Below, piece by piece: positions 1 to 64,000 of a DNA stretch of 64,000 bases (positions are counted from its first letter, which is position 1; the number at the start of each line of letters is the position of its first letter). The position numbers and the translations under genes were made by a program. The notes under the pieces are model-generated. The model had not been told where the DNA came from. It made no database searches and worked only from the letters and a program-made list of their open reading frames with translations. Origin of the DNA: Patescibacteria group bacterium (GTDB taxonomy: Bacteria; Patescibacteriota; Doudnabacteria; UBA920); assembly GCA_013387205.1 (NCBI GenBank), contig WARV01000010.1, positions 765 through 64,764 of the forward strand, written 5' to 3'.

Positions 1-1026
1 CACGCCCATCCCTTCTTCGAAACTCTGCGTGGCGAACTGGATGCAGAGAAAATCGTTGGTAAACCTAATCGCGTCCCTGGCAGTTTCATCCAAGTCGCGA
101 TAAGCCGACTCGGCTTCAGTGTCAGTGACAAGCGGGGCAGTCTGAACGCCCGCAACTTTGCAATAACGCTGCGGGTAGCCGATGTCGTACATCACTTCCA
201 CATACCGCGTCAGGTTGATGTCGCCGGACGGCAGGTCTGTGAACTGCATGGGGCGTTTCTTCCAGTCGGGCTGCATGCTGCGAAGCGGCAGGCCCGGACG
301 GATTCTGTGGTTTTTGACGTGGCAGCCATACACGTAATCGCCAACCTTGCGGAACCGCGTCTCCCAGTCCTCGCCTTCCCAGCAGTGGCTGGGATCGGCA
401 TTGACTACCACACAGTCATCTCCGTCGCAGATGTCCACCAGCATGAGGAAATCATCCGCGCATGCCGCTGCTGTCCCGGGATGAATTTCGTGCGCCAAAT
501 AGATGCCACGACTGCTAGCTTCTTCACGCAAGCGCCGGGTCTTATAAACGAACCGTTCCCGGCCTTCTTTGACCAGGTCATAGTCCGCTCCCGAGTAGAA
601 CCCCCACGGATAGCCGGTGGCCAGTTCCCAGCCGAAATACACACCCCAGAACATGGGCATGATCCTTACGTCCAATTCACCGGCAAGGTCGAACAGGCGC
701 AAGATGTAATCCTCGGCCCATTCTTCGATGCCCTTCGAGGACATCTGGGCGACTGAGGCCGGCAGGAACGGACGGATGGTTTTGCTACCGGTCCAGGCCG
801 TGCCATGAATCCAGAACGGGCAATGAGCAGAGATTCCGTCGAGCCGCAACTCGTTATTATCCAAAATGCTGCGGATTTCCGAAACCGGCAAAAAGCCGCC
901 CCTGCCGTCTTCGAGCATGAAATTCGACGGTTGAATCCCCATTGCGCTGGCATCTGCGGCAAATTCCGCAAACCCTTTAAGTCCTTTTGGACCGTGCTGG
1001 GCACCCTCGATACTTGAATGATACAT
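1..1026 (-). CDS. xylose-isomerase-like TIM-barrel (sugar phosphate isomerase/epimerase) family protein; 3' end beyond window edge
   Basis: Hand translation of the minus strand from ATG at 1026 runs 342 codons to position 1 without a stop. It is absent from the ORF track because no stop lies inside the window. Plus-strand ORFs 307..756 and 805..1017 and minus ORFs 210..401, 405..644 and 666..1004 are other-frame shadows. Motifs LAHEIHPG and CHVKNH resemble the E-x-H-P and H-x-K-D/N signatures of this fold. GC is clearly higher than in the neighbours. Confidence 0.5.
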   Translation of the reverse strand, partial: MYHSSIEGAQHGPKGLKGFAEFAADASAMGIQPSNFMLEDGRGGFLPVSEIRSILDNNELRLDGISAHCPFWIHGTAWTGSKTIRPFLPASVAQMSSKGIEEWAEDYILRLFDLAGELDVRIMPMFWGVYFGWELATGYPWGFYSGADYDLVKEGRERFVYKTRRLREEASSRGIYLAHEIHPGTAAACADDFLMLVDICDGDDCVVVNADPSHCWEGEDWETRFRKVGDYVYGCHVKNHRIRPGLPLRSMQPDWKKRPMQFTDLPSGDINLTRYVEVMYDIGYPQRYCKVAGVQTAPLVTDTEAESAYRDLDETARDAIRFTNDFLCIQFATQSFEEGMGV

Positions 1027-1252
1027 TACAATCCTCCAACAAAATAGTCAACAAAAAAAGGGTTTTCACCCTAGTTTGTTGCCGAAGCAATGTTACAATT
1101 TTTTGGCTTATTTGTCAAGACTATTAAAGATTTTACGAAGTACTAATTTATGCGAACTTACGAATACCATCAAAACTGCTTATTTAATACAACTATTATA
1201 TATCTTCGTAAGTTCGTATCCGCCAGTTGGCGGAGTTCGTACTGGTAAAGAA

Positions 1253-2053
1253 TTAATTAAAAAGGTGTTTACTCTTCGACAATTCTTTAATGACCTGATA
1301 GGCTTCCTGGGCGTTATCTACCAAATGGAAAATTTCCATGTCTTCCTTGTTAATAGCCCCATTCTTTTCGCAAATTGTTTCTTTAATCCAATTGACGAGC
1401 GGCGACCAGAATTCACGGTTGACCAGAATTACCGGCACCGGGTCTATCTTTTTGGTCTGGATTAAGGTGACCATTTCGAAAAATTCATCCAAAGTGCCAA
1501 AACCGCCAGGGAAGAAAATATAAACTTGTGAGGCGAATTCCAGCATGACTTTTCTGGTAAAGAAGAAATCAAAACTTTCCGATTCTTTGACATACTGGTT
1601 GGTGCGCTGCTCAAAAGGCAATTTGATGTTAATACCAACAGAGCGCCCGCCTGCTTCAAAAGCTCCCTTGTTAGCCGCTTCCATAATCCCGGGACCCCCG
1701 CCGCTAATCACCACAAAGCCGGCCTTGGACAGCTTGAACGCCAAATCGCGCGCCTCTTCGTACACGCCGTTCTGCAAATTTACCCGCGCGCTTCCCATAA
1801 TGCTTACGGCTTTCTTGTATTTTTTCAAAAATTCAAACCCGGTAATGAACTCGGACATTATCCTAAAAATCGTCCAGGGCGAAACTTCCCTGTTGCGGCC
1901 TTCAAACAGCTTTACCAGTTCTGACGTCGGGACGCAGACTTCCTTTCCTTTGGACACAAAACATATAGTGTCGTTTTTAAACGGCATCTTTAAATGCGGA
2001 AACGGCCCGCTGGTTTTAACAGTTTTTTTTGATATTGCTTGATTATTTGCCAT
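1253..2053 (-). CDS. LOG family protein (TIGR00730; cytokinin riboside 5'-monophosphate phosphoribohydrolase-like)
   Basis: Motifs GGGPGIMEA and PGGFGTLDE are diagnostic of the LOG/lysine-decarboxylase-like family. Confidence 0.85.
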   Translation of the reverse strand: MANNQAISKKTVKTSGPFPHLKMPFKNDTICFVSKGKEVCVPTSELVKLFEGRNREVSPWTIFRIMSEFITGFEFLKKYKKAVSIMGSARVNLQNGVYEEARDLAFKLSKAGFVVISGGGPGIMEAANKGAFEAGGRSVGINIKLPFEQRTNQYVKESESFDFFFTRKVMLEFASQVYIFFPGGFGTLDEFFEMVTLIQTKKIDPVPVILVNREFWSPLVNWIKETICEKNGAINKEDMEIFHLVDNAQEAYQVIKELSKSKHLFN

Positions 2054-2079
2054 GTTGTTATATTTTAATTTCTTAAAGA

Positions 2080-2985
2080 TTATTTTTGAGTAAATACCTG
2101 ATAGAAGTGTAAATAATTTTGGCCAATTTGGGAAGCGGCTGTTTCCCTGTCTAGCTTTTTATCCCTAAAATCAGCCAAAACATCCCAAAAGATAGTTCGG
2201 CCAATAGCAAAGCCAACCACGCCTACTACTTGTTTGCCCGCGTTAAGCCATCTTTCTACATGCTCATTGCTTTCCCCTCTTCCTAAGACCACGACAGATA
2301 CATTTTCGCGGCCATCAGACTTGGCCTGAATCACTACTGCTTGATAATCATCCGATTTTTCCATGCCTTCAATTTTCCAAATATCAGGTTCGACTCCGGC
2401 ATCCTGCAGTTGCCTTATCATTTCAACGGTTAAATTCGGCCTTACTTCCAAATCGAACCTCTGTTTGTCGTCTGCCACGCCTGCCAATTGCAGAGCTGTC
2501 GGCAAAATCAGCGGCTCGATTAAAAATTTATGGCCATTTTTGTGGGAATAATCGCTTAGCTGTTTTAATTTTTCCGCCTGCCTTTTGTTGAGCTGTTCGT
2601 CGCCTTGCGGGTTATATCTTACCAATGCTTTGGTAAAAGCAGGTTTGTATTTTTCAATGTGTTTTCCAAAATCCATGCCATACTGAAAATCAAATTCTTC
2701 CGCCCCGCTGGTTTCCGAAGTCAAAATGGTCAAAAAACCGTTTTCCTTGGCATCCTTTAAGACCTTATCACCGAATTCTTCCTCAACGAGCAAACCGGCT
2801 CCGTCTTTAGGCACACCCATCTCCACGCCTTTTTTAAATCCTTCATAAATTAAAAACTTATAATCACTGATGGTTTGCTTCTGCTCTTCGCTAAGTTTCC
2901 CTTCCCACCCGAACATCTTTTTTATAAAAGACGCGCGGTGGTCAAATGCTAAAATATACAAAGGTTTTTTATATCCGATATCCAT
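2080..2985 (-). CDS. class I aldolase-like protein (DUF2090 / LacD tagatose-bisphosphate aldolase-like)
   Basis: 301 aa; the N-terminal LYILAFDHR motif resembles DUF2090/LacD-type aldolases. Assignment from memory only. Confidence 0.4.
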   Translation of the reverse strand: MDIGYKKPLYILAFDHRASFIKKMFGWEGKLSEEQKQTISDYKFLIYEGFKKGVEMGVPKDGAGLLVEEEFGDKVLKDAKENGFLTILTSETSGAEEFDFQYGMDFGKHIEKYKPAFTKALVRYNPQGDEQLNKRQAEKLKQLSDYSHKNGHKFLIEPLILPTALQLAGVADDKQRFDLEVRPNLTVEMIRQLQDAGVEPDIWKIEGMEKSDDYQAVVIQAKSDGRENVSVVVLGRGESNEHVERWLNAGKQVVGVVGFAIGRTIFWDVLADFRDKKLDRETAASQIGQNYLHFYQVFTQK

Positions 2986-2992
2986 ATATTTA

Positions 2993-5065
2993 CTAAATAT
3001 TTTCTTTTACTATTTTTATAATTGCATTCTTGTCTATTTCTTCGTAAGCCAAAAGCTCGTCTGGCTTGCCGCTCTTGGGTTCTTTTTTTACGGCAAGGGA
3101 TACCACTTTTACCTCTTCTCCTGGCAAGGAGAAGGTGCCGAAGGCGGATGAGGTCGAATCATTACTGCTAGTTCGACCTCTCTGTCCCTGCGGGACATCT
3201 CCCCTCGCCAGGGGAGAAGGAACACAAAGAGCGGAAAGCACCGCCTCGCCGAGCCCGCCTTCTAAGTGATGGTCTTCAACTGTAATTATTGCTTTGGTTT
3301 CCAGCGCGGCTTTTTTAATTGTTTCTATATCAATTGGCTTAATGCTGTATAGATCTATCACGCGGATGTTAATATTTTCTTTTTGCAGTTCCTCGTAAGC
3401 AGACAGCGCTTCATGCAAAGTTATGCCGGCACCAATTACCGTGATTTGATCAGTATCCGATGATCTTAGAGTACATGCCCCCCCGATCCTAAATTCATGA
3501 TGAATTAATTTTTGTTCATTTTTGTCATTTTCGTCGTTTTCGTCGTTTTTGTCATTTGTGTACAATATTTTCGTTTCTTTTCTGGTTGTCCTAATATATA
3601 CCAAGCCGTCGTGCCCTGCTGCGGCTGCCACTAATTTTTCGGTTGAAACGGCATCAGAAGGATACAACACAACCGATCCGATTAGCGAACGGAACATGGC
3701 AATATCTTCAAGGCCCATTTGGCTTACCCCATCTTCGCCAATAGACACTCCTGCGTGAGAGCCGCAAACTTTGATATTGCTATGGGCATACTGGCTCATG
3801 CGAACCTGGTCGTAAGCACGGGACAAAAACGCGGCAAAAGTGGACACGAACGGGATTTTGCCGCGGCGGGCAAAACCCATAGCGGCTCCAACCATATTTT
3901 GCTCGGCAATATACATTTCAAAAAACCTGTCCGGCGCGACTTTCTTAAAAGCATCGGAATAAGTTGAATTGGAAACTTCGGCATCAAGCACCACCATATT
4001 CGGATAAGCATCCGCTAAATTTGCCAAAGCATTGCCATAAGCTTTTCTTGTCGCTGTCGGCTTTTCGTAATTTGAAAAATTAATATCACCTGCTGCAATT
4101 CTCCCCTCCTGTAAAGGAGGGGTGGCTGCGTTAGCAGACGGGGTGGTAGATAATTGTTCTGGAATTGCCACCTGACCAACAATATTTTTATCAACATCCC
4201 CTAATTCTTGCAACGCGCGATTTAAATCCTCGGCCGACAACGGCTTTCCATGCCATCCGTCCTTGTCTTCCAAAAACGACACACCTTTGCCTTTTACAGT
4301 TTTTGCGATTATCATTGTAGGACGACCGTCCTGTAGCGGGCGGATAGTATCCGCCCCTACAGCCATTTCCAAAGCCTTATTTATCTGCTCAAAATCATGC
4401 CCGTCAATAACCATGGTTTTCCAGCCAAAAGACTCAACCCGCTTTTGGTAGGTGTCTGTGTCCCAACCAAGCATGGTTTCCCCTCTCTGGCCCAAACGAT
4501 TGCAATCCAAAATTCCTATCAAATTATTCAGATGGTAATGCGAAGCAGCCTGCAAAGCTTCCCACACGCTGCCTTCGGCCATTTCACTGTCGCCAAGCAT
4601 GACGTAAGTTTTATATGATAATTTATCAAGTTTGGCATTAAGCGCCATGCCAAGCCCGACCGATAAACCTTGGCCTAAAGATCCTGTAGGCACTTCGGTA
4701 TACGGAAAAGCCAAAGTCGGATGCCCCTCCAAACGCGAACCAAACTTTCGCAGTGTCATCAGTTCTTCTGGATTGATTGCGCTCTGTAGCGGGCGGATAC
4801 TATCCGCCCCTACACCTGCTGTTTTTCCTGCTACCGCATATAGTGAATACAAAACAGGCGCTGCATGCCCTTTGGACAGAATAAACCGGTCGTTATTTGC
4901 ATACTCGGGATTATCTAAATCTGCCTTGAAAAATCCATTAAAGAATAAAGCGGTCAATAAATCTGCCGCTGACATAGCCGAAGTCGGATGCCCGCTGCCT
5001 GCTTTCGTGGTAGAAGTTAAAGAATAGTAACGGATTAGCTTGGCTAATTTTTGCAAGTCTTGCAT
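2993..5065 (-). CDS. tkt: transketolase
   Basis: N-terminal SGHPTSAMSAADL and GHAAP thiamine-diphosphate motifs; pyrimidine-binding and C-terminal domains present. Carries several in-frame inserts (see findings). Confidence 0.9.
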   Translation of the reverse strand: MQDLQKLAKLIRYYSLTSTTKAGSGHPTSAMSAADLLTALFFNGFFKADLDNPEYANNDRFILSKGHAAPVLYSLYAVAGKTAGVGADSIRPLQSAINPEELMTLRKFGSRLEGHPTLAFPYTEVPTGSLGQGLSVGLGMALNAKLDKLSYKTYVMLGDSEMAEGSVWEALQAASHYHLNNLIGILDCNRLGQRGETMLGWDTDTYQKRVESFGWKTMVIDGHDFEQINKALEMAVGADTIRPLQDGRPTMIIAKTVKGKGVSFLEDKDGWHGKPLSAEDLNRALQELGDVDKNIVGQVAIPEQLSTTPSANAATPPLQEGRIAAGDINFSNYEKPTATRKAYGNALANLADAYPNMVVLDAEVSNSTYSDAFKKVAPDRFFEMYIAEQNMVGAAMGFARRGKIPFVSTFAAFLSRAYDQVRMSQYAHSNIKVCGSHAGVSIGEDGVSQMGLEDIAMFRSLIGSVVLYPSDAVSTEKLVAAAAGHDGLVYIRTTRKETKILYTNDKNDENDENDKNEQKLIHHEFRIGGACTLRSSDTDQITVIGAGITLHEALSAYEELQKENINIRVIDLYSIKPIDIETIKKAALETKAIITVEDHHLEGGLGEAVLSALCVPSPLARGDVPQGQRGRTSSNDSTSSAFGTFSLPGEEVKVVSLAVKKEPKSGKPDELLAYEEIDKNAIIKIVKENI
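4331..4362. repeat. 32 bp GC-rich palindromic mini-element inserted in frame in tkt (copy 1)
   Basis: Sequence ctgtagcgggcggatagtatccgcccctacag; encodes VGADTIRPLQDGR within transketolase. Confidence 0.7.
4784..4814. repeat. 32 bp GC-rich palindromic mini-element inserted in frame in tkt (copy 2)
   Basis: Sequence ctgtagcgggcggatactatccgcccctaca, nearly identical to copy 1 and in the same orientation; encodes GVGADSIRPLQSA. Confidence 0.7.
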
Positions 5066-5134
5066 AATGGAATTCTTAAATTTATTACTTTAATATTATA
5101 CCATCCAACCTAAGTTTCTACGAACTAACACCTC

Positions 5135-5255
5135 TACCATACTTCTACTAAATACTAAAAGGTACTAAATATACTAAATCACATCAAATATACTTAATTG
5201 ATATCACTGCTAGTATATAGCTTTAGTATATTTAGTATTATTTCGTATTTAGTAG
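5135..5255. repeat. family A intergenic palindromic element (termini ctactaaatactaa / ttagtatttagtag)
   Basis: About 120 bp AT-rich element with perfect 14 bp terminal inverted repeats and internal complementary arms; fills the tkt/upstream-gene intergenic gap. Copies also at 18374, 18789, 19758, 32183 and 63707. Confidence 0.7.
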
Positions 5256-5260
5256 AGCTT

Positions 5261-6931
5261 TTAGTATCCGTTAATCCCAAACATGGATTTGGGCAATTCG
5301 AATTTGGAGATAATCCCCTGGTTTTGCTGGTTTCTTTTTAAAAAGACAATATTATAGCCATCCACGAACACCGGCGCCCATAACGGGTCATGAACCCGGC
5401 TGATTAGAAAGCTCTGCGCCCAAGGGGTAAAATCGCGGTGGGAAAAAATTATGACATTAAAATTTTCTTGTCTTTCCAGTTCCTGCCAGGCCTGCGCGTT
5501 ATCCTGGGCCGGGATATAGATTTTCTGCAAAAAATCCACGGAATAAGCTTCCGGGCGGTTATCAACGAAAACTTTTTCTTTGGGGAATAAATGGAAGATT
5601 AAATAACCGCCAATATCGTAGTCGTTAAAAATAGGGCCTTGAATATTATTTTGTTTGATAAATTCAGCCGAAGCATTCACGTAAGGCATTAAGCCAATTC
5701 CCATAGCCGAAGTCTTCTCGGAAAATTTCAGATAGTCGCGGTAGCCGCTGCCTAAAATAATAAGCAGGCAGATTGCAATAAAATACGCGTGACGAATATC
5801 AAGGGGTATCCTTGATCTGATCAAGGATGCCCCTTGATACAACGCATTGATGTTGTAGGCTAGAATAGGGATAATGAATAACCCGAAAAACGGAAAATTA
5901 CGGATGCCGAACACTGCCATCACCGAAACAATAAAAAAAATGGCAAACAGCGGCCAGGAAAATTTTTTCCTTTGGAAAAATATCACCAAAATAAAACTTA
6001 TAACCCCTATTGCCAGCACTGCTTTGAACAAAGAAAAATTCAACCCGGCCGTGTGGTTAAGCCTTTCCAAAAACCGGACGGACTGGTTTTCAACGACCAA
6101 GTAACCGTAGTTGTTAAAAATCTGCAAAGGATAGAGCGCGCCTTTAATGAAGTTAGGATTAACTAGCGCGGCTAAACCAGAGACTATACCAGTCAGCAAT
6201 AAATTCTTATCAAAAATTTCGTAAAAATCGCGGCCGCGATTTTTACGAAATCGGTTGTCTACCAGAGACCTTGTGGCACTGCTTACAAAAAACACAAAAA
6301 TCAGCAGCAAGCCCATAAAAAACCCGATGTGTAAGTTTACCCAAATAAGCATTAATACTGGCAATAAATACAACCATCGTTTTTTAGTTTTATCCGCGTT
6401 TATATCCGCGGCTGCAGTATCAGATCCGCGTGCAATCTGCGGATTATAATACACCCACAGCACAAAGAAAAATATCCCGGTAAAAAGATAGGTAAACATT
6501 TCCGGGCGCACTTCCGCGCGCGTGGCAAACAATGGCATAACCAAAACACTTGCAGCAATAGCTAAAAGCCAGCCGCCCATCTTTTTTGCCAGGAAAAAAT
6601 ACACGGCAAAAGTACTTATGCCGAGCAGGATGTAAAATGCTGACAGGCCGGAAAATCCCAAAATTTTCCATACCAGGAAAAACACCACCCCGCTCCCCCA
6701 GTGGTGGTTGATAAACGAAAAGCCAGGCTCAGTGTAGGAATAAAAATTTGTCTTAAAGATATTTTGAGAAAAACCGGAAAGTATAATTTCCCCATTCTTG
6801 ATATGCCTGCCCAAATCCGCGGTAGTCAAATCTATCTTCTGGGCAAAATAAAGCCCGCACCAAGACAATAGGATGATGACGCCTAAGATTTTAAGGATAT
6901 TTGATATTATTTTGGTTTTACTATTAGCCAT
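5261..6931 (-). CDS. polytopic membrane protein, glycosyltransferase family 39 / PMT_2 (ArnT-like) candidate
   Basis: 556 aa with many predicted TM helices N-terminally and a soluble C-terminal region. Carries an in-frame 42 bp nested palindrome at 5798..5839. Confidence 0.4.
   Translation of the reverse strand: MANSKTKIISNILKILGVIILLSWCGLYFAQKIDLTTADLGRHIKNGEIILSGFSQNIFKTNFYSYTEPGFSFINHHWGSGVVFFLVWKILGFSGLSAFYILLGISTFAVYFFLAKKMGGWLLAIAASVLVMPLFATRAEVRPEMFTYLFTGIFFFVLWVYYNPQIARGSDTAAADINADKTKKRWLYLLPVLMLIWVNLHIGFFMGLLLIFVFFVSSATRSLVDNRFRKNRGRDFYEIFDKNLLLTGIVSGLAALVNPNFIKGALYPLQIFNNYGYLVVENQSVRFLERLNHTAGLNFSLFKAVLAIGVISFILVIFFQRKKFSWPLFAIFFIVSVMAVFGIRNFPFFGLFIIPILAYNINALYQGASLIRSRIPLDIRHAYFIAICLLIILGSGYRDYLKFSEKTSAMGIGLMPYVNASAEFIKQNNIQGPIFNDYDIGGYLIFHLFPKEKVFVDNRPEAYSVDFLQKIYIPAQDNAQAWQELERQENFNVIIFSHRDFTPWAQSFLISRVHDPLWAPVFVDGYNIVFLKRNQQNQGIISKFELPKSMFGINGY
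5798..5839. repeat. 42 bp nested palindrome inserted in frame in the membrane protein gene
   Basis: Sequence atcaaggggtatccttgatc t gatcaaggatgccccttgata; encodes QGASLIRSRIPLDI. Confidence 0.65.
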
Positions 6932-6940
6932 GCCTGCAAA

Positions 6941-7072
6941 TTTCTAATTGACCTAATTAACCTAATTATTCTAAATAAATCCCAAAACCTAATGCCTAAT
7001 TTAGAAATTGGGAATTGGTGCTTGTTTAGGTTAATTAGAAATTAGAATAATTAGAATAATTTTAAATCCGCC
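6941..7072. repeat. family B intergenic low-complexity hairpin element (ctaatta / taggtta / attagaa words; terminus aattgacctaatta)
   Basis: Built from permuted short words arranged as imperfect inverted halves. Related copies at 43774, 44392, 45900, 48691, 51018, 52668 and 62843. Confidence 0.6.
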
Positions 7073-7129
7073 ATGTCTTCATTGAACATAGTTTATTTTA
7101 CCAAAATATTTTAGTGATGACTAACTTGC

Positions 7130-8326
7130 TTATTTCTTCTTAATTAGCCTGCGTATCTCTTTAACCTTATCTATCTTTTCCCACGGTAATTTAAGGTCAT
7201 TCCTGCCAAAGTGGCCGTAAGCGGCGACTTGACGGTAAATGGGACGGCGCAGACTAAGATTTTTTATTATCATGCCCGGGCGCAAGTCAAAAACCTGCCT
7301 TGTTATGTCCACAATCTTGTCGTCGGAAAAACGGGATGTGCCAAAAGTATCCACACGAACGGATAAAGGCTCAGGCACGCCAATGGCATAAGCAATCTGT
7401 ACTTCGATTTTTTTGGCCAGTCCCGCGGCCACCAAATTCTTTGCCACATAACGGGCCATGTAGCTGCCGCTGCGGTCCACTTTGGACGGATCTTTACCGG
7501 AAAAACATCCGCCACCATGGCGACCTGCCCCGCCATAAGTATCGACAATAATCTTGCGGCCAGTTAAGCCGGTATCACCCTGCGGCCCGCCAATCACGAA
7601 CCTGCCGGTAGAGTTTACCAGAATGCGGGTTTTCTTATCGAGCAATTTTTTTGGAATTACGTATTTAATTACGTGTTTGAAAATTTCATCTTTCAATTTG
7701 GAAGAATCGACTTCCGGATCATGCTGCGCGGCAATTAAAACCGTATGTACCCTTTTGGGCTTATCTCCGTTATATTCCACTGTCACCTGCGATTTGCCGT
7801 CAGGCCTTAAGCCTTTAACAATTCCTTTTTTGCGAACCGCTGCCAAACGCTGGGTCAGTTTATGCGCTAAGACGATAGGCAGAGGCATTAATTCTTTGGT
7901 TTCGTCGGTAGCCAAACCGAACATTAATCCCTGGTCGCCCGCGCCCAAATTTTCCAAATCTTCTTTGACTATTTCCCCGCCCCTGCCTTTAACAAAGCTG
8001 TCCACTCCCATGGCAATATCGCCGGACTGCTCTTTAATGGCCACAACCACACCCGAGGTTTCCCACTGGAAGCCGTATTTTGCGTCAGTATAACCGATAC
8101 CCTTAATCACGCTGCGCGCGATTTTCGGGATATCGACATAAGTTTTAGTAGTCACTTCCCCTGCCACCATACAAACGCCGTTAGTGACCAGCGTTTCCAC
8201 TGCCACGCGCCCGCGGGGGTCGTTTTTTAAAATCTCATCCAAAATAGCGTCTGAAATTTGGTCGCACATCTTGTCCGGATGGCCTTCGGTTACGGATTCC
8301 GAAGTGAACAATTTTAGGTTTGGCAT
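7130..8326 (-). CDS. metK: S-adenosylmethionine synthetase
   Basis: [22 protein letters not shown] and [16 protein letters not shown] motifs. Confidence 0.95.
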
Positions 8327-8443
8327 ATTTTTTCGTTTTGCTGACGCGCTAAAATTACGCGAGTCAACAAAAAAATTCCTTTCTTATCCCTAGCTTCTCC
8401 CTTATCCTCTCCCCAAGATATGGGGAGATCCCGACTTGTCGGG

Positions 8444-8536
8444 AGAGAGGTTGATGCTAAGTTAGCACCTTGCTTTGACTGGAAACATCTAAGTAGGTTG
8501 CCGCCTCGGGATGCAACCCGAGATCTCTTGATAATT
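8444..8536 (-). promoter_or_regulatory. SAM riboswitch (SAM-I clan) aptamer in the metK leader
   Basis: Minus-strand RNA reads UAUCAAGAGA...GGCAACC...AAGGUGCUAACUUAGCA, matching conserved SAM-I cores (AUCAAGAG, GCAACC, GGUGCUAA). P2 is a simple hairpin, suggesting a SAM-I/IV-type variant. An expression platform with hairpins follows at 8345..8443. Confidence 0.6.
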
Positions 8537-8600
8537 ATCAAATTTAATTGTTGCTTATAGATTACGCTAAAAAATAATGCACGTCAAGCAAAAGAAAGTG

Positions 8601-9146
8601 TTATCCAAAAATGCTAGCATGATGGCCAATTCCCAATCCGCGAATACCGGCACCGGCCGGGTCAATATCAATCCACCTCTCCCCAACCTTAACCTGCAAA
8701 TACTGATGAGGCACGAAATTTAAAAACACATGTTTTACTTTTATATCCTCTGTTTTAAAAAATTTGCTATTTGCTAAAAAGGTATAAATTACAAAATTGA
8801 TGGTTGAACAATAAGCAAAACCTTTTACATGCCAGATTTTTTCCAAATCGCTGCGGAATAATTTCGGCAATTGCAACGCTGCCTGGAACCTGCTGTGCTG
8901 CCATCTTTCGGAAACGGTTTTATAAACGGCATCCAAATACGCTTTCTGGTCTGGCGATTGCGCTTCCAGCTCGCTAATTTTTTCTTTCATTTCCTGCGGC
9001 AAACTCGTCGGCGGCTGGTATTGCCTAAAACCCATATAGGGCACCACCAGGCGCAACGCCACAAACACCAGCAAAAAATACGCGGCGACAATTGCCAAAA
9101 TCCAATAAAATGTTTCCATACAACAATTATACCATGAAAACCTCAA
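8601..9146 (-). CDS. hypothetical membrane-anchored protein (possible transglutaminase-like Cys/His/Asp fold)
   Basis: N-terminal TM helix. The true start is probably the second Met (METFYW, about 9119). Candidate catalytic C (YCST), H (KHVF) and D (DIDP) residues are ordered as in transglutaminase-like peptidases. Confidence 0.3.
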   Translation of the reverse strand: MRFSWYNCCMETFYWILAIVAAYFLLVFVALRLVVPYMGFRQYQPPTSLPQEMKEKISELEAQSPDQKAYLDAVYKTVSERWQHSRFQAALQLPKLFRSDLEKIWHVKGFAYCSTINFVIYTFLANSKFFKTEDIKVKHVFLNFVPHQYLQVKVGERWIDIDPAGAGIRGLGIGHHASIFG

Positions 9147-9234
9147 CCGTCGGTTGAGTTAATAATTTCTTAGGAAAAATGATAGAATTCTAAGTGACTA
9201 AATTCGCCATATTTTTTATATTGAACCAGTTAAT

Positions 9235-9948
9235 ATGGTATGCTATAATAATGGTATGCCAAGAATGAATATATTTAAAAAACAGGCTTTCAAACTCAGG
9301 TTAAAAGGTTTTTCGTATAACCTTATTCATAAAAAATTAGGGGTTGCAAAAAGTACCCTGAGCGATTGGTTTAGGGAAGTTCCCTATACCCCGAATGACC
9401 AAGTTTTGAAAAGAATTAAATTTGGCCCTCTTAGAAGCGCGGAAAAAAGGCATAACGAAAAAGTTCAAGCTATTACTGACACCAGGCAAATTGGAATTAA
9501 AGAAATAGGAAAACTTTCAAAAAGAGATCTATGGTTGCTGGGTTTAGGATTATATATCGGAGAAGGTACTAAATCGTACGAAATCATCCGTATAATTAAT
9601 TCCAACCCCGAAGTAATTAAACTAGCTGTACATTGGTTTAAAAACATCTGTTGTTTGGATGAAAAAAATATTACTATTGCTTTGCACCTATATCCGGATA
9701 ACAATGAACTTGCGTGTATAAAATTCTGGGAAAAGGTTACGGGCCTACCAAGAACTAATTTCAGAAAAACACAAATAGACAGACGAAAAGATAAAAAAGC
9801 CATAAAAAAACAAAAGTTGCCATATGGCACTGCCCATGTTACAATAGTCAGTAATGGAGATTCTGAAAAGGGAGTAAGGTTATACAGAAAAATGGAAGGT
9901 TGGATTTTAGGAGCCTTAACGCAAATTAATAATGCGGGTATCGTATAG
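9235..9948 (+). CDS. HTH-domain protein with LAGLIDADG-like motif (putative homing-endonuclease-like)
   Basis: N-terminal HTH (LKGFSYNLIHKKLGVAKSTLSDWF) and an LLGLGLYIGEGTKS motif resembling LAGLIDADG. The 3' end overlaps tRNA-Gly by about 15 nt. Confidence 0.35.
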   Translation: MVCYNNGMPRMNIFKKQAFKLRLKGFSYNLIHKKLGVAKSTLSDWFREVPYTPNDQVLKRIKFGPLRSAEKRHNEKVQAITDTRQIGIKEIGKLSKRDLWLLGLGLYIGEGTKSYEIIRIINSNPEVIKLAVHWFKNICCLDEKNITIALHLYPDNNELACIKFWEKVTGLPRTNFRKTQIDRRKDKKAIKKQKLPYGTAHVTIVSNGDSEKGVRLYRKMEGWILGALTQINNAGIV

Positions 9949-10008
9949 CGGTTATTATCTCAGTTTTCCAAACTGATGATGGGGGTTCGACTCCCCCTAC
10001 CCGCTCCA
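9934..10008 (+). tRNA. tRNA-Gly (anticodon UCC)
   Basis: Cloverleaf folds by hand: acceptor gcgggta/tacccgc, anticodon stem tcagt/actga with loop ttTCCaa, T arm ggggg-ttcgact-ccccc, U73 discriminator, CCA encoded. Confidence 0.9.
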
Positions 10009-10017
10009 GAAAATTTA

Positions 10018-10050
10018 AACCCCGCCCTTTTAAAGGGCGGGGTTCTGTAA
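10018..10050. terminator. bidirectional rho-independent terminator
   Basis: Hairpin aaaccccgccc-ttttaaa-gggcggggtt flanked by A/T runs; lies between the tRNA-Gly and hup 3' ends. Confidence 0.6.
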
Positions 10051-10102
10051 TTATTATCTGTAGGCAATCTGTAGATTCGGATATATCCGTAGATCTGTAG
10101 CT

Positions 10103-10384
10103 TTATCTCAACTTAATCGCTGCCTTAAATGCTTCACCGGCTTTGAACTTCGGGGTATTTAATTCCGGAATAGTAATCTTCTGGGAAGGGTTCCTGGGAT
10201 TTACGCCAATACGTGAAGCGCGATGCGACACGCTGAACTGGCCAAATCCGCTAATGTTCACTTTATCGCCGGTGCGCAGCGTTTCGTAAATCAAATTAAT
10301 TAAAGTGTTCAGCATCCTTTCAGCCTCGCTATGGGTAATGGAAAGTTTAGCTGCCAATTGTTCGGTAAGTTGTAGCTTATTCAT
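10103..10384 (-). CDS. hup: HU family DNA-binding protein
   Basis: 93 aa; GFGQFSV and RNPSQKITIPE arm motifs of HU/IHF. Confidence 0.9.
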   Translation of the reverse strand: MNKLQLTEQLAAKLSITHSEAERMLNTLINLIYETLRTGDKVNISGFGQFSVSHRASRIGVNPRNPSQKITIPELNTPKFKAGEAFKAAIKLR

Positions 10385-10578
10385 ATATTTTTAGGTTACT
10401 AATAAACGGTTTACTGCTCTCGGTACTGAGCTTGCCTTTATTATAAGCCATTTTTCCAGAGTTTGCCAGTGGAAAACCTCATATTTTAAACCTTTCTTAA
10501 TTTAAAAGACGGAACAAAGCGGAAATTCTTGCTGTTTGATAGTATTAGCAAAAAATTTTGCCATAAACCGATAATTTT

Positions 10579-13050
10579 TCAAATTTCTGACGGCCTGTTA
10601 TCCAAGTAAAATCTTTTTACCAAAACTGCCAAAGCCAGCAAAGATAAAATCGCTATAACCAGATATTTTATTCCAACGATTTTTTTGTTGGTTGGATTAT
10701 TTTTTCCATCACTGGCTAAAGCTTTGGTCGGCTCAATTGATGGTATTGCCAAATCATCCAGCTTGTTGTTTAAATCTACAACCTGTTGCTTTAAATTTTG
10801 AATTTCCTGCAGCATCTGTTCGCTGTTTTTTAAAGCCAGCGCGTAAGCTTTGTTTAACTCCTTGTCGCTTACGGTCTTTTTTACTGCAGATGCTTCTTTT
10901 TGCGAAGCACTGCCGGTTGCGGCAGAAAGAACCATCTCGTTAGGTTTTCCTGGCGTAGGTTTTTCTGTCCACAAATACTCGTCCCCTGCCGTCTGCGCGT
11001 AAGCCATACCCATTTCCGCTTTGCCATAAGTTACTTTGTCAATCTCCCTTCCCAAAAAGTCGGTTAAAGAAACGCTCTGGCCGGAGTTCCTTAACTTGGC
11101 CGGTAATTCATCTTCGTAAACAGCATAAAACTCCCCGGGCCTTAACACGCTCTGAGTATCCAAAATTTTACTGCTGTTTCCTAAATGCAGCACCAACCCT
11201 GCCAAAGGATACTCCTTCTCTCCGACATTTTTTATTTCCACAAATTCTTCATCATTTTTTTCAGGATACGGTAAAATTTCAGTAATGATAATTTTTGGCA
11301 GTTCAATGTCAGCTGCATTCTTTTGCCCGGGAGTCGGTATGCCATATTGCCATTTGCCCGATGAGTCTTTGCTGTAACTTTGCCCTTCCGGCGCTTTTTC
11401 AAAACCAACCTGTTCAACTAACTGCCTGGCTGGATTAAACAGCCTGACCGTATCTTTAGTATTATCCAAAGAAAATTTATCTTCCGGAATATTTAAAACA
11501 AAATAGCTTTCCGCCAAAATTATGGCTTTGTCATCTAAAGTCCAGGCAGATGAACCAATGGCACCGTCGCCATCGTCCAAAATAAAGCCTTTCAGGCTAA
11601 CATTGTCCTTGCTGCTGTTAAAAATTTCTACCCATTCTTTGCCGTCGTCAGCGCCTACGGGATTGGCCATTATCTCATTAATAAAAATTCCGGGGTTAGA
11701 AAAAATGCTTTCTGCCGGCAAAAAATTTTTCTGTCCAAGAGTCGGACTTGCCCACGCCCATTTGCCGGAAATTTTTTGCAAAGATTTTCCTTCCGGCGCA
11801 GCGTCGCTGTAGCTGGCTTTGTCAGCCAATGTTTTGTCTGTAAAATACAAGTTTGCCTCGTCCCCGCCCGTGTTGTTAAACGCAAAATAACCTTTGGGGA
11901 TAACAAAGACGGCAAACGCGCCAGGATTGATGATTGTAGGCGGCAATTGGTAAGCGTTGGATTTTACTCCGCTGTCGCTTTTATCGCCAAGGTACCAACC
12001 TCCGACGTCAACCGCTTCAGCCCCGATATTTTCCAGCTCCACCGCTTCCTTGCCGCTGTCATCGCCGGGAGGATTGGCGTAAATTTCCGAAAGTTTAATG
12101 AAACCGGGTTTGCTTTGGCTGGTCTGGACTGCCGCGCTGCTTCCGGAATTATTCTGGTTGTTTTCCTGCTGGTCTAAGGCCGGCGTAGTGGTGGAATTAT
12201 TTTGGTTATCAGTCAGCGTATCGGTGGTTGAAGTTGTTGTGGTGGCCTGGGGCGGGGTAAAATTTTCCGGAAATGTTATGGAAATATTGCGCGGGGAAGA
12301 ATTGGCAATTATGAAATTTTGCGATGGCGATAATAAATCCTGCCTAACTAGCGCTTGCCCGGCTCCGGGATTTTCCGTAGAAACCACGGTAAAGCCGTTT
12401 AACGCGCTCCCCCATGCCACGCTATCAATAATTTCTCCGCTGTCGCTTGCGCCAAGGCGGATGGCAACTCCGTTATTATCGGCAATACTCGCCGAAGTGG
12501 CCGAATCCGGCGCAATTGGAATAGCCGAATAAGAAGAGTTCGCCCACAAATAAAAACCTCGAGCCGGAATTATAGTATCGTCGGTCCAGGATTTTATCAA
12601 AGAATCCAGGCTGCCGGCAGAGGCAGTCCTTTTTACCAGCCTATAGCCTTTTAAATTAAAACTTGTATCACTTTGGTTATATAGCTCAATGAAATCGTCA
12701 GTCGTGTGTCCTGTCCCGCCGGTAATTTGGATTTGGGATATCGCTACAGAAGCAGCTGTCACCACTCCCGGCAGCAAGAAAAATATTGAAAAAAATAAAA
12801 CTGGAAGTGGTCTCAAAACTTGGCTGTAAGGCGATATTTTAGAATTTCGAGACAGTCGGGCAAAACAAATTTTGATGCTTAGCCTCCGGCTAAGCAGAGA
12901 AATTTTTATGGCCGAATGGAGCTTTAATGGCAATCTGGCTCTGCCAGTTGCCAGCTTAACCCCGAAATTATGAAATTGCAGCCAAAATGAAGTTTTGAAA
13001 CCGCTTCCTAAAAACTTTTGTTGTCCCTTGGCGCTTTTAGTACTCTCCAT
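10579..13050 (-). CDS. surface protein with four lamin-tail-domain (LTD) repeats, a low-complexity T/S/N/Q linker, a coiled coil and a C-terminal TM anchor
   Basis: LTD repeats of the form NP-GxDxGKE-VEL-N-G...DxxGW-L recur four times. The real start is probably an alternative codon near 12830, because the signal-like segment LRPLPVLFFSIFFLLPGVVTAAS lies internally. Confidence 0.7.
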   Translation of the reverse strand: MESTKSAKGQQKFLGSGFKTSFWLQFHNFGVKLATGRARLPLKLHSAIKISLLSRRLSIKICFARLSRNSKISPYSQVLRPLPVLFFSIFFLLPGVVTAASVAISQIQITGGTGHTTDDFIELYNQSDTSFNLKGYRLVKRTASAGSLDSLIKSWTDDTIIPARGFYLWANSSYSAIPIAPDSATSASIADNNGVAIRLGASDSGEIIDSVAWGSALNGFTVVSTENPGAGQALVRQDLLSPSQNFIIANSSPRNISITFPENFTPPQATTTTSTTDTLTDNQNNSTTTPALDQQENNQNNSGSSAAVQTSQSKPGFIKLSEIYANPPGDDSGKEAVELENIGAEAVDVGGWYLGDKSDSGVKSNAYQLPPTIINPGAFAVFVIPKGYFAFNNTGGDEANLYFTDKTLADKASYSDAAPEGKSLQKISGKWAWASPTLGQKNFLPAESIFSNPGIFINEIMANPVGADDGKEWVEIFNSSKDNVSLKGFILDDGDGAIGSSAWTLDDKAIILAESYFVLNIPEDKFSLDNTKDTVRLFNPARQLVEQVGFEKAPEGQSYSKDSSGKWQYGIPTPGQKNAADIELPKIIITEILPYPEKNDEEFVEIKNVGEKEYPLAGLVLHLGNSSKILDTQSVLRPGEFYAVYEDELPAKLRNSGQSVSLTDFLGREIDKVTYGKAEMGMAYAQTAGDEYLWTEKPTPGKPNEMVLSAATGSASQKEASAVKKTVSDKELNKAYALALKNSEQMLQEIQNLKQQVVDLNNKLDDLAIPSIEPTKALASDGKNNPTNKKIVGIKYLVIAILSLLALAVLVKRFYLDNRPSEI

Positions 13051-13080
13051 ATATTTTTTTATTTTTAATGATTATTTCTA

Positions 13081-13116
13081 TTCCCGGAAAACGAGCGATC
13101 GCTCGTTTTCCGGGAA
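13081..13116. repeat. perfect 36 bp palindrome ttcccggaaaacgagcgatcgctcgttttccgggaa (CGATCG core)
   Basis: Read directly; lies 10 bp 3' of the PaaX-like gene stop. Confidence 0.8.
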
Positions 13117-13126
13117 TGGGTTGGTT

Positions 13127-13681
13127 TTAAAGTTTAAAAAATTTTTTTATATTTTCATCATTATCAATCTGGTCAATACGAAAGATGCGTATATATTCAT
13201 CCAAACCTGTCTCGTATAAATACCTAATCGCATCACGATTTAAAGGATAAGGGTTTATATACACACTTCTCTGGATTTGCAAAAACCCATGATTCTTTAA
13301 CAAAATTCTCAACAATCTTCTTTTATCTTTTGCCTTCTCCGGTATGTCAAAAACCACCATCCTAAATTTTCCATCCCATTTCTCAGGTTTCTTAATATCA
13401 GCCTTTAATAACAATGTTTCCAAAACACCCTTTTTTGTTAATTTAACATACTGATAACCTTTTTCTTTGAAAATTTTTATCCAATGCTTCTGCTCCAAGG
13501 TATTTAAGATATTCAAATAACTTTTATAAGGCACATAGCCTGAAACCTGACGCTTGAAAAATGCCGTTTTGCTTTCAAAAGGTCGTGGAAATAAATCTAC
13601 CACGGCAAATAACGTCAGCAATAACTTTGCTGAATTGGTCAGCTCTCTTTCTTGTGTATTGTATTTTTTTCTTTTTTTCAT
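13127..13681 (-). CDS. winged-HTH + PaaX_C/Cas2-like domain protein (PaaX-like family), paralog 1
   Basis: The C-terminal motif W-DGKFRMVVFDIPE...R..LR..L...GFLQIQRSV..NPYP matches the PaaX C-terminal (Cas2-like) domain. Paralogous to 29713..30261. Confidence 0.5.
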   Translation of the reverse strand: MKKRKKYNTQERELTNSAKLLLTLFAVVDLFPRPFESKTAFFKRQVSGYVPYKSYLNILNTLEQKHWIKIFKEKGYQYVKLTKKGVLETLLLKADIKKPEKWDGKFRMVVFDIPEKAKDKRRLLRILLKNHGFLQIQRSVYINPYPLNRDAIRYLYETGLDEYIRIFRIDQIDNDENIKKFFKL

Positions 13682-13702
13682 GTTAATCTAGTTAATCTCT
13701 CG

Positions 13703-13738
13703 TTCCCGGATTTCGAGCGATCGCTCGTTTTCCGGGAA
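13703..13738. promoter_or_regulatory. 36 bp near-palindrome ttcccggatttcgagcgatcgctcgttttccgggaa, 22 bp upstream of the paralog-1 start codon (candidate operator)
   Basis: Same arms and core as 13081..13116 with an aaaa->attt change in one arm. Confidence 0.6.
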
Positions 13739-13795
13739 TTGGTTTTTATTTTGATAATTTTAAAAGCACTATCAAAATATGGTAGTGCTTTACTT

Positions 13796-14254
13796 CTAAA
13801 TTTTATTTTCTTCTTTGCCGTCTTCTTCCGTATCGTTGCCTTCGGGAGACATCTGCTTATACAATGTCCCCAGCACACCGTTTAGGAATTTTCCGCTGCT
13901 TTCCCCGCCAAAACTTTTTGCCAGCTCCACCGCTTCGTTAATGGCGACCTTCGGCGGCACGTCTTTTAAAAACATCAGCTCGTAAATCCCTAAGCGTAAT
14001 ACGCTCCTGTCCACTAAAGTAATTTGTTCTATTGGCCATTCCGGAGCCGTTTTGACGATAATGGCATCTATAGCCGGAAGGTTATCCACCACGCCCTGGA
14101 CCAGGGAACGTACAAAATCCGAATCAGTCAGATTTGGGGCGAACTGTTGGATATTATTTTCAATGATTGTCTTTAAATCCTCTTTCCGGTCATGGAAGTC
14201 CCATTCGAACAAGGACTGCATGGCAACAGTTCGGGATAAATGCCGGTTGGCCAT
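13796..14254 (-). CDS. nusB: transcription antitermination factor NusB
   Basis: 152 aa; conserved NusB helical-fold sequence ([17 protein letters not shown]). Confidence 0.9.
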
Positions 14255-14328
14255 TTTATAAACCTGTGACCTTTGACATGCGACATCTGGCTGCTTTCTG
14301 TCAAAGGTTAAATATCAAATGTTAAATG

Positions 14329-14499
14329 TTATTTCGTGATTTTTCTGCCTTTGTAGTAGCCGCAATTTTTGCAAGGCAAATGGGGCATTACCGGACTTCC
14401 GCAATTTTTGCAGGATGCCAAAGATTTAGCTTTTAATGCGTGATGGCTGCGGCGCTGGTCGCGTCCGCTTCTGGTCTTATGCTTCTTGGGAACTCCCAT
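14329..14499 (-). CDS. rpmF: 50S ribosomal protein L32
   Basis: MGVPKKHKTRSGRDQRRSHHALK followed by a CxxC...CxxC zinc ribbon. The real start is the internal Met of track ORF 14329..14538. Confidence 0.85.
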   Translation of the reverse strand: MGVPKKHKTRSGRDQRRSHHALKAKSLASCKNCGSPVMPHLPCKNCGYYKGRKITK

Positions 14500-14620
14500 G
14501 GATTTTCTCCGAAAATTCACCCTGAGCTTGCCTGCCACTCCGAAGCTTTAGCGGAGGGGGGTCGAAGGGTAAATAAATTTAAATATTTATATTAAGTAAA
14601 CAAATTATATCGAAAACCGG

Positions 14621-14660
14621 CAATTTTGTCAAAAGAAAGAGGCCAGGACACGCTAGCGTG
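14621..14660 (-). terminator. rho-independent terminator of the GC-rich orphan gene
   Basis: Perfect hairpin aggccaggacacgc-tagc-gcgtgtcctggcct followed on the minus strand by CUUUCUUUUG. Confidence 0.5.
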
Positions 14661-14685
14661 TCCTGGCCTTATGCATCGACTAAGG

Positions 14686-15015
14686 CTAACCCCCTGTTGC
14701 CGGCAATACATCTTCCAGCATATGAAGCTGGAAGGACCTGGTCTGCACGAGGTCTGGAGCAGGTCTGAGCCCCCTCTTTATATCTTTTCGTCTAAGCACC
14801 CCGGATTCTTTTACTCTCCCGGCTACATTAAACAACTCAGTCTCGAAAGCCGATTGTCTGGCTCTATCTTCTGTGAGGACTTCAACGGCTCCGGGAAGAG
14901 TATGGTCGATGGTACTCCCGATAAAGAGAGCCCATCTTTCCAAACCCTCGTCGGCTCGCGTTTCAACGTCCTTGCCCGTTGGTATTAACAACTCCCAACA
15001 AACATCATCTTTCAT
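14686..15015 (-). CDS. hypothetical protein in a GC-rich (about 52%) islet
   Basis: 109 aa; strong RBS AAGGAGGAAGG 7 nt upstream of ATG; own terminator. No recognisable family. Confidence 0.45.
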   Translation of the reverse strand: MKDDVCWELLIPTGKDVETRADEGLERWALFIGSTIDHTLPGAVEVLTEDRARQSAFETELFNVAGRVKESGVLRRKDIKRGLRPAPDLVQTRSFQLHMLEDVLPATGG

Positions 15016-15317
15016 TCTCTTTCCTTCCTCCTTGATGCTGAACTACATCTTGGCTACAATTACTTACAACCAAAATGCAATTTACATCATTAAATTATTT
15101 TAATGACAAATATTTTATTAGTAAAGTGGATAACTTTGTCTGTATCTGCGTAATCAGCCCCGAAGGGGCCCCTTCGGGGCGCATCCGCGATTTTCCCTCT
15201 AATCCGCCGGCGAGACAGGAAAATTAACTAAAACTTTTATCATAAGATAACAATTTTAGTTAACCTCACCAGCGGGTTAGAAAGAAAAGGTGGAAGGGAG
15301 TAGAATCAAACACGATA

Positions 15318-15443
15318 CTACTCCCTACTTTTGGGTTCATTCCATGGCAGGAATGGGAATCCAAAGATGAAATGGATGAACCTATTCAGCAGAAATACTG
15401 CCGCAGGAACTCCAAAAACCCAATAACAAATCGTTTCAGGCAT
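15318..15443 (-). CDS. small hydrophobic peptide 2 (41 aa, MPETICYWVFGVPAAVFLLNRFIHFIFGFPFLPWNEPKSRE)
   Basis: Start overlaps the peptide-1 stop (TAATG). Followed by the terminator hairpin gggagtag-N14-ctactccc plus a U-run. Confidence 0.4.
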   Translation of the reverse strand: MPETICYWVFGVPAAVFLLNRFIHFIFGFPFLPWNEPKSRE

Positions 15444-15571
15444 TAACCGTTCTCCTTCAACTCCTTGAAAATCTGCACAACTCGCCTGATCTCTTTTTTC
15501 AGCCACAATATAACAATTGCGGTAGACAGCAAGATTGCCATAACCACAACAATATATCCTGCTCTTTCCAT
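15443..15571 (-). CDS. small membrane peptide 1 (42 aa, MERAGYIVVVMAILLSTAIVILWLKKEIRRVVQIFKELKENG)
   Basis: RBS GGAGGAGG 5 nt upstream of ATG. One TM helix plus a charged tail. The track ORF 15318..15584 would translate the RBS itself. Confidence 0.4.
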   Translation of the reverse strand: MERAGYIVVVMAILLSTAIVILWLKKEIRRVVQIFKELKENG

Positions 15572-15644
15572 ATTCCTCCTCCAATCCTTTAAACCAATTT
15601 ACTACAAGAAAAACTTTTTGGCAAATTGGCTTACAGGCTTGGAG

Positions 15645-15686
15645 AAAAAATTGGAGGATAGCGCTTTCCCAGAAGCGCTATCCTCC
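15645..15686 (-). terminator. 14 bp-stem hairpin ggaggatagcgctt-N7-aagcgctatcctcc followed by a T-run on the minus strand
   Basis: Read directly; lies upstream of the small-peptide cassette. Confidence 0.4.
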
Positions 15687-16250
15687 TTAAGTTAGGAGAG
15701 GATCAAACAGCTAACGCAAAAGTATAATTCCCCTGTTGGCAAAACCTTCTTATATTAAGCTGGTTTTAAAACAAGCTCTAATTATTTCCACAATTGTGGG
15801 TCTAAAGCGATGAGGCCAAAGTATCAAGCGATACTTATAAAGTTTGCCTTCCTGTTAGGCCCACGATAGTGAAGATAATTCTACCAATCTACCAATAAAT
15901 ACTAATCTACTAATACCTACAAATCCTTTTTAGTATGCATTAGTAGGCATTGGTAGTATTCGGATAGATTCGTAGATTGGTAGATATTTGTAGAATGATA
16001 AAACCGTATATTCGATACAGGAGAATCAATAAAAAATTATTCTTGTATGCAATATACGGCTTTTAGATGCCCCCAATTCGGTTTACCGAGATTAGGAGCA
16101 CGTGGCCATTCTGCATAATTTCCTGTAAATCACACAGACTAGATTTTTGTTACAGCAATAGAGTAACCATATAATATACACTAAAACCGCCCTTTTGTCA
16201 AGACTTTGGGCGGTTTTTGTTGTTATTTTGGCTTATTTAAGCCCAATATA

Positions 16251-16571
16251 TTATCCTTGTATACCTATATCATTAAGCTGGCTGACCAATTTTTCTAACA
16301 GTATTAAAGCCTGGGTTTTATCTCCCTTTTCTTCTATCTTAATTACTTCTCCAAAGTTCATCCTGAAATCCACATTATCCTTAGAAGATAAAATAATTGA
16401 CAAAGCTTTTTCCTGCTGGTCGCTCAAGCCAATTCTCGACCATACGTACGAAAAAAGTTGCGAAGGAGAATATACTTCCCCTGGATAAGGCCTGTCGGGC
16501 AAACCTTCTACAGCCTTTGGCGGATATTCTTTCGCCTCAATGCTATTTTCTCCATTTATATATTCGGGCAT
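16251..16571 (-). CDS. hypothetical protein
   Basis: 106 aa ORF downstream of groEL; no recognisable motifs. Confidence 0.35.
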   Translation of the reverse strand: MPEYINGENSIEAKEYPPKAVEGLPDRPYPGEVYSPSQLFSYVWSRIGLSDQQEKALSIILSSKDNVDFRMNFGEVIKIEEKGDKTQALILLEKLVSQLNDIGIQG

Positions 16572-16602
16572 TTTTTTGCTTTTAATATCACGATTTCATT
16601 AT

Positions 16603-16645
16603 ATCACAAAACCCCACCCCGTAAATTTACGGGGTGGGGTTTCCT
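16603..16645 (-). terminator. groEL rho-independent terminator
   Basis: Hairpin aaaaccccaccccg-taaattta-cggggtggggttt followed by a U-run on the minus strand. Confidence 0.6.
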
Positions 16646-16687
16646 TCAGTGTTATTCCGCGTAGCTATCCGCGTGATATCCGCGATA

Positions 16688-18355
16688 CTAGTAGTCCATC
16701 CCGCCCATTCCGCCTGGCATTCCGCCGGCTGGGGCTGGAGTTTTCGACTCAGGCTTATCAACGACAATAGCTTCGGTAGTAACCAAAGTTGATGCTATTG
16801 ATACGGCATTTTCCAAAGCCAATCGGGAAACTTTGAGAGGATCGACAATGCCGGCCTTCATCATGTCCTCAACAAGGCTATCCTGCCAGTTGCCGCTGTT
16901 CTTGGAAAAATCATAACCTGCATGGCTTGGACTCTTTTCATTCTGGATATAAGAAATAATACTGGTCGGTTCAATGCCGGAATTGGCCGCAATCTGACGC
17001 AAAGGAGCTTCCAAAGAATCGCGCACCACTTTGACTCCGGCCTTTTCGGCAAAAGACAAATTTTTGCTGAGTTCTTCGAGCTTGGGGGCAATGCGGACAA
17101 AGGCTGCACCGCCTCCTGCAACAATCCCCTCTTCCACGGCAGCTTTGGTGGCATTGAGCGCGTCTTCAATTTTGAATTTCTTGGCTTTCATTTCGGTTTC
17201 AGTGAAAGCGCCAACTTTAATCACGCCCACGCCTCCTGCCAAGCGCGCCATCCTTTCCTGCAACTTTTCCTTGTCAAAATCGGAATTGGATTCTTTGTAT
17301 TCTGCCTTAATCTGGTTTACGCGGTCTTCAATGGCTTTTTTGTCGCCCTGGCCGTCGACAATCGTTGTGTTTTCTTTAGTGGCAACAACCTTGCGCGCGC
17401 GACCGAGCTGATTAAGTTCGGTCTTATCTAATTTTAATCCCAAATCTTCGGTAACAACCTGGCCGCCGGTTAAAATTGCAATGTCCTGCAACATCTCTTT
17501 GCGCCTGTCGCCAAAGCCCGGGGCTTTGACAGCTAAAACGTTAAATATGCCGCGGATCTTATTAAGCACAAATGTCGCTAAGGCTTCGCCTTCCACGTCA
17601 TCGGCAATTATCACCAAATCTTTTTTGCCGCTCTGCGCGACTTTTTCCAAAATCGGCAAAATTTCCTGGATGCTGGAAACTTTTTTGTCTGTGATTAAAA
17701 TATAAGGATCTTCCCACACAGCTTCCATGCGCTCGGTATTGGTGACCATGTACGGATTGACAAAACCCTTGTCAAAGCGCATGCCTTTAACCACTTCCTT
17801 GTTAAGGCCAGTGGTCTGCCCTTCTTCAACAGTAATAATTCCTTCATGGCCGACCTGTTCCATCATTTCCGCAATAAGTTCCCCGACTTCGGAATCCAAA
17901 GAAGCGATGGTTGCTACCTGTTTAATTTCTTCCTTGGTCTTAACATCCTTTTTGACTTTCCTTAATTCTTCCACGACAAAAGCCGCAGCCTTGTCCATGC
18001 CCTTTTTAATCTCGTTAGCCTGCGAACTTGCCAATGCTGCCGCTTCAAAGGATTTTTCAATCATTTTCTGCGCCAAAACCGTTGCGGTGGTGGTGCCATC
18101 ACCGGCTTCTTCGTTGGTTTTGTTGGCGACTTCCTGGATTAAGGACGCGCCGACGTTTTCAAACTTGTCTTCAAGCTCAATATCTTTGGCCACGGTCACG
18201 CCGTCGTCAGTAATAGTCGGGCTGCCGAAGCTCTTGTCCAAAATCACGGCCTTGCCGGTCGGACCCAAGGTTACCTTGACCGCGTTGGCTGCCGCATCAA
18301 CTCCGGCCTTAATGGCCTTTTTCGCTTCAAAACCGTATTTGATAATTTTTGCCAT
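16688..18355 (-). CDS. groL: chaperonin GroEL
   Basis: 555 aa; canonical GroEL sequence ending in the GGM repeat tail. Uses a TAG stop. Confidence 0.97.
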
Positions 18356-18373
18356 AATATTTCTCCGAAATTT

Positions 18374-18456
18374 CTACTAAATACTAATTCTTACTAAAAG
18401 TACTAAATTTTACTTAAATGGCTTTCGTATCTTTAGTACATTTTCGTATTTAGTAG
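18374..18456. repeat. family A palindromic element in the groES-groEL intercistronic gap
   Basis: Termini ctactaaatactaa ... tatttagtagag. Joined to a conserved uucggagaaauAUG RBS segment. Confidence 0.7.
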
Positions 18457-18466
18457 AGATTATTAT

Positions 18467-18772
18467 TTATTCAACTATTGCTAACACATCAGATTCATCC
18501 TTTTCTTTTCCGACGTAAAGAATTTTGTATTCGTTCTTCTTGCCGTCTTCATCCATTTCAACTTCATCGCCGGCATACTTGCCAAACACTACAGTGTCGC
18601 CGACCTTAAGCCCTAAAGAGGCAATTTCGCTGCCGGTCCCCAGTTCCATAATTTTTCCCTGGGCTTTTTTTTCTTTATCTGCAGTGTCCGGCAAAACAAT
18701 CCCGCTCTTGGTTACTTCCTCGCTTGAGAGCTGTTTTACCAGGATCCGGTTTCCTAAAGGTTTTACTTTCAT
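18467..18772 (-). CDS. groS: co-chaperonin GroES
   Basis: 101 aa; canonical GroES. Confidence 0.95.
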   Translation of the reverse strand: MKVKPLGNRILVKQLSSEEVTKSGIVLPDTADKEKKAQGKIMELGTGSEIASLGLKVGDTVVFGKYAGDEVEMDEDGKKNEYKILYVGKEKDESDVLAIVE

Positions 18773-18788
18773 AATTTCTCCGAAATCT

Positions 18789-18899
18789 CTACTAAATACT
18801 AAAAGGTACTAAATATACTAAAATATCATCAAAAAGGCTTAATTGATACCGCTATTGATTTTTGATTTAGTATCTTTAGTATTATTTCGTATTTAGTAG
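18789..18899. repeat. family A palindromic element in the groES 5' UTR
   Basis: Same termini as the other A copies. Confidence 0.7.
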
Positions 18900-18935
18900 A
18901 AGCATTAATTTTCCTAATTTATTTTATAGCAACAC

Positions 18936-18962
18936 TTAGCACTCTGTCAAGCTGAGTGCTAA
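18936..18962. promoter_or_regulatory. CIRCE operator (HrcA binding site)
   Basis: Perfect TTAGCACTC-N9-GAGTGCTAA upstream of groES. Confidence 0.85.
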
Positions 18963-19008
18963 TATGTGATAAAAATCCTCTTTCCCCTGCGTCATGTTAT
19001 AATATCAC

Positions 19009-19747
19009 TATGAATGACAGTTATCAAGACGGCCAAGCTGCCCAAAAATATTTAAAATTCCTGGAGTCAAAAAACGGGAAAATACAGCAAAGCGTACTAA
19101 TTGACGCCCTTTTAAATGCGCTTCCCCAAAACCGGCAGCAAAAAATTTTAGATGCATGCTGCGGCTCTGGCTGGTTGACTTCCCGGCTTTTACAGGATTT
19201 TCCCGAAACTTCAGGCTTTGATTCTTCCAAAGAACTTATTGCTTTTGCCCAAAAAAAATATCCGAACATAAACTTTTCCATTGCCGATGCCGCAAATAAT
19301 CTTCCCTACGAAAAAGATTTTTTTGATGTAGTTATTTTAAACATGGCCGCGCCAGATTTGGAAAACCTGCACCAATCTTTCCAAAACCTTTCCGCCATAC
19401 TAAAAAACAATGGACGTTTTACAATGACCATCCCAAATCCTTATTACACATATCCGGTAGCGGTATGGAAGCGCAGCTTTGCGGATTTTATCCAATTTAA
19501 AAAACCTTCATTAAAAATTCAACTTCCGTATTTCCAGGCGCAGGCAATTGAAAGGGAGTTTGGCAAGGGCAATAAAATTTCTTCCCATTTCTATCCCCTG
19601 TCTTCGTATTTGAATGCGGCAAAAGATGCCGGTTTGAAACTGAAAGAAATTAAAGAAATTAAAAGCGTAATTGATAGCCAAAAATTCGACCTGCAATACC
19701 AGCTCTACAGGTATCCGTTGATATTATTGGTAGAATTTACGAAATAA
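19009..19747 (+). CDS. class I SAM-dependent methyltransferase
   Basis: Motif I ILDACCGSGWLT. The start is probably MNDSYQ; the track ORF starts earlier at 18956. Confidence 0.7.
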
Positions 19748-19757
19748 CCTCTTCTCT

Positions 19758-19868
19758 CTACTAAATACTAAAAAGTACTAAACATACTAAAGCTATATAC
19801 CAGTATTGATATCAGTTAAGTCTATTTGATGATATTTAGTACATTTAGTATTAATTAGTATTTAGTAG
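19758..19868. repeat. family A palindromic element between convergent genes
   Basis: Termini ctactaaatactaa / ttagtatttagtag. Confidence 0.7.
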
Positions 19869-19879
19869 AAAGATTAGTA

Positions 19880-20791
19880 TTATCCAAAAAACATCCTCAA
19901 CAAATCCTGCTGCTTACTTAACGGATGGAATGATAGTTCGTCATCTTTAACCACAATAAACTTTTCCTGGCGGATTTTGGGAAGCTGCCAGCTTTTTAAT
20001 ATTACCTCAAAACTCGCGCCAAACTTGTTATCAAAAATTCTTTCCAAAAATTTCTGGTATCGCGATGCTTTATCCTGGATGCAGAAAAACGTAACATTTG
20101 GAAAAAAAATATTAATCCAGCTTAGGTTTTTCATTTGAAAATCGTAAATAGCGCTGGCAAAAACCAAAGGGCGGAGCTTGGCATATTCCCAAGCCGTGTA
20201 TAAATTCCTAAAGCCATCCATTTGTTTTTGCCCCACTATATAATGGTTCAGGCAGAACCGGTTGGAAATTTTATTCCCATGCCGCCTTAAACCTAAAAAT
20301 TGGAAATAAGCCGTTATCAAAGTCCTTGCCAACCATAAAAATTTGTGAGATACGATAATGAACAAGTCGATATCTGAATTTGGTTTTTGAAATCCCTGTG
20401 CCTGGCTGCCGGTTAAACCTACTCCCCTTATGAACGGAATGAGCCTAAGGCCCGAAATGTATTTCCTGATTAATTTTTCCCTGATAATCCCGTAGCTATA
20501 ATTTTGCAGCCTTTTTTCTACAATTTCCCGCTTTCCCGGCAAATAATAAAATCCTTTATCATTTAAAACTTGGCTGCCGCACTCAGTATCCAAGCATTTT
20601 AAAACATCGCTGATTGATACTTGGCTGGAATTTTGTTGTAGATTAATATCATTTAATTCCCATTGGCTGTCGAGTGAAGTTTTAAGGTCTGTTGTTTCGG
20701 AAATTAAAAAACGATGGAGTTCCAAAAGGGTCAAAGGAGTCTCCATTAAATCAAAAAAACGCAAAGTTGAAAGGATACGATTTTTTAACAT
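19880..20791 (-). CDS. nucleotidyltransferase-domain protein (Pol beta superfamily)
   Basis: G-S-x9-13-D-x-D-like motif GSQAQGFQKPNSDIDLFIIV. Confidence 0.45.
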   Translation of the reverse strand: MLKNRILSTLRFFDLMETPLTLLELHRFLISETTDLKTSLDSQWELNDINLQQNSSQVSISDVLKCLDTECGSQVLNDKGFYYLPGKREIVEKRLQNYSYGIIREKLIRKYISGLRLIPFIRGVGLTGSQAQGFQKPNSDIDLFIIVSHKFLWLARTLITAYFQFLGLRRHGNKISNRFCLNHYIVGQKQMDGFRNLYTAWEYAKLRPLVFASAIYDFQMKNLSWINIFFPNVTFFCIQDKASRYQKFLERIFDNKFGASFEVILKSWQLPKIRQEKFIVVKDDELSFHPLSKQQDLLRMFFG

Positions 20792-20881
20792 ATTACTAGT
20801 CCACTAATTCTCGAATAAACACTAATTACACTAAGTAGTTTCGTGATATTAGTGATGATTAGTGTATTAGTGGATGGGTAA

Positions 20882-21229
20882 TTATAAGCCTAACTTGTCC
20901 AGTGTTATTTCTTCCCACTCGTCAAAATCAACTTCCTTGAAGACACGAAGTTTATGCGAAAATTGGTCTTGAGAAAACTTATATTCTGTCCTGGCAGTAT
21001 CGCCCATCCGGTGCGAATAATGCTCTTTCTTTTCCAAAACAACAGGATGGTTTTCGCGTACTAGTTTATACCTGTCGCCGCTTGGATGGGTGAATATTAA
21101 AATATCCTGGGCCCCGCGCTTCTGCGGGCCGTCCTCAGTTTCGACCATAATATCTTCCGTTCTTAAGCTAACATCGGAAAAATTATTCTTGGCCGCCTCC
21201 ACTAATTGTTCCCATTTTTCATTTGTCAT
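20882..21229 (-). CDS. hypothetical protein
   Basis: 115 aa ORF; no recognised family. Confidence 0.35.
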   Translation of the reverse strand: MTNEKWEQLVEAAKNNFSDVSLRTEDIMVETEDGPQKRGAQDILIFTHPSGDRYKLVRENHPVVLEKKEHYSHRMGDTARTEYKFSQDQFSHKLRVFKEVDFDEWEEITLDKLGL

Positions 21230-21230
21230 A

Positions 21231-21305
21231 GGTTACAGATTACGAATAATTTACAGATGTACGGATTACGGATCTGTATATCTGTACAAAATCCGTAATC
21301 TTTAA
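21231..21305. repeat. family C palindromic element (ggttacagattacg ... cgtaatctttaacc)
   Basis: Inverted halves around gattacggatctgtatatctgtac. Second copy at 54119..54210. Confidence 0.6.
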
Positions 21306-21310
21306 CCTGA

Positions 21311-21604
21311 TTACTGCGTAAGGCTGCCGCCGTAAATTCCGCCTAAGGTGGAAAGGGATTTCATTACCATTGGCAAAAGCACGGCCATAGCCAAAATCGG
21401 CAGTACAATTAAAACGAGAGTAATGTACAATTGCCATTGCATGTATTTTTTCGTCTTGCGTGAGTTTTCTAAAATTTCTGCCAACATTTCCCTGTCCTCC
21501 GACTTGTCCGACGTAGCTTTAGCGAAGTCGGAAGCCTTGGCGAAGGAGGATTCTTGGCCCATTACTTGCCCTTGCTGCACATTTTCCATTTGATTTGTTT
21601 CCAT
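21311..21604 (-). CDS. small membrane protein (97 aa) with an in-frame GC-rich repeat insert
   Basis: C-terminal TM helix. RBS AAGGAGAGGGGA lies inside a hairpin (cctctcct-atgat-aaggagagg). The insert at 21488..21545 shares an 18 bp core with the fpg insert. Confidence 0.4.
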   Translation of the reverse strand: METNQMENVQQGQVMGQESSFAKASDFAKATSDKSEDREMLAEILENSRKTKKYMQWQLYITLVLIVLPILAMAVLLPMVMKSLSTLGGIYGGSLTQ

Positions 21605-21781
21605 AAGTTTTATCCCCTCTCCTTATCATAGGAGAGGGAGGGTGAGGTTATTATTCTTATCTTTATTTTACCATACCAGCCAATTGACAAAAAGCCGCTT
21701 TAATTATACCCTAAATTGACGCCAAAAGCGCCAAATCAAAACCATAGCTGACGGCGGAAAGCCTAAGCAACTGGAGGATAT

Positions 21782-22324
21782 ATGCAAGAAACGGTCATTG
21801 AAACGTTCAAGGAATGGCTTCTTGAACAAACCGAGAAAACCGTAGTTGTGCGCACGTGGATTTATGAAGAGGCAGGGAAATCTGCAGCGTTCGAATCCTA
21901 CCTGTTCTTCAGACAAAAGGATGGTATTCTGTTCGGGGTGCTGTCGTCTCAATCCTTAAAACCAGTGACCCCGCATCATCAACAGTTAGGTCCAATCCCC
22001 TACGATCATCCAGGATTGGATCAAGAACTCCGCAAATGGATCCGCATGCGATGCGACGACTTCTTGGACTGCGAACAGGTTGTAACTGTCCGCCAAGCAA
22101 ACAACAGCATCACCAGCGCTGGTACCTTCTCGCCAGAGATTCCGTACGTCTTCGGAATGCTATTTGCAGAAATAAAGGGGTTCGTCGACAATCCCAAGAC
22201 ATCTCAGAGCGAACGCTTTTTGATGCAAACAGTTGTCAACCGTTTGTCTGGTTTCCTGAACGAACAGTTCAGTAAGTTCAAGCAAGCTAAACAGCAACTA
22301 CTCGAGGTCGTTTCCTCTATGTAG
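21782..22324 (+). CDS. hypothetical protein in a GC-rich islet (about 50% GC)
   Basis: 180 aa; RBS GGAGGA; followed by a strong terminator. No recognised family. Confidence 0.45.
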   Translation: MQETVIETFKEWLLEQTEKTVVVRTWIYEEAGKSAAFESYLFFRQKDGILFGVLSSQSLKPVTPHHQQLGPIPYDHPGLDQELRKWIRMRCDDFLDCEQVVTVRQANNSITSAGTFSPEIPYVFGMLFAEIKGFVDNPKTSQSERFLMQTVVNRLSGFLNEQFSKFKQAKQQLLEVVSSM

Positions 22325-22326
22325 CA

Positions 22327-22365
22327 AAAGCCCGCGGCGCGCATTTTGCGCCGCGGGCTTCTTTC
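22327..22365 (+). terminator. rho-independent terminator
   Basis: Hairpin aaagcccgcggcgc-gcattttgc-gccgcgggctt followed by ctttc. Confidence 0.6.
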
Positions 22366-22414
22366 ACCCTTCGGGTGATCACCCGAAGGGTGACTATATT
22401 CTAAATTCTAGATT

Positions 22415-23407
22415 CTACTTTTGGCATTTCGGGCAAAACGAACCGGTGCGTCCGCCAATCTTCATCGACTGGATTACTGTGCCGCAAACTTTACATTTCT
22501 CCCCTGCCCGGCCGTAAACGAAATGAAATTTTCCCATTTGCCCCCAAGAGCCATCTGTCCTTATAAAATCCCCAACCGACGAGCCCTTAGCTTTAATCGC
22601 CTGCTTTAAAACTTTTTGAATGTTTTGATAAATACCCCTTAATTCTTGATTCTTAATACTTGATACTTTCCTGTCCGGCCTGACTTTGGCATGAAATAAA
22701 ATCTCATCGCTATAAATATTGCCAATCCCCGCCACTACTTTTGGATCCATCAAAACCTGTTTGATTTTCCCCTTCGGACGTTTTTTCACGGCCGTGAAAA
22801 AACGTCCCCATATGAATTCTTTGTTTAACGGCTCGGGGCCGTATTCCGAAAGTTCTCTAACTTGATCAATCTCATTATCGCGCACCAATTTTAAATACCC
22901 AAACTTACGTACGTCGTTAAAATACAAAGTTGATCCATCTGTAAATTTAAATATCACGTGCGTGTGCTTGCTTGGCAACTGGACCAATGGAGCATTAGAT
23001 GAATTAATCAGGCGATATTTTCCACCAGTTTTTTGCCGCAGTTTTTTATCCTCAAAAATAAACTGCCCGGTCATTTTTAAATGTGCCAAAATAGAAAGCG
23101 ATCCGCTTGTCCGACGTAGCCTTGCATTGCCCGCCGAAGCTTTATGCGAAGGCTGGGGCGAAGTTGGAGATAAATCAAAAATCAAAAGTTTGGCCCTGCG
23201 CTTAACCGACAAAATCTTTTTTCCAATCAGCAAATCAGAAAATTTTTTTACCTGGCCATTTTTGACTTTCCTGACATTACTAACGACATCCGGTCCAATT
23301 TGCACCATCTTTGGCGCATTAACAAAAACCGACTTAATAGCCTTGTTTTTTAGCTTTTTATTTAGTTCATTTACAATGGTTTGGACTTCTGGGAGTTCAG
23401 GCATCAA
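22415..23407 (-). CDS. mutM: formamidopyrimidine-DNA glycosylase (Fpg/MutM) with an inserted repeat
   Basis: N-terminal MPELPEVQT; C-terminal zinc finger CKVCG...GRTGSFCPKCQ. An in-frame 26 aa GC-rich insert (SPTSPQPSHKASAGNARLRRTSGSLS) lies at 23086..23165. Confidence 0.85.
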   Translation of the reverse strand: MMPELPEVQTIVNELNKKLKNKAIKSVFVNAPKMVQIGPDVVSNVRKVKNGQVKKFSDLLIGKKILSVKRRAKLLIFDLSPTSPQPSHKASAGNARLRRTSGSLSILAHLKMTGQFIFEDKKLRQKTGGKYRLINSSNAPLVQLPSKHTHVIFKFTDGSTLYFNDVRKFGYLKLVRDNEIDQVRELSEYGPEPLNKEFIWGRFFTAVKKRPKGKIKQVLMDPKVVAGIGNIYSDEILFHAKVRPDRKVSSIKNQELRGIYQNIQKVLKQAIKAKGSSVGDFIRTDGSWGQMGKFHFVYGRAGEKCKVCGTVIQSMKIGGRTGSFCPKCQK

Positions 23408-23882
23408 TTTAGATATTAGATAACTTAATTATACCAATCGCCGCACAATTGACAAAATAACCTATAAATGAGAAAATGGTTAGTCGCTGATGTTTGCATG
23501 CCTTAAATGATATCCCGAAAGGATGAATAGTTTTTTGTTCTAAGTTTAAGGCGGTTTGATGTTACGACGGCGACAAAAGACCTGAATAAGGCTTGGCGAG
23601 AAAAAGTCAAAAGAGGAAAGCAATTCTCCAAGTTTTGGCGTGTGAGGTTATGTATTTGAGGCAGGCGGCACTGCCGGAAAATGAGACCAAAACCACTATC
23701 TTCCTCTACGCGAGGATAAAAAGCACGACATGGGAACCGCAAGAACCATGTAGCCGCAATAGTTTTTATTGCGGGTGCTGCCAAAACCAACCTGAAGATC
23801 GCGTTTAAAAATTCTTTAAATTAAAAAATTTTTGAAATACCCAGCGGCACATCTTCAGGACAACGAGAACCTAATCCCGCTC

Positions 23883-23912
23883 GCCACCACCCTTTAAGGT
23901 GGTGGCTTTTTC
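23883..23912 (+). terminator. strong rho-independent terminator with no upstream plus-strand gene
   Basis: Hairpin gccaccacc-ctttaa-ggtggtggc followed by ttttt. Confidence 0.55.
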
Positions 23913-24053
23913 ATTTTATTGACAATATCATGTTATTGATATATATTAATCTATCAATTGCGGTTTGCGGAGTAAGCGTTTCTAGTGCTTATTCCGCTGC
24001 CCGCAAGAGCAGCCTGCCTTTGGCAGACTTCGTCTACCTAGACGTTAAACGAG

Positions 24054-24440
24054 GTGGAAAAGATGAGTGAGGTCGAGAATCCTCTCACCAAATTACATCA
24101 GTTAACCCGCACAACCGAGCAGCAACTTTGCCAAAATGCGGGAATGATTGCTAAAGCATTAGCAGCTTTAGGGCCCTGCAATCTACCTATGGACTACCAA
24201 GTCCGGAAGGTTGCTGGCAAACCCCGACTCCAACGACGGAATAAGAGATGTCACGAAGGAGTCCCTTACAAACACGCTTTTACGGTATATCCGGAAATCC
24301 GGGTGCCAATCTACGACGCTCTCTGCATAGCTGAAGATGTAGAGGCTGGTTTGATTGACCAAGTTGTCGTCGAACTACAGACAATGCAGAAAGCTGAAAC
24401 CGTGCTCGCAAAAGCAGTGGCTAGACTGAAGTTGATGTAG
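24054..24440 (+). CDS. hypothetical protein in a GC-rich islet (about 52% GC)
   Basis: 128 aa; RBS GAGGTGGAAAAG before ATG. Confidence 0.45.
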   Translation: MEKMSEVENPLTKLHQLTRTTEQQLCQNAGMIAKALAALGPCNLPMDYQVRKVAGKPRLQRRNKRCHEGVPYKHAFTVYPEIRVPIYDALCIAEDVEAGLIDQVVVELQTMQKAETVLAKAVARLKLM

Positions 24441-24927
24441 GATTTTTCAGACTTGAAAGTTCAGTTTTTCAGTATTCCATCTTCCGTATTCCGTTTTCCG
24501 TCATGCAATAATGATTGCGTTCTTGGGTAGACGCAAGCAGGAGGAGGAATATACCCAATTATTATGCAAAAAATAGAACATCGTTCTATGGATAATGCAA
24601 AAAGATCATGAAAGCCCGCTAGAGGAACCAGATGTGTTTCTCGCGGGCTTTTCATATTGAAAATATTCCCATTCTCCGTCATAATAAGTATAATGGTTTT
24701 TGGTTAAATTACAGGGTGTTATCCAAACGGCTAAATCGATTATTTACTGCGTTTTAGCCGTTCTCCTTCCCTGTAAAGGGAAGGTGGCTTGCGAAAACAA
24801 GCCGGAAGGGTATGACAATAATTTGATACCACCTCCCTCCACTTTTACGTGGAGTACTCCTCCTTAGAAAGGAGGAGAGAAGGTTACACCAGCACCCAGT
24901 TCGCAATAACGATAACGTTAAAATGAT

Positions 24928-26433
24928 ATGCAGAATTTTTTAAAGTCCATACCCCATAAATTCACGGCCAAGGAAGAGCAGATTTTGCAAAAGGCTTTTG
25001 AATTTGGCAATAATGCCCACAAAGGCCAAAAGCGCAAAAACGGCGACGACTATTTCACGCATCCGGTCGGCGCTTCAATTATTTTAGGGCAAATTTTCCC
25101 GGATACCCCAACCTTAGCCGCCACCCTCCTTCACGACGTACCAGAAGACACGGGCATGTCTTTGGAAACAATCGAGAAAGAGTTCGGCAAGGAAGTCGCC
25201 AGGCTGATTGACGGCGTCACTCAGCTCGGCCACGTCAGGTTCAAAAGCAGCAAGGACAAATACTACGTGGAAAATTTGCGTAAACTGTTCATTGCCACCA
25301 GCCAGGACATCCGGGTTATTTTAATCAAGCTTGCCGACCGCTTGCACAATATGCGGACCATAGAATTCATCCCTCCGGAAAAACAGAAAAAAGTGGCCAT
25401 GGAAACTTTGGAGATGTATTCCCCTATTGCCGGCAGGCTTGGCATAGGAGCCTGGAAAGACGAGCTGGAAGATTTGTCTTTTAAAATTGTCTTTCCCAAG
25501 GAATTCGAGGAAACAAAAAAACTTCTGGAAGACGAGCTAAAAAAACGAAATGAAAATTTAAAAGACATGCAAAAGCGCCTGGGCCACACTTTGCGTACCG
25601 AAGGGATCAAATATTTGGAAATTACCGGCCGCGTCAAACGCCTTTATTCTTTATATAATAAACTCAAGCGCTACAAAGGCGACATAAGCAAGATTTACGA
25701 TATCATGGCCTTAAGGATCATTACCAAATCCACCGCAGATTGCTATGCTGTCTTAGGCGCCATTCACAAACACTTCCAGCCCGTACCGAACAGAATTAAA
25801 GATTTTATCGCCACGCCAAAACCCAATGGCTACCAGAGCATACATACTACAGTTTTCGACAAGAACGGCAGCATTATGGAAATCCAAATCCGCACGGATT
25901 TGATGCACGAAGAGGCCGAGCGCGGAATTGCCGCCCACTGGTTTTATTCGGAAGAAGGCAAGCCGGAAAACAGCGGCCCAATGAAGCCTTCCTGGATTGC
26001 CGAGCTTCAGGCCTGGCACGAAGAAGACACTAACCCGGACGAATATTTGGAAAGGTTGAAAATAGATTTTTTCCGCGACCGCATTTTCGTGTTCACGCCC
26101 AAAGGCGACATTAAAGATTTGCCGCACGGCGCCACGGTTATAGATTTTGCCTTTGCCGTGCATAGCGATTTAGGCTACCACATGATGGGCGCCAAGATAA
26201 ACGGAAAGATGGCCAGCATCTACGACGAGCTTTCCCAGGAAGACGTGGTAGAAATTATAAAGAGCAAAAAGCCGGCAACTATTTCCCGCGACTGGCTGGA
26301 CGCGGCCAAAACCAGTGGCGCGCGCAACAAAATCCGCCACTACCTGAACGAGCATGATAAAGGGATAATCCAAAGGGTAAAAGAACTCAAGCTACAGGAT
26401 TTCAAAATTGCGAGGTTTTTCAGAAAGAAATAG
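24928..26433 (+). CDS. RelA/SpoT-family (p)ppGpp synthetase/hydrolase (RSH)
   Basis: HD domain (HDVPEDT), synthetase domain (RIKDFIATPKPNGYQSIHTTV) and TGS domain. Confidence 0.9.
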   Translation: MQNFLKSIPHKFTAKEEQILQKAFEFGNNAHKGQKRKNGDDYFTHPVGASIILGQIFPDTPTLAATLLHDVPEDTGMSLETIEKEFGKEVARLIDGVTQLGHVRFKSSKDKYYVENLRKLFIATSQDIRVILIKLADRLHNMRTIEFIPPEKQKKVAMETLEMYSPIAGRLGIGAWKDELEDLSFKIVFPKEFEETKKLLEDELKKRNENLKDMQKRLGHTLRTEGIKYLEITGRVKRLYSLYNKLKRYKGDISKIYDIMALRIITKSTADCYAVLGAIHKHFQPVPNRIKDFIATPKPNGYQSIHTTVFDKNGSIMEIQIRTDLMHEEAERGIAAHWFYSEEGKPENSGPMKPSWIAELQAWHEEDTNPDEYLERLKIDFFRDRIFVFTPKGDIKDLPHGATVIDFAFAVHSDLGYHMMGAKINGKMASIYDELSQEDVVEIIKSKKPATISRDWLDAAKTSGARNKIRHYLNEHDKGIIQRVKELKLQDFKIARFFRKK

Positions 26434-26546
26434 CGCGATCCGAATCAACGAATACCCCGAAGGGGTCCATTTGGGACATCCGAATGCTCCGAATAAAAGA
26501 ACAGCGGTTCGATATTAAAATAATTCAAAACTTGAAAATAACCAAA

Positions 26547-26663
26547 AACAACGGCTAAAACCTAATATTCTTAGGTTTTAGCCGTTGTTTTATACCACCC
26601 CCTCCTTTGACAAGGGGGTTATATAAAAGTCCTATATGTCGTATTCGACATATAGGACTTTTA
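26547..26663 (+). terminator. three consecutive perfect hairpins downstream of the RSH gene
   Basis: aacaacggctaaaacctaa-tattc-ttaggttttagccgttgtt; cccccT...Aggggg; aaaagtcctatatgtcg-tatt-cgacatataggactttt. Confidence 0.5.
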
Positions 26664-26688
26664 AGGCAAATCTTATTTCTATCAGCGA

Positions 26689-27291
26689 CTAGAACATTAT
26701 ATCTTCTTCCGCTCGCTTGTATGCGTGTATTTCTTCCGGTTTAAACCACAAGTTGATTTCGTTATTTGCTTCTTCCGGGGTTTCGGAGGCATGCATGATG
26801 TTATGGATAGCACGGCGTTCGACATTAGCAACTGACGGGGAGTCTACGGAGTAATCACCGCGGATAGTTCCCATTTCCGCAAACACCGGCAAGGTGTGGC
26901 CTGCCAATTTGCGAATCATGTCAATTGCGTGGATACCCTGGATAACCATAGCCACAACCGGCCCGCTGCTTAAATATTCTATCAAGGAAGTCTTCACCAT
27001 TTTGCCGATTTCTTTCGGGTCAGCAGTGCCTTGCGCTTCGATAGGATCTATATTATATTCGGCAAATGTTTTTAAAGTTTTATTGCCCAAGCGTTCCACC
27101 CATTCATCGCTGGTCGGCAAATGTTTTTCCGCATGGTTTGGCGTAGCCTGGACCATTTTTATAGCAATGATTTTCAAACCTCTTCTTTCAATGCGCTGAA
27201 TGACTTCTCCGGTCAACCCCCTCTTTACACCGTCCGGCTTAACCAAAACTAATGTTTTCTCTTCCTTAATTTTTTTATGGATCTCGGTCAT
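26689..27291 (-). CDS. ndk: nucleoside diphosphate kinase (with insert)
   Basis: LVLVKPDGVKRGL and TIRGD...NxxHAS motifs. Confidence 0.75.
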   Translation of the reverse strand: MTEIHKKIKEEKTLVLVKPDGVKRGLTGEVIQRIERRGLKIIAIKMVQATPNHAEKHLPTSDEWVERLGNKTLKTFAEYNIDPIEAQGTADPKEIGKMVKTSLIEYLSSGPVVAMVIQGIHAIDMIRKLAGHTLPVFAEMGTIRGDYSVDSPSVANVERRAIHNIMHASETPEEANNEINLWFKPEEIHAYKRAEEDIMF

Positions 27292-27417
27292 TTATTTGTC
27301 CTATATGTCTTATAAGTCCAATTTGGCTTATTTGACCAATTAAAATTATTTTTTAGATCTTTCGACTCGTCCGCCAACCAGCAGACTCGCTTAGAGGATG
27401 ACAATTGTAAAATAATT

Positions 27418-28176
27418 TTATTTTACAATCGTTACTTTTTGCATCACCACCGGAGTAACCGGTTTGCCGTCTGTCGGGCCCATTTGCGGGATAATATCCA
27501 CCTGTCCGACTTTATCAACCACCTCTTGCCCGGATACCACTTTGCCGAAAATCGTGTAATTGTTCGGCAGAGGCACATCGCCCAGCATTATGAAGAACTG
27601 GCTGGTGTTGGTGTTAGGCCCGGCATTAGCCATGGCCAATACACCTTTTTTATAGCCTTCCTTATAGCTTGGCGTGTTAGGATTCAACTCGTCGGCAAAC
27701 GGTCCGCCAAAAGCGCTGTCTCCCCCGCTGCCAGTACCAGTTGGGTCGCCGCCCTGGATGACAAATCCTTTTGCCACGCGGTGGAAAGTTAAACAGTCAA
27801 AGTATCCGGCATTGGCCAAGCGTAAAAAATTCTCCACGGTCTTTGGCGCGTCTTTGTCATAAAATTCAACTGTGACCTTGCCGAAATCTTTAATGTCAAT
27901 CTCCGCCTGCCTGCCCGCAATGTCCACTTTGGCAGTTTGCAGTTTGTTCTGATCAAAATCCCTTTGGCAGGTATTTTGCGTTGACTGCTCTGCTTTCGGA
28001 GTCTGAACCTGGTTGGCCGGAGTTTCTTGCTGGTTAGAATTTTGGGTTTGTTGCTGCGTTGTGTTCATGCTTGTTTCCTGGCTTTCGCCTTTATTTCTTA
28101 ATTTGGCAACCGCGACAATGGCGCCGGCAGCCAGTAATATGCAAATAATAGATATCGCTAGTGTTTTATTTGACAT
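27418..28176 (-). CDS. cyclophilin-type peptidyl-prolyl cis-trans isomerase, membrane-anchored
   Basis: FHRVAKGFVIQGGDPTGTGSGG and LAMANAGPNTNTSQFFI motifs; N-terminal TM plus a Q/T-rich linker. Confidence 0.85.
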   Translation of the reverse strand: MSNKTLAISIICILLAAGAIVAVAKLRNKGESQETSMNTTQQQTQNSNQQETPANQVQTPKAEQSTQNTCQRDFDQNKLQTAKVDIAGRQAEIDIKDFGKVTVEFYDKDAPKTVENFLRLANAGYFDCLTFHRVAKGFVIQGGDPTGTGSGGDSAFGGPFADELNPNTPSYKEGYKKGVLAMANAGPNTNTSQFFIMLGDVPLPNNYTIFGKVVSGQEVVDKVGQVDIIPQMGPTDGKPVTPVVMQKVTIVK

Positions 28177-28211
28177 CCTTATGTATTTTAATGATTACAA
28201 TGATAATTTTA

Positions 28212-29675
28212 TCACAAAAACATGCGGAACTCAACAGGCTGATTTTCATCTTTTTTGATGTTTTTTGCCGCAAAATGCAGGAGCGCATAAATGACGCCGA
28301 CCGCGCAGACCATCAGCCAAAACATCCATAAAGAAATATTTACATCGATGCTGCTAAAGCGCCAGGACGACAAAATAGCAACAGTTTTAATTATATAGAC
28401 AAGAAAAAAGTTGGCAGTATAGGCAAAACCTGGGCCGACAAAAGGCAGGACAGATAAAAAACCAAGGAGCATGGTCAAAGGCAAAAACGGCAAAATAAGG
28501 ACGTTGGCTAAAGGGGCGACCAAACTGATCCGGCCGAAAGTCAAAGCGATTAAAGGCAGCGTGGCAATGATGGCGGAAATGGTGGTAAAGAAATTATCCT
28601 TTAGCGAAAGCGGATTGATCCAGTCTTTTGTCAGCCTTGCAAACAAAGGATAAAAATAAACTATGCCCAAAGTTGCGGCAAAGGACAGCTGGAAGCCCAT
28701 GTCCCAAAATAAAATTTTGGGGTTTAGGATAAGCATAAAAAGGCCAGATAAAAACAGTGCCGGGACTACCGCATACTGCCTTCCAATCTGCAAAGACACT
28801 ATTAGCATAAAACCCATCAGCCCTGCTCTCAGCACTGATGCCGATGCCCCGGTTAAAACCACAAACCCGGCAATAACAGACAAGGTCAGCCAAAAACAAT
28901 TTTTCCTGCCGATATACTTGGCTAAAAAACTCAAGGCAGCAACGATTATGGTAATATTAAAACCGGATATGGCGATAATGTGCGTTGTCCCCGTTGCCTG
29001 GAAGTCATCAACCAAGTCCTGCGGCAAAGCTTTTTTCGCGCCAATGATTATGCCAAGCAGCAGGCTGCCTTGCGGCTCTTTGAACATTTTGCCGACCCTT
29101 TTGGTAAAAGCGTATTTTACGCGCAGCAAGCTTTCCTTAATAAAATTTTGCTGGTGATTTTTTAAAACCAATATTTTTGGATACCTCGATACGCCATAAA
29201 TATCGAACCTTTCCAAGTATTTTTGGTAATCAAAATCTTCAAAATTTTTCGGCTCGTCAATTTTTCCGTTAACCACTATCCAGTCGCCATAAAAATATTC
29301 CTGTGAGAGCGGCGCGGTTATCAGCAATCGTTGATTATAACCTTTGGGCAAAAATGTCAAAAGCTGCTTGTCTGTCCGGATATCTATATCTTCCACGATA
29401 TAACCTTCCAATTGATGTTTGCCGCCGAACATGCTTTTATATTCGTTTTCAATACTTGCCAAATTCAGCCTAAAAGCTCCCAAACACGCGCAAAATAAAA
29501 AAAGCGCCGCTAAAGTTAGCTTGTTTTTTTTGCTATAAAAGCTAATGCCGAAAAAGGCTATTAAAATTGCCCCGGCAACAAAAAGATGGAAATTTGGCAA
29601 AGAGAATTTGGATGCTGCCAAAATCCCCAAGGCAAAACTTATGGCGATAAATATAAAGACCTTGCTCTTGCTCAT
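28212..29675 (-). CDS. comEC: ComEC/Rec2 family competence protein
   Basis: DUF4131-like N-terminus plus a competence domain with HIIAISGFNITII. Confidence 0.75.
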   Translation of the reverse strand: MSKSKVFIFIAISFALGILAASKFSLPNFHLFVAGAILIAFFGISFYSKKNKLTLAALFLFCACLGAFRLNLASIENEYKSMFGGKHQLEGYIVEDIDIRTDKQLLTFLPKGYNQRLLITAPLSQEYFYGDWIVVNGKIDEPKNFEDFDYQKYLERFDIYGVSRYPKILVLKNHQQNFIKESLLRVKYAFTKRVGKMFKEPQGSLLLGIIIGAKKALPQDLVDDFQATGTTHIIAISGFNITIIVAALSFLAKYIGRKNCFWLTLSVIAGFVVLTGASASVLRAGLMGFMLIVSLQIGRQYAVVPALFLSGLFMLILNPKILFWDMGFQLSFAATLGIVYFYPLFARLTKDWINPLSLKDNFFTTISAIIATLPLIALTFGRISLVAPLANVLILPFLPLTMLLGFLSVLPFVGPGFAYTANFFLVYIIKTVAILSSWRFSSIDVNISLWMFWLMVCAVGVIYALLHFAAKNIKKDENQPVEFRMFL

Positions 29676-29692
29676 ATATAAACAAAAAAGCG

Positions 29693-29724
29693 TATCAAAA
29701 ATGAGCGGCCGCTCATTTTTGATA
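29693..29724. repeat. perfect 32 bp palindrome tatcaaaaatgagcggccgctcatttttgata (GCGGCCGC core), overlapping the stop of PaaX-like paralog 2
   Basis: Read directly. Confidence 0.8.
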
Positions 29725-30261
29725 CGGTAATTTAAACCTCTCTCTTAATTCCCTATCGTCATCCATCTGGTCCACTCTGATAATCCTGACAAAATCCATT
29801 AACCCTGTTTGTTTTAAATATTCTACTGCATGGCTATTTAAAGGATAGGGACTTATAAAAACACTTGCCTGCAATTTCACAAAATTGTTTTGCTTTAATA
29901 ACCTTCGAAATCTATTCCGTTCCCATTTAAAAGCTTCGGGAATATCAAACATTATCAATCTCCATTTATTATCCCAGGGTATAAAAGCGCGCAATTTTGC
30001 CATCAACATTAAATAATGAAGGTATCCATTCTTTGTTATTCTTAAAAACTTTTTATTGTTTTTCTCTACAACTTCTACATCATTACGTTTTTTTAACCTA
30101 GAGACTACCGTGCGATAATAATCCGGGTCGAAATTTTTAACTCTTCTGCTCCAGGCATATGGTGATTCAAAAGGAACAGGTAACATATGTGCCGCCTCCA
30201 CTAAAAACTGAAGGACACCATCCACTATCGATAAAGTTATGTTTTGAGTTTGTTTTGCCAT
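29713..30261 (-). CDS. winged-HTH + PaaX_C/Cas2-like domain protein (PaaX-like family), paralog 2
   Basis: WRLIMFDIPE...R.RFRRLL...NFVKLQASVFISPYP; paralog of 13127..13681. Confidence 0.5.
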   Translation of the reverse strand: MAKQTQNITLSIVDGVLQFLVEAAHMLPVPFESPYAWSRRVKNFDPDYYRTVVSRLKKRNDVEVVEKNNKKFLRITKNGYLHYLMLMAKLRAFIPWDNKWRLIMFDIPEAFKWERNRFRRLLKQNNFVKLQASVFISPYPLNSHAVEYLKQTGLMDFVRIIRVDQMDDDRELRERFKLPYQK

Positions 30262-30282
30262 ATGGTAATCTTCATTACTCTA

Positions 30283-30318
30283 TGTATCACTTTTGAGCGG
30301 CCGCTCAAAAGTGATACG
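30283..30318. promoter_or_regulatory. perfect 32 bp palindrome tatcacttttgagcggccgctcaaaagtgata, 22 bp upstream of the paralog-2 start (candidate operator)
   Basis: Same outer ends and core as 29693..29724; the inner arm has a compensatory aaaa/cttt change. Confidence 0.6.
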
Positions 30319-30332
30319 TTGTTATTTTAGTT

Positions 30333-30554
30333 TCAAATGATTATCCTAAAAACTTTCTGTTTGGATTTTTCGCCGCGCAAAAGGTTTACGCAGGATTTTG
30401 CCACTTTAAAATGTTCGGCCAGCGCTTCAATTACGGCCTTGTTGGCCTTGCCCTCAAGCGGCGGCTGACTGACGTAAACATGCATGGTGCCAAGCAGGTC
30501 TTTATCAATCCGGGGTTTTTTGGAATTAGGATGGACGATTACTGTAATATCCAT
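30333..30554 (-). CDS. DUF167 (YggU) family protein
   Basis: 73 aa; PNSKKPRI...G...V..PP..GKANKA..E.LA motif. Confidence 0.65.
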   Translation of the reverse strand: MDITVIVHPNSKKPRIDKDLLGTMHVYVSQPPLEGKANKAVIEALAEHFKVAKSCVNLLRGEKSKQKVFRIII

Positions 30555-30563
30555 ATCTGGTGT

Positions 30564-30995
30564 TTAGATAAGTTTATTCTTATAATTTGTTATAAACACT
30601 GGCCACTGGGAATGCATTTCCCTAGGGCAGTTATCCAACGTAAACCACGATATTTCGTCAAACTTATGAGGCTCACCGTTTCTCACTTTTTCCGGGTTGA
30701 CCAATACTTTAAAATCTAAAGCGATCCAATGGGTGGGTTGTCCATTATGCTGGCGGTGCACATCGCGGTATCCCAAAAACTCAAAATCCAAAACATCCGC
30801 GCAAAACTCTTCCATAATCTCTTTTCTTAATGTTTGCTCGACAGTATCATGAAGCTCCAGACCGCCGCCGCCAATATCCCATTTCCCTGACTCATCCCGC
30901 GCGCCCTTGCCGCGCTTGTGCATGACAAATCTTCCTTTGCCGTCATGGCAAAAGTAAACCACTGTCACGCCGGTAAAATCTATGCCTTTTTGCAT
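30564..30995 (-). CDS. NUDIX hydrolase
   Basis: Nudix box GGGLELHDTVEQTLRKEIMEE. Confidence 0.8.
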   Translation of the reverse strand: MQKGIDFTGVTVVYFCHDGKGRFVMHKRGKGARDESGKWDIGGGGLELHDTVEQTLRKEIMEEFCADVLDFEFLGYRDVHRQHNGQPTHWIALDFKVLVNPEKVRNGEPHKFDEISWFTLDNCPREMHSQWPVFITNYKNKLI

Positions 30996-31007
30996 AAGCC
31001 AAAAAAA

Positions 31008-31604
31008 TTATTTCATTTTTTTAAATTCCCAAAAACCCGCAGATTTATCATCGCCATGAAATCCCATGGCGCTTACCAAGGCCTTTATTTTTACCACCCT
31101 CCATTTCGGCTGATTTTGCTGAGGATCAATTAACCTAATTAAACCTTTTGAAGGATAAATGCGGTCGATTACGCAAACATGCCCGCCCTGGATATCATCA
31201 CCTTTCAATTTTCCATGGTCAAAACAGACCAGTATATCTTTATCTTTTTTTACTGCGTCCACGACAAATTTAACAATATCAGCTTCCGAGCAAAATTGGC
31301 TGATTGGGTGATATTGCATCCTTAATGGAATTTTAAGTTTTGGAAATACTATATTGGGGTGAAATTTTTTTAAATAAATTTGGGTGCCATAACCAGAAGG
31401 TGGTCTCTTGCCTAACCGTGGACGCCAATAAAGATTTTTGTTTTCTTTAGATACGACCAAACCTAAATGATATCCTAATAATTCTTGTGGAATCAAAGGC
31501 AGGCCGTGCCTATACATCACCATTGATATACAAGTCGGCACGCAACATGATTTTTGCTGAACCAACGGGATATATCTGCTATCTTTCGGAGTAATTTCTT
31601 TCAT
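31008..31604 (-). CDS. papain-like cysteine peptidase-fold protein (C39-like), tentative
   Basis: Candidate catalytic Cys (SCCVPTCIS) and His (GGHVCVIDRI) in the correct order; weak call. Confidence 0.3.
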   Translation of the reverse strand: MKEITPKDSRYIPLVQQKSCCVPTCISMVMYRHGLPLIPQELLGYHLGLVVSKENKNLYWRPRLGKRPPSGYGTQIYLKKFHPNIVFPKLKIPLRMQYHPISQFCSEADIVKFVVDAVKKDKDILVCFDHGKLKGDDIQGGHVCVIDRIYPSKGLIRLIDPQQNQPKWRVVKIKALVSAMGFHGDDKSAGFWEFKKMK

Positions 31605-31621
31605 AAATATATTATACCACT

Positions 31622-31650
31622 AAAAAACCCCGCTTAAGCGGGGTTTTGGG
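31622..31650. terminator. bidirectional terminator aaaaaccccgc-ttaa-gcggggtttt
   Basis: Read directly. Confidence 0.6.
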
Positions 31651-32164
31651 AAGTTTGGAGTTTTCTCTTTCCGGCTAAGTATCTGACCAGCTGCAAGCTG
31701 CCGAATAAAACAGCTGTGTAAGTTACATCGCCAAGCAAAGTTCCCCTAAAAAACGGCAGGCCGTTTACATAAGACTGGATTATGCCGGCAAAGTTATGGG
31801 GGTAGTAAGAATAAAAGAAAGCGAAGTTGGTTACCAAAAAGAAAATTACTGCCGTGGCAACAGATGAGCCAATAATTTTTACCCAGCGGTTGTCTGGAGT
31901 TTTTTTAATCCAAAGCCCGAACAAAACTCCCAGCAAATGGCAGGCATAAACCGCAACCATCAAAGGCCACTGGAAAAATCCCAAGAAAATATCGGAGATA
32001 AACCTGGCAGCCAAAGGAATTGCGATAGCCTGTTTTTTTGGCAAGTAAGCCGCACCAAAAATTGCCAATGCGGTAATGGGCGCGAAATTGGCCATATCAA
32101 TTGCAAAAAAATGAGTGACAAAACGGGAAATTATTGCGAGGATGATAATTAAATAAATAGCCAT
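31634..32164 (-). CDS. multi-pass membrane protein (possible ECF-transporter S-component-like)
   Basis: 176 aa with 5-6 predicted TM helices; next to a DUF4430 lipoprotein and cobO. Confidence 0.35.
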   Translation of the reverse strand: MAIYLIIILAIISRFVTHFFAIDMANFAPITALAIFGAAYLPKKQAIAIPLAARFISDIFLGFFQWPLMVAVYACHLLGVLFGLWIKKTPDNRWVKIIGSSVATAVIFFLVTNFAFFYSYYPHNFAGIIQSYVNGLPFFRGTLLGDVTYTAVLFGSLQLVRYLAGKRKLQTSQNPA

Positions 32165-32182
32165 GATAGTTCTTACATTCTC

Positions 32183-32294
32183 TACTAAATACTAATATAT
32201 ACGAAAGATACTAAAGCTTTATACTAATAGTGATATTAATTAAGTATACTTAGATGATATTTTAGTATATTTAGTACTAATTAGTATTTAGTAG
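32183..32294. repeat. family A palindromic element
   Basis: Termini ctactaaatactaa / ttagtatttagtag. Confidence 0.7.
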
Positions 32295-32299
32295 AAGTA

Positions 32300-32701
32300 T
32301 TAAAGGTTAGTGTTAATTTTTTCCAACTTCCATTCAATCTTGTCGCTGTTCTTTAACTGGTATTGTCCGGCTCCGACCGGCGCCAGCTGGCTGTTTATAT
32401 AAAAGGCCCAAAAGTTTTTGCCGTTTTCCGACATATTACCGTCAATGCCTATTACCATCTCCCCCAGGCCCTGATACGTCTTAGTCTGCACTTGGTGGGT
32501 ACTCTTTAACAAATCCAACGCAGTCGTTCCTTGTTTTACTGCATAATCAGGCTGGTTTAAATTTGAAGCCTGGACAGTCTGGTAAACCTTAATATCCTGG
32601 CTTTGCTGGCTGGTTTGGTTGCCGGGCTGCTTACTGCATCCAGCCGCTGCCAAAAAAATCAGTGATGATAATAAAAAAACCTTAAAGAAAGTTTTTCGCA
32701 T
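32300..32701 (-). CDS. DUF4430-domain lipoprotein (transcobalamin-like fold), tentative
   Basis: Signal peptide plus lipobox LAAAGC; C-terminal GKNFWAFYINSQLAPVGAGQYQLKNSDKIEWKL is typical of DUF4430. Confidence 0.5.
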   Translation of the reverse strand: MRKTFFKVFLLSSLIFLAAAGCSKQPGNQTSQQSQDIKVYQTVQASNLNQPDYAVKQGTTALDLLKSTHQVQTKTYQGLGEMVIGIDGNMSENGKNFWAFYINSQLAPVGAGQYQLKNSDKIEWKLEKINTNL

Positions 32702-32716
32702 AAAAATTGGTTATAT

Positions 32717-32850
32717 TACAACCAATCTACGAATCCATACTAATAATAACTAATGGCAACTAATCCTTACTAAGATAATATTAGCTGTCATTGGCAATAT
32801 TCGTTACATTAGTTGATTGGTTAATCTAATTGGCTATCTTATATTTTATA
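32717..32850. repeat. family F repeat (acgaatccatactaataataactaatg...)
   Basis: About 45 bp nearly identical to 47130..47250, then a divergent palindromic tail. Confidence 0.5.
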
Positions 32851-32860
32851 TTCCCCGTCC

Positions 32861-33487
32861 CTAATAGTCAATGCCTTTTTGCGCCAAAATCCCCTCGTAA
32901 TACGGATGTTTGACCATTTTCATTTCCGTGACTAAATCGCAAGCCTTGATAATTTTAGGATACTTGTTATGCCCGGTTATTACCAAATGCAGCATCTCGG
33001 GCTTTATTGCAATAAGGTCCAAAATATCCCTTTCTTCAATAAGGCCGACTTCCAAAGCCGAAATCAATTCATCTAAAATTAAAACCTGATACTGGCCGGA
33101 TAACATAATCTCACGAGCGCGATTAAGGCCGCTCAAAGCTTCTTTGATATGGACTTCTTTTTCTTTTTTATCACCTAAAATTCCGACAAAGCCTGCACCG
33201 CTCTGTTCGTTGTCAATTTTTCCCAAACTGCCTCGCATGGACACTTGGTTGAAGAAATTAATCTCATTGGATATTGGCCACTCCCCGCTTTGGCGCTTTT
33301 CTCCGGCTTCCAGCTCCTTGGCTTTGACGAACTGAAGGATAAAAACATTCATTCCTGCCCCGCTGGCCCTAACTGCCACCCCCATCGCCGCACTAGTTTT
33401 TCCCTTGCCGTCACCAATATAACAAATGACCAAACCTTTTTTGGCTACCACCGGCTTGTCTTTTTTCGGTTTTTTATATTTGGGCAT
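32861..33487 (-). CDS. cobO: cob(I)yrinic acid a,c-diamide adenosyltransferase (CobA/CobO/BtuR family)
   Basis: P-loop-like GDGKGKTSAAMG; family-typical length with an insert. Confidence 0.75.
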   Translation of the reverse strand: MPKYKKPKKDKPVVAKKGLVICYIGDGKGKTSAAMGVAVRASGAGMNVFILQFVKAKELEAGEKRQSGEWPISNEINFFNQVSMRGSLGKIDNEQSGAGFVGILGDKKEKEVHIKEALSGLNRAREIMLSGQYQVLILDELISALEVGLIEERDILDLIAIKPEMLHLVITGHNKYPKIIKACDLVTEMKMVKHPYYEGILAQKGIDY

Positions 33488-33489
33488 AA

Positions 33490-33887
33490 TTGTGTCATCC
33501 CGACCGAAGCGGAGGGATCCCTTGTCTTACATTTTTATATGATATTCCAACTTAGGCTCAAGTCTGCCCATTTAGGATTTAATTTTTTTATTAAAAATTC
33601 TTTCTTTTTTCTATTCCATCTTTTCAACTGCCTTTCCCTTGCAATAGCTGAATTTACATCTGATGTTTGTTCAAAATAAACTAACTAATGGCAACAATAT
33701 TTTTTTGTAAAACCATCAGCCACGTTATTTTTATGTTGCCATACCCGATTTGCCAAATCATTAGTAACTCCTGTATACAAAGTACCGCTTTCACTGGCTA
33801 AAATATAAATATAATATTGGTAATCTTTCATAGTTACTCATTATTTTATACATTAAGGGATCCCTCCGCTTCGGTCGGGATGACACA
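33490..33887. mobile_element. 398 bp element: perfect 33 bp terminal inverted repeats flanking a GIY-YIG nuclease pseudogene
   Basis: Left TIR tgtgtcatcccgaccgaagcggagggatccctt (33490..33522) is the exact reverse complement of 33855..33887. The element abuts the cobO ATG and the upstream gene's terminator. Confidence 0.55.
33578..33829 (-). pseudogene. GIY-YIG nuclease family (UPF0213-like) gene with one in-frame TAG
   Basis: Hand translation gives MKDYQYYIYILASESGTLYTGVTNDLANRVWQHKNNVADGFTKKYCCH*LVYFEQTSDVNSAIARERQLKRWNRKKKEFLIKN. The GIY...YTG and R-x3-QHK motifs are intact. TAG is a genuine stop here, since groEL ends with TAG. Confidence 0.6.
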
Positions 33888-33949
33888 TAGGGCGGCAGCT
33901 GTTTTGCCTGCCGCCCATACATAATACACTATACGTTATTAAAAAAGAC

Positions 33950-34216
33950 CTACCGCTCTTGCATGGCAATCTCCGCTACCAATTTTTCTAAATCGGTATC
34001 GCGTCCTACAAACATCCATTGACCGCTCTCTTTCTTTAGCGCTATTTGCATATTGGGCATATTGGTAAACGGCACTTCTACCTGCTGTCCATAAATCTCT
34101 ACGAATGTTGATTTACCATCTTTATGGCCATCCTGCACGATAAACCGGTATCCCTTGGCTTCCAATTGCCTGCGTATTTCATTGGTTGAAATTTTTCTTT
34201 CGATTGAATTTTCCAT
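33950..34216 (-). CDS. hypothetical protein
   Basis: 88 aa ORF downstream of nrdJ; terminator hairpin gggcggcag-N9-ctgccgccc at 33891..33917. Confidence 0.35.
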   Translation of the reverse strand: MENSIERKISTNEIRRQLEAKGYRFIVQDGHKDGKSTFVEIYGQQVEVPFTNMPNMQIALKKESGQWMFVGRDTDLEKLVAEIAMQER

Positions 34217-34346
34217 ACATTATTACTTTCAACTTTACAACTTCTCAGTCGCAAATGCGATTTAGCCTCTCTCGCCCTTCGGGCACTCTCTCCATAAACT
34301 GGAGAGAGAAATAATATTGTTCCGCCACACCAGGCGTGGATCCGCG

Positions 34347-37010
34347 CTATCCGCATTTGCTATATCCGCACATATCGCACTTCATGCAGCCTTCGGCCAA
34401 GACCATCATGCTGGCGCACGAAGGGCAAACCGGGGCATTGCCCAAATTGGCAATGGAAATCTTTTGGGTCTTTCTGTATGTCATGTGCCCATTGGTCTTT
34501 ATCTTATCTTCGCTTAAAGTTTCAACAACTTTTTCTTCCACTAAAACTTTAGTTTCCGATTTCACTCCAACTGCATTTTCCGCTTTTGTCGGGGTCGGCA
34601 CAGCAGGAAGGTTCAGACTCAGCTGCTTATCATGCCTCTTAATGTGCCTTTCTAAAACTTTGGCAATAGCGTCTGGTAGAGAAAAGACAATTTCGCCGCC
34701 AGAGAAAGAAACTTCCGGTCCGCGAATGCCTTTAAGCTGCTCGATAATTTCTTCAATGGCAATATTGGAACGAAGCGACAAGCTAATCAGCCTGGTGATA
34801 GCTTCGGTCTGGGCGCTAAAGAAACCGCCGGCTTTGCCCATTTGGGCGAACACTTCAAACGGACCTTGCGCGTCTTCGTTGATAGTCACGTACAAATTAC
34901 CGTAAGCCGTGGCGACTTTGTAGGTAATGCCCTGCATCTGGTCAGGCCTGGTACGCGGAGCGATTTTAATCTGGATATTATCTCCGGAAACAGACATGAC
35001 TTCTTGCGGCTTGCTCGTTTCGGCATTGCCCAGTTTCGATTCCACCTGCTGCGCCGCGTCCTTGCCGAGTTTTTTATGATCAGTTGCCAAAACCTGTTCA
35101 TCGCGGGATCCGTCGCGATAAATCGTCCCGCCCTTGCAACCCAAGTCATAAAGCAATTCATAAAGCTGCTTGGTCTGGTCAACGGTGTAATCGGAAGGAG
35201 CATTCACGGTTTTGGAAATGGCGCTATCTGTCCAGCGCTGGACCGCTGCCTGCATGCGCACGTGGTCTTCCGGTGCCAGTTCCATTGCAGTGACAAAATA
35301 TTCCGGCAACTCTTGCCCCGGATTATTATCTAGCCAGTCCTGGGCGATTTTTATTTTTTCCTGATGCACGCCAATGCGGCTCTTTCTGAAATATGTCCAG
35401 GAGAAGAACGGTTCAATACCGGTGGATGTGCCGACCATGGTGCCAACGCTGCCTGTCGGAGCCTGCGTCAAAATAGTCACGTTCCTAATCCCGTATTTAG
35501 CAACCAAGTCGCGGATATACTCGGGCATGTTTTTCATGTACCCGCTTTGCAAATATTTTTCCGCGTTGAATTCCTTAAATGGCCCCTTTTCCCGGGCAAG
35601 CTCTACCGATGTTTCGTAAGCGGTAACGGCAATAAACTGGTACAGCTTGTCCGTAAATTCCACGGCCTTGGGGCTGCCGTAGCGCAATTCTAAGTTGATT
35701 AACATTTCGGCAAGACCAATGGTCCCGAGGCCAATACGCCTCTCGGACAGCTGCTGCTTTTTATTCTCTTCAAAAAAGTAAGGAGTGGCATCTACCACGT
35801 TGTCCTGGAAGCGCACAGCGTATTGCACCGCAGCCTTAAGGCCGTTCCAATTCACGTCTTTCTTTTCCTTGTCCACGAACTTGGACAAGTTAACATGGCC
35901 CAAATTGCACACGCCCCAGGCCGGAAGCGGCTGCTCGCCGCAAGGGTTAGTGCAAGGCAATGCGGAATAATACCAGGAGTTGGAATAATGTTCGGCGCGG
36001 TCTATAAAGTACACGCCCGGCTCAGCGCTGGACCAGGCCGATGAGATTATGGTATCCCAAATATCAGCCGCCCTGACGGTTTTATACTTGTTAACCTTGC
36101 CGCCCATCTCTTTCCATTTGCGGATATTGCCGTCCCAATGCTTTTCGTACAAAGGATCCGTGGAATCCGGAAAAACCAAATCCCAGGACAAATCCTGCTT
36201 GACTGCCTGCATGAAATCGTCGGTAATGCCTACGGAAATGTTGGCATTGGTAATTTTACCCGCTTCTTTTTTGGCATTTATAAAATCCAATACGTCCGGG
36301 TGCCAAACGTTTAAGATAAGCATTAAAGCGCCGCGCCTGCTGCCGCCCTGTTCAATCAATCCCGTGACAAAACTATATAGAGAAGCCCAGGAGACAGAAC
36401 CGCTAGACCTGCCGTTGACGCCTTTGACATAAGAATACCTGGGGCGCAAAGAGGAAACGTTAATCCCTACTCCCCCGCCTCTGGACATTATTTCCGCCAT
36501 ATGGCGCAAGGTTTCAAAAATTCCGCCGCGGCTGTCATGCGGAGAAGGAATCACGAAACAATTATAAAAAGACAAGTTTTTTGTGCCGGCTCCGGCGTAA
36601 ATCCTTCCGCCCGGAGTATACTTCCAGTCATCCATTAGGCTCTTGAATTTATCTTCCCATTCTTTTTGTTTCTCCAAAGTCGGTTCTGCGCTGGAGATAT
36701 GTTTGGCCACGCGCTCAAACATCTGCTCCGGCATAATCTCCAGAGGCTTGTCGACATGTTCAAAAGCCCGCTGCTCCACTTGCCCGTCGCGCAAGCGGAC
36801 CATGACTGTGCGGCTCGGGGCATCTACAGATTCCACCGTGCCTATTTCCCTCTGCCCGGTTTTTGGATTAACCATAACCACAACTCTGTCACCGACTTCA
36901 ATGGTTTCCCTTTTGATGTCTTTGACAGCATATCTGTCTAAAAATATTTTTTCACCAAGCTCGGAGAGCCCGTTAACCTTTCTTTCTTGCAAGTTTTCCT
37001 TGGATTGCAT
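34347..37010 (-). CDS. nrdJ: adenosylcobalamin-dependent ribonucleotide reductase (class II)
   Basis: Active-site CTNPCGEQ...CNLG motif; C-terminal zinc ribbon CPSCASMMVLAEGCMKCDMCGYSKCG; GC above local background. Confidence 0.9.
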   Translation of the reverse strand: MQSKENLQERKVNGLSELGEKIFLDRYAVKDIKRETIEVGDRVVVMVNPKTGQREIGTVESVDAPSRTVMVRLRDGQVEQRAFEHVDKPLEIMPEQMFERVAKHISSAEPTLEKQKEWEDKFKSLMDDWKYTPGGRIYAGAGTKNLSFYNCFVIPSPHDSRGGIFETLRHMAEIMSRGGGVGINVSSLRPRYSYVKGVNGRSSGSVSWASLYSFVTGLIEQGGSRRGALMLILNVWHPDVLDFINAKKEAGKITNANISVGITDDFMQAVKQDLSWDLVFPDSTDPLYEKHWDGNIRKWKEMGGKVNKYKTVRAADIWDTIISSAWSSAEPGVYFIDRAEHYSNSWYYSALPCTNPCGEQPLPAWGVCNLGHVNLSKFVDKEKKDVNWNGLKAAVQYAVRFQDNVVDATPYFFEENKKQQLSERRIGLGTIGLAEMLINLELRYGSPKAVEFTDKLYQFIAVTAYETSVELAREKGPFKEFNAEKYLQSGYMKNMPEYIRDLVAKYGIRNVTILTQAPTGSVGTMVGTSTGIEPFFSWTYFRKSRIGVHQEKIKIAQDWLDNNPGQELPEYFVTAMELAPEDHVRMQAAVQRWTDSAISKTVNAPSDYTVDQTKQLYELLYDLGCKGGTIYRDGSRDEQVLATDHKKLGKDAAQQVESKLGNAETSKPQEVMSVSGDNIQIKIAPRTRPDQMQGITYKVATAYGNLYVTINEDAQGPFEVFAQMGKAGGFFSAQTEAITRLISLSLRSNIAIEEIIEQLKGIRGPEVSFSGGEIVFSLPDAIAKVLERHIKRHDKQLSLNLPAVPTPTKAENAVGVKSETKVLVEEKVVETLSEDKIKTNGHMTYRKTQKISIANLGNAPVCPSCASMMVLAEGCMKCDMCGYSKCG

Positions 37011-37193
37011 ATGTTTTCTTTTCTCTTCGTCCTTTTTTGCTCCCTTATTGGGAACGCGCGGCGGACAAATTAATTTTTAGATAGTATCATGCAGCAAGCA
37101 GTATGTATCAAGATTGATTTAAAACTTGCCACTTTTCAGGTGAACTTACATGCACCTGTTTGACGATAAATAACAAATCTTCTTATTGCTGTT

Positions 37194-37640
37194 TTACAGC
37201 TTACTTAACTCTTCCTTAAACTCATCTACATCTTCAAATTTTCGATAGACCGAAGCAAACCGAATATAGGCGACTTTGTCAATTTTTTTAATTTTCTTAC
37301 TGACTATTTCCCCTATTTCCAGGCTTTTTATTTCTCCGTCCTTGCTCTTCTTTTGGATTTCCTGCTCAATGCCTGAGATGAGCTTGCGCAGGGTGTCGTC
37401 TGTATGTTCCCGTTTTTCAAAGGCCCGCTTTATGCCCCGCTCCAGCTTTTCCCGGCTGTAAAGCTGCCTGGCCCCGTCTTTTTTTACGACCGTCAGGTCC
37501 AATATTTCAATGACTTCGTAAGTACTAAACCTAAAATCGCACTTTTCACATTCTCTCCTGCGCCTGATGGCATCTCCGTCGTCCACCGGACGGCTGTCTA
37601 ACACCTTGGTGTCAGCGTTCTGGCAATTGGGGCAACGCAT
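37194..37640 (-). CDS. nrdR: transcriptional repressor NrdR
   Basis: N-terminal zinc ribbon MRCPNCQ...CEKCDFRF plus an ATP-cone; directly upstream of nrdJ. Confidence 0.9.
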   Translation of the reverse strand: MRCPNCQNADTKVLDSRPVDDGDAIRRRRECEKCDFRFSTYEVIEILDLTVVKKDGARQLYSREKLERGIKRAFEKREHTDDTLRKLISGIEQEIQKKSKDGEIKSLEIGEIVSKKIKKIDKVAYIRFASVYRKFEDVDEFKEELSKL

Positions 37641-37808
37641 TTTAGTATTGATTAGTCTTCTTAATTGCCGTTTAAAGGCTTAAATTGCTTTTGTGGGATG
37701 GGTTTTCGGCCTTTTTGTATCTTTTAGTGGCGATAAAAAACCCGCCCTCCCTAAGCTGTTTTTAGCTCTCAGTTGTGGTTTTTATTTAGATTTCTTAAAA
37801 AACCTTTT

Positions 37809-37855
37809 CTACCATATATGGTAGATACCTTAAATATCATAATACTACATATAGT
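37809..37855. promoter_or_regulatory. candidate tandem NrdR boxes
   Basis: Perfect 16 bp palindrome ctaccatatatggtag and a second imperfect ACTACATATAGT; centres 33 bp apart. Confidence 0.45.
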
Positions 37856-37982
37856 TTTGGTCAAAACTTTAAAAAACTCCAATGTTTTAAATATTTATCC
37901 CTCTTCTCCCCCCACGATATCCACAGAAAAATTATTACAACATAAAAAGCCGCCGCGTTCCCCTCCTAAGAAACGCGGGCGG

Positions 37983-38969
37983 CTACCATCCCCAATTAAG
38001 TTGATGGACTCTTTGCCCTAAGGCATCAAACTTTTCCAGCAGTGCATAAGGCAGGGTTTCTTTTATGGCAAAACCCATATAACCTTTTGCCGCCTGCCAA
38101 GCATGGTCATGTTCCAGCCCGTGGTCCAACATGTACTCTAAATGATGCAAAGACTTTCTTAGCGTACGCTTGAACCGTTTGGTATTTGAGATGCTATCCG
38201 AAACGATGTTTAATCCTAACATGCGGCACATGCCGCCATGGCTTATTTGCCGAATCTTATGGACATCAAACATCTTTTTTACTTCTGACAGGATTCCGGC
38301 TCTGGCAAATTTCGGAAATTCCGGTTCCTGGCTACTGAAAAACAAATTATCAGCGTATCGGTTATAGACCAAACAATGCCTGTCCGCCCAGGTTTGCAGT
38401 TTATCATCAAGCGGAGAAAAGCAAAGCTCAAACAAACGAGGACTGGTACAGGCTCCCTGCGGCAATTTGCCACCGCAAGAAAACCATTCCATCCCGGAGG
38501 CATAGGCGCGGGATATGTCACCGACGGTACAAAGATCGGCAATCATCCAAGAACAATAAAACGAAAGCTTGGGCGCGCCGAGCCCATAAACAGCTTTAAA
38601 AACTTGGTTATGGCTGATGGATGAAAAAGCATGCCTTAAATCGAAGCACAGCATCGATTTAAATCCCTTATGGCTTGCCACGGCCTGCCTGCAACTCCCA
38701 CCCATAAACCCAAAACTTTGTATGCTGCTGCAAAACTTTGACAAAATGCTCTTGTTCACCGTATCTTGCACAGCCTTCAGTTCCTTGTTAGGAACAAATA
38801 TTGGCCTTGTGGTTCCATCCTTGTTTGTCTTTTCCCACTTCTTGTAATACAAATGGTGTTTGTTCTGTCTAAGGTTGCCGATAAGGTAATAGAGATTAAA
38901 CTCTTCACTCAGTTTCAGCTTGCCATGTAGCCATGGCAAAGTAAAAACCACTTCACGCTGCTCAAACAT
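37983..38969 (-). CDS. reverse transcriptase, compact (RT domains only; retron/DRT-like)
   Basis: RT blocks present: RPIFVPNKELKAVQD, FDLRHAFSSISHN, LPQGACTSPRLFELCF, YNRYADNLFF (YADN rather than YADD), and a retron-like RMLGLNIV. The start is likely the second ATG (MFEQ), which has an AAGGAGG RBS. GC is above local background. Confidence 0.85.
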   Translation of the reverse strand: MFEQREVVFTLPWLHGKLKLSEEFNLYYLIGNLRQNKHHLYYKKWEKTNKDGTTRPIFVPNKELKAVQDTVNKSILSKFCSSIQSFGFMGGSCRQAVASHKGFKSMLCFDLRHAFSSISHNQVFKAVYGLGAPKLSFYCSWMIADLCTVGDISRAYASGMEWFSCGGKLPQGACTSPRLFELCFSPLDDKLQTWADRHCLVYNRYADNLFFSSQEPEFPKFARAGILSEVKKMFDVHKIRQISHGGMCRMLGLNIVSDSISNTKRFKRTLRKSLHHLEYMLDHGLEHDHAWQAAKGYMGFAIKETLPYALLEKFDALGQRVHQLNWGW

Positions 38970-38990
38970 GGAAAGCCTCCTTAAAATTTT

Positions 38991-39109
38991 TTCTGCCGCC
39001 AATCATGCGTTAGAAGAAAAGTAATCGCATACAACTGACGACTGCCAGAGTTCTGACAGCCGGTCCGGACCAACCTAGCGTATGGCTGGACATGTTGACT
39101 GGCGGCAGA
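38991..39109 (-). ncRNA. candidate RT-associated ncRNA (retron msr/msd-like or DRT-like) bracketed by 11 bp inverted repeats
   Basis: ttctgccgcca at 38991..39001 is the reverse complement of tggcggcagaa at 39099..39109. On the RNA, the first repeat is followed immediately by G. The transcript would start at the first repeat from the promoter at 39116..39144. Confidence 0.35.
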
Positions 39110-39115
39110 AGTCTT

Positions 39116-39144
39116 AGTATATAACTTTGAATTAACAATTTCAA
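39116..39144 (-). promoter_or_regulatory. consensus sigma70 promoter TTGAAA-17-TATACT driving the RT leader
   Basis: Read on the minus strand: -35 at 39144..39139 and -10 at 39121..39116. Confidence 0.5.
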
Positions 39145-39212
39145 GGGTGATATCCAAAACAAAAACCTCCGGGGGCACAGCCGGAGGTTTAAAGATATGC
39201 GTACTTTTAATT

Positions 39213-39650
39213 CTATTCTATCAGCATGGAATATAATTTATCCAAACTGAATTTTACGGGAGCCTTTTTTTCGGTGTAGGCTCCGGCTACAGCCGGCCCC
39301 TGGGGCACTGACTGGTAGCTTGCCGGCTCAACAAACTTTTGAAGCCCGGCTATTGCCACTATTGACTCCGAGCTGTTGTCCATGACCCAGCTAGCATTGT
39401 CCTTATACATGGCGTAGTCCGCTTTAACCGGCTCAAACAAATTCATAGCCAAAAAGTTGCTATATGAATTTGCGGCGCTGTCGATTACTGCCACGACTTT
39501 TTCCGGGGCAAACGGGTTAGGCAGCTGGTTTTCCATTCCGGCAAAACTGGCATTGCTCGCTGAAGCTCCGAGCAAGAAGAACATGGAAAACAACGCGACG
39601 CCGGCTAATGACATAACCTTAGCCGGAGTTTCTTCTGTTAAAAATTTCAT
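39213..39650 (-). CDS. secreted hypothetical protein (signal peptide)
   Basis: 145 aa; N-terminal signal-like segment MSLAGVALFSMFFLLGASASNASFA. Confidence 0.4.
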   Translation of the reverse strand: MKFLTEETPAKVMSLAGVALFSMFFLLGASASNASFAGMENQLPNPFAPEKVVAVIDSAANSYSNFLAMNLFEPVKADYAMYKDNASWVMDNSSESIVAIAGLQKFVEPASYQSVPQGPAVAGAYTEKKAPVKFSLDKLYSMLIE

Positions 39651-40032
39651 AATTTACTTTTTCCTTGCGACAAGAAAAACTTTCCCTCCTGCCCTGGCAA
39701 CCCCTCCACGCCCTGCCATTTAATTCGATCCTAATATCCCATCAGTATCGAAATAGCAAGGAGAAGTGTTTGCGCACGCACTCCTTAAGTAGCCAACGCA
39801 AAAAAAGCTTAACTTATCTCTATTTAATTGTATTTTGGTTTTCTTGCCCCCACACCAACTGCCGATAAACGCTAAGCTTATCGGATACTCACCGATTATA
39901 ACCAGTCTTGATGCATATCAATACTGATAGAGAATTGGTGTGGGGGTGAATTTTTTGTTTCTAATTCGATTTTTCATTGCTATTTTTGCAATGAATCGAC
40001 CTTTATTAAATCTATATATATTATAGCACAAA
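39651..40032 (-). promoter_or_regulatory. about 350 nt structured 5' leader of 39213..39650 with an extended -10 promoter TGCTATAAT at 40020..40032
   Basis: Contains a long hairpin (gcccccacaccaa...ttggtgtggggg) enclosing two inner hairpins, plus G-rich repeats before the RBS. Confidence 0.4.
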
Positions 40033-40034
40033 AT

Positions 40035-40068
40035 AAAAATTTCCGCAAGAGGCGGAAATTTTTTATAT
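40035..40068 (-). terminator. ftsZ rho-independent terminator
   Basis: Hairpin aaatttccgcc-tctt-gcggaaattt followed by a T-run on the minus strand. Confidence 0.6.
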
Positions 40069-40108
40069 TAATATTTGCGTAATCCGCGACATCTGCGCAT
40101 CTGCGAAT

Positions 40109-41296
40109 TTATTTCATTTTCTTTCTTATGAACGCAGGAATATCAAGTTCGTCTTCAGCCTGCTCTTCCGCTTTCACGGTTTCAATCGGCATTACCGGAG
40201 CAACGGGTTTTGGGTTAAACAAAGGCTTCCTGATTTCCATGGCCGGGTTAGCAGCCTGGTGGACTTTCTGTTCCACTTGCGGCCTCTTCTGCTCTTCAGG
40301 GAACATTGCTTGAATGGGAGTCGGCCTCTTGTTGCCTTCGTCAAACCCGGTGGCAATGACAGTAATACGCACGTCGTCGCCCATCTCTTCGTCAATGACT
40401 GCACCAAACTTGACCTTGGCATCTGGATCGATATTTTTGGTAATGACTTTGGCGGCTTCGTCGATTTCAAACATGCCCAAGTTGGGTCCGCCGGTGATAT
40501 TGAACAGCACACCCTTTGCTCCATCGATAGTCAATTCAAGCAAAGGAGAATTAATGGCAGCCCTGGCCGCATCCTGCGCCCTGTTCTCGCCGCTGGCCCT
40601 GCCAATTCCCATGAGCGCGGTACCCGCGTCTTGCATTATACTGCGCACGTCCGCGAAGTCCGCGTTCACTATTCCGTGGGTGGTAATCAAATCGGAAATT
40701 CCGGAAATGCCCTGGCGCAATACTTCATCAACCGTCTTAAAGGCATCAACCAAAGAAGTCTTCTTGTCGATTATTTGTAAGATGCGGTCGTTATGAATAG
40801 AAATTATCGCATCGACTTTATCTTTTAAATTATCGTACCCGGTTTCGGCAATTTCTTTTCTCTTGCTGCCTTCAAAGGTAAACGGCTTGGTGACGACCGC
40901 GACAGTTAAAATGCCTTTGTTCTTAGCCAACTCGGCGACAATAGGTGCGGCTCCGGTTCCGGTCCCCCCGCCCAGCCCGCAAGTGATGAAAATCATGTCA
41001 GCGTTATCAATGACTTCTTCCAGTTCTTCCACCGATTCTTCAGCAGCCTGGCGCCCGAGTTCCGGATTCATGCCGCTGCCTAAGCCCTTGGTAATGCTTT
41101 TTCCAATGTGAACTTTGCGGTCGGACTGGTTGTTGTGCAAAGCCTGGGCATCCGTATTGACAGCAATAAACTCCACGCCTTTAATTCCCAATTCAGTCAT
41201 CCTGTTGACAGCGTTGGTGCCAGATCCTCCGATTCCGAAAATCTTTATTCTGGCAAAAGTTTCGATTTTTGGTTTCACTTCCATAAGTTTCTTCAT
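40109..41296 (-). CDS. ftsZ: cell division protein FtsZ
   Basis: Tubulin signature GGGTGTGAAPIVA and FGIGGSGTNAVNRM. Confidence 0.95.
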   Translation of the reverse strand: MKKLMEVKPKIETFARIKIFGIGGSGTNAVNRMTELGIKGVEFIAVNTDAQALHNNQSDRKVHIGKSITKGLGSGMNPELGRQAAEESVEELEEVIDNADMIFITCGLGGGTGTGAAPIVAELAKNKGILTVAVVTKPFTFEGSKRKEIAETGYDNLKDKVDAIISIHNDRILQIIDKKTSLVDAFKTVDEVLRQGISGISDLITTHGIVNADFADVRSIMQDAGTALMGIGRASGENRAQDAARAAINSPLLELTIDGAKGVLFNITGGPNLGMFEIDEAAKVITKNIDPDAKVKFGAVIDEEMGDDVRITVIATGFDEGNKRPTPIQAMFPEEQKRPQVEQKVHQAANPAMEIRKPLFNPKPVAPVMPIETVKAEEQAEDELDIPAFIRKKMK

Positions 41297-41371
41297 TCTG
41301 GTTAAAAATTTAAAGCTTAATTAAGGCGGGCCGGTGGAAAAAATATTGCATACCAGGCCTTTTGTGTCTGC

Positions 41372-41400
41372 ATTATAGCACAAAACCATTATAGCACAAA
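41372..41400 (-). promoter_or_regulatory. two tandem extended -10 promoters (TTTGTGCTATAAT x2) upstream of ftsZ
   Basis: Motif attatagcacaaa on the plus strand at 41372..41384 and 41388..41400; a third copy at 40020..40032. Confidence 0.45.
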
Positions 41401-41479
41401 CCCTGGTTTTGTCATCCCAAAGATTGTCCTAGAAGCAGTCTTGAAAATTAAAAACCCCTCGGCTTGAGGGGTTAAAAAT

Positions 41480-42730
41480 TTATGGCAGGAATGATTTAAA
41501 CCATTTGCGGATTTTTGCCACGTTTTCGTTATCCAGTATTCCTTTGACCATGCCGCCAAACTTGGCATCGGCAAATCCCGAAGAAGCTTTGCTGCCCCAC
41601 AAGACCAATCCGGCTGCCGTGGCAAATGTCGGGTCATCGACCCGGTCTATTATAGTGTCAATATTTTGCGGATGGCCGATTATGGTCGGCAGGCGCAAAT
41701 GCTTTTTGGAAAAATCAACAATCCCCGGAAGTTTGCTGCCTCCTCCGGTCAAAACAATTCCCGAAGGAAGCTTGCCGTCGCGGTTGATTTTTTTAAGTTC
41801 CGACAGTACGTGGTCGAAAATTTCTTCAAGCCTAGCTTCGATAATTTCTACCACATAGTTGCGCATGGTAATTTCTTCTTCGCCCGTATCAATTTTTGAA
41901 AGATCAATTTCTTCGCCCTTTGCTACAGCTTTAGGATCTGCGTGGCCAAAAAGCAACTTCACTTTTTCCGCAGTCTCAATGCTGCACCTCAGGCCAATGG
42001 CAATGTCGTTTGTTATGTGCATGCTGCCAATGGGCAAAACTGCGGTATGCAGCAAATCCCCTTCTTCATAAACTGCGACTGAAGTCGTGCCCGCGCCCAA
42101 ATCCACCAAAGCCACGCCTAAATCTTTTTGGCGTTTGTTCAAAACGCTTTCGGCCGAAGCGCACGAAGACAAAACCAAATCATCTATTTCGAGTCCCGCC
42201 TGCATGACCGCTCTGCTCAAATTGCGGATAAACGGCAGTCCCGCCTGTACGATTATGGTATCCACTTCCAATCTTATACCGCTCATGGCCAGCGGGTCTT
42301 TAATGCCGGTCTGGCCGTCGAGCGTAAAAGTTTTTGGGAAAACATGCAAGACTTCGCGGTTGTTGGGAATGGAAATGGCCTGGGAAGCGTCGACAACCCT
42401 GACAATGTCGTTTTCGGAAATTTCCCCGTCCGCCCTGGAAACCGCAATCACCCCGTGCGAAGAAACGGAAGAGACATGACTGCCTCCTACGGAAATATTT
42501 GCCGAAACAACCGGCACTCCGGTCATCCTTTCAACTTTTTCCAGAGCTACGGAAATGCACGAGACTGCTTCTTCAATGTCAATAATCACGCCGCGGCGCA
42601 TGCCTGACGCAATCACCTCGCTGGCGCCGATTATGGAAAAACTTCCCTGCTCGGGCTGGAACTTTGCCTGCACGGCACGGATGTACTGCGTGCCGATATC
42701 AAGTCCTGTTATGTAGTGTTCTTTTGCCAT
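41480..42730 (-). CDS. ftsA: cell division protein FtsA
   Basis: Actin-like ATPase fold; ITGLDIGTQYIRAV and GGGSKLPGIVDF motifs. Confidence 0.9.
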   Translation of the reverse strand: MAKEHYITGLDIGTQYIRAVQAKFQPEQGSFSIIGASEVIASGMRRGVIIDIEEAVSCISVALEKVERMTGVPVVSANISVGGSHVSSVSSHGVIAVSRADGEISENDIVRVVDASQAISIPNNREVLHVFPKTFTLDGQTGIKDPLAMSGIRLEVDTIIVQAGLPFIRNLSRAVMQAGLEIDDLVLSSCASAESVLNKRQKDLGVALVDLGAGTTSVAVYEEGDLLHTAVLPIGSMHITNDIAIGLRCSIETAEKVKLLFGHADPKAVAKGEEIDLSKIDTGEEEITMRNYVVEIIEARLEEIFDHVLSELKKINRDGKLPSGIVLTGGGSKLPGIVDFSKKHLRLPTIIGHPQNIDTIIDRVDDPTFATAAGLVLWGSKASSGFADAKFGGMVKGILDNENVAKIRKWFKSFLP

Positions 42731-42740
42731 AAGGTATAAT

Positions 42741-42832
42741 CCTAATGCCCCGAATTAGTATCCGAATGCCCCAAATAATTTCTTCCCTTTTCGGGTCATT
42801 TGGATAGAATTCGTAGATTCGGATTATATTAT
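42741..42832 (-). promoter_or_regulatory. family D conserved structured 5' UTR element upstream of ftsA
   Basis: About 90 nt element (ccgaat words; hairpin ccaaatga...tcatttgg; ends aattaggattATG). About 85% identical to 61501..61591 upstream of the ABC permease. Confidence 0.5.
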
Positions 42833-43296
42833 TTTAGTTTTTCTTTCAGTATCTTGGCTAGCATTGCTCCATCGGCCAGCAGGCCGACCTTGGCTTTAAG
42901 CTTGCCCATTGCCGGCCCAAAATCTTTGGCCGTAAAATTGTTTTCCGCAATTTCCTTGTCGATAATTTCAGAAAGCTGCGCTTCGCTCATCTGCTGCGGC
43001 AAATACTGTTCCAAAATACCAGCCTCGGAAAGCTCCTTGGCTTCCAGTTCCGGCCTGCCGCCTTCTTTATAAGAAGCCGCCGCCTCTTTGCGGCGCTTAA
43101 CTTCTGACCTGACCAAAACAACAATATCAGATTCTTCCAAATCCTTTCGCCCTTTGGGTGATCCGCCTTTGGCGGACATCTTGGCAATTTTCTCGTTCGT
43201 TATCCGGGTTTTCAATGCGCGCAAAGTGTCCACCTTAAGCTGATCTTTAGCCTTAAGGGCGGCTGTTAAATCCTGTTCAATTTGGGACAATGAAAC
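42829..43296 (-). CDS. GatB/YqeY domain protein
   Basis: SQIEQDLTAALKAKDQLKVDTLRALKTRI...LADGAMLAKILKEKL is typical of YqeY. Confidence 0.7.
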   Translation of the reverse strand, partial: VSLSQIEQDLTAALKAKDQLKVDTLRALKTRITNEKIAKMSAKGGSPKGRKDLEESDIVVLVRSEVKRRKEAAASYKEGGRPELEAKELSEAGILEQYLPQQMSEAQLSEIIDKEIAENNFTAKDFGPAMGKLKAKVGLLADGAMLAKILKEKLK

Positions 43297-43381
43297 CATG
43301 AAAATTATCATAATGAAGTACGAATTAAGAATTATGAATGGGTTTAACCTTAATTCATAATTCCAGATTCATAATTCAATT

Positions 43382-43615
43382 TTATCTTCTGCCGTATTTT
43401 TTTACCGGCTTGCTGAATTTTTTAAATTCTTCTTTTTGCTGTTTGATCTGGGCACGCCTTCTAGCCGCGACTTTTTGCAAATTGCGGGATTTCGGAGCTT
43501 CAAAAAAGCGGATTCTGCGGGCGCGAACCAAGACGCCGCTCTGCTGGATTTTCCTGTTGAAACGGCGCAAAAGGCTTTCAAACGACTCGTTGTCTTTCTT
43601 TTTGACTTCTACCAT
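43382..43615 (-). CDS. rpsU: 30S ribosomal protein S21
   Basis: MVEVKKKDNESFESLLRRFNRKIQQSG...; RBS AAAGAGGTGA; the track ORF starts at an upstream GTG. Confidence 0.85.
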   Translation of the reverse strand: MVEVKKKDNESFESLLRRFNRKIQQSGVLVRARRIRFFEAPKSRNLQKVAARRRAQIKQQKEEFKKFSKPVKKYGRR

Positions 43616-43773
43616 TAATATCACCTCTTTCTTTAGTATAGACCACTGATACGCAGATAATCGCAGATTACACAGATGCAGTTATCTGCGTCATCAGTGC
43701 AAATCTGTGTATCTGCGGTCTTATTTCTTACCTAACTATAATATATTTCCCGATTTTGGTCAAACGGAACGAG

Positions 43774-43917
43774 AATTAACCTAATTATTCTAATTTCTAA
43801 TTAACCTAAACAAATCCCAATTTCTAACTACCCAATTTCCTAATTTCTGATATTTTAGTCATTGGTTATTAGTCATTGTTTAGACTAATTAGGTCAATTA
43901 GGAATTAGGTTAATTTA
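43774..43917. repeat. family B intergenic element
   Basis: Words ctaatta / taggtta; terminus motif cctaattgacctaattag. Confidence 0.6.
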
Positions 43918-43990
43918 CAAAATATTAATCAATAAAAAAGCCTGCCTTGTAAAGGCAGGCCTTAAAAACCTTCTTATGTTCTATGGAAGA

Positions 43991-44326
43991 CTACTCTCCC
44001 ATATTCTTGCCGCCCATCAGGTGCAAGTGTAAGTGCGGGATAACTTGTCCCCCATCACGCCCTACATTGAATACCAATTTATATCCGGTTTCCGAAACTC
44101 CGTACTTCACGCCCATATCCTTGGCTGTTAAAATCATCTTGCCGACCAAACCAGCCTGAGCAGGATCCAAGTGGCTGACAGAAATAATGTGCTGTTTGGG
44201 AATAACCAACAAATGAACAGGAGCTTTGGGCAAAATATCCTTAATAACAATTAAGTCCTGGTCTTCAAAAAGAATTTGGGATTCAATGGTCCTGTTGATG
44301 ATATTGCAAAATACGCAGTCTTCCAT
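43991..44326 (-). CDS. HIT family protein
   Basis: Histidine triad HLHLHLMGG. Confidence 0.85.
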   Translation of the reverse strand: MEDCVFCNIINRTIESQILFEDQDLIVIKDILPKAPVHLLVIPKQHIISVSHLDPAQAGLVGKMILTAKDMGVKYGVSETGYKLVFNVGRDGGQVIPHLHLHLMGGKNMGE

Positions 44327-44391
44327 GGAAGTTATGTTAATATTAATAGGTTCGTAATTATTTAATAATTATTTTTATTACAAAAATTGCA

Positions 44392-44542
44392 AATTCCTAA
44401 TTATTCTAATTGTTCTAATTGACCCCGGGTCAAGCCCGGGGCAGGCTCTAAATAATGTCTAATGACCCAATGTCTAAAATTTGGATATTAGGATTTAGGA
44501 TTTGTTTAGAAATTAGGTCAATTAGGTTAATTAGAAATTATC
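44392..44542. repeat. family B intergenic element with a GC hairpin core (ccccgggtcaagcccgggg)
   Basis: Read directly. Confidence 0.6.
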
Positions 44543-44591
44543 CCCGAAACAGCACATTTAAAGGTGAAAATTTACATCAACTTCAAACTCT

Positions 44592-45893
44592 TCACTTACC
44601 TAAACGCTTCTTCACTTCCTCTACTATTTTATCATAAGATATGATTTCCTGCATCCCGCTTTTCACGTCCCGCAAAATTACCATCTCATCCATAGCTTCT
44701 TTTTGTCCCATAATCAAGGCGATAGGCGCTTTAAAGTTTTCGGCCTGCTTAAGCTGGTTCTTAACTCCGCTCTGGCCGAAATGGTCGTAAACCAAAATTT
44801 TCTGGCCGGTCAAATCACGGAACAAGCGCAGGCTTTTTTTTGAGGCCAGTTCGCCCAAAGGAACCAAAAACACATCGCTCTTCTGTTCCCTGGTAACAAC
44901 GACTTTATTGGCTTCCAAAATTTCCTTTATTTTGGCCAGGCTGCCTGAAAATCCAAAACAGCAATAATTTTTTCCGCACAAATTCTGCATTAAGCCGTCA
45001 TGGTATCCTCCCTCGCCAAGCACCCTAGTTTCCCCTTTGTATTTATACTTGATAACGACATTGGTCTTGCTGCTGCCTTCTGGTCCGGCGTACAATGGAT
45101 TGAGTTGGTAAGGGATACCTAATTCATCCAGCGCTTCCAAAATGCTGGTAAAATGCTTGTGCGAATCCTGGTCCAGAAAATCCAAAATGGTCGGAGCCTC
45201 GGAAACCACGGCCTGGCAATCCAAACTATTGCAGCGGAAAACATTTAATACCCTGCCCTGCAAATGTTCGTTGCAATTATCGCAAAGCTCATACTTCTTG
45301 CCGGCCAAAAAATCCTGCAGCGTGTCCTGGTACGCTATCTGACATTCGTCTTTGCCGATATTGTTAATTTCCAAAGTCAAATCTGTAATCCCCAGAGATT
45401 GTAAAAATTCCCAAACCGCGCCTATTACCTGAGCTTCGGTCAAGTGGTTAAAATTCCCGAATACTTCAAAACCGAACTCGTAATCGCTGGCCAACTCCTG
45501 CGACTCGCCTACTTTTTTAACTGCCATCCCGCTATAAAACCATTTGCTTAAAGGCGAAACATCGAAAATTTTATGCTCATAATAAGCGCGCAATACTGAA
45601 GGAAGAATAGAAGAGCGCAGCGCTGCCTGACGGCCGCCTGCCTCGATAGTATGGAAACTGGCAGGCTTGCCCTGGCTGGCTTTGCTTATGTTTTCGTATA
45701 ACCTAGGATCTTCTAAAAGAGGGGTTTCTACCCTGGAAAAACCGTAAATTCGGGAAATTTTATTTAAGCGTTTTATTACCGCATCCCATAAAGAATCGGT
45801 TTCCGTTAAGACATCCGTCATCCCTTCCAGCCTGTAGACTTTTTTTAAAGCCGAATTAGAAGCGAAGGCGCTATTTTTTCTTGGTCTTCCCAT
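44592..45893 (-). CDS. hisS: histidyl-tRNA synthetase
   Basis: Class II motif-1-like region followed by a C-terminal anticodon-binding domain (VFLVPLGELASKKSLRLFRDL...IALIMGQKE). Confidence 0.8.
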   Translation of the reverse strand: MGRPRKNSAFASNSALKKVYRLEGMTDVLTETDSLWDAVIKRLNKISRIYGFSRVETPLLEDPRLYENISKASQGKPASFHTIEAGGRQAALRSSILPSVLRAYYEHKIFDVSPLSKWFYSGMAVKKVGESQELASDYEFGFEVFGNFNHLTEAQVIGAVWEFLQSLGITDLTLEINNIGKDECQIAYQDTLQDFLAGKKYELCDNCNEHLQGRVLNVFRCNSLDCQAVVSEAPTILDFLDQDSHKHFTSILEALDELGIPYQLNPLYAGPEGSSKTNVVIKYKYKGETRVLGEGGYHDGLMQNLCGKNYCCFGFSGSLAKIKEILEANKVVVTREQKSDVFLVPLGELASKKSLRLFRDLTGQKILVYDHFGQSGVKNQLKQAENFKAPIALIMGQKEAMDEMVILRDVKSGMQEIISYDKIVEEVKKRLGK

Positions 45894-45899
45894 AGATTT

Positions 45900-46045
45900 A
45901 TCAAATTCTAAATTCTAATATCTAAACTATAAACAATATTTAAACTCCAAATTTCAAAATTCAAAACTATAAAGTTTGGGAATTTGGATTTAGATATTTG
46001 AATTTGTTTAGAATTCAGGATTTAGAGTTTAGAAATTTTAATTTT
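45900..46045. repeat. family B-like variant element (aattctaaat / atttagaatt words)
   Basis: Imperfect inverted halves built from ttcaaaa / tttgaat words. Confidence 0.5.
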
Positions 46046-46047
46046 TT

Positions 46048-46650
46048 TTAAAAATTATACTGGGGCCTGGGAATTGTCCCGCTGTTCGGATAAACCCTTA
46101 CCCAAACCCGGCCTACTATATTATTGCCCGGCAGTATCCCCCAAACCCGCGAATCCGAGCTTCCAGTCCTGTTATCCCCGAGCACGTAATATTCATTGCT
46201 TCCCAGTTTGACCGTGTCTGACCGTCCTAAAGTTTCCGTCTGGCTGGTCAAATACGGCTCGCTTAAAACTTCCCCTTCGGGATGGGCCTGGTTGAAAATA
46301 ACAACATGTCCGCCTTGGATTTTTACGCTTTCTCCCGGCAAACCGATAATCCGTTTGATGAAGAATTGGGACGGATCTTTCGGGTACTTCAATACAATCA
46401 CATCCCCCCTCTGTGGAAGATTATTCCTGTAGCTGATCCGGTCAATAATCAAGTAATCCCTGTTGTGGAAATTCTGCAGCATGGACGATCCAGAAACCAC
46501 AAAAGGCTCGGCAATATAATACCTGAAAGGAATTATTATCACCAGGGCAATAACAAGAATTTTTACCAAGTCCCAAATAAAAATCCCGACAGCTTTTAAC
46601 TGCGAGGTTTCGTTGTCTGTTTTTTGGTTTTTATTTTCTTCGGATTCCAT
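46048..46650 (-). CDS. lepB: signal peptidase I
   Basis: Boxes GSSM (box B) and GDNRTGSSDSRVWG (box E). Confidence 0.85.
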   Translation of the reverse strand: MESEENKNQKTDNETSQLKAVGIFIWDLVKILVIALVIIIPFRYYIAEPFVVSGSSMLQNFHNRDYLIIDRISYRNNLPQRGDVIVLKYPKDPSQFFIKRIIGLPGESVKIQGGHVVIFNQAHPEGEVLSEPYLTSQTETLGRSDTVKLGSNEYYVLGDNRTGSSDSRVWGILPGNNIVGRVWVRVYPNSGTIPRPQYNF

Positions 46651-46835
46651 AAAGTTTATAAAGATTAATAAAGATACCGTGCTATTCTCTTGGCCCCATA
46701 CCGCTCGCTACGACATAAATGTCGGCTCGGGTACAGGGCATGTACCATTCGTCCGCTTATATGCACAGCTTACAAGATTCGTGGCTGTGCCATGTACCTG
46801 AGCGAGTGAGTGCATCCGAACGAACGAATGGTACA

Positions 46836-46912
46836 TGGTGGACGCGAGAGGGCTCGAACCTCTGACCTCGCCGATGTGAACGGCGCGCTCTAACCAACTG
46901 AGCTACGCATCC
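46836..46912 (-). tRNA. tRNA-Val (anticodon CAC)
   Basis: Acceptor ggatgcg/cgcgtcc (one G-U), D arm gctc-agttggtta-gagc, anticodon stem cgccg/cggcg with loop ttCACat, T arm agagg-ttcgagc-cctct, CCA encoded. Confidence 0.85.
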
Positions 46913-47129
46913 CCATAAAAACTAATGCTGTCCAAGTATCAACTTTTGATTTTTTGGCCGTCATCTACTTTATTCGACGGCAAATATAGCAAAATTTAAC
47001 AGTAATTCCACCTGAACTTTTTAAAATATAGCACTCTCGGGGCTTCTGTGCAAGATCTATAAGTAAGAAAATTACAAAAATTTAAGCCCTTACCCTAAAG
47101 CTGTATTTATTATATAATTATATCGATAA

Positions 47130-47250
47130 CTAATACAATTACTAATCAACGAATCCATACTAATAATAACTAATGACAGCTAATACTATCTTAAGTACGC
47201 ATTAGTTATCATTTGTTTTATTCGTTGCATTAGTAGATTAGTTAATCCAA
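47130..47250. repeat. family F repeat
   Basis: Shares acgaatccatactaataataactaatg with 32717..32850. Confidence 0.5.
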
Positions 47251-47265
47251 TTCGCTTATTTTATC

Positions 47266-48693
47266 ATGACCAATCCAGACTTAAACAATAACCAGCCAAT
47301 TCGCCCGCCAAAAATTTCAGTAAGCAACACCGCCCAAGTCAGTTTGCTAAAAGGCCAGAAACAAAAACACGGGACCAGGAAAGCGCTTAAGCTTACTTTA
47401 TTGGCCATTTTGGCTGTTATTTTAATTTTGGGCGGAGTTGTTGCAAACCGGGCCGCTAACCTGTCGCAAAAAATCTTTGTCGGCCAAAAGATGACTTTTT
47501 TCCAAAAAATCAAGGATGTGTTTAAAGGAAGCGGCACAAAGCTGGTCGGAGAAGATTTGGGACAGATTAACGTCCTGCTCCTCGGGATCGGCGGCGAAGG
47601 CCACGACGGCCCATACCTTTCCGACACGATGATTTTGGCGCAAATCCGTCCTGATATCGGCCAGGTATCTTTAATTTCTATCCCCCGCGATTACCTGGTC
47701 CAGCTGCCGAACAATTTAGGCAGCAGGAAAATTAACGCGGCGTTTGCCGAAGGCTACTACAAAAATAAGGACTGGAACGAAGCCGGCACTTGGGCCAGGG
47801 AAGCCGTAGAAAAAGTCTCCGGCCAAAAAATCCCTTATTTCGCAGTGGTTGATTTTGCCGGTTTCGAAGATGCCGTCAATAAAGTTGGCGGCGTGGATGT
47901 TAACGTGGAAAGGGATTTTACCGACTACTCCTATCCCGATTCAAAAGACGGTTACTTGCCGCCAGTGACTTTTAAAAAAGGCTTGGAGCACATGGGTGGC
48001 ACGCGCGCTTTGCAGTTTGCCCGCTCCAGGCATGCGGCTGGCCCCGAAGGATCGGATTTTGCCCGCTCCCAGCGCCAGCAAAAAATCATACAGGCTTTCA
48101 AGGACAAAGCAATGAGCATGCAGACTTTGTCTGATCCTTCCAAAGTAAACGGACTGCTTGGAGTTTTTGCCGACCATTTCCACACCAATGTCAGTCCCGG
48201 GGAAATTTTCAGGATTTATAGCCTGGTTAAGGAACACGACATCCAAAATTTCATTTCCATCAGCCTGGATCCCACCACCAAACTCATCTGTCCGCAGATA
48301 CTGCCGGAGAACGGGGCTTACGTACTTACCCCGTGCCCGGGAAAAACAGACCAGGATATTAAAAACTATTTTGCCAATTCTTTTTCCATAGGAAAACTTT
48401 ACCAGGAAAAAAGCATAATCTGGATGTCTACAAGCAATCAGGACAAGGCAGCTTACCAAACAGCTGACCAGAAACTTAAAGACGCCGGGCTGACCGTCTG
48501 GGAACTGCCTTACAAAGGGCCAGTCCTATCGCAAAACGTTTTTTACCAAGCCAACATAAAGCCGGCAACTGCCGAGTTCATAAAGAACACGCTTGGTGCC
48601 ACCGAAGTCAACCTGCCTCCCCCAGGGATGAAAATTGACAAGAGCAAAGTAGATATTATTGTGATACTTGGAGGAGAAGAGCAGAAGAATTAA
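47266..48693 (+). CDS. LCP family protein (LytR-CpsA-Psr)
   Basis: N-terminal TM; LCP core NVLLLGIGGEG...SDTMILAQIRPD...ISIPRD. Confidence 0.85.
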   Translation: MTNPDLNNNQPIRPPKISVSNTAQVSLLKGQKQKHGTRKALKLTLLAILAVILILGGVVANRAANLSQKIFVGQKMTFFQKIKDVFKGSGTKLVGEDLGQINVLLLGIGGEGHDGPYLSDTMILAQIRPDIGQVSLISIPRDYLVQLPNNLGSRKINAAFAEGYYKNKDWNEAGTWAREAVEKVSGQKIPYFAVVDFAGFEDAVNKVGGVDVNVERDFTDYSYPDSKDGYLPPVTFKKGLEHMGGTRALQFARSRHAAGPEGSDFARSQRQQKIIQAFKDKAMSMQTLSDPSKVNGLLGVFADHFHTNVSPGEIFRIYSLVKEHDIQNFISISLDPTTKLICPQILPENGAYVLTPCPGKTDQDIKNYFANSFSIGKLYQEKSIIWMSTSNQDKAAYQTADQKLKDAGLTVWELPYKGPVLSQNVFYQANIKPATAEFIKNTLGATEVNLPPPGMKIDKSKVDIIVILGGEEQKN

Positions 48694-48905
48694 CCTAATT
48701 ATTCTAATTATTATTAACTCATCCTGTCCTTCTCTTTAGCAAAGAGAAGGAACCAGCTTAGCAAGGCTATAATCTAGCTTAGTATGTACTCCCTCTTTAT
48801 CATAAGAGGGAGACAGAGGGAGTTAGTATTAGGAATTAGGAATTGGGATTTGTTTAGTCCGCCAGCTGGCGGAAATTAGGTTAATTAGGTTAATTAGGTC
48901 AATTG
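48691..48905. repeat. composite family B element containing CTCCCTCTTT-loop-AAAGAGGGAG hairpins
   Basis: ctaatta word arms plus internal hairpins ccttctcttt-agca-aagagaagg and ctccctcttt-atcat-aagagggag-acagagggag. Related composites at 51018 and 52668 (the latter inverted). Confidence 0.6.
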
Positions 48906-48948
48906 TTATCAAAGAATTTTAAAGTAAATCATTAACATTATTCATCCC

Positions 48949-50286
48949 GTGTCTAAATCTATATTACCCATTGTCGCCATAGTCGGACAGCCGAACGTGG
49001 GAAAATCCACCCTATTAAACAAAGTTTCCGGAAAACAGATGGCAGTCACCTCCCCGCTTGCCGGCACCACCCGCGACCGCCAGTATTCGGACATTTCCTG
49101 GAACGAAGTAACATTTACCTTAGTCGATACCGCGGGAATAAACCCCCTGGCCAAAGACGAACTGGAACACAATTTGCACAAACAAGTTGACATTGCCATT
49201 GAGGAAGCGGATTTGATATTGCTCGTAGCTGACGGCAGGCTAAACAGGCTGTCTGTCGACCAATCAATAATCCAAAAACTCCGCCGCACCAAAAAACCGA
49301 TGGTCTTGGCATTGAACAAACTGGATTCGTCTAAAGCCTGGGAAGAAAAACTCGCGGAGTTTGCCGCTTTGGGCATAAAAAATGTTTTTCCCATCTCATC
49401 CATCAACGGGCGGGGCATTGGCGACATGCTGGATTTTGTGGCAAAACAGGTAGCCAAAACTTCCGAAGAAGAAGCTGTCTTGGAGGAAAACCAAAACGGC
49501 ATCGCTGTGGGGATTATCGGCAAACCCAATGTCGGCAAATCCAGCATCTTTAATGCCATTGTCAAAGAAGAGCGCGTGGTAGTCTCCCCTGTCCCCGGCA
49601 CGACCAGGACTGCCATTGACAGCCAGCTTGAAATTGAAGGCCAGCCTTACACTTTTATAGACACGGCCGGGCTGAAAAAGAAAACTTACCGCCAGGCCCA
49701 GGCTGACACTTACGGCGGCTTCCAGACTTTTAAAACCATCAGGCGATCCGACGTCTGCTTTTTGGTTATTGATTCCATAGAAGAAATAACCAAGCAGGAC
49801 CAGCGCGTGGCGCAGGAAATCTTCTCCCTGGAAAAAGGGATTATCATTTTGGCCAACAAGATAGATCTGTTCCGCGGAGACAAAGAAAAACTGCGCGACT
49901 ACGTCAGCATGCATTTTCCGTTTTTATGGATGTGCCCCATGTTCTTAGTTTCCGGAAAGAACGGAGAAGGATTAGAAGAAGCCCTGGCAGCAATAAAGCC
50001 GATTTTTGAATCCAGGAACAAGCAGGTCGACAACCAGGCTTTGAGCGAATTTTTGTCCAAAAAAATCAAGCACAATCCGCCCAAACTCTTGCGCGACCAA
50101 AAAAAGCCAAAAGTATTTTCTTTGCACCAGGTTAATGCCAATCCCCCAACCTTTGAACTGTTAGTCAACCATCCGGCAGCAATTTCGCAACAGTTCAGGA
50201 AATATATTGAAAACTCCATTATAAAAGACTTAGATTTCTGGGGAACACCGATAATCCTAAAACTTAAAGGAAAAGATAAAACATAA
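48949..50286 (+). CDS. der: ribosome-associated GTPase Der (EngA)
   Basis: Two G domains (GQPNVGKSTL, GKPNVGKSSIFN) plus a KH-like C-terminus. Confidence 0.9.
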   Translation: MSKSILPIVAIVGQPNVGKSTLLNKVSGKQMAVTSPLAGTTRDRQYSDISWNEVTFTLVDTAGINPLAKDELEHNLHKQVDIAIEEADLILLVADGRLNRLSVDQSIIQKLRRTKKPMVLALNKLDSSKAWEEKLAEFAALGIKNVFPISSINGRGIGDMLDFVAKQVAKTSEEEAVLEENQNGIAVGIIGKPNVGKSSIFNAIVKEERVVVSPVPGTTRTAIDSQLEIEGQPYTFIDTAGLKKKTYRQAQADTYGGFQTFKTIRRSDVCFLVIDSIEEITKQDQRVAQEIFSLEKGIIILANKIDLFRGDKEKLRDYVSMHFPFLWMCPMFLVSGKNGEGLEEALAAIKPIFESRNKQVDNQALSEFLSKKIKHNPPKLLRDQKKPKVFSLHQVNANPPTFELLVNHPAAISQQFRKYIENSIIKDLDFWGTPIILKLKGKDKT

Positions 50287-50307
50287 AAGTTATCCATACC
50301 ACACAAT

Positions 50308-50346
50308 ACAAAGAGACTCTTCGCTCAGAGCGAAGAGTCTCTTTGT
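50308..50346 (+). terminator. family E perfect 16 bp-stem terminator acaaagagactcttcgct-cagag-cgaagagtctctttgt
   Basis: Near-identical copy with a different loop at 60166..60203. Confidence 0.65.
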
Positions 50347-50484
50347 ATGCGATGCAAAAAATTACAGACCAATCTTCGGTTGGCCCATTTGTAATCAAAA
50401 TGAATTATTTGTTATAATTATTCTACAAACAAACCTTTCAGCGTTAATATCCGCGTAGCTGATCCGCGTTAAGATCAGAGGAAC

Positions 50485-51027
50485 ATGAAACTCATTGTCG
50501 GTTTAGGAAATCCGGGAACAAAATACGAACACACCCGCCACAACGCGGGCTTTTTGGCGATTGACGAATATTTGAAAGACGTCCAAAGCATTAATTGCCA
50601 AAGCAGCTTTAAGTCGCAGGTCTGCGAATTGCATTTTGGCAGCAATAAAATTTTCTTTGTAAAGCCCCAAACCTTCATGAATTTATCCGGTGAGGCAATT
50701 GCCGAAATTGCCAATTTTTATAAAGTTGATATTGCCAAAGACCTGTTAGTCATCCACGATGAAGTTGACTTGCCGTTCGGTACCATAAGAGCCACCGATT
50801 CCTCTTCTTCCGCCGGACATAACGGCGTACAAAATATTATCGACAAATTAGGAACGCAAAATTTTCACAGAATAAGAATTGGCGTGGAATCAAGGACAGA
50901 GGAAGACATGACGCCGACAGACGCTTTTGTCTTGCAAAATTTCACAGACGAAGAAACAAAAAAACTCCAGGAAGAAATCTTTCCCAAAGTTAAGGTTGAG
51001 ATAGAGCGGTTTATAAAATTGACCTAA
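50485..51027 (+). CDS. pth: peptidyl-tRNA hydrolase
   Basis: MKLIVGLGNPGTKYEHTRHNAGF. Confidence 0.9.
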   Translation: MKLIVGLGNPGTKYEHTRHNAGFLAIDEYLKDVQSINCQSSFKSQVCELHFGSNKIFFVKPQTFMNLSGEAIAEIANFYKVDIAKDLLVIHDEVDLPFGTIRATDSSSSAGHNGVQNIIDKLGTQNFHRIRIGVESRTEEDMTPTDAFVLQNFTDEETKKLQEEIFPKVKVEIERFIKLT

Positions 51028-51200
51028 TTATTATTAACTCATCCTGTCCTGCTCTTTGCTAAAGAGAAGGGACATATTAAGAAAGATTTGTAAATGATTA
51101 ACAGATAAACTATCTTAGCATGTTCTCCCTCTTTGTCTAAAGAGGGAGACAGAGGGAGTTGATATTAGAAATTGGGATTTGTTTAGAATAATTTTAAACC
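51018..51200. repeat. composite family B element; its aaattgacctaatta terminus overlaps the pth stop codon
   Basis: Same internal hairpins as 48691..48905. Confidence 0.6.
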
Positions 51201-51562
51201 GCCCTTACAAAAATAAAAAAAACTTTCCATCAACGAATGAAAGGAAAGATTTCAATGTTTACACCCAGTACCCTACTTGCAAGTGAAAGGCTGGAGACAA
51301 TCGCCTTCAAACCTTTGCTTGATGCTAAGAGCAAGTAATAGGAGGGATGATACCTGCTTTCGCAACTTGCATGTAGGATACTAGATATAAGCTTATAACA
51401 AAGTACCATTTAATACTTTACCTATAAGTATACTCCTTTTTTGGCATTTTGTCAACCCCGTTAGAAAGCGCTTTAATTATAAGGCTTTTAGTCAATATTT
51501 GATTAATATCTAATACCTAGGCTTTCTAACGGGGCCAAGGAGTGCTTAAATAACTTAAACAT

Positions 51563-52669
51563 ATGGTTTCCGAGCCCTCAAAAGAGGCCCTTTGCCTCCA
51601 CACCCTGAATTTATTGCCAGAACTAGGACCAACAAGGCTAAAGGCTTTAAAAAACCGCTTTGAGAACTTTTCTAATGCGTTTTCAGCTTCTTTTAACGAT
51701 TTTATTGATATCGGCTTTGAAAAAACACTGGCTGAAAAAATCACCACGCACCTAAAACAGGCTGATTTGGAAAAAGAAGTGCGAATTTTGTCTGGCGAGA
51801 ATATCAATCTGCTCCCTTTTTGGGACGAGCGCTTCCCCGAACTGCTTTTGGAAATTCCTAAATTCCCTGCATTGCTTTATTATAAAGGAATTATGGAAGA
51901 GCCGGACGAGCTTTGCGTGGCCTGCGTGGGGACAAGGATGATTTCCAATTATGGCCGTATAGTCACCCCCAATATTTTAGACCCTCTTATCGATGCCGGT
52001 GTTACAATTGTTTCCGGCATGGCTTATGGCGTGGACGCGCTGGCCCACCAAAGAACCATAGAAAGAAATAAAAGGACTATTGCGGTTTTGGGCGGAGGGC
52101 TAGACAGCAAAAGCATTTACCCGCGGAACCACGCACTGCTGGCGGAAAGGATTTTGGAATGCGGCGGCGCCATTGTATCCGAATACCCTCCGGGAACACC
52201 GAACTTTAAGCAGCATTTTGTGGCGCGCAACCGGATTATTTCCGGACTCAGCGTTGGAACAATTGTTATTGAATGCGATTTGCAAAGCGGCACGCTGATT
52301 ACCGCCAAGCACGCCCTGGACCAGAACCGTGCGGTTTACGCCGTGCCCGGGCCAATTTATTCCGAAACCAGCAAAGGGCCGAACAACTTAATTAAAATGG
52401 GCGCCAAGCTAATAACCGAGGCTAAGGATATTTTGGATGATTTGAATTTAGAGAATTTGCCCGAAGCCAAACAGAACCAGATGATTTTCGGAGACTCCCC
52501 TGCTGAGACCGCCGTGATAAAAATATTATCTTTTGAACCGCTGCACATTGACGAGCTGGTCAAGCAATCCGGCCTGGAAGCTGGCGAAGTTTCTTCAACG
52601 CTTGTCTTTTTGGAAATGAAAGGAAAAGTCAGAAACCTCGGCGGCCAGCAATATATATTGAGTAGGTAA
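51563..52669 (+). CDS. dprA: DNA processing protein DprA (Smf)
   Basis: Rossmann-like core GMAYGVDALAHQ...AVLGGGLD...ISGLS; C-terminal wHTH. Confidence 0.85.
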   Translation: MVSEPSKEALCLHTLNLLPELGPTRLKALKNRFENFSNAFSASFNDFIDIGFEKTLAEKITTHLKQADLEKEVRILSGENINLLPFWDERFPELLLEIPKFPALLYYKGIMEEPDELCVACVGTRMISNYGRIVTPNILDPLIDAGVTIVSGMAYGVDALAHQRTIERNKRTIAVLGGGLDSKSIYPRNHALLAERILECGGAIVSEYPPGTPNFKQHFVARNRIISGLSVGTIVIECDLQSGTLITAKHALDQNRAVYAVPGPIYSETSKGPNNLIKMGAKLITEAKDILDDLNLENLPEAKQNQMIFGDSPAETAVIKILSFEPLHIDELVKQSGLEAGEVSSTLVFLEMKGKVRNLGGQQYILSR

Positions 52670-52900
52670 ATTGACCTAATTAACCTAATTATTCCTAATT
52701 TCCGCCAGCTGACGGACTAAACAAATCCCAAATCCCAATTCCTAATACTAACTCCCTCTGCCTCCCTCTTTAGAAAAGAGGGAGGACATACTAAGAAAGG
52801 TTGGCTGATATATATCAATAAATCTTACTTAGCAAGTTCCTTCTCTTATTCTTAAGAGAAGGGCAGGATGAGTTAATAATTAGGAATAATTAGGTTAATT
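52668..52900. repeat. composite family B element (inverted relative to the previous two); its terminus abuts the dprA stop
   Basis: Read directly. Confidence 0.6.
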
Positions 52901-52916
52901 CTGATACGATATAAAC

Positions 52917-54101
52917 ATGAAACGATACAACTTACTCAAAATATTTCTCCCTATTCTTTTCGTCATCGCCTTAATATTGGGTTTTATCCAGCATAAAGCC
53001 GATCCGTATCTGGGGCAAAACCGCTACGAAATAAAAAATTCTCCTTCCCAAAGCCAGGGAGACGAATTTCAGTATTACATCAACAAAGCCAATGAACTGG
53101 CCGGAAAAAACAACAGCGAAACCACGGCCAGTTTTTTAGCAGTCGGCGACATTATGCTTTCGCGCAACGTGGCGGGCACAATCAAAAAAGCGAATGACCC
53201 ACTATTGCCTTTTTCCAGAATGGCGGATGAATTAAAAGCCGTGGATTTTTCCGTGGGAAATTTGGAATCACCCATGTCAGGAAGCGAGTACTTTAACCCT
53301 TCGGGTACAATGGTTTTTAACATGCCTACGGCTAACATTAAAGGCCTTGTTGATTATAATTTCAAGCTGGTGACCTTAGCCAACAACCACGCGCTTGACC
53401 AGGGATTAAAGGGTCTGGAATTTACCAAAAAATTTCTGGCTGGTAATAACATTAAAGCTGTCGGGGCGGGAAAAAATTTAAATGAAGCCTGGCAGCCTGC
53501 GGTTGTCGAGCAAAACGGCATTAAAATCTGTTTTCTTGGCGTATCTTACGCTTCTGTTAACGACAACGGCAAAACAACAAACGATTACGTCGCGAGGATT
53601 GAGGATATTGAAAATTTAAAATCGAAAATTGAAAATTTAAAATCGCTATGCGATTTTACTGCTGTCCTAATGCACGCGGGAACCGAATACACCACCAAAC
53701 CCAACCAGGTGCAAGAAAATTTTGCCCATGCCGCAATTGACGACGGGGCAGACATGGTTATTGGCAGCCACCCGCATTGGGTCCAAAGCGTGGAAAAGTA
53801 TAATGGCAAATATATTTTTTATTCTTTAGGAAATTTTATATTTGACCAGGAATGGTCCAAGGAAACCAAAGAAGGATTGGTTTTGAAGATAACATTAAAA
53901 TCAAGCAAACAAAAAAACCCGACTATTGGCGGTGCGGCAAGCCTGGATGATTTGCAGGGTACCAGGATAAAAGCGACTCTGGAGAATATAGACCTTATTC
54001 CGGTTATAATTGAAAATTACAGCACGCCAAGGCCGGCAAACCAGGAAGAAACAAAAAGTATTTTGGACAAAATCGGCATTACGCAAAACCCCTTAAAATA
54101 A
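52917..54101 (+). CDS. CapA family protein (poly-gamma-glutamate synthesis / metallophosphatase-like)
   Basis: FLAVGDIMLSR, ANNHALDQG and GSHPHWVQ motifs; contains an exact 21 bp tandem duplication (IENLKSK x2) at 53607..53648. Confidence 0.8.
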   Translation: MKRYNLLKIFLPILFVIALILGFIQHKADPYLGQNRYEIKNSPSQSQGDEFQYYINKANELAGKNNSETTASFLAVGDIMLSRNVAGTIKKANDPLLPFSRMADELKAVDFSVGNLESPMSGSEYFNPSGTMVFNMPTANIKGLVDYNFKLVTLANNHALDQGLKGLEFTKKFLAGNNIKAVGAGKNLNEAWQPAVVEQNGIKICFLGVSYASVNDNGKTTNDYVARIEDIENLKSKIENLKSLCDFTAVLMHAGTEYTTKPNQVQENFAHAAIDDGADMVIGSHPHWVQSVEKYNGKYIFYSLGNFIFDQEWSKETKEGLVLKITLKSSKQKNPTIGGAASLDDLQGTRIKATLENIDLIPVIIENYSTPRPANQEETKSILDKIGITQNPLK

Positions 54102-54118
54102 GTTCTGTAAAACAGCAT

Positions 54119-54210
54119 TCGATGACAGTTAAGGATTACAACCGACTAAGGATTACAGATAATTTACAGATATGCGGATTACGGATCTGTATATCCGTAA
54201 AAGATTAGTA
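54119..54210. repeat. family C palindromic element
   Basis: gattacagataatttacagatatgcggattacggatctgtatatccgtaa...taatctgtaacc; second copy at 21231..21305. Confidence 0.6.
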
Positions 54211-54262
54211 ATCTGTAACCATAAAAAAGAGGGCGACACAAAGGCCGCCCTGTACTATCCGG

Positions 54263-54532
54263 TTATGCCGAACTTGGCGGAAGGAAATAGCAGGCAGAAA
54301 ACTCTTCAACCCCTTCGCTAGTTTTTACAAGCAAGTTGAGGTTATTAGACATATTGACTAAGTTACCCTGTTCGTCCGCATGGCAAAGCGGAATGCCCAG
54401 ACGAAACTTTACAAACCCTTGGAATTCAACTTCATCTCCGCAATGACCGGCAAAAATTTTCTTGGCTGTTTCGGTCCATCTAAGCTTCTGGTTCTGCCCA
54501 GGCTTCAACAACGCCGCTTCCTGTTTGGTCAT
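54263..54532 (-). CDS. hypothetical protein (89 aa)
   Basis: RBS AAGGAGG 6 nt upstream of ATG; second gene of a two-gene cassette. Confidence 0.4.
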   Translation of the reverse strand: MTKQEAALLKPGQNQKLRWTETAKKIFAGHCGDEVEFQGFVKFRLGIPLCHADEQGNLVNMSNNLNLLVKTSEGVEEFSACYFLPPSSA

Positions 54533-54555
54533 CTTTTGCCTCCTTTCTTTGAAAT

Positions 54556-54714
54556 TCAGCTATTTGCTCTTGGTTTTTCTGCCGATTCGGATTGGATTTG
54601 GCTGTCTGGAACATCATCAAGCCTGAAACCGTGATGATGCAGGGAGCCTTTCCTTTCCCGGCGTTTGCCAATTCTTTTTTGGAACCGTCTTTTGCTATTT
54701 CTGCGCTTATGCAT
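54556..54714 (-). CDS. small basic peptide (52 aa, MHKRRNSKRRFQKRIGKRRERKGSLHHHGFRLDDVPDSQIQSESAEKPRANS)
   Basis: RBS AAGGAGGG 3 nt upstream of ATG; not in the ORF track (under 60 aa); ends 23 nt before the next gene's RBS. Confidence 0.35.
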   Translation of the reverse strand: MHKRRNSKRRFQKRIGKRRERKGSLHHHGFRLDDVPDSQIQSESAEKPRANS

Positions 54715-55012
54715 CAACCCTCCTTAGTATATCGCGATATCAAAATAAAGTTATCATAATTAGGCGGAAAAAACAATATTTTGCCTTGAGATTGCCTAGA
54801 ATTTTTACACTATAATATAGGTGCCTATTTGACAAATCGTTTTTGTGTCTGTAAAATCAGTGAATGTGATGTGATACCAATTTACGAATACATGCTAATG
54901 ATACTAATAATACGAAATTATCTAAATAATAATCTTATAAGAGAATTAGTATTATTCGTATCATTAGAATTCAAATTAGTAGATTAGTATCATATAATTA
55001 TAAATCTATCTT

Positions 55013-64000: not shown

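Follow-up and report, generated by a model that had tools for sequence, protein, structure and literature searches.

The window, by which we mean the whole 64,000-nucleotide stretch of DNA that was analysed, carries on its minus strand an intact transketolase gene whose top match in the PDB is human transketolase (TKT; E=2.6e-162). The encoded protein keeps every family-invariant residue, and an identical 690-aa transketolase is encoded in an independent Logan assembly of SRR19769811. The best of the 8000 homologues retrieved belong to Patescibacteria/Doudnabacteria at 55–65% identity, and since no database orthologue exceeds 65% identity, empty sites, exact boundaries and target sites are undefinable at the nucleotide level for the inserts that interrupt this gene. 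The features discussed below are as follows.

2993–5065, minus strand: transketolase CDS, 690 aa, short human-type architecture, from the ORF list
4784–4814, minus strand: REP copy A, a double-foot palindrome (GTAG...CTAC) bulged by 1 nt, in a gap of human TKT
4331–4361, minus strand: REP copy B, in the orientation and frame of copy A, in a 10-aa gap of human TKT
4100–4147, minus strand: F2 two-hairpin element, in the sense direction ACCACCCCGTC-TGCTAACGCA-GCCACCCCTCCTTTACAGGAGGGGAGA, with related copies elsewhere
3500–3550, minus strand: AT-rich low-complexity insert KNDENDENDKNEQKLIH, aa 506–522, no palindrome
3113–3226, minus strand: C-terminal 38-aa insert (114 nt), aa 614–651, CVPSPLARGDVPQGQRGRTSSNDSTSSAFGTFSLPGEE, the translated F3 doublet, in a gap of human TKT
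3172–3220, plus strand (antisense to the gene): F3 unit, subfamily B, TTCGACCTCTCTGTCC-ctgc-GGGACA-TCTCCCCTcgccAGGGGAGA, with a core match in locus L112
3112–3160, minus strand (inverted): diverged second F3-type unit, TTCGACCTC-ATCC-GCCTTCGGC-AC-CTTCTCCTtgccAGGAGAAG, whose reverse complement aligns to 3172–3220

Hairpin elements within the transketolase gene

The gene stands out by its density of secondary structure. By a hairpin scan and a sliding-fold scan (a GC-spike scan of the coding sequence was too noisy), the window contains 34 GC-rich hairpins that are perfect over a stem of 7 bp or more, where block shuffles give 3.4 ± 1.9, and 4 of the 15 that are located in ORFs fall in this 2-kb gene, where about 0.1 would be expected. 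One palindrome, CTGTAGCGGGCGGATA[G/C]TATCCGCCCCTACA, is present twice in the same orientation, at 4331–4361 and 4784–4814, the copies being 453 bp apart and differing by a single nucleotide. The earlier note had seen this near-identical pair correctly, save that each copy measures 31 nt and not 32 bp. No further copy with up to three mismatches occurs in the whole 64 kb, and 100 shuffles expect none. Both copies read CT-GTAG-C-GGGCGGATA-S-TATCCGCCC-CTAC-A, with GTAG directly at the hairpin foot and a closing 3′ CTAC, its reverse complement, that makes the foot double. Each is GC-rich and folds at about −22 to −23 kcal/mol into a 15-bp stem whose 6-bp and 8–9-bp parts are separated by a bulge of 1 nt, as compared to an average of −5.2 for 40-nt windows across the whole window. 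Copy A encodes VGADSIRPLQ inside a net 15-aa insert (aa 82–96, DNA 4778–4822) that occupies low-occupancy alignment columns, and copy B encodes VGADTIRPLQ (aa 236–245). The 31-nt unit has a length not divisible by three and is stop-free in only three of its six frames, one of which the transketolase uses. The two copies are REPs of the double-foot GTAG type that is linked to TnpAREP subclass 2.4 (RAYT group 4); departing from the extragenic location to which REPs owe their name, both lie within the transketolase CDS.

The remaining hairpins belong to two other, unclassified families of element, neither of which bears a GTAG tag or has a known transposase. F2 encodes TTPSANAATPPLQEGR in the inter-domain linker of the transketolase and includes an 8-bp GC-rich hairpin, CCCCTCCT-gtaa-AGGAGGGG, at 4103–4122. 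A comparable 8-bp GC-rich hairpin, TCTCCCCT-cgcc-AGGGGAGA, at 3198–3217, lies within the F3 unit at 3172–3220, which is free of stop codons in six of six frames. Both short hairpins had been noticed earlier and are real, with coordinates that were one base too high. Together with the inverted unit at 3112–3160 and the 13-nt spacer between them, the F3 unit forms a head-to-head doublet; the DNA of 3108–3226 folds at −31.2 kcal/mol (z=−6.1) and the RNA of the C-terminal insert at −52.5 kcal/mol. Around this insert, the alignment to human TKT stops at 613 and restarts at 652, and alignment occupancy is below 10%. The hairpin-bearing inserts, counted in the earlier note as four mini-insertions, resolve into a pair of single REPs, an element with two hairpins and an inverted doublet of 114 nt.

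Two features had been overlooked before: the 38-aa, multi-hairpin extent of the insert around the hairpin at 3198, and a fifth insert, at 3500–3550. The latter is AT-rich (GC 0.27; dG −0.9), and variants of it occur in the relatives P0002, P0007, P0014, P0029 and others, which marks it as older.

All inserts are in frame, as had been claimed for the four hairpins, and stop-free, and together they contribute about 95 residues, or 14% of the transketolase. Translation of the ORF bore out the peptides read earlier from the hairpins (AVGADTIRPLQDGR, GVGADSIRPLQSA, SPLARGDVPQ and TPPLQEGR). In the AF2 model of the protein (pLDDT 85.5, pTM 0.88), pLDDT falls below 50 only at residues 87–89 (REP copy A), 238–243 (copy B), 310–322 (F2), 513–516 (the AT-rich insert) and 619–642 (the C-terminal insert). 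As these sole low-confidence stretches coincide with the inserts, the latter likely constitute surface-loop or linker segments, and their peptides are predicted to be disordered.

Inserts and elements in other genes and genomes

The placement of the inserts where other transketolases are shorter, proposed in the earlier note, is borne out by gaps in human TKT and in most of 119 relatives. The note had also named what would speak for ancestry, namely, the same peptide segments in orthologous transketolases; they were found in 0 of the 119 other closest homologues. The gaps in human TKT and the uniqueness of the segments to this protein among the 120 closest homologues thus argue for insertion rather than ancestry. 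At the same six hot spots, other members of this set of 120 bear different inserts. In three relatives, the hot-spot inserts are GC-rich hairpins (GC 0.55–0.69 vs. 0.40–0.48 for the genes), with folding energies of −15 to −109 kcal/mol, and F2-type peptides (TTPS...PPLxxEG) occur in many transketolase homologues. The phenomenon is lineage-wide: in the transketolases of related Patescibacteria, these hot-spot loops are occupied by other hairpin inserts.

The DNA elements of the transketolase also occur in other genomes, within genes unrelated to it. A scan of representative genomes, a collection that excluded the source genome, located the REP core, GTAG(N)GGGCGGATANTATCCGCCC(N)CTAC, at 109 loci, with the CTAC end built into the search pattern; diverged element copies were sought by blastn-short. 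In Patescibacteria, seven of seven copies lie inside open frames of at least 167 aa. Four of them are in frame in Pfam-confirmed SecA, ProRS, Mur ligase and ATP synthase delta, two are in frame within Y1_Tnp ORFs (loci L009 and L084), immediately past the HUH motif, and one (L035) is within a 190-aa open frame. CT or TT precedes GTAG in eight of nine Patescibacterial copies, and at least four exact copies of the core occur in a related genome, CAVVMJ01. Three cultured isolates are among the carriers, along with dozens of MAGs, and the 27–28-nt core further recurs at about 100 loci of other phyla, being common to Patescibacteria and gut Clostridia.

The two Y1_Tnp ORFs provide a link to a candidate enzyme. 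Both match PF01797, and a profile of their family has as its best match the E. coli TnpAREP 4ER8 (E=4.6e-5); phmmer against the PDB with the RAYT-like protein alone gave no match. Their 818 homologues, many of which bear the JGI name RayT, share a hypervariable segment past the HUH motif, and many encode GTAG-palindrome-type peptides there. Genes of tnpAREP subclass 2.4 with in-frame REPs inside them have been described in the study that defined double-foot REPs (PMC6006769), and the activity of TnpAREP comprises cleavage at CT and a requirement for GTAG (PMC8266576). We infer from these features that the REPs are mobilized by TnpAREP. A tblastn search of the 64-kb window with the L009 and L084 proteins found no TnpAREP/RAYT-like gene, its matches being only to the element itself.

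F3 is similarly dispersed. Its core is carried by 63 metagenome contigs and lies in frame in no fewer than 10 conserved genes, the hosts including RNR, another transketolase, an M24 peptidase, RseP, malic enzyme, MiaA, HolB and transaldolase. The 25-nt core of the unit described here is identical to the in-frame insert in the transaldolase gene of another Patescibacterium (L112, 16712–16736), the M24 peptidase has two F3 copies in one ORF, and one metagenome has an identical 80-nt variant in three separate genes. Genic copies of subfamily B are 41, 44, 50 or 80 nt long, such that 11 of 11 have a length of 2 mod 3, as does the single genic copy of subfamily A (47 nt). The lengths of non-genic copies include 45, 46 and 48 nt, and intergenic DNA too holds copies of the elements. 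Rfam searches on 18 F3-bearing loci found only a tRNA. Relatives of F2 are located in the linker of another transketolase gene (L113) and at 5230–5262 of locus L045.

Origin of the inserts

We consider it probable, with good confidence, that the transketolase has been hit repeatedly by small, non-autonomous hairpin mobile elements, of which the frame-keeping insertions into loops and linkers survived, leaving an enzyme that still functions. Elements from at least three families would have struck the gene several times, and the only insertions to survive would be those that kept the frame, were free of stops in the frame being read and fell into a surface loop or the inter-domain linker. The REP may fold on single-stranded DNA, where a Y1/HUH TnpAREP (RAYT) would recognize its GTAG guide and hairpin, cut at the flanking CT dinucleotide and strand-transfer the element to a new site; related Patescibacteria appear to encode such an enzyme, carrying the same REP within. 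The C-terminal insert represents a REPIN-like doublet of inverted F3 units, and the linker insert an F2 element with two hairpins. The inserts would be translated as disordered loops of 10–38 residues in a functional transketolase, presumably with neutral effect. A gene-dense CPR genome offers little room between genes, which likely steers the surviving insertions into genes.

Alternatively, the palindromes could have formed locally, by template switching, quasi-palindrome correction or intragenic duplication/gene conversion, and not by mobile insertion. Both REP copies do lie in one gene, 453 bp apart, with no third in 64 kb. Moreover, the Fpg gene of this window contains a perfect 32-nt palindrome (22773–22804) without any change in length versus solved MutM structures, indicating that palindromes can form in place, and the extra locus-specific inverted-repeat flanks on 17 of 102 REP copies from other phyla would fit palindrome extension. 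Against this, the REP core is found in unrelated genes of other Patescibacteria and at the many loci elsewhere, and the F3 and F2 sequences likewise recur in other genes and genomes; furthermore, snap-back synthesis would give one arm, whereas the orthologues are without both arms of each element. We therefore regard local formation as unlikely. Another idea is that the hairpins are selected features, acting either as mRNA structure in translation, decay or co-translational folding, or as adaptive peptide loops. Their stability (dG −22 to −52 kcal/mol), the recurrence of the same six insert sites in many orthologues, and the known influence of REPs outside genes on mRNA stability and termination (PMC3733652) would accord with such a role. 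However, recurrence of sites is expected from loop tolerance alone, and at each site the sequence, family, orientation, length and very presence of the inserts vary freely between orthologues. With the same elements also spread over many unrelated proteins and over intergenic DNA, and with insert peptides that are predicted to be disordered, selected function appears very unlikely.

Two further possibilities concern whether the inserts exist in the mature protein or in the genome at all. GC-rich hairpins in an AT-richer gene superficially resemble elements that are removed from the mRNA or bypassed by the ribosome, as exemplified by the GC-rich "byp" elements of Magnusiomyces mitochondria and the T4 gene 60 hop. 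Elements so bypassed or excised would escape any frame constraint; yet the inserts of this gene and of the homologues all keep the frame and lack stops, the lengths of genic F3 copies are alike modulo 3 although their inner parts vary, and REP copies occur in open frames only. Among 4227 Rfam covariance models there is no match at E≤1 between 2900 and 5200, and thus no ribozyme or intron match in the region, which together make absence from the protein highly improbable. Finally, the contig is metagenome-assembled and hairpins can disturb assembly, so that an artefact, or else a decaying pseudogene, might be suspected. We give this almost no credence considering the identical protein from the independent Logan assembly, the same REP core in the MAGs and cultured isolates, and an intact ORF with all family-invariant residues and a confidently modelled core.

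Returning to repeated insertion by mobile elements, it is possible, though we advance it only tentatively and would not call it probable, that CPR bacteria harbor a guild of small palindromic elements (REPs, F2 and F3) that is largely intragenic, with F3 subfamily B adapted to this niche. The niche reading of F3-B draws on its six-frame openness, length variants that differ by multiples of three, its residence mostly in conserved housekeeping genes and the reuse of loop hot spots in orthologues. Were the guild reading true, F3 would represent a new mobile-element family, and in-frame insertion a major cause, not described so far, of differences in length among CPR proteins.

More broadly, the transketolase offers a natural example of selfish hairpin DNA lengthening an essential enzyme without breaking it. 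Such inserts swell CPR protein lengths and yield spurious "lineage-specific loops", and they may mislead alignments, phylogenies and structure predictions. They also mark loops of transketolase and of other enzymes that tolerate insertion, and handles on how the elements spread are provided by the F3 family and by the REP core, which Patescibacteria and gut Clostridia have in common.

Relation to known palindromic elements

In-frame insertions of REP and RPE type have already been described (Ogata 2002; Di Nocera 2013; Quentin 2018), and the present case extends such colonization to the CPR radiation, with its tiny, gene-dense genomes and scarce intergenic space. The new aspects are the density of inserts, the CPR host and the hot-spot loops reused across orthologues. 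A literature search for in-frame palindromic insertions in CPR/Patescibacteria found no paper on the topic in the library searched, though one may exist elsewhere.

The analogy to Rickettsia palindromic elements drawn in the earlier note holds in that in-frame palindromic repeats are tolerated as loops; it does not extend to membership in an RPE family. As with RPEs (Ogata et al. 2002; Claverie & Ogata 2003), palindromes have been inserted in frame into the surface segments of functional genes, and the 114-nt F3 doublet is of RPE size, whereas the single REPs are only 31 nt, the elements are without sequence relationship to RPEs, and the host lineage is unrelated. Membership of the short hairpins in the CGTC-REPs or in RPE-4/-6 was considered and rejected on tag and stem features, by inspection of the REP, F2 and F3 sequences against the published description, according to which RPE-4 and RPE-6 carry a CGTC tag, an 8–9-bp stem starting with A-T pairs, a 4–5-nt loop and a CCA tail (PMC3733652). 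The tag of the REP is GTAG, and in F3 the hairpin follows GACA and has a stem starting T-A, then C-G.

REPINs (Bertels & Rainey 2011, PMC3116915) resemble the C-terminal insert in comprising two inverted units that are separated by a short spacer and form one long hairpin. REPINs, however, are built from GTAG REPs mobilized by RAYT, whereas the insert consists of F3-type units without GTAG, one of them diverged, inside a CDS, and no RAYT or other transposase associated with F3 was identified.

The closest match to the 31-nt pair is with the double-foot GTAG REPs (Quentin et al. 2018, PMC6006769; Bertels et al. 2017), which share the 5′ GTAG foot and 3′ CTAC, a length of about 30 nt, the GC-rich bulged stem and the CT/TT flanks. 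The double foot as defined in PMC6006769 pairs a GT[AG]G tetranucleotide at the hairpin base with C[TC]AC at the 3′ end. Unlike the published elements, the copies here occupy a gene of central metabolism, and their host belongs to the Patescibacteria, a phylum that the main text of PMC6006769 does not mention. Classical REPs number hundreds; with two copies in 64 kb, copy number here is apparently low. Intragenic GTAG and CGTC REPs, in turn, are known to lie in frame and wholly inside the ORFs of known proteins, where they occur singly, as dimers or in clusters and add about 10–80 aa (Di Nocera et al. 2013, PMC3733652). They sometimes occur twice per ORF and were read as neutral in loops and linkers, and the hosts surveyed were Proteobacteria, Cyanobacteria, Chloroflexi and PVC bacteria, with a bias towards replication and repair genes (PMC3733652). 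The present case differs from them in its CPR host, in having a transketolase as the target, and in the three element families that share one gene.

The transketolase gene and its inserts

The features of the transketolase gene on which the argument turns are as follows.

2993-5065, minus strand: transketolase CDS, one intact ORF, 690 aa
4784-4814 and 4331-4361: palindrome CTGTAGCGGGCGGATA[G/C]TATCCGCCCCTACA, two copies in the same orientation, one base different
4100-4147: F2 two-hairpin element, 48 nt, encoding TTPSANAATPPLQEGR and including the hairpin at 4103-4122
3500-3550, minus strand: AT-rich low-complexity insert KNDENDENDKNEQKLIH, aa 506-522, non-palindromic, with variants in homologues P0002, P0007, P0014, P0029 and other relatives
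3172-3220: F3 unit of subfamily B, 49 nt, TTCGACCTCTCTGTCC-ctgc-GGGACA-TCTCCCCTcgccAGGGGAGA, its 3′ hairpin at 3198-3217

The enzyme has a short, human-type architecture, with human TKT as its best solved relative (E=2.6e-162); its closest database relatives are Patescibacteria at 55-65% identity, the named ones mostly Candidatus Doudnabacteria, and an identical 690-aa protein is encoded by an independent Logan assembly. Aligned with human TKT, it leaves gaps at aa ~83-97 (GVGADSIRPLQSAIN), 236-245 (VGADTIRPLQ), part of the linker, 506-522 and 614-651, and when the 120 best homologues are aligned with MAFFT the same segments lie in columns filled in <10-30% of sequences. An AlphaFold2 model (68 sequences) reaches a mean pLDDT of 85.5 and a pTM of 0.88, and its only segments below 50 pLDDT (87-89, 238-243, 310-322, 513-516 and 619-642) are exactly the five inserts. 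Given this confident model and the presence of all family-invariant residues, the transketolase looks functional, with the inserts predicted to be disordered excursions.

The earlier note had read four in-frame palindromes in this gene as insertions akin to Rickettsia palindromic elements (RPEs). Both copies of the larger palindrome and both short hairpins are present, and the RPE-like reading holds in substance, considering the gaps in human TKT, the loops below 50 pLDDT and the recurrence of the elements in unrelated genes. The insert peptides are absent from all other 119 proteins among the 120 best homologues. Because no orthologue is closer than 65% identity, insert boundaries and target sites are only approximate.

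In many homologues (606-739 aa) the same six hot spots hold different inserts, with peptides that resemble translated hairpins (e.g., PSFAKATEGESA, RRSAEALAKE, TPLLEKEG and NPHPNPLPKGEG). In three of them the insert DNA has a GC content of 0.55-0.69, versus 0.40-0.48 for the genes, and is strongly self-complementary (dG -15 to -109 kcal/mol). Since variant forms of the 3500-3550 insert are common to several relatives, it is an older, non-palindromic length polymorphism at a sixth hot spot.

The 31-nt pair and its relatives

Each 31-nt copy can be written CT-GTAG-C-GGGCGGATA-S-TATCCGCCC-CTAC. It comprises a GTAG foot, a single-base bulge, an upper stem of 9 bp and a mirrored CTAC foot, an organization by which the pair is classed as double-foot GTAG REPs. 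Only 3 of the 6 frames are open in each copy, and the transketolase uses an open one. No third copy exists in the 64-kb window at ≤3 mismatches, and none arose in 100 shuffles; the confinement of both copies to the transketolase could be due either to local hopping or to a low copy number.

A scan with the core pattern GTAG(N)GGGCGGATANTATCCGCCC(N)CTAC, using one genome per species, returned 109 loci, mostly from gut Clostridia (Oscillospiraceae, Ruminococcus), cultured isolates included, in which the core is essentially extragenic; the longest open frame that crosses it has a median of 60 aa at loci with GC <0.5. All seven Patescibacteria loci have the element inside an open frame of at least 167 aa. 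The host gene of one, a 190-aa frame (locus L035), was not identified; the others are listed here.

SecA: peptide VGADTIRPLQ
Mur ligase: peptide VGADNIRPLQ
ATP synthase delta: peptide VGADSIRPLQ
ProRS: opposite orientation, peptide RSGRIVSAPT
Two Y1_Tnp (Pfam) ORFs: directly after the HUH motif, NHVHGIIVIGD-VGADIIRPYK-RPS...SFYDHVIR

CT or TT directly precedes GTAG in 8/9 Patescibacterial copies. The exact 27-28-nt core is common to Patescibacteria and ~100 gut Clostridia loci, and is also found in single Spirochaetes, Synergistaceae, Bifidobacteriaceae and Flavobacteriales MAGs. Extra locus-specific inverted-repeat flanks surround 17 of 102 non-Patescibacterial loci, which could represent insertion into pre-existing palindromes or a palindrome growing outward.

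For the two Y1_Tnp ORFs there are 818 homologues, of which many bear the JGI name RayT, and the best solved relative of the family profile is E. coli TnpAREP (4ER8). Among these homologues the post-HUH segment is hypervariable, from ~10 to ~70 residues (range taken from homologues P0121-P0240), and in many it carries GTAG-palindrome-type peptides such as VGNGLKPFPT, VGAGLKPAPT, VGAGSPRPY and VGATHASPL. Within P0121-P0240 such peptides are lineage-specific and at times tandem, as in VGNANNNVNVGNANNNVN or repeated GAASSAPTPV. No subclass-2.4 TnpAREP gene lies within the 64-kb window.

The F3 and F2 hairpin families

The short hairpins, TCTCCCCT-cgcc-AGGGGAGA at 3198-3217 and CCCCTCCT-gtaa-AGGAGGGG at 4103-4122, are real and lie one base lower than the earlier note had placed them. 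A 25-nt core of the F3 unit around the first recurs unchanged as an in-frame insert in another Patescibacterium's transaldolase gene (L112), and a metagenome scan with GGACATCTCCCCTNNNNAGGGGAGA found 63 contigs, giving the consensus ACC[C/T]CTCTGTCC, a variable inner hairpin, GGACA and an 8-bp/4-nt hairpin. Most copies of subfamily A (CCCCTCTGTCC) are intergenic; those of subfamily B (CCTCTCTGTCC), the type found in the window, lie mostly within long ORFs, their hosts including ribonucleotide reductase, another transketolase, M24 peptidase, RseP, malic enzyme, MiaA and HolB. One M24 peptidase ORF holds two copies (L150 9165-10061), and a second, unrelated transketolase (L152) has F3 in the same linker where the window gene has F2. 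F3 seems at home inside genes.

The unit in the window is stop-free in 6/6 frames. Genic subfamily-B copies measure 41, 44, 50 or 80 nt, 11/11 being 2 mod 3, as is one genic subfamily-A copy of 47 nt; lengths of 45, 46 and 48 nt are among those of non-genic or ambiguous copies. These lengths, which comprise only ~four independent variants, agree with selection for frame preservation in a suggestive rather than conclusive manner. The rule, which frame-preserving selection would predict, argues against excision or bypass.

Since the reverse complement of 3112-3160 aligns with 3172-3220, the 38-aa C-terminal insert (3113-3226) is a head-to-head F3 doublet with a 13-nt spacer, alike in architecture to a REPIN; its DNA fold reaches -31.2 kcal/mol (z=-6.1).

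F2-related copies occur at L045 5230-5262 and in the L113 transketolase gene, again in the linker, and the peptide signature TTPS...PPLxxEG recurs in many transketolase homologues. Neither F2 nor F3 has an Rfam match. As candidate CGTC-REPs, neither family fits the published definition.

Other palindromes, origin of the inserts and known systems

Perfect GC-rich hairpins are about tenfold enriched in the window (34 versus 3.4 in shuffles), most being intergenic; 4 of the 15 located in ORFs are in the transketolase gene. Further palindromes and repeats are listed below.

22773-22804, minus strand: perfect 32-nt palindrome GGACGTTTTTTCACGGCCGTGAAAAAACGTCC in the Fpg/MutM gene (22415-23407), encoding GRFFTAVKKRP
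5261-6931, minus strand: 556-aa membrane protein with two strong in-frame palindromes, 5799-5838 and 6213-6252
13079-13118, 13701-13740, 29689-29728, 30281-30320: long near-perfect intergenic palindromes
5130-5270, 18359-18914, 19743-19883, 32167-32309, 63708-63815: AT-rich intergenic repeat family 1, TACTAAATACTAAA.../TTTAGTATATTTAGTATT...
6944-7068, 43772-44539, 48679-48911, 52667-52900, 62829-62974: AT-rich intergenic repeat family 2, 9-nt-periodic CTAATTAACCTAATTATTCTAATT

The membrane protein, which has no Pfam match, contains a 39-nt palindrome (dG -30.5) encoding QGASLIRSRIPLD and a 34-nt palindrome centred on GCGGCCGC encoding RFRKNRGRDFYEIF. The four intergenic palindromes, whose A/T-rich arms vary, share one of two centres, GAGCGGCCGCTC or GAGCGATCGCTC. 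They look similar to the in-gene palindromes built around CGGCCG and could be terminators or another class of element. Both AT-rich repeat families are abundant; family 1 recurs at 85-97% identity in L027, a Candidatus Doudnabacteria genome, and so indicates the affiliation of the window. Small 23S_rRNA_IVP/bAvd-type genes, whose products are four-helix bundles often linked to diversity-generating retroelements, sit among transketolase, FBPase, aldolase and transaldolase cluster genes in related genomes (L111 6843-7253 and 9376-9738; L113 11358-11723); the syntenic part of the window has none.

In the best-supported reading, small non-autonomous hairpin elements would insert again and again, purifying selection would eliminate insertions that cause a frameshift, a stop or damage to structured protein parts, and the survivors would gather in a few permissive loops, which accounts for the reuse of the same sites by different elements from one lineage to another. 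A single 80-nt F3 variant, containing a nested inner hairpin, is present unchanged in three different genes of one peat/soil metagenome (L135, L151, L153) and argues for F3 mobility. Local formation of palindromes by template switching is a minor alternative. It draws on the Fpg palindrome, which adds no residues compared with solved MutM structures and therefore looks like palindromization in place, so that local genesis may operate elsewhere in the genome. The N-terminal domain of the same protein (~22976-23176) has roughly 40-55 extra residues compared with MutM/Pfam, among them SPQPSHKASAGNARLRRTSG, apparently a further hairpin-type insert. Under repeated insertion and purging, the REP pair would likely be mobilized by a TnpAREP of subclass 2.4 that acts on single-stranded DNA in its folded form.

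Insertions of this kind are already known from intragenic REPs and RPEs: in-frame GTAG and CGTC REPs within genes, including double insertions per ORF, have been catalogued, and RPE-4 and RPE-6 equated with CGTC REPs (Di Nocera et al., 2013; PMC3733652). What is new is CPR/Patescibacteria as the host lineage, the load on a single enzyme (five inserts, three palindromic families, ~95 residues added), and the evidence that orthologues across the lineage were independently colonized at the same loops, partly by the unclassified F3. TnpAREP cuts at a CT adjoining the REP and needs GTAG (PMC8266576), and its subclass 2.4 (RAYT group 4) has been described (Quentin et al., 2018; PMC6006769). The hypervariable post-HUH segment of P0121-P0240 agrees with a published feature of that subclass, our sample being far larger, and the REP pair, together with the post-HUH REPs of the Patescibacterial Y1_Tnp ORFs, fits the published descriptions of subclass 2.4 TnpAREP/REP systems.

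Follow-up and report, generated by a model that had tools for sequence, protein, structure and literature searches.

Two paralogous genes, designated here A and B, are each bracketed by a pair of long palindromes within the window, by which we mean the whole stretch of DNA that was analysed (64,000 nucleotides, 64 kb), and two further palindromes of the same class lie on their own inside other genes. Both A and B belong to a genome of the candidate phyla radiation (CPR). The features are as follows.

13127..13681, minus strand: gene A, 184 aa; predicted winged helix at the N-terminus, followed by a PaaX_M (Cas2-like) domain; lacking PaaX_C
10579..13050, minus strand: LTD protein gene, the next after gene A
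13080..13117, no strand: palindrome A-down, a perfect zero-loop 38-mer, ATTCCCGGAAAACGAGCGA/TCGCTCGTTTTCCGGGAAT, with a CGATCG core
13703..13738, no strand: palindrome A-up, cognate of A-down with 3 mismatches; centre 39 nt before the ATG
13748..13775, minus strand: inferred promoter-like site TTGATA-16-CAAAAT just upstream of A-up (consensus scan only)
29713..30261, minus strand: gene B, 182 aa, of the same two-domain build as gene A
29691..29726, no strand: palindrome B-down, a perfect 36-mer with the core GCGGCCGC
30284..30317, no strand: palindrome B-up, a perfect 34-mer, cognate to B-down, 22 nt from the ATG of gene B
6216..6251, no strand: solo palindrome, perfect 36-bp, same class, core CGCGGCCGCG
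22776..22807, no strand: solo palindrome, perfect 32-bp, same class, TTTTTTCACGG/CCGTGAAAAAA, in frame within fpg/mutM

A-down, located 9-10 nt beyond the stop codon of gene A and 29 nt ahead of the ATG of the LTD protein gene, contains, nested in its 38 positions, the perfect 36-mer that the initial annotation had described at this distance from the stop. A-up is, as had been stated, a near-identical copy; it lies, however, 21 nt and not 22 nt from the ATG, and its three mismatches (ATTT replaces AAAA on one arm) make it an imperfect palindrome. At gene B, perfect palindromes do occur on both sides, but they measure 34 and 36 bp and not 32, and the gene is not flanked in exactly the same way as gene A, as had been claimed, because B-down covers the final 14 nt of the open reading frame, stop codon included. 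On the gene strand, B-down is followed by CTTTTTTGTT and, 15 nt further, by the ATG of the ComEC gene. B-up and B-down share the outer arm GTATCA and the core GAGCGGCCGCTC, whereas a 5-nt A/T block (AAAAT vs CTTTT) is altered on both arms, so that the change is compensated. The supposedly equal 22-nt upstream spacing proved to be 21 nt at gene A and 22 nt at gene B, although the distance from the palindrome centre to the ATG is 39 nt at both, and the CGATCG and GCGGCCGC cores were correctly assigned to the respective pairs. With these small corrections, the palindrome-gene-palindrome arrangement is real at both loci.

The two proteins are 36% identical, and the palindromes of A and of B, searched for at up to 3 mismatches, are each confined to their own gene in the 64 kb window, where shuffled sequences would be expected to yield none. 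A weak tblastn match at 24869-24964 (E 0.012), considered as a third, decayed paralog, was discarded as spurious, its translation being unrelated and riddled with stops. Restriction avoidance of CGATCG was dropped as well: the count of 2 is low against the 11 expected from base composition, yet normal against the higher-order expectation of 1.6.

Domain composition of the encoded proteins

Both proteins match the Pfam model PaaX_M (PF20803; E-values 1.1e-18 and 1e-18, 67.5 and 67.6 bits against a cut-off of 24, for A and B, respectively). The Pfam PaaX N-domain gives no match at E <= 1 in either gene; in the AlphaFold model, the N-terminal part forms three helices followed by a beta-beta wing (H-H-H-beta-beta; pLDDT 74). 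Among PDB entries, the fold is closest to E. coli PaaX 8a39 and to 3l09, which cover both domains over 141-163 columns; many wHTH proteins match it as well. The PaaX_M match bears out the Cas2-like part of the wHTH plus Cas2-like build proposed in the initial annotation, and the fold matches to PaaX support its predicted winged helix. Of the expected domain relationship, the part concerning PaaX_M and Cas2 was recovered, whereas PaaX_C has no Pfam match in A or B, both proteins stopping directly after PaaX_M; neither gene encodes a ligand-binding domain.

PaaX itself is a phenylacetyl-CoA-responsive repressor of paa operons (E. coli, Pseudomonas; PDB 8a39, 3l09). As a dimer, it represses its own promoter sterically; the operator, TGATTC-N27-GAATCA, is an inverted repeat of 39 bp whose half-sites lie at its two extremities (PMC9493321). 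The proteins of the window resemble PaaX in the order of a predicted N-terminal winged helix and PaaX_M and in their best fold match, and the geometry of the PaaX operator, a long inverted repeat with outer half-sites, is the same as that of the window palindromes. The differences are no less distinct. The window proteins are about 180 aa long as compared to about 300, lack PaaX_C, and score 27 and 32.7 bits with TIGR02277, far below the cut-off of 264.55 for the full-length PaaX equivalog; no paa catabolic genes are found near A and B or among the neighbours of the other loci of the family; the window proteins retain the Cas2-type motif FDIPE, where the PaaX-like structure 3kfw has VTSI; and their candidate operators are perfect, zero-spacer palindromes, with a CGGCCG core in the family, at both ends of the gene.

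The likeness to Cas2 is of a similarly partial kind. TIGR01573 (Cas2) scores 29.9 bits for A and 26.2 bits for B, above its cut-off of 24.5, and this is why relatives of these genes are named 'Cas2' in sources; PF09827 (Cas2) is passed by gene B alone (26.7 vs 23.8 bits). These matches cover about the first 45 positions of the Cas2 model, i.e., its first half only. The N-terminal beta-alpha-beta unit of the domain aligns with type II-A Cas2, including FD(I/M)P...R...L..GF..Q.SVY; within FDIPE, a motif invariant in the family alignment, D112 falls on the Asp that binds metal in the type II-A motif FDMP. The Cas2-like domain is, however, fused to a 95-aa wHTH domain instead of standing alone at about 90-110 aa, the 64 kb window contains no CRISPR-like or interspaced repeat array, and the genes flanking A and B are housekeeping genes, not cas. 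There is also a weak match to VapD. Phage or defence origin was considered and rejected: IMG/VR viral contigs contain no homolog, PHROGs give no significant match, and PADLOC reports partial Cas2 matches only.

Since FDIPE is invariant, a nuclease role may be entertained as one reading, in which the protein would be a single-chain, addiction- or toxin-like module, with an active Cas2/VapD-like nuclease and with the winged helix and palindromes serving only to keep expression shut. The alignment of D112 with the metal-binding Asp, set against VTSI in 3kfw, would fit such a module, as would the location of most invariant polar residues within the Cas2-like domain, the weak VapD match, and the patchy distribution of what is an accessory gene. 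We nevertheless consider an active toxin quite improbable, given that PADLOC yields partial Cas2 matches alone, that no antitoxin-like partner accompanies the gene, and that the conserved residues are equally explicable by dimerisation together with DNA contact, an explanation that agrees with the covariation described below.

A profile search recovered 3,351 representative clusters of the family at E <= 1e-10. Published work on PaaX with Cas2, on a Cas2-like domain with a winged helix and palindromes, or on PaaX in Patescibacteria was searched for and none was found.

The palindrome class across homologous loci

A survey of 80 homologous loci, most of them Doudnabacteria-like, showed zero-loop palindromes to be concentrated at the ends of the gene, where their density is about 85 times that of other sequence (78 in 22 kb at gene ends vs 16 in 385 kb of flanks); the CGGCCG core is present in 63 of the 78. 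At least one palindrome was found in 50 of 58 closer loci, and further palindrome-gene-palindrome units, for which the initial annotation had recommended a search in related genomes, recur in dozens of genomes; the layout is a family trait. The element measures 2x18 bp, identity dropping to background exactly at position 19. Arm identity is 0.79 between the upstream and downstream copies of one gene, as compared to 0.36 between loci and 0.43 between paralogs of the same genome, and only 2-3 cognate copies exist per protein, with a few further copies elsewhere, e.g., L008:117-160, L039 and the solo sites of the window. The centres of paired sites are 554-755 bp apart (median 595). No periodicity was found in this spacing, an uninformative rather than contrary result that gives no backing to DNA looping with helical phasing.

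The palindromes are cognate to their genes, as initially proposed, and not generic REP-like repeats or terminators; both of these were rejected in view of the roughly 85-fold enrichment at gene ends, the gene-unique copies in the window and the missing U-tracts. RAYTs are relatives of the HUH/Tyr transposases; REPs form imperfect hairpins, and their copies number tens to hundreds. The REP/RAYT system (REPtron) does resemble the present one in that a single gene lies between its own cognate palindromic repeats, with few copies elsewhere; yet the window family lacks the HUH motif (the family alignment contains no invariant His-x-His), has 2-3 copies per protein and keeps its upstream copy inside a promoter.

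Upstream copies overlap sigma-70-like promoter matches; downstream copies abut the stop codon. A promoter-like site, identified by consensus matching only, is overlapped by 23 of 44 upstream copies as compared to 8.9 +/- 2.6 in shuffles (maximum 16), in two fixed registers, with either the -35 element at -16 and the -10 element at +8, or TTGACG at -7 and the -10 element at +17. Such placement of a palindrome over the promoter of its own gene is the classic layout of an autorepressor, and it runs against the preference of the initial annotation for a mobility or addiction role over simple autoregulation. In the window, the predicted promoter of gene A lies upstream of the palindrome and not across it, so that A-up would cover the transcript start; for gene B, no promoter exceeds the threshold of the tool, and a weak promoter-like match read by eye, TTGAGC-16-TACATA, spans B-up. 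The downstream copies carry promoter-like matches at background level (12/45 vs 8.9), and 26 of 70 loci have a convergent neighbour on that side, hence the downstream site is not generally an operator of a co-transcribed target; on both counts, the idea that it drives or controls the following gene was rejected.

The symmetry of the elements is stricter than protein contacts alone require. Where copies differ at inner positions 3-11, the change is compensated on both arms in 43 cases vs 12, a ratio suggesting that base-pairing has been selected for, or generated, alongside protein binding. Cruciforms, hairpins and template-switch repair can be named as routes to such base-pairing. It could be argued, then, that the palindromes are in essence nucleic-acid structures, either hairpins in the RNA or cruciforms in the DNA, which would serve at both gene ends as bidirectional terminators or insulators without the help of a protein, their copies being homogenised by gene conversion. 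Beside the near-perfect symmetry and the compensated differences, this would be consistent with the strong predicted hairpins (-21.6 to -30.5 kcal/mol, the latter for A-down; z-scores -5.4 to -8.5), with the terminator-like calls for B-down and for the plus-strand readings of A-down and B-up, with the start of the upstream copy at a median of 37 nt past the stop of the co-directional upstream gene, and with the presence of palindromes within coding genes. B-down is, in fact, an exception that fits an intrinsic terminator, with a GC-rich stem followed by a U-tract.

Several observations speak against this explanation, and we regard it as unlikely. A T-tract (6 or more T among the 9 nt of the tail) follows just 5% of the downstream copies, and no U-tract follows A-down on the gene strand. 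The GC content, 0.68 at 1-6 positions from the centre, 0.18 at 7-12 and 0.38 at 13-18, peaks at the palindrome centre, i.e., at the loop end of a hairpin and not at the stem base. The ordinary terminators of this genome are built differently: the window contains about 25 other long perfect hairpins, most of them canonical terminators in which a GC-rich stem is flanked by A/T tracts. Many upstream copies sit in the promoter spacer and thus are not fully transcribed from their own promoter. Rfam families give no matches at the palindromes, and an RNA hairpin tolerant of wobble pairs was rejected, as there is no excess of G:U among the mismatches. At one locus (L009), the copies have lost much of their palindromy and yet still resemble each other. 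Finally, the arms co-vary with specific protein domains.

This covariation was followed over about 50 loci. Outer-arm identity tracks the identity of the N-domain (coefficient 0.22-0.58, p <= 0.014) and inner-arm identity that of the C-domain (0.29-0.63, p <= 0.03), shared ancestry being incompletely removed in both cases; the relationship is seen in all four arm subsets, including the arms distant from the matching half of the gene. In one pair of same-genome paralogs (L029 and L034), the N-domains are 88% identical and the outer arm AGTTGAT is common to both, whereas the C-domains are 63% identical and the inner arms are unlike. The outer arms thus follow the wHTH and the inner arms the Cas2-like domain, and same-genome paralogs have distinct sites, in line with the protein-DNA specificity pair suggested initially. 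The Cas2-like domain appears to take part in reading the DNA.

Synteny and distribution of the unit

The genomic surroundings of the family are diverse. In the window the neighbours are nusB, rpmF, the LTD protein, HU, a DUF167-like gene, ComEC and PPIase, and at other loci CysRS, SecY, RNase HII and others; no conserved partner gene or functional theme was found among them. The order nusB-X-LTD-HU at gene A and X-ComEC-PPIase-ndk at gene B is kept across species, as is that of a further group of 7 genomes, the genes neighbouring the window loci being 69-90% identical to those of L001; this synteny and identity point to a Doudnabacteria-like origin of the window. Nevertheless, presence is patchy: the gene after nusB is found in the window, in L001 and in L093, as well as in L081 with a different subfamily, and is absent from L082, L089, L090 and L092.

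A present or recent mobile or recombining cassette, the palindromes being att-like sites or ends cut by a Cas2-like nuclease, would account for repeats that bracket a gene, for several paralogs per genome, for solo palindromes, for insertion points between unrelated housekeeping genes, for the patchy presence after nusB among close relatives and for the invariance of the Cas2 active-site-like FDIPE. We consider this very unlikely. No transposase, integrase, other recombinase or partner gene is linked to the gene; the paralogs of one genome share only about 35-45% identity and differ in their palindromes, and therefore are no recent copies; the old paralogs of the window (36% identity) occupy positions that are syntenic across species; viral contigs of IMG/VR contain no homolog; and each copy is internally symmetric, unlike the hybrid attL/attR expected from a central crossover. 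The search for empty sites in relatives, proposed along with cassette mobility in the initial annotation, produced one clear case, the nusB-LTD junction of L082, which holds an ordinary terminator and no palindrome. In short, there is no sign of mobility of the unit, its patchy presence notwithstanding.

Proposed mechanism and implications

Here we argue that genes A and B probably encode minimal PaaX-type dimeric autorepressors that bind both of their palindromes as DNA operators. Such a repressor would combine a winged helix with a Cas2-like domain that dimerises and faces the DNA, dispensing with the effector-binding C-terminal domain. The domain build, the conserved architecture, the cognate relation of the copies, the promoter overlap and the covariation of protein and DNA are observed; that the protein binds and represses, what the second site does and what the unit serves for are inferred, as follows. 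A dimer would bind a 36-bp (2x18) palindromic operator, with the Cas2-like dimer over the centre, i.e., the CGGCCG or CGATCG core and the locus-specific inner arms (positions 4-11), and with the two winged helices reading the locus-specific outer arms (positions 12-18). The upstream operator, overlapping or abutting the promoter of the gene itself, would enable autorepression; the operator at the stop codon could function as a protein roadblock or 3' boundary and may cooperate with the upstream site. Together, the two operators would make the gene a self-contained, insulated unit between housekeeping genes, and the paralogs of one genome would have diverged into protein/operator pairs that do not cross-react.

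Parallels can be found among other small regulators. In phage lambda, operators lie on both sides of the repressor gene, cI being located between OL and OR. Lambda cI and the controller C proteins of restriction-modification systems, with their C-boxes, are likewise small autoregulated repressors with a private, co-evolving operator specificity. They differ from the window family in fold and in context, there being neither a phage nor a restriction-modification context here, and each putative operator of the window family is a single perfect palindrome of 36 bp, the two sites being separated by about 595 bp and lacking helical phasing. In Cas1-Cas2 complexes, the Cas2 dimer lies along a central duplex of about 23 bp, and its possible resemblance to the 22-bp inner segment of the palindromes may be taken as a lead.

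The solo palindromes of the window deserve separate consideration. The palindrome within fpg/mutM recurs at the same position in an fpg ortholog (L009:2551-2580), with outer arms that are different yet symmetric, and may serve as an additional site for a paralog whose gene lies beyond the window. The palindrome at 6216..6251 keeps the reading frame of the gene for a membrane protein of 556 aa and falls in one of its loops; a homolog (L159:129-166) has an unrelated 38-bp palindrome in the same loop. The actors in any function beyond autoregulation could be either these proteins or the palindromes themselves. A bolder reading, which strikes us as rather unlikely, is that the Cas2-like domain, far from being a passive means of dimerisation, is a sequence-reading, possibly cleaving DNA module on the central 22 bp, so that the widespread 'orphan Cas2' genes of CPR would be self-insulated, orthogonal protein/palindrome units with extra sites in housekeeping genes. 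Were this true, the family could represent a free-living relative of the duplex-binding function of Cas2 or else a new selfish or boundary element.

With regard to annotation, the family members labelled 'Cas2' or 'PaaX' in CPR metagenome-assembled genomes (MAGs) are neither, and the operator-gene-operator build gives them a testable function. The approximately 50 natural orthogonal pairs of a protein and its putative 36-bp operator make a data set for the recognition code of the PaaX/Cas2 fold and for orthogonal repressors. If the Cas2-like dimer contacts the central duplex, this would bear on the origin of the way in which Cas2 holds the protospacer duplex in CRISPR adaptation. The position-conserved, in-frame palindromes in fpg and in the membrane-protein gene, in turn, suggest a role beyond autoregulation in these very small genomes.

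Two PaaX/Cas2-like paralogs between palindromes

Genes A and B encode small paralogous proteins (36% identity across 176 residues), each gene lying between an upstream palindrome, before its ATG, and a downstream one, at or after its stop codon:

Gene A: 13127..13681, minus strand, 184 aa
Palindrome A, downstream copy: 13080-13117, perfect 38 bp, zero-loop, ATTCCCGGAAAACGAGCGA/TCGCTCGTTTTCCGGGAAT, 3' of gene A
Palindrome A, upstream copy: 13703-13738, the downstream-copy sequence with 3 mismatches, one arm ATTT versus AAAA
Gene B: 29713..30261, minus strand, 182 aa
Palindrome B, upstream copy: 30284-30317, perfect 34-mer before gene B
Palindrome B, downstream copy: 29691-29726, perfect 36-mer with the end and stop codon of gene B inside

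The distance from the centre of the upstream palindrome to the ATG is 39 nt for A and B alike. Both B copies share their core, GAGCGGCCGCTC, and an outer arm, GTATCA; they differ in the 5-nt A/T block, where both arms are changed. No further copy of either palindrome occurs elsewhere in the 64 kb window. Long perfect hairpins are found at ~25 other places in it, but most have the AAAACCCCGC...GCGGGGTTTT build of an ordinary bidirectional terminator, unlike the A/B palindromes.

Both proteins match Pfam PaaX_M ('PaaX central Cas2-like domain', 1e-18 each). They fall outside the PaaX equivalog family, scoring only 27-33 bits against a cut-off of 264, lacking the paa context and, in the Pfam search, the PaaX_C domain. 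The AlphaFold model (pLDDT 74) comprises three helices and a beta-wing followed by a beta-alpha-beta-beta-alpha-beta domain; its top PDB matches, spanning both domains, are E. coli PaaX (8a39) and a Jannaschia PaaX-like protein (3l09), followed by winged-helix regulators and Cas2. Alignment pairs the motif R-hhh-FDIPE...R...L..GF..Q.SVY with type II-A Cas2, in which FDMP corresponds to FDIPE; the PaaX-like structure 3kfw has VTSI there. Proteins A and B both pass the NCBIfam TIGR01573 'cas2' cut-off, which accounts for the names 'CRISPR-associated endonuclease Cas2' or 'PaaX' given to relatives by the sources. Since the window contains no CRISPR array, the 'Cas2' naming is probably a systematic mis-annotation in candidate-phyla-radiation MAGs; the A/B proteins do not qualify as CRISPR-type Cas2. 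A profile search (E <= 1e-10) placed 3,351 representative clusters in the family, with lengths of 170-200 aa in nearly all of the best 150 of these; in the family alignment, variability marks the winged-helix half, and most invariant residues belong to the Cas2-like one.

The palindromic unit and its covariation with the protein domains

We sampled 80 homologous loci (designated by L numbers) from species-representative genomes, mostly Doudnabacteria or similarly placed MAGs, several of which carry 3-5 paralogs. Palindromes, defined as zero-loop with a half length of at least 10 and at most 1 mismatch, numbered 78 in the 22 kb that surround the two ends of the genes versus 16 in 385 kb of flanks, an approximately 85-fold enrichment. 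At least one was present in 50 of the 58 closer loci; the Parcubacteria-type distant loci are mostly devoid of them. The core is CGGCCG in 63 of the 78 palindromes at gene ends and CGATCG in the gene A clade (L001-L004, L093).

Counting arm positions outward from the centre, the upstream and downstream arms of one locus are 79% identical at positions 4-16, as compared to 36% between loci (99th percentile 69%); arms of same-genome paralogs are 43% identical at positions 4-18. The profile of cognate identity defines a 2x18-bp unit: CGG at positions 1-3 is common to the whole family, the sequence at positions 5-9 is well kept between cognate copies, yet locus-specific, identity dips at positions 10-11 within the A/T block, the outer segment (12-18) is again well kept, and at position 19 identity falls abruptly to background.

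Could these palindromes be hairpins that act by structure alone? In favour of this, differences between copies at positions 3-11 were matched by the opposite arm in 43 cases and left uncompensated in 12. Against it, there is no G:U bias among the palindrome mismatches, 95% of loci have downstream copies without a T-tract, and the GC of these copies sits at the centre, not at the stem base. We consider this explanation unlikely. The unusually strict symmetry may reflect an added need for cruciform or hairpin formation or, alternatively, may stem from template-switch correction of quasi-palindromes.

Recognition by the flanked protein is addressed by a regression of pairwise arm identity on the pairwise identity of both protein domains, with loci permuted. 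Outer arms (positions 12-18) track the winged-helix domain (coefficient 0.445, p < 0.0005) and inner arms (positions 4-11) track the Cas2-like domain (coefficient 0.32, p = 0.02), with no cross-effect for either alternative pairing. This double dissociation was repeated in each subset of arms (upstream-left, upstream-right, downstream-left, downstream-right) and, because it extends to arms physically far from the matching gene half, argues against simple linkage. Similarly, L029 and L034, paralogs of one genome with 88% identical N-domains, have the outer arm AGTTGAT in common; in the C-domains identity is 63%, and the inner arms are not alike. The covariation is strong indirect evidence, short of proof because shared ancestry could contribute to it.

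Promoter overlap and a predicted mode of action

Of 44 loci, 23 have a sigma-70-like promoter match that the upstream palindrome overlaps (shuffles 8.9 +/- 2.6, maximum 16), in two recurrent registers: either the palindrome centre lies in the spacer, with -35 at -16 and -10 at +8 (for instance, TTGACA-N17-TATAAT in L050), or TTGACG of the left arm forms the -35, with -10 at +17. Promoter-like overlap of downstream copies is at background (12/45). For gene A, the predicted promoter-like site TTGATA-16-CAAAAT (13775..13748) is directly upstream of the palindrome; the gene B palindrome is spanned by a sub-threshold match only. The downstream copy mostly overlaps the stop codon or lies within ~30 nt of it; the gene that comes next runs in the same direction in 44 loci, and 26 loci have a convergent one. 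The two sites are 554-755 bp apart, without helical phasing.

PaaX represses its own promoter, and its operator, TGATTC-N27-GAATCA, is a 39-bp inverted repeat with the half-sites outermost (PMC9493321), the same geometry as in the 36-bp unit of the A/B family. A minimal PaaX-type dimeric repressor is the simplest mechanism fitting this anatomy. In the mechanism that we propose, the outer arms would be recognised by the winged helices, the Cas2-like dimer would be placed over the conserved core and the inner 22 bp, and the upstream site would mediate autorepression; the stop-codon site would mark a boundary or form a roadblock at the 3' end and might also be a cooperative partner.

Inheritance, additional sites and the nature of the family

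The context of gene A (nusB-X-LTD protein-HU, where X is the PaaX/Cas2-like gene) is found again in L001, that of gene B (X-ComEC-PPIase-ndk) in L058, and NhaP-X-CysRS is common to a seven-genome group; from this recurrence, the paralogs are old and vertically inherited. Despite conserved context, the palindrome arms are nearly wholly different between species (A, TTCCCGG-AAAA-CGAG-CGATCG; L001, CTGGTC-AAAA-TTGGA-CGATCG). Among 80 metagenomic loci fetched through NusB, the presence of X behind nusB is patchy: L082 has nusB-LTD-HU with an ordinary terminator and neither X nor palindrome, and L090 and L092 have a nusB-HU arrangement, all three being as close to the window as L001 is. Behind nusB, L093 (4526-5083) carries a divergent PaaX_M-family variant with CGATCG palindromes, and L081 (757-1408) a more distant subfamily member preceded by a 44-bp CATATG palindrome. 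Both genes encode a long, hydrophobic, transmembrane-like N-terminal segment, and that of L081 has AADIPT in place of FDIPE.

Patchy presence might evoke a mobile cassette, and the Cas2-type FDIPE motif a nuclease or addiction module. The homologous loci show no linked recombinase or other partner gene, the neighbours of family genes are unrelated housekeeping genes, and no relatives were found in viral contigs; the sole likeness to REP/RAYT is that cognate palindromes flank the gene. We regard the nuclease or addiction module as quite improbable and the mobile cassette as very improbable.

Two in-frame palindromes of the A/B class lie within coding genes of the window:

22776-22807: inside fpg
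6216-6251: inside the gene of a 556-aa membrane protein

The position of the former is conserved in L009 (2551-2580; Fpg 71% identical), where the inner sequence is similar and the outer arms differ, yet remain symmetric; its inner 24 bp in the window equal the upstream palindrome of the L044 paralog. The L159 homolog of the membrane protein has an unrelated 38-bp palindrome (129-166) in the same loop; these two differ even in core (CGGCCG versus AAGCTT). Such coding-gene palindromes (30-38 bp) keep their position between orthologs, with compensated arm changes. A third cognate site is found 0.2-2.9 kb from the gene in L008 and L039. In L039, one palindrome, TTGGTAGACAAAACGTGCGGCCGCACGTTTTGTCTACCAA, occurs in 3 copies around the PaaX-like gene (2755-2794, 3602-3640, 4006-4045; about -200, +76 and +480 relative to it), with no convincing ORF between the last two. 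Paralogs encoded elsewhere may use the extra sites as additional operators or roadblocks.

Other repeats were observed in the window:

Intergenic inverted-repeat elements, about 113-130 bp, at least 6 copies, arms of 9-bp-periodic TACTAAATA-like units (TCTACTAAATACTAAAAGGTACTAAATATACTAAA ... TTTAGTATATTTAGTATTATTTCGTATTTAGTAGA): 5144-5256, 18359-18471, 18788-18900, 19755-19883, 32181-32295, 63708-63815
Intergenic arrays of 9-bp-periodic CTAATTAAC/CTAATTATT units and complements (ATTAGGTTA), often facing pairs: 6943-7068, 43772-43906, 44390-44540, 48679-48911, 52666-52900, 62829-62974
Long palindromes ~10 kb apart with arm ACAAAGAGACTCTTCGCT in common: 50306-50348 (43 bp), 60166-60203 (38 bp)
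ORF-poor stretch of ~1.7 kb, from rpmF to a small ORF: 14540-16250, with several long hairpins (14640-14669, 15157-15180, 15653-15686)

The arrays resemble repeats of promoter regions or arrays for multi-site binding. The long palindromes adjoin genes of comparable size (about 415-445 aa); these may be paralogs whose terminator was duplicated. In the ORF-poor stretch, Rfam gave no family at the gathering threshold and, at E <= 1, only spurious miRNA-model matches.

Our literature search found no paper describing a palindrome-bracketed PaaX/Cas2-like gene arrangement. Taken together, the sequence comparisons suggest that A and B belong to an orphan two-domain PaaX/Cas2-like family of predicted repressors, bracketed by private, co-evolving 36-bp palindromes.

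Follow-up and report, generated by a model that had tools for sequence, protein, structure and literature searches.

REP and REPIN elements, their RAYT transposases and their GTAG- and CGTC-tagged superfamilies have been described (Bertels & Rainey 2011, PMC3116915; Di Nocera et al. 2013, PMC3733652). Rickettsia palindromic elements (RPE) sit in frame in many unrelated proteins, to which they add a peptide segment, and leave the genes functional (Ogata et al. 2000, 2002, cited in PMC3733652). MITEs such as Correia/NEMIS, RUP and ERIC are 70-300 nt long, with terminal inverted repeats and target-site duplications. RPE-1 measures about 100-150 nt and is, to our knowledge, restricted to Rickettsia. 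The small dispersed repeats (SDRs) of cyanobacteria are reportedly hairpin-capable repeats of 21-27 nt whose mobility was inferred from filled and empty orthologous sites, and their copies are said to be nested and to enter short contexts (HIP1, tandem heptamers). We know of no transposase for SDRs. They have been reported from Nostocaceae only. Mitochondrial GC clusters, double-hairpin elements and 'byp' elements have reportedly been described from yeasts and fungi. These are short GC-rich hairpins in AT-rich organellar genomes, intergenic as well as coding, and byps are skipped by the ribosome.

We found no published description of the element reported here when searching the literature by 12 DNA and peptide strings and by topic; the topic searches returned only REP, REPIN and HIP1 papers. 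Nor does its sequence appear in the supplementary material to Di Nocera et al. 2013 (PMC3733652).

The window, that is, the whole 64,000-nucleotide stretch of DNA analysed, carries the element at two loci. We consider it probable that each locus consists of two nested copies of a tiny non-coding repeat able to form a hairpin, and that this repeat acts as selfish mobile DNA. The original prediction had pointed to a GC-rich word shared by fpg and a small membrane-protein gene. The word is real and beyond chance: the 18-mer CTTGTCCGACGTAGCYTT occurs at 21503-21520 and 23106-23123 (plus-strand coordinates), against 0.08 matches expected from the shuffled window, and none of 100 shuffles reached two. 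There is no third copy in the window, even when 3 mismatches are allowed, and the ungapped stretch shared by the two loci agrees at 22 of 23 bases. The GC content of the unit is 56-62%, compared with about 42% locally. Judged from the sequence, a 30-nt hairpin unit is inserted twice over, in different reading frames, in fpg and in the small gene. The features, all on the minus strand, are as follows.

21311..21604, minus: host gene, small conserved membrane-type protein of Doudnabacteria (97-aa ORF), with the insert in its variable N-terminal tail
21491-21550, minus: double insertion in the small ORF, 60 nt, reconstructed as two nested units
21533..21550, minus: left 18 nt of the outer (older) unit, TCCTCC TTC GCC AA GGC T
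21503..21532, minus: inner intact 30-nt unit, TCCGAC TTC GCT AA AGC TAC GTCGGA CAAG
21491..21502, minus: right 12 nt of the outer unit, TC GGAGGA CAGG
22415..23407, minus: host gene fpg/mutM, formamidopyrimidine-DNA glycosylase (Pfam Fapy_DNA_glyco, H2TH and zf-FPG)
23106-23168, minus: double insertion in fpg, 63 nt, reconstructed as two nested units
23157..23168, minus: left 12 nt of the outer unit, TCCAAC TTC GCC
23124..23156, minus: inner 33-nt unit, nested within the fpg copy's apical loop, CCAGCC TTC GC ATAAA GC TTC GGCGGG CAATGC
23106..23123, minus: right 18 nt of the outer unit, which is the 18-mer, AA GGC TAC GTCGGA CAAG
14519..14570, minus: probable relative in degenerate form, intergenic and immediately upstream of rpmF (L32), ..CCTCCGCTAAAGCTTCGGAGTGGCAGGCAAG.., with flanks ACCCT/AGGGT; a weak assignment

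The consensus of the 30-nt unit, TCCGCC-TTC-GCC-AA-GGC-TWC-GGCGGA-CAAG, folds as an imperfect hairpin with an outer stem of 6 bp, a 3x3 mismatch (TTC/TWC), an apical stem of 3 bp and a loop of 2 nt. Nine positions of the unit are paired; the CAAG tail is not, and this unpaired end reads CAAG or CAGG among copies. A covariation analysis of 66 distinct copies found the stems 94% paired and three covarying pairs (UA34/CG26, CG51/AU13 and UA31/CG28), with a covariation score that none of 500 shuffles matched; slid controls collapse. Compensated stems also occur in coding copies, as TCCTCC/GGAGGA in the window and TCCGTC/GACGGA in another locus (L221). We infer that the hairpin is under selection because its stems stay paired, three pairs covary and compensated stems lie inside genes. 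The folding energy is unremarkable (z = -0.9 to -1.75, not significant), and the structure therefore rests on covariation alone. An Rfam 15 scan of the window gave only two tRNAs at gathering score and nothing credible over the element.

The insertion in the small ORF resolves into two layers. When 21533..21550 is joined to 21491-21502, a complete 30-nt unit is restored (TCCTCCTTCGCCAAGGCT joined to TCGGAGGACAGG) with the compensated stem named above, and the inner unit has entered it at GGCT^TCGG. The inner unit matches the covariance model with 56.4 bits (E=9e-16), includes the 18-mer and is translated as (S)DFAKATSDK. Orthologues of the small protein are 57-87 aa long and share a conserved, hydrophobic C-terminal half, but the 20 extra residues are missing from them; they carry no layer or one, compared with two in the window. 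The outer layer occurs in L154 and L221 at the same position, after CAAGAA.

The order of nesting in fpg can be read in the same way. The empty site in L002 reads TTTTCC followed directly by GGTCCG, L001 has this site plus exactly 30 nt, and the window has an L001-type unit with 33 nt nested inside it. The outer unit aligns with the lone 30-nt unit that occupies this site in L001 and in four further loci (L221, L222, L223 and L224). The inner unit matches the covariance model with 30.3 bits (E=1.6e-7) and is translated as (Q)PSHKASAGNA, and the right end of the outer unit is translated as RLRRTS. A 33-nt unit is nested at the identical internal point, CTTCGCC^AAGGCT, in L197, and L228 holds a comparable composite. 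This nesting accounts for what the original prediction called a related downstream segment: a second copy does exist, but as one 30-nt unit inside another. The insert boundaries move accordingly, from 21488..21545 to 21491-21550 and from 23086..23165 to 23106-23168, and the 26 extra Fpg residues expected earlier become 21 (329 aa against a modal 308 aa). The covarying hairpin, the nested double insertions, the spread over about 15 phyla and the sharing of the older Fpg layer by descent lie beyond what had been predicted.

Most Fpg orthologues lack the segment (308 aa), as had been anticipated, but some have one 30-nt unit (318 aa), and this older layer is theirs by common descent. Ancestrally the site was empty. 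Its unfilled 18-residue spacing persists in about 25 CPR fpg loci, and filled and empty states are interleaved in the Fpg tree. All simple copies at site B share the minority stem TCCGAC/GTCGGA, which points to one old insertion followed by losses or allele exchange rather than to repeated recent hits. Across different CPR clades, fpg has four distinct insertion sites, and one fpg position has been occupied by several unrelated hairpins. Older layers are common to relatives in the window's lineage, while second layers have so far been seen only in the window. In the Fpg protein, the insert falls between a pair of beta strands in the N-terminal domain, and PDB MutM alignments skip it. In an AlphaFold2 model, residues 83-99, between strands 73-78 and 103-108, have pLDDT <50; the insert is modelled as a disordered loop. 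Seven of 13 matches (about 4 independent events) fall in fpg, in about 10% of the DNA searched; the other 6 lie in about 650 kb of CPR loci. This enrichment is suggestive only, given that fpg itself served to select the loci and that few events are involved.

Comparison of filled with empty sites, in those cases that allowed it, showed that whole units had been gained, none with a target-site duplication; sites A and B of fpg both show an exact 30-nt gain without duplication. The landing places include intergenic DNA, loops of other hairpins, coding DNA and the element's own 3' internal loop, where self-insertion at GGCT^WCGG yields nested arrays. Multi-layer arrays at three further loci (L045, L094 and L140) were also entered at GGCT^TCGG, and the counts of left and right halves match in most nested arrays. 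Many intergenic copies lie within tandem arrays of 7-8 nt. Apart from a weak preference for GCT^NCG, the flank statistics revealed neither a conserved target nor conserved flanks, with GCT on the left in 29 of 135 copies and otherwise diverse flanks. The element interrupts a CGTC-type repeat in Bradyrhizobium (GGATTGCT^TCGCT..CGCAATGACG), and it is perhaps the same thing as the long 'GCGG/CCGC loops' described for that genus, a link that is unverified.

Copies are either intergenic or located within housekeeping genes, where all six reading frames are represented. Such copies lie inside genuine domains of proteins that include a disulfide oxidoreductase, ValRS/IleRS-type and LeuRS synthetases, RlmN, a P-type ATPase, RarA, PriA and a GT4 transferase. 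The predicted difference in frame holds within the window, where the shared GCTACGTCGGACAAG encodes A-T-S-D-K in the small ORF and (R)-L-R-R-T-S in fpg, both ORFs being on the minus strand. We rejected translational bypass and intron-like removal because we found no low-GC gene whose reading frame is broken by a stop codon within the element. Of 24 copies in verified low-GC genes, 17 are in sense orientation, and the top strand lies on the locally G-rich strand in 83 of 131; this bias is confounded with gene orientation.

A strict pattern of 20 fixed and 4 two-fold positions, for which we estimate about 0.2 chance matches in 596 Gb, matched at least 120 genome stretches and 17 viral contigs. 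The matches listed come mostly from metagenome-assembled genomes and span about 15 phyla, including CPR, Verrucomicrobiota, Acidobacteriota, Planctomycetota and Bacteroidota; no cyanobacterial record is among them. Near-identical copies range from 31%-GC Dependentiae and CPR to 70%-GC Planctomycetota and extend to phage-like contigs, with host contigs of 31% to 71% GC overall. Cultured Bradyrhizobium carries the element, including on a complete chromosome (NZ_CP120691.1), and since these are complete isolate genomes, contamination or mis-binning is an unlikely source of the cross-phylum copies. Cultured phages, plasmids and 5,426 E. coli genomes gave chance-level partial matches or none. About 27 further copies lie within the same 8-kb stretches, which amounts to about 1 extra per 27 kb near known copies. 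By covariance model, the 64-kb window holds two loci and one weak match, counts that apply to stretches and not to whole genomes. A partial match at 14540-14557 (E=0.014) gives only weak support to the degenerate relative upstream of rpmF. Other weak matches (43162-43178, 62296-62315, 12351-12372 and others) were judged to be generic short GC hairpins or chance.

All-against-all ORF clustering revealed no recurrent neighbour gene family around 137 copies. A phmmer screen of 1.8 Mb of stretches (not whole genomes), with two approximate Y1 queries, identified one Y1_Tnp gene (L141:11725-12258, Pfam E=7.6e-7). This gene is flanked by a different, GTAG-tagged hairpin and belongs to an unrelated REPtron.

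Our best reading is that the element is a non-autonomous, selfish hairpin of the REP/SDR/RPE kind, whose mobilising enzyme is unknown. Current mobility is not demonstrated because there is no presence/absence difference between near-identical genomes to compare; no other contig on record carries the window's own Fpg, so a near-identical strain for testing recent movement is lacking. The earlier inference of selfish insertion rather than protein homology held up in each check proposed along with it, and is supported by empty sites, by states with 0, 1 and 2 layers, by the many unrelated genes and six frames, and by intergenic copies. The unit would amount to exactly 10 codons, open in three sense and two or three antisense frames, so that insertion would never shift the frame. 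It could then survive wherever 10 extra residues are tolerated, such as the disordered Fpg loop or the N-terminal tail of the small protein, with the encoded peptides (FAKATSDK, RLRRTS and others) as presumed passengers. Movement probably occurs as a single-stranded DNA hairpin, on which a HUH enzyme of the REP/RAYT type may act in trans, or else processes at the replication fork, and single-stranded or hairpin DNA may be the preferred target. Against the selfish-element reading stand the failure to find a mobilising gene or, the weak GCT^NCG preference aside, a conserved target, the ordinary hairpin energy, the lack of demonstrated current mobility and the uniform minority stem of the simple site-B copies in fpg; near-identity across phyla, moreover, is hard to square with any known transposition system. 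We advance only tentatively, at somewhat less than even chances, the broader proposal of an undescribed pan-bacterial 'nano-transposon': a codon-neutral 30-nt hairpin, essentially one sequence in about 15 phyla, recurrent in housekeeping and DNA-repair proteins and moved either by the replication fork itself or by an enzyme acting on single-strand hairpins that is shared widely but has yet to be identified.

The copies might instead arise without any enzyme of their own, as by-products of host replication and repair, if template switching in replication or gap-repair 'filler' synthesis picks up the hairpin from existing copies where forks stall or hairpins readily form. The failure to find a transposase near 137 copies and the absence of target duplications would fit, as would the preference for sites at which forks slip (the loops of hairpins, arrays of short tandem repeats and the loop of the element itself), the several unrelated hairpins at one fpg position, and a cross-phylum range suited to a universal host process. 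Template switching normally needs microhomology at both junctions, however, of which the sites in fpg and the small ORF show no sign; nor does the model explain why one defined 30-nt unit with a fixed CAAG tail appears each time, or how one sequence entered about 15 phyla. We regard this explanation as unlikely, though it deserves to be kept in mind. Selection for function, with the motif serving as an RNA or DNA site for a conserved factor (mRNA stabilisation or processing, pausing, nucleoid or gyrase binding), would account for a stem maintained by covariation even in coding regions and for near-identity across phyla, as though a conserved partner reads the sequence. The orientation bias also speaks in its favour, although it is confounded with gene orientation. 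Yet the element lies in both orientations and six frames, in unrelated enzymes and intergenic DNA, at no fixed position relative to genes; it is missing from most orthologues of each host gene, has no Rfam family and forms nested multi-layer arrays that resemble self-insertion rather than regulatory design. We find a functional motif improbable.

Homologous or convergent low-complexity linkers, selected protein by protein, can hardly be maintained as an explanation, even though loops and tails are where the inserts lie and small and charged residues abound in them. One DNA encodes unrelated peptides, and it is the nucleotide sequence that is conserved, in non-coding copies too; the frame analysis refutes this reading in practice. 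Chance similarity or an assembly or binning artefact is already refuted and carries next to no weight. The predominance of metagenome-assembled genomes invites the suspicion, but observed matches far exceed expectation in window and genomes alike, the host contigs differ widely in GC content, copies are in frame in independently assembled orthologues, and a cultured isolate has the element on a complete chromosome.

The non-autonomous selfish hairpin explains odd GC-rich low-complexity segments in metagenome-predicted proteins (FAKATADK, LRQGFGGQ, SPRLRRTS and others) as DNA parasites translated by the ribosome, not protein motifs, with consequences for alignment, domain annotation and structure prediction. 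For protein evolution, the element is a source of ready-made 10-residue loop insertions. A single 30-nt sequence in about 15 phyla challenges the view of REP-like repeats as lineage-specific partners of a local transposase, and a culturable Bradyrhizobium carrier makes the movement of very small repeats testable. If the 'nano-transposon' proposal is true, few known mobile DNAs would be as small or as widespread as this element.

Set against known systems, the element resembles MITEs in being non-autonomous and dispersed (MITEs are sometimes co-transcribed with genes), but it has neither terminal inverted repeats nor target-site duplications. The missing duplication fits the 'peel and paste' movement of IS200/IS605, whereas its left flanks are not conserved in the manner of a fixed tetranucleotide. 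It shares with GC clusters a short GC-rich hairpin that enters intergenic and coding DNA, although those are organellar and the element is bacterial; unlike byps, its lack of in-frame stops argues for ordinary translation. With SDRs it has in common tiny size, hairpin capacity, nested copies, filled and empty sites and intergenic copies in 7-8-nt tandem arrays, but its sequence is different, 30 nt long, cross-phylum and frequent in protein-coding genes. Like RPEs it lies in frame in otherwise conserved proteins (Fpg, the small ORF, the synthetases, RlmN, the ATPase, RarA, PriA and GT4), and it differs in length (30 nt) and host range (about 15 phyla), the two features compared in the absence of a direct sequence comparison.

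The element also has features in common with REPs. Both are 20-40-nt imperfect palindromes with an unpaired tetranucleotide at one end, both are dispersed without target duplication and, as far as counts in stretches of DNA go for the element, at moderate copy number, and both have some copies within known genes, where they add loop residues. Repeated insertions in one gene, many in replication and repair genes, are also common to both, and the repeated presence of the element in Fpg (four sites), PriA and RarA recalls a bias of intragenic REPs towards such genes that had been noted before without explanation. CGTC-type REPs likewise have no known transposase. The element differs in that no RAYT gene flanked by it was found in the 1.8 Mb screened, in its single or nested, co-oriented copies, with none of the head-to-head doublets of REPINs seen, and in its tag, which is CAAG (CTTG on the other strand) instead of GTAG or CGTC. 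Within the element, GTAG is confined to the opposite strand of the W=A variant, where it falls in the mismatch, and CGTC to a minority K=T variant. Finally, many REP families are species-specific, whereas this element is near-identical over about 15 phyla.

The 18-mer CTTGTCCGACGTAGCYTT occurs at 21503-21520 and 23106-23123 (exact search), and no further copy is found elsewhere in the 64-kb window with three mismatches allowed. Shuffles give a chance expectation of 0.08 matches, so the shared word exceeds chance, as the original prediction held. The ungapped stretch common to both loci comprises 22 of 23 bases, and two genes contain it:

22415-23407, minus strand: fpg, a DNA-repair gene; its product has each of the three Pfam domains of Fpg and matches solved MutM structures strongly
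21311-21604, minus strand: small ORF of 97 aa, without an assigned family

The small ORF translates the shared bases as A-T-S-D-K and fpg translates them as L-R-R-T-S, confirming that the same DNA is read in different frames. The names of the closest Fpg homologues place the organism near Candidatus Doudnabacteria (CPR/Patescibacteria).

The word belongs to a GC-rich 30-nt unit with an unpaired CAAG tail. At least 142 copies were recovered with a search pattern derived from known copies (CTTCGC-N1-3-AAR-GCTWCGKCGGRCAAG), and the consensus of 142 copies is yCCrC-C-TTC-GCy-AA-rGC-TwC-G-kCGGr-CAAG. The right arm pairs with the five bases on the left side of the pattern, which lay outside the search (TCCGC/GCGGA, 51; CCCGC/GCGGG, 22; TCCGA/TCGGA, 10; CCCGA/TCGGG, 4). 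The proposed hairpin reaches 94% pairing over 66 distinct copies and has three covarying pairs; none of 500 shuffles reached its covariation score, and the signal was lost when partners were shifted by 1-3 columns. The evidence for the structure is its covariation, since the predicted folding energy is ordinary (z = -0.9 to -1.75). On the opposite strand the internal loop is symmetric, GAA/GAA (or GUA/GAA). Three places in the window match a covariance model derived from the recovered copies:

Small-ORF inner unit: 56 bits
fpg inner unit: 30 bits
Partial, degenerate copy upstream of rpmF: E = 0.014

Window Fpg has 329 aa, compared with a modal 308 aa among its 120 best homologues. The alignment confines the difference to one point, between LLIFDLS and GPLSMLVHLKMTG; the predicted extra segment is present, with 21 residues instead of the proposed 26. 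Related genome stretches (L-numbers) show the following states at this site:

L002: empty site, TTTTCC^GGTCCG
L001: the L002 site plus exactly 30 nt, TCCGACTTCGCCAAGGCTACGTCGGACAAG, read as PTSPRLRRTS
Window: the L001-type unit with an extra 33 nt in its apical loop, TCCAACTTCGCC[CCAGCCTTCGCATAAAGCTTCGGCGGGCAATGC]AAGGCTACGTCGGACAAG

The 18-residue spacing of the empty site is retained in about 25 fpg loci, both in Doudnabacteria and in CPR further away, so the ancestral state is the empty one. Unrelated hairpins occupy the site in L141, L142 and L150, the element is nested in the loop of another hairpin in L225, and L228 carries another composite. A minority TCCGAC/GTCGGA stem is common to all simple copies here. 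When Fpg was placed in a neighbour-joining tree with the insert removed, filled and empty states were interleaved; the tree is only shallowly resolved. The simplest history that we can infer is one old insertion, then repeated precise loss or allele exchange, with later nesting. Insert residues 83-99 have pLDDT <50 in an AlphaFold2 model (mean pLDDT 82) and are predicted to form a loop between strands 73-78 and 103-108.

Fpg is a recurrent host. A search of 727 kb surrounding 83 CPR fpg genes with the covariance model gave 13 matches, 7 of them inside fpg, at four sites:

Residue ~33: read as IRLRQGFGGQV; L197 has a 33-nt unit nested at the internal point that is also used in the window
Residue ~80: the window's site
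Residue ~250: L154
Zinc finger: L155

Sites A and B in fpg have each gained exactly one unit, and the target was not duplicated. In the flanking bases the only preference is a weak one for GCT^NCG, a sequence that the element also carries as its internal site.

The small ORF shows a similar series of states. Fifteen orthologues (57-87 aa) lack its 20 extra N-terminal residues, one unit is present at the window's position (after CAAGAA) in L154 and L221, a further orthologue (P0123) has one unit at a different position, and the window has two. The window segment parses exactly into an intact inner unit that splits an outer unit, TCCTCCTTCGCCAAGGCT...TCGGAGGACAGG, at GGCT^TCGG. Multi-layer arrays mostly contain as many left halves (18 nt) as right halves (12 nt), which is what repeated insertion of whole units at GGCT^WCGG would produce.

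Directly upstream of the small ORF is a hairpin, CCCCTCTCC-TTATCAT-AGGAGAGGG (21609-21645); in L141, L142 and L225 the insertion site of fpg is occupied by hairpins of a similar C-rich/G-rich type (e.g. CCCTCTCCC/GGGAGAGGG). The 3' end of the small ORF adjoins one copy of an internally palindromic 70-nt repeat pair (21238-21307 and 54151-54220, GATTACGAATAATTTACAGATG..GGATTACGGATCTGTATATC.., 86% identical). A 180-aa ORF without a Pfam match (21782-22324, plus strand) separates fpg from the small ORF and is followed by two strong terminator-like hairpins (22325-22400). L001 has a 186-aa counterpart of it; in L002, L154, L221 and L225-L228 this ORF is missing and fpg is followed directly by the small ORF. 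The 1.5 kb between fpg and relA/spoT (23408-24927) contains no long ORF and no Rfam match; the spacing is only ~60-160 nt in L001, L002, L222, L226 and L228, and the region looks like an unexplained insertion.

The window contains other repeats. AT-rich intergenic arrays of two families with an 8-9-nt period (CCTAATTAA.. and TACTAAATA..) are located at 6943-7093, 43765-43906, 44367-44540, 48679-48911, 51017-51202, 52666-52900 and 62829-62974, and also at 5128-5270, 18357-18471, 18774-18914, 19743-19883, 32167-32309 and 63708-63815, often with their halves inverted on either side of a central GC hairpin. In other phyla the 30-nt element lies within tandem arrays of 7-8 nt. Short hairpins (TCCGCC-AGCT/AGTT/TTT-GGCGGA) at 48858-48873, 62932-62947, 1219-1234 and 43162-43176 share the element's 6-bp stem, and two of them form the centre of AT-rich arrays. 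This stem class is ~20 times commoner than in shuffles (19 versus 0.94); its members could be either relatives of the element or generic terminators. An inverted pair, ATTCCCGGAAAACGAGCGATCGCTCGTTTTCCGGGAAT (13080-13116 and 13703-13739, 586 nt apart), has palindromic arms that each contain GCGATCGC, the cyanobacterial HIP1 octamer.

By our own arithmetic, chance alone would yield ~0.2 matches to the pattern in the 596-Gb genome collection, where at least 120 stretches match it; another 17 come from viral contigs. Judging from record titles, hosts among the matches listed include CPR (Roizman-, Moran-, Komeili-, Kaiser-, Taylor-, Uhr-, Berkel- and Saccharibacteria, WWE3), Verrucomicrobiota, Kiritimatiellia and Lentisphaeria (PVC-related), Acidobacteriota, Planctomycetota, Bacteroidota, Elusimicrobia, Bdellovibrionota, Armatimonadetes, Nitrospiraceae, Spirochaetia, Dependentiae, Omnitrophota, Acidimicrobiia, and Alpha-, Gamma- and 'Delta'-proteobacteria. 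More than 10 cultured Bradyrhizobium species are among them, one as a complete chromosome. GC content of the host stretches ranges from 31% to 71%, and the same 8-kb stretches hold ~27 additional, more diverged copies (~1 per 27 kb). Identical element-bearing sequences occur in an IMG/VR 'viral' contig and a Spirochaetia MAG (L005, L056), and in two separate viral contigs (L008, L012), so some viral matches may be prophage or mis-assigned host DNA. The element was not found in 5,426 E. coli genomes, and cultured-phage and plasmid collections gave only chance-level partial matches, which may explain how it escaped notice.

Many copies in low-GC genomes lie within long ORFs. Pfam identifies genuine enzymes among the hosts, with the unit inside a domain: a pyridine-nucleotide disulfide oxidoreductase, ValRS/IleRS-type and LeuRS synthetases, RlmN, a P-type ATPase, RarA/MgsA, PriA and a GT4 transferase. 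All six frames are used (FAKA[ST]A[DG]K, LRQGFGGQ, SPRLRRTS/PSLKLRRAS, LARRSLGE, LSAEALAK, CPPKPWRR). Some variants carry stop codons in some frames; no low-GC gene broken by an in-element stop was found, which fits ordinary translation and purifying selection. Many intergenic copies interrupt 7-8-nt tandem arrays. Bradyrhizobium copies interrupt a CGTC-type REP. In Bradyrhizobium and relatives (L050, L060, L070, L083, L089, L093, L106, L117) a local repeat is interrupted at GGATTGCT^TCGCTnCGCTCGCAATGACG, and a second hairpin, AGCAATCCAGA..TCTGGATTGCT, adjoins it. The Bradyrhizobium element may correspond to the unusually long GCGG/CCGC loops of Bradyrhizobium REPs described by Di Nocera et al.

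As to the original proposal of a selfish insertion element, the analysis demonstrates insertion from empty and filled sites, a defined 30-nt covarying hairpin, exact gain of units at several independent sites, self-nesting, and an occurrence across many genomes and reading frames; the element's nature as selfish mobile DNA is inferred. We infer that it would move as a single-stranded hairpin, and that insertions into coding DNA could be tolerated because the unit is 10 codons long and free of stops. Of 131 copies, 83 have their top strand on the strand that is locally G-rich (p = 0.003), a bias that would fit a lagging-strand-template preference and is confounded with gene orientation. No gene family was found to recur around 137 copies. 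A Y1 transposase screen of 1.8 Mb with two approximate query sequences identified one RAYT-like gene, on a Doudnabacteria contig (Y1_Tnp, L141:11725-12258, Pfam E=7.6e-7). It is flanked by inverted GTAG-tagged hairpins (11745-11775 and 12270-12305, ACGGTAGCGGAGGCCACCGGCCTCC / GGCGGCCGGTGGCCGCCGCTACCGT) whose sequence differs from the element's, and together they constitute a REPtron. RAYT-like machinery thus exists in the Doudnabacteria lineage, without a demonstrated link to the 30-nt element. The REPtron is inserted between orthologues of window ORFs 20882-21229 and 19880-20791.

No published description of the element's sequence or peptides was found; a prior description is not excluded, since subscription journals were mostly outside the search. 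Its kind is already known. REPs are likewise small palindromic repeats, some of them intragenic, including in repair genes, and Rickettsia RPEs also lie in frame inside genes. Cyanobacterial SDRs, 21-27 nt long, are a further example. Unlike REPs, the element has no GTAG or CGTC tag and forms no REPIN doublets, and our two-query screen found no RAYT gene flanked by it; unlike MITEs, it has neither terminal inverted repeats nor a target duplication. What is unusual is its near-identity across about 15 phyla.

Follow-up and report, generated by a model that had tools for sequence, protein, structure and literature searches.

A PaaX-like gene bracketed by matching palindromes upstream of comEC in a Doudnabacteria genome

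Immediately upstream of comEC in a Patescibacteria group bacterium (Doudnabacteria) lies a small gene with a long, perfect palindrome at each end. The encoded protein is a "mini-PaaX", consisting of a winged helix and a Cas2-like domain, with the PaaX effector domain missing, and the unit is a dispensable, accessory one in an otherwise conserved operon junction. The architecture of the two palindromes suggests that they are most likely the binding sites of the protein encoded between them, and we favor, with moderate confidence, a reading in which the cassette encodes a dimeric repressor or roadblock that regulates its own gene from the sites bracketing it. The stretch analysed, referred to here as the window, is 64,000 nt of contig WARV01000010.1 (GCA_013387205.1); a literature search found nothing on the mini-PaaX family or on the palindrome–gene–palindrome layout.

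Table 1. Coordinates of the two cassettes, their neighbors and the orphan palindromes in the window. UP and DN, upstream and downstream palindromes; a slash marks the center of each palindrome.
Feature	Coordinates	Strand	Description
mini-PaaX gene, cassette 2	29713..30261	minus	182 aa, without PaaX C-terminal domain
UP, cassette 2	30284..30317		GTATCA-CTTT-TGAGCGG/CCGCTCA-AAAG-TGATAC
DN, cassette 2	29691..29726		CGTATCA-AAAA-TGAGCGG/CCGCTCA-TTTT-TGATACG
comEC	28212..29675	minus	Competence and DUF4131 domains; first gene downstream of cassette 2
DUF167 (YggU-like) gene	30333..30554	minus	immediately upstream of cassette 2
paralogous mini-PaaX gene, cassette 1	13127..13681	minus	184 aa, 36% identical to cassette 2 protein
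DN, cassette 1	13080..13117		ATTCCCGG-AAAA-CGAGCGAT/CGCTCG-TTTT-CCGGGAAT; perfect, 38 nt
UP, cassette 1	13703..13740		inner and outer blocks as in DN; spacer asymmetric, ATTT vs TTTT
orphan family-type palindrome in fpg coding sequence	22776..22807		GGACG-TTTTTT-CACGG/CCGTG-AAAAAA-CGTCC
orphan family-type palindrome	6216..6251		ATTTCGT-AAAAA-TCGCGG/CCGCGA-TTTTT-ACGAAAT; inside 556-aa ORF without Pfam match

The two cassettes and their palindromes

Both palindromes of cassette 2 are perfect and have no loop, with arms of 17 nt (UP) and 18 nt (DN). UP lies 22 nt from the ATG of the gene at 30261, DN overlaps its last four codons (P-Y-Q-K) and TGA stop, and 15 nt separate the end of DN from the comEC ATG (29675); CTTTTTTGTT follows directly after DN on the minus strand. 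The sole difference between the two is a symmetric 4-nt block, AAAA/TTTT in DN and CTTT/AAAG in UP, and their common pattern, TATCANNNNTGAGCGGCCGCTCANNNNTGATA, has exactly two matches in the window (29693–29724 and 30285–30316) and none in 100 shuffles, even with three mismatches allowed. A first-pass annotation of this DNA had reported the pair of palindromes, their placement relative to the start and stop codons, and an inner block that differs between them while remaining symmetric in each, all of which we recover; the coordinates that it gave for the unit, 29693–30318, locate the palindromes, with the right-hand end off by 1–2 nt. The NCBI start call differs from ours and gives a 157-aa product from Met26; we use the long 182-aa form because the first 25 residues can be aligned between homologues and form a helix in the model.

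The cassette breaks up a co-directional operon. If transcribed, both palindromes would fold at about -23 kcal/mol (UP, -23.5 kcal/mol) with z about -7, and DN scores as an intrinsic terminator, with a U-tract after the GC-rich stem on the sense strand; UP has no U-tail on that strand. Many further perfect palindromes are present in the window, some of them terminator-like (e.g. at 10018, 16609, 31624, 50306 and 60166).

Cassette 2 had also been described as a second copy, and the first is cassette 1, with a paralogous gene and a palindrome at each end. It is flanked by nusB and the gene of a lamin-tail-domain (LTD) surface protein, with DN 29 nt from the ATG of the downstream gene (13050). The same synteny is found at an orthologous locus (L026), where the CGATCG core is kept and the arms are entirely different, with UP again matching DN. 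Together, the window neighbors of the two cassettes are comEC, DUF167, NUDIX, nusB and the LTD protein gene.

Two orphan palindromes of the family type lie elsewhere in the window. The one in fpg encodes the peptide GRFFTAVKKRP, with no insertion there in the alignment, and is kept in at least four other Doudnabacteria fpg genes with differing outer arms. Half-site searches for extra targets of the two window proteins yielded nothing above chance beyond the four arms that belong to them, and each of the two site types was found only at its own gene.

The mini-PaaX protein and its relatives

The 182-aa protein matches Pfam PaaX_M (PF20803) with E=1e-18 (67.6 bits vs a cut-off of 24), so the earlier label "PaaX-like" is apt. 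An AlphaFold model (pLDDT 86) has helices at residues 12–26, 36–40 and 46–58 and a beta-hairpin wing at 62–75; the top PDB match in Foldseek is E. coli PaaX (8a39), with Cas2 structures next in rank (including 5xvn, 5zyf and 2ivy), and the wHTH proteins 1tbx and AspA match residues about 31–91. Model and Foldseek matches place a winged-helix DNA-binding domain at the N-terminus, as in the PaaX family. There is no Pfam match to PaaX_C, the chain stopping about 15 residues past the Cas2-like domain, and the score with the full-length PaaX equivalog TIGR02277 is 32.7 bits, far under the cut-off of 264.55. Two Cas2 models score above their cut-offs, PF09827 (26.7 vs 23.8 bits) and TIGR01573 (26.2 vs 24.5 bits). 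Only PaaX_M and Cas2 models pass the Pfam cut-offs, with no transposase or recombinase domain among them; PADLOC returned Cas2 models only, and PHROGs gave no match. An Asp at the Cas2/VapD catalytic position, in the motif [FY]D[IVLMF], is present in 79/79 family proteins and absent in E. coli PaaX.

PaaX itself (8a39, 3l09; TIGR02277), the phenylacetyl-CoA-responsive repressor of E. coli and Pseudomonas, shares with mini-PaaX the order of a winged helix and then a Cas2-like domain, but is about 305–316 aa long (8a39) with a helical C-terminal domain for binding the effector phenylacetyl-CoA that the shorter protein lacks, and has lost the Cas2-type FDIPE and QxSVF motifs that mini-PaaX retains. 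The E. coli PaaX operator is TGATTC-N27-GAATCA, and PaaX represses its own promoter (PMC9493321). The operator is a wide inverted repeat with half-sites about 15–17 bp from the dyad, a geometry that the candidate mini-PaaX sites fit by sequence; unlike it, they are perfect palindromes without interruption, have a conserved GC core and occur at both gene ends. Mini-PaaX also differs in having several paralogues per small genome and no paa genes nearby, either beside the window cassettes or among the commonest neighbor families listed for 80 related loci. TTHA0973 ("PaaR") was dropped as a relevant relative, being a TetR-type protein.

The likeness to Cas2 and VapD comprises a ferredoxin-like fold, a beta1 FD(I/M)P motif that includes the Asp of the catalytic position, and a Q-x-S-V-(F/Y) strand, but is confined to the first ~40–50 residues of the domain, which in mini-PaaX is fused to a winged helix. 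The palindrome–insert–palindrome layout superficially resembles a repeat–spacer–repeat unit; the insert, however, is the gene itself, about 550 bp, and most empty sites are repeat-free. None of the eight flanking window genes scanned is a cas gene, cas1 is not among the 25 commonest neighbor families listed for the 80 loci, and there is no CRISPR-like array within the 64 kb window. Public annotation nonetheless usually mislabels mini-PaaX proteins "Cas2" or "PaaX".

The family is large: it comprises about 4,100 clusters at 50% identity (E<=1e-10), and GTDB species representatives contain over 579 of its loci. Each genome carries several divergent paralogues whose ends are private to each. Paralogues of one genome are at most 75% identical, so that none are near-identical copies, and recent transposition was set aside on this ground. 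Searches of 2.9 million viral contigs and of phage records gave no relatives, and plasmids yielded canonical PaaX only. The neighbors in the 80 loci have no functional theme (aminoacyl-tRNA synthetases, DnaJ, a Na+/H+ exchanger and others).

Palindromes across the family and their half-sites

A survey of 80 related Patescibacteria loci finds palindromes concentrated at the family genes, with 28 in the 120 nt upstream of them and 44 in the interval from -40 to +100 around the stop, as against 33 in the remaining ~550 kb of the same loci. A second census, which used the inner and outer blocks described below as anchors, gives 79 in ~27 kb of gene flanks vs 10 in ~500 kb of background. The enrichment in the two censuses is 57- to 146-fold, and few orphan palindromes lie elsewhere. 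The usual core is CGGCCG (50 flank palindromes), the arms are private to each gene, and 58 of the 79 sites are perfect over 30–58 nt. Most close homologues share the palindrome-bracketed layout, which bears out the first-pass treatment of gene and palindromes as one cassette, and several cassettes retain synteny across species whose flanking genes share just 50–80% identity.

These data bear on the possibility that generic genome palindromes, either bidirectional terminators or products of template-switch "perfecting", flank the gene by chance. The many other perfect palindromes of the window would fit such an origin, as would lengths of up to 58 nt, beyond any dimer footprint, and a mutational symmetrising process probably contributes. 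The enrichment at family genes, the specific architecture of CGGCCG core and A/T spacer, the match between UP and DN of one gene and their difference between genes, and the joint gain and loss of gene and palindromes all argue against chance; we regard this origin as very improbable, and as the sole explanation it is already close to refuted.

The half-sites are tripartite, with an inner block (positions 1–6 from the dyad), an A/T-rich spacer (7–11; 85–95% A/T) and an outer block (12–18). Between UP and DN of one gene, 8–13 of 33 pairs differ at positions 7–11, as against 0–4 of 33 at positions 1–6 and 12–18. Spacers are asymmetric in 21 of the 79 sites (27%), with up to five consecutive mismatches; these are chiefly A.A (22) and T.T (13), flips that preserve A/T richness, and there is no RNA wobble signature, G.T mismatches (9) being no commoner than A.C (10). 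On these three counts a double-stranded, dyad-symmetric binding site is favored over a hairpin. The outer blocks lie 12–18 positions from the dyad, a wide inverted-repeat geometry that, by sequence, matches that of the E. coli PaaX operator, and in cassette 2 the candidate site is placed 22 nt before the ATG. The first-pass annotation had proposed selection for hairpin or dyad symmetry rather than for primary sequence. Of the two, the evidence favors the dyad over the hairpin. Symmetry is kept while arms change, but primary sequence is conserved as well, in that inner and outer blocks are common to UP and DN.

An RNA-level element would have transcript hairpins (5' structure, 3' terminator, processing sites) bound or cut by the Cas2-like domain, with the cassette mRNA cut out of the operon transcript in the way that repeat hairpins are processed by Cas6. 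Endoribonuclease activity is known for Cas2 and VapD, and the conserved catalytic Asp, the folding energies of both palindromes, the terminator score of the cassette 2 DN with its U-tract and the interruption of a co-directional operon are all consistent with it. The mismatch data tell against this reading, in that G.T is not in excess and the A.A and T.T runs of up to 5 nt would open internal loops; moreover, T-rich tails after DN are not general (39% T in the following 12 nt across the family, mostly without runs), UP has no sense-strand tail, the symmetry is equal on both strands, sites also lie between convergent genes, and the N-terminal domain is a DNA-binding winged helix. We consider RNA-level action quite unlikely.

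Several simple roles for the individual palindromes were considered. The gene following DN is convergent in 31 of 72 loci and DN is present there too, so DN is not simply the operator of the next gene, and this was ruled out as a general rule. As an intrinsic terminator, DN fits in form in cassette 2; T-tails are not general in the family. UP–DN distances (555–787 bp) have no 10–11 bp periodicity (Rayleigh p>=0.095), which leaves a phase-constrained DNA loop unsupported. The best sigma-70-like match falls inside UP in about 14 of 32 loci (e.g. TTGACG-17-TAAGAT in L047, ending 6 nt from the ATG); because such consensus matches are scattered, promoter–UP overlap is weak evidence.

Symmetry is kept with little regard to the identity of the arms. 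Orthologous cassettes have completely different arms, each palindrome being nonetheless perfect. The proteins of the sister genomes L087 and L094 share 93% identity and have the same recognition-helix regions, but in both arms of UP 3 of the 7 outer-block positions are different, which implies either a loose read-out of the outer block or an exchange of arms between the two sites. Symmetry over 30–58 nt that includes the uncontacted spacer exceeds a dimer footprint and requires an extra symmetrising force, such as template switching or arm-to-arm conversion.

The DUF167–comEC junction and the role of the cassette

The junction occupied by cassette 2 varies among relatives. The sister genomes L087 and L094 carry a cassette at the same position, in six related genomes the junction is empty (L083/84, L085, L086, L088 and L095) and comEC abuts or overlaps DUF167, and in L093 it holds a PemK toxin-antitoxin module. 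In L092 there is a solo hybrid palindrome, symmetric in its core and outer block and asymmetric in its spacers, which is the product expected of recombination between UP and DN and so can be read as the scar of a deletion. Target-site duplications are absent, a palindrome is lacking from most empty sites, and the junction states are not monophyletic on a ComEC tree; a metagenome scan with ComEC added two distant loci only (L081 and L082), uninformative on synteny. The first-pass annotation had raised the question of variability at this position and had named palindromes without the gene as a finding that would count against a unit: related genomes mostly hold gene and palindromes or neither, and the single palindrome without a gene is the L092 scar.

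This patchiness is also what a selfish or mobile single-gene cassette would produce, in which a Cas2/VapD-like nuclease or recombination factor would act on palindromic element ends, leading to excision and (re)integration or to addiction-like maintenance, as with REP for RAYT or the subterminal hairpins of IS200. The invariance of the catalytic Asp, lost in PaaX, is why we retain it, and the Cas2 model scores, the PemK module in the same junction, neighbors without functional link, several divergent paralogues per genome with private ends, and UP and DN arm types that appear swapped between L087 and L094 are further points in its favor. We judge it unlikely, given the absence of near-identical copies in any genome, of target-site duplications, of a transposase or recombinase domain and of relatives in the viral and phage records, the synteny kept between diverged species, and the sufficiency of ordinary recombination between 34–40 bp repeats to account for the solo palindrome. 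A more specific version is improbable: an excisable selfish element of Patescibacteria, of a kind not recognised before, whose protein, with the Cas2/VapD catalytic Asp retained, would nick or recombine its flanking palindromes and act on related sites in housekeeping genes such as fpg. Such a unit would be functionally related to the repeat-handling machinery ancestral to CRISPR adaptation or to PaaX regulators.

Two known kinds of small unit invite comparison. REP/RAYT and IS200/IS605 are single genes flanked by cognate palindromic hairpins, and resemble the cassette in their small ferredoxin-like gene, gene-specific matching palindromes, unit of about 600–700 bp and orphan copies; the mini-PaaX cassette, however, has no HUH/Y1 transposase, its palindromes are perfect and loop-free rather than imperfect hairpins, its orphans number a handful rather than hundreds, and it has no near-identical copies and long-stable synteny. 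The second kind, type II toxin-antitoxin modules, comprises small and dispensable units that autoregulate through palindromic operators; VapD toxins have a Cas2 fold. Turnover at operon junctions is common to both, as the PemK module in L093 illustrates, but mini-PaaX is one fused gene that lacks a separate antitoxin, and its putative operator is also 3'.

In the autoregulatory reading that we favor, the truncated PaaX-type protein would dimerise through its Cas2-like domain, and the homodimer would bind dyad-symmetric duplex sites of 34–36 bp at both ends of its gene. The inner block would adjoin the conserved CGGCCG center, the A/T spacer would be read by shape rather than base, and the gene-specific outer block falls at the expected position of the winged helices in a PaaX-type dimer. 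UP, over or just past the promoter of the gene, would mediate autorepression. DN, over the stop codon and with a terminator-like hairpin 15 nt from the comEC start, would serve as a terminator or as a protein roadblock ahead of comEC, insulating the cassette and gating read-through into comEC, and the unit would be lost by recombination between its own two palindromes. Several observations count against a repressor: a copy of the operator at the 3' end is unusual for ordinary regulators, the invariant Cas2/VapD Asp hints at catalysis beside dimerisation, there is no theme among neighboring genes and no effector domain that could relieve repression, the perfect symmetry is longer than a dimer footprint, and the outer blocks of L087 and L094 correspond only loosely.

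Patescibacteria (CPR) have tiny genomes with very few recognisable regulators, and a family in which each gene has its own long palindrome at both ends offers a testable protein-to-site map for an opaque lineage. It is likewise a natural system for the co-evolution of a DNA-binding protein with four half-sites, for the upkeep of perfect dyad symmetry, and for the loss of a unit via its own repeats. For annotation, mini-PaaX genes should not be counted as CRISPR components. The fpg-internal palindrome, with its compensatory wobble changes, indicates that DNA-level constraints can shape protein-coding sequence. Patescibacteria are thought to depend on the ComEC DNA-uptake channel, and cassette 2 places a candidate control element directly ahead of its gene.

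Architecture of the cassettes and their protein

Cassette 2 consists of a mini-PaaX gene, coding for a winged helix and a Cas2-like domain, and two bracketing palindromes, referred to as upstream or downstream relative to the strand of the gene. The pair described in the first-pass annotation is present, and both quoted sequences become perfect palindromes when extended (see table). The pattern TATCA-N4-TGAGCGGCCGCTCA-N4-TGATA has exactly two matches in the window (29693-29724 and 30285-30316), and none in 100 shuffles with three mismatches tolerated. The coordinates agree with the described placement: the downstream palindrome overlaps the final four codons and TGA stop of the ORF, the only one between the palindromes, and the upstream palindrome is separated from its ATG by 22 nt. 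The comEC ATG (29675) is 15 nt from the end of the downstream palindrome. The palindromes share GTATCA and the core TGAGCGG/CCGCTCA and differ solely in the 4-nt block that the annotation had singled out, AAAA/TTTT downstream and CTTT/AAAG upstream, with symmetry kept in both. That this is a second copy is borne out by a paralogue, cassette 1, which is bracketed likewise.

Features of the window and of related contigs (L-numbers)
Feature	Position	Strand	Description
Cassette 2 downstream palindrome	29691-29726		Perfect, zero-loop, 18-nt arms
Cassette 2 ORF	29713-30261	minus	182 aa
Cassette 2 upstream palindrome	30284-30317		Perfect, zero-loop, 17-nt arms
Cassette 1 palindrome	13080-13117		Perfect, 38 nt, core GAGCGATCGCTC
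Cassette 1 paralogue gene	13127-13681		36% identical to cassette 2 protein
Cassette 1 palindrome	13703-13740		Blocks as in 13080-13117, spacer asymmetric
ORF between DUF6580 and NUDIX	31008-31604	minus	198 aa, no Pfam match
PemK module, L093	~330-1270		PemK gene, likely ribbon-helix-helix antitoxin upstream
GIY-YIG gene, L085	2617-2907		Small
fpg	22415-23404	minus
fpg palindrome	22776-22807		Perfect, family-type; encodes GRFFTAVKKRP
fpg palindrome, L016	3533-3562		TCCAATTTTTTACGGCCGTCAAAAATTGGA
fpg palindrome, L089			TTTTTTCACGGCCGTGAAAAAA
fpg palindrome, L090			CTTTTTAACGGCCGTTAAAAAG
fpg palindrome, L091			TAACTGACTTTTTCACGGCCGTGAAAAAGTCAGTTA, 36 nt
Fpg N-terminal domain insertion	23089-23157		Ser/Pro/Arg-rich, residues ~83-105
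ORF with orphan palindrome	5261-6931	minus	556 aa, no Pfam match
Near-palindrome in that ORF	5797-5839		43 nt, TATCAAGGGGTATCCTTGATC-G-GATCAAGGATGCCCCTTGATA
Orphan palindrome in that ORF	6216-6251		36 nt, CGGCCG core; encodes RFRKNRGRDFYEI
9-nt motif arrays	6944-7068, 43772-43906, 44390-44540, 48679-48911, 52667-52900, 62829-62974		Families D1, D6, D7, D11
TACTAAA/TTTAGTA repeats	5130-5270, 18359-18471, 18774-18914, 19743-19883, 32167-32309, 63708-63815		Families D2-D5, I1
Inverted repeat	18923-18975		TTAGCACTC-N9-GAGTGCTAA
Gene pair	16688-18772	minus	101 aa and 555 aa
Palindromes with common arm	50306-50348, 60166-60203		Perfect, arm ACAAAGAGACTCTTCGCT

The cassette 2 protein matches Pfam PF20803, the central Cas2-like domain of PaaX (E=1e-18), scores barely over the cut-off of the Pfam Cas2 model, and reaches 32.7 bits with the NCBIfam PaaX equivalog, against a cut-off of 264.55 bits. 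In the PDB, its AlphaFold model (22 homologues in the input, pLDDT 86, pTM 0.74) comes closest to E. coli PaaX (8a39, E=2e-4), with type II-A Cas2, Rv0674, and a Jannaschia PaaX-like protein ranking next, but the C-terminal effector domain of PaaX is missing. Where E. coli PaaX has LLLSEG, the family of homologues retains the Cas2-type W-D-x-K-W-R...F-D-I-P-E and Q-x-S-V-F, and all 79 family proteins inspected have an Asp at the Cas2/VapD catalytic position. Family proteins are publicly annotated as 'Cas2' or 'PaaX'; the window contains no CRISPR array, and no cas genes are among the eight flanking genes scanned. Distant homologues (loci L048-L080) are ~190-285 aa, with a hydrophobic transmembrane-like N-terminal segment before the conserved WDGKWR...FDI core, and their palindromes, where found, have CTATAG, CATATG or TATATA cores, not CGGCCG.

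Palindromes across the family

There are at least 579 family loci in GTDB species representatives, and searching 1.84 billion representatives with a profile yielded 4,136 clusters at E<=1e-10. The best 80 of these loci are all from Patescibacteria-type MAGs, predominantly Doudnabacteria, with several loci per genome. Among near-perfect zero-loop palindromes with arms of at least 12 in the best 80 loci, 28 fall in the 120 nt preceding the start, 44 at -40 to +100 relative to the stop, and 33 in the other ~550 kb. A block-anchored census, demanding symmetry solely at positions 1-6 and 12-16 from the dyad, gave 79 palindromes in ~27 kb of gene flanks versus 10 in ~500 kb of background; that the palindromes are a generic by-product is highly improbable. 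CGGCCG is the dyad centre of 50 flank palindromes, with smaller groups centred on CGATCG, CTATAG, CATATG and TGGCCA, and the arms vary between family genes.

When the upstream and downstream palindromes of one gene are compared (33 pairs), positions 7-11 are unlike in 8-13 pairs per position, and positions 1-6 and 12-18 in just 0-4. The composition outward from the dyad is C-C-G-(T/C)-N-A, then five positions of 85-95% A/T, then variable sequence. Each arm therefore consists of an inner block that is conserved, a spacer rich in A/T, and an outer block specific to the gene; the block centres are about one helical turn apart. The proposed selection for symmetry rather than primary sequence is thus half right, as primary sequence is also kept in both blocks. 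In geometry the half-sites agree with the operator of E. coli PaaX, TGATTC-N27-GAATCA; E. coli PaaX represses its own promoter (PMC9493321).

If transcribed, the palindromes are predicted to form hairpins of -21 to -30 kcal/mol, and the cassette 2 downstream palindrome, followed by CTTTTTTGTT, scores as an intrinsic terminator, as expected of an RNA-hairpin device for processing or termination. T-rich tails 3' of the downstream palindrome are not general across the family, and spacers are asymmetric at 21 of 79 sites, with runs of up to five mismatches, chiefly A.A (22) and T.T (13), which keep the A/T richness and would open a hairpin. An RNA wobble signature is absent, G.T mismatches (9) being no more frequent than A.C (10). 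These observations make a hairpin device a poor candidate and favour recognition of the palindromes as double-stranded, dyad-symmetric DNA, with the spacer perhaps recognised by shape read-out; of the hairpin or dyad symmetry originally suggested, the dyad is the better supported. Spacers are perfectly symmetric at 58 of 79 sites and the longest palindromes reach 58 nt; a dimer footprint would call for less symmetry and length, and some symmetrising process is probably also at work, candidates being quasi-palindrome template switching and arm-to-arm and site-to-site conversion.

Genomic positions and history

Cassette 2 is within a conserved operon, CobA-DUF4430-DUF6580-NUDIX-DUF167-comEC-PPIase-NDK, and its presence at the DUF167/comEC junction is variable among 11 genomes, as the first-pass annotation had raised. 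It is present in the window and in sister genomes L087 and L094 (ComEC 87% identical), whose cassette protein shares 47% identity with that of the window and whose palindromes are ACCACGATTTTAACGGCCGTTAAAATCGTGGT and ACTGTGATTTTAACGGTCGTTAAAATCACAGT, respectively. The junction is empty in L083/L084, L086, L088 and L095, where DUF167 adjoins or overlaps comEC, and L085 has neither cassette nor DUF167. A palindrome without the gene occurs there once, in L092 (TGGTAG-TAAAAAAAT-GCGGCCGC-GTTTTATG-CTACCA), with symmetric core and outer block and asymmetric spacers; judged by its sequence, it is what would be left by recombination between upstream and downstream palindromes. The cassette-bearing junctions are not monophyletic in a ComEC distance tree, and both an ancient cassette with repeated loss, sometimes via its own repeats, and repeated entry fit. 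In L093 a PemK toxin module replaces DUF167 and the cassette, so that this junction collects small accessory modules. The 198-aa ORF in the window is missing from the syntenic operons of L083, L084, L092 and L094, and is a second lineage-specific insertion in the comEC operon. The L085 GIY-YIG gene, which may code for a homing endonuclease, is beside a ribonucleotide reductase gene just upstream of the CobA-comEC region.

The cassette 1 position is kept in a related contig (L026, JACRDK010000013.1) as rpmF-nusB-cassette-LTD protein, with upstream CTGGTCAAAATTGGACGATCGTCCAATTTTGACCAG and downstream AACTGGTCAAAATAAGACGATCGTCTTATTTTGACCAGTT palindromes that agree with each other; they share the CGATCG core with cassette 1, and the arms are wholly unlike. 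Other cassettes hold position between species with flanking genes just 50-80% identical. Several results count against recent mobility. Identity between paralogues inside a genome reaches 75% at most, no target-site duplication was seen and no transposase domain found. No relatives are present in 2.9 million viral contigs or phage records, and plasmids have canonical PaaX alone. A selfish or excisable, nuclease-active element, which the L092 palindrome and the retained Asp might suggest, is an unlikely, though not negligible, explanation.

Cassette proteins of L087 and L094 share 93% identity, with three or four conservative differences in the winged-helix regions and none at residues 36-81, and their upstream outer blocks (ACCACGA and ACTGTGA) differ at three positions in both arms. 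Outward from the dyad, the L087 upstream block GTGGT resembles the L094 downstream type ATGGT, and the asymmetric L087 downstream site has a left arm of the L094 upstream type, ACAGT. An arm exchange between a cassette's two sites appears likelier here than independent compensatory mutation. The outer-block differences imply a loose read-out, roughly A-Y-R-G-T, and caution against a simple operator model.

Proposed function and palindromes elsewhere

We lean towards reading the cassette as a PaaX-type module whose dimeric DNA-binding protein would regulate its own gene through the sites bracketing it. Of these, the upstream one would act over the mini-PaaX promoter, the best sigma-70-like match being inside the upstream palindrome at ~14 of 32 loci (a weak signal), and the downstream site, directly before comEC in cassette 2, would be a 3' boundary, either a roadblock or a terminator. 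Autoregulation does not account for the near-universal 3' copy, kept even when a convergent gene follows (31 of 72 loci), the invariant catalytic-position Asp, or relief of repression without an effector domain. The fold and family are already known, and the operator logic is PaaX-like; apparently undescribed in the literature searched are the truncated architecture with Cas2 motifs retained, the long perfect palindromes, with a common core and gene-specific arms, that flank nearly every family gene, and the concerted evolution of these palindromes. The same holds for the scar left as a solo palindrome and for the conserved site within a gene.

The window also contains intergenic arrays of 9-nt periodic motifs (AATTAACCT / AATTATTCT / AATTGACCT and complement), frequently as inverted pairs about gene starts. 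A second intergenic repeat has TACTAAA / TTTAGTA units at ~10-11 nt spacing, with inverted halves and a TTGATATCA-like centre; these look like candidate multi-site binding arrays. The inverted repeat at 18923-18975, which we take to match the CIRCE (HrcA operator) consensus, is between a minus-strand gene pair, groES/groEL-like by size alone, and a plus-strand gene at 19010. Two perfect palindromes with a common arm, ~10 kb apart and both at the ends of genes, are possible terminators or sites of another factor.

The Ser/Pro/Arg-rich insertion in Fpg varies in length, homologues having 308, 318, 329 or ~345 aa as it grows by ~10-aa steps; inserted GC-rich repeat DNA is a possible source. Remote from family genes, there are just five CGGCCG-core palindromes in ~630 kb, three of them inside coding sequences. 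The fpg site is palindromic in the window and in four further Doudnabacteria, at least five in total, with outer arms differing by species. In L090, TTC...GTG is changed to TTA...GTT, compensated at wobble positions; this conservation with compensated change indicates that a family-type palindrome is held at the DNA level within housekeeping fpg. Another paralogue may have it as its target, or it may be a quasi-palindrome repeatedly 'perfected'; at this site the protein-coding gene is constrained at the DNA level.
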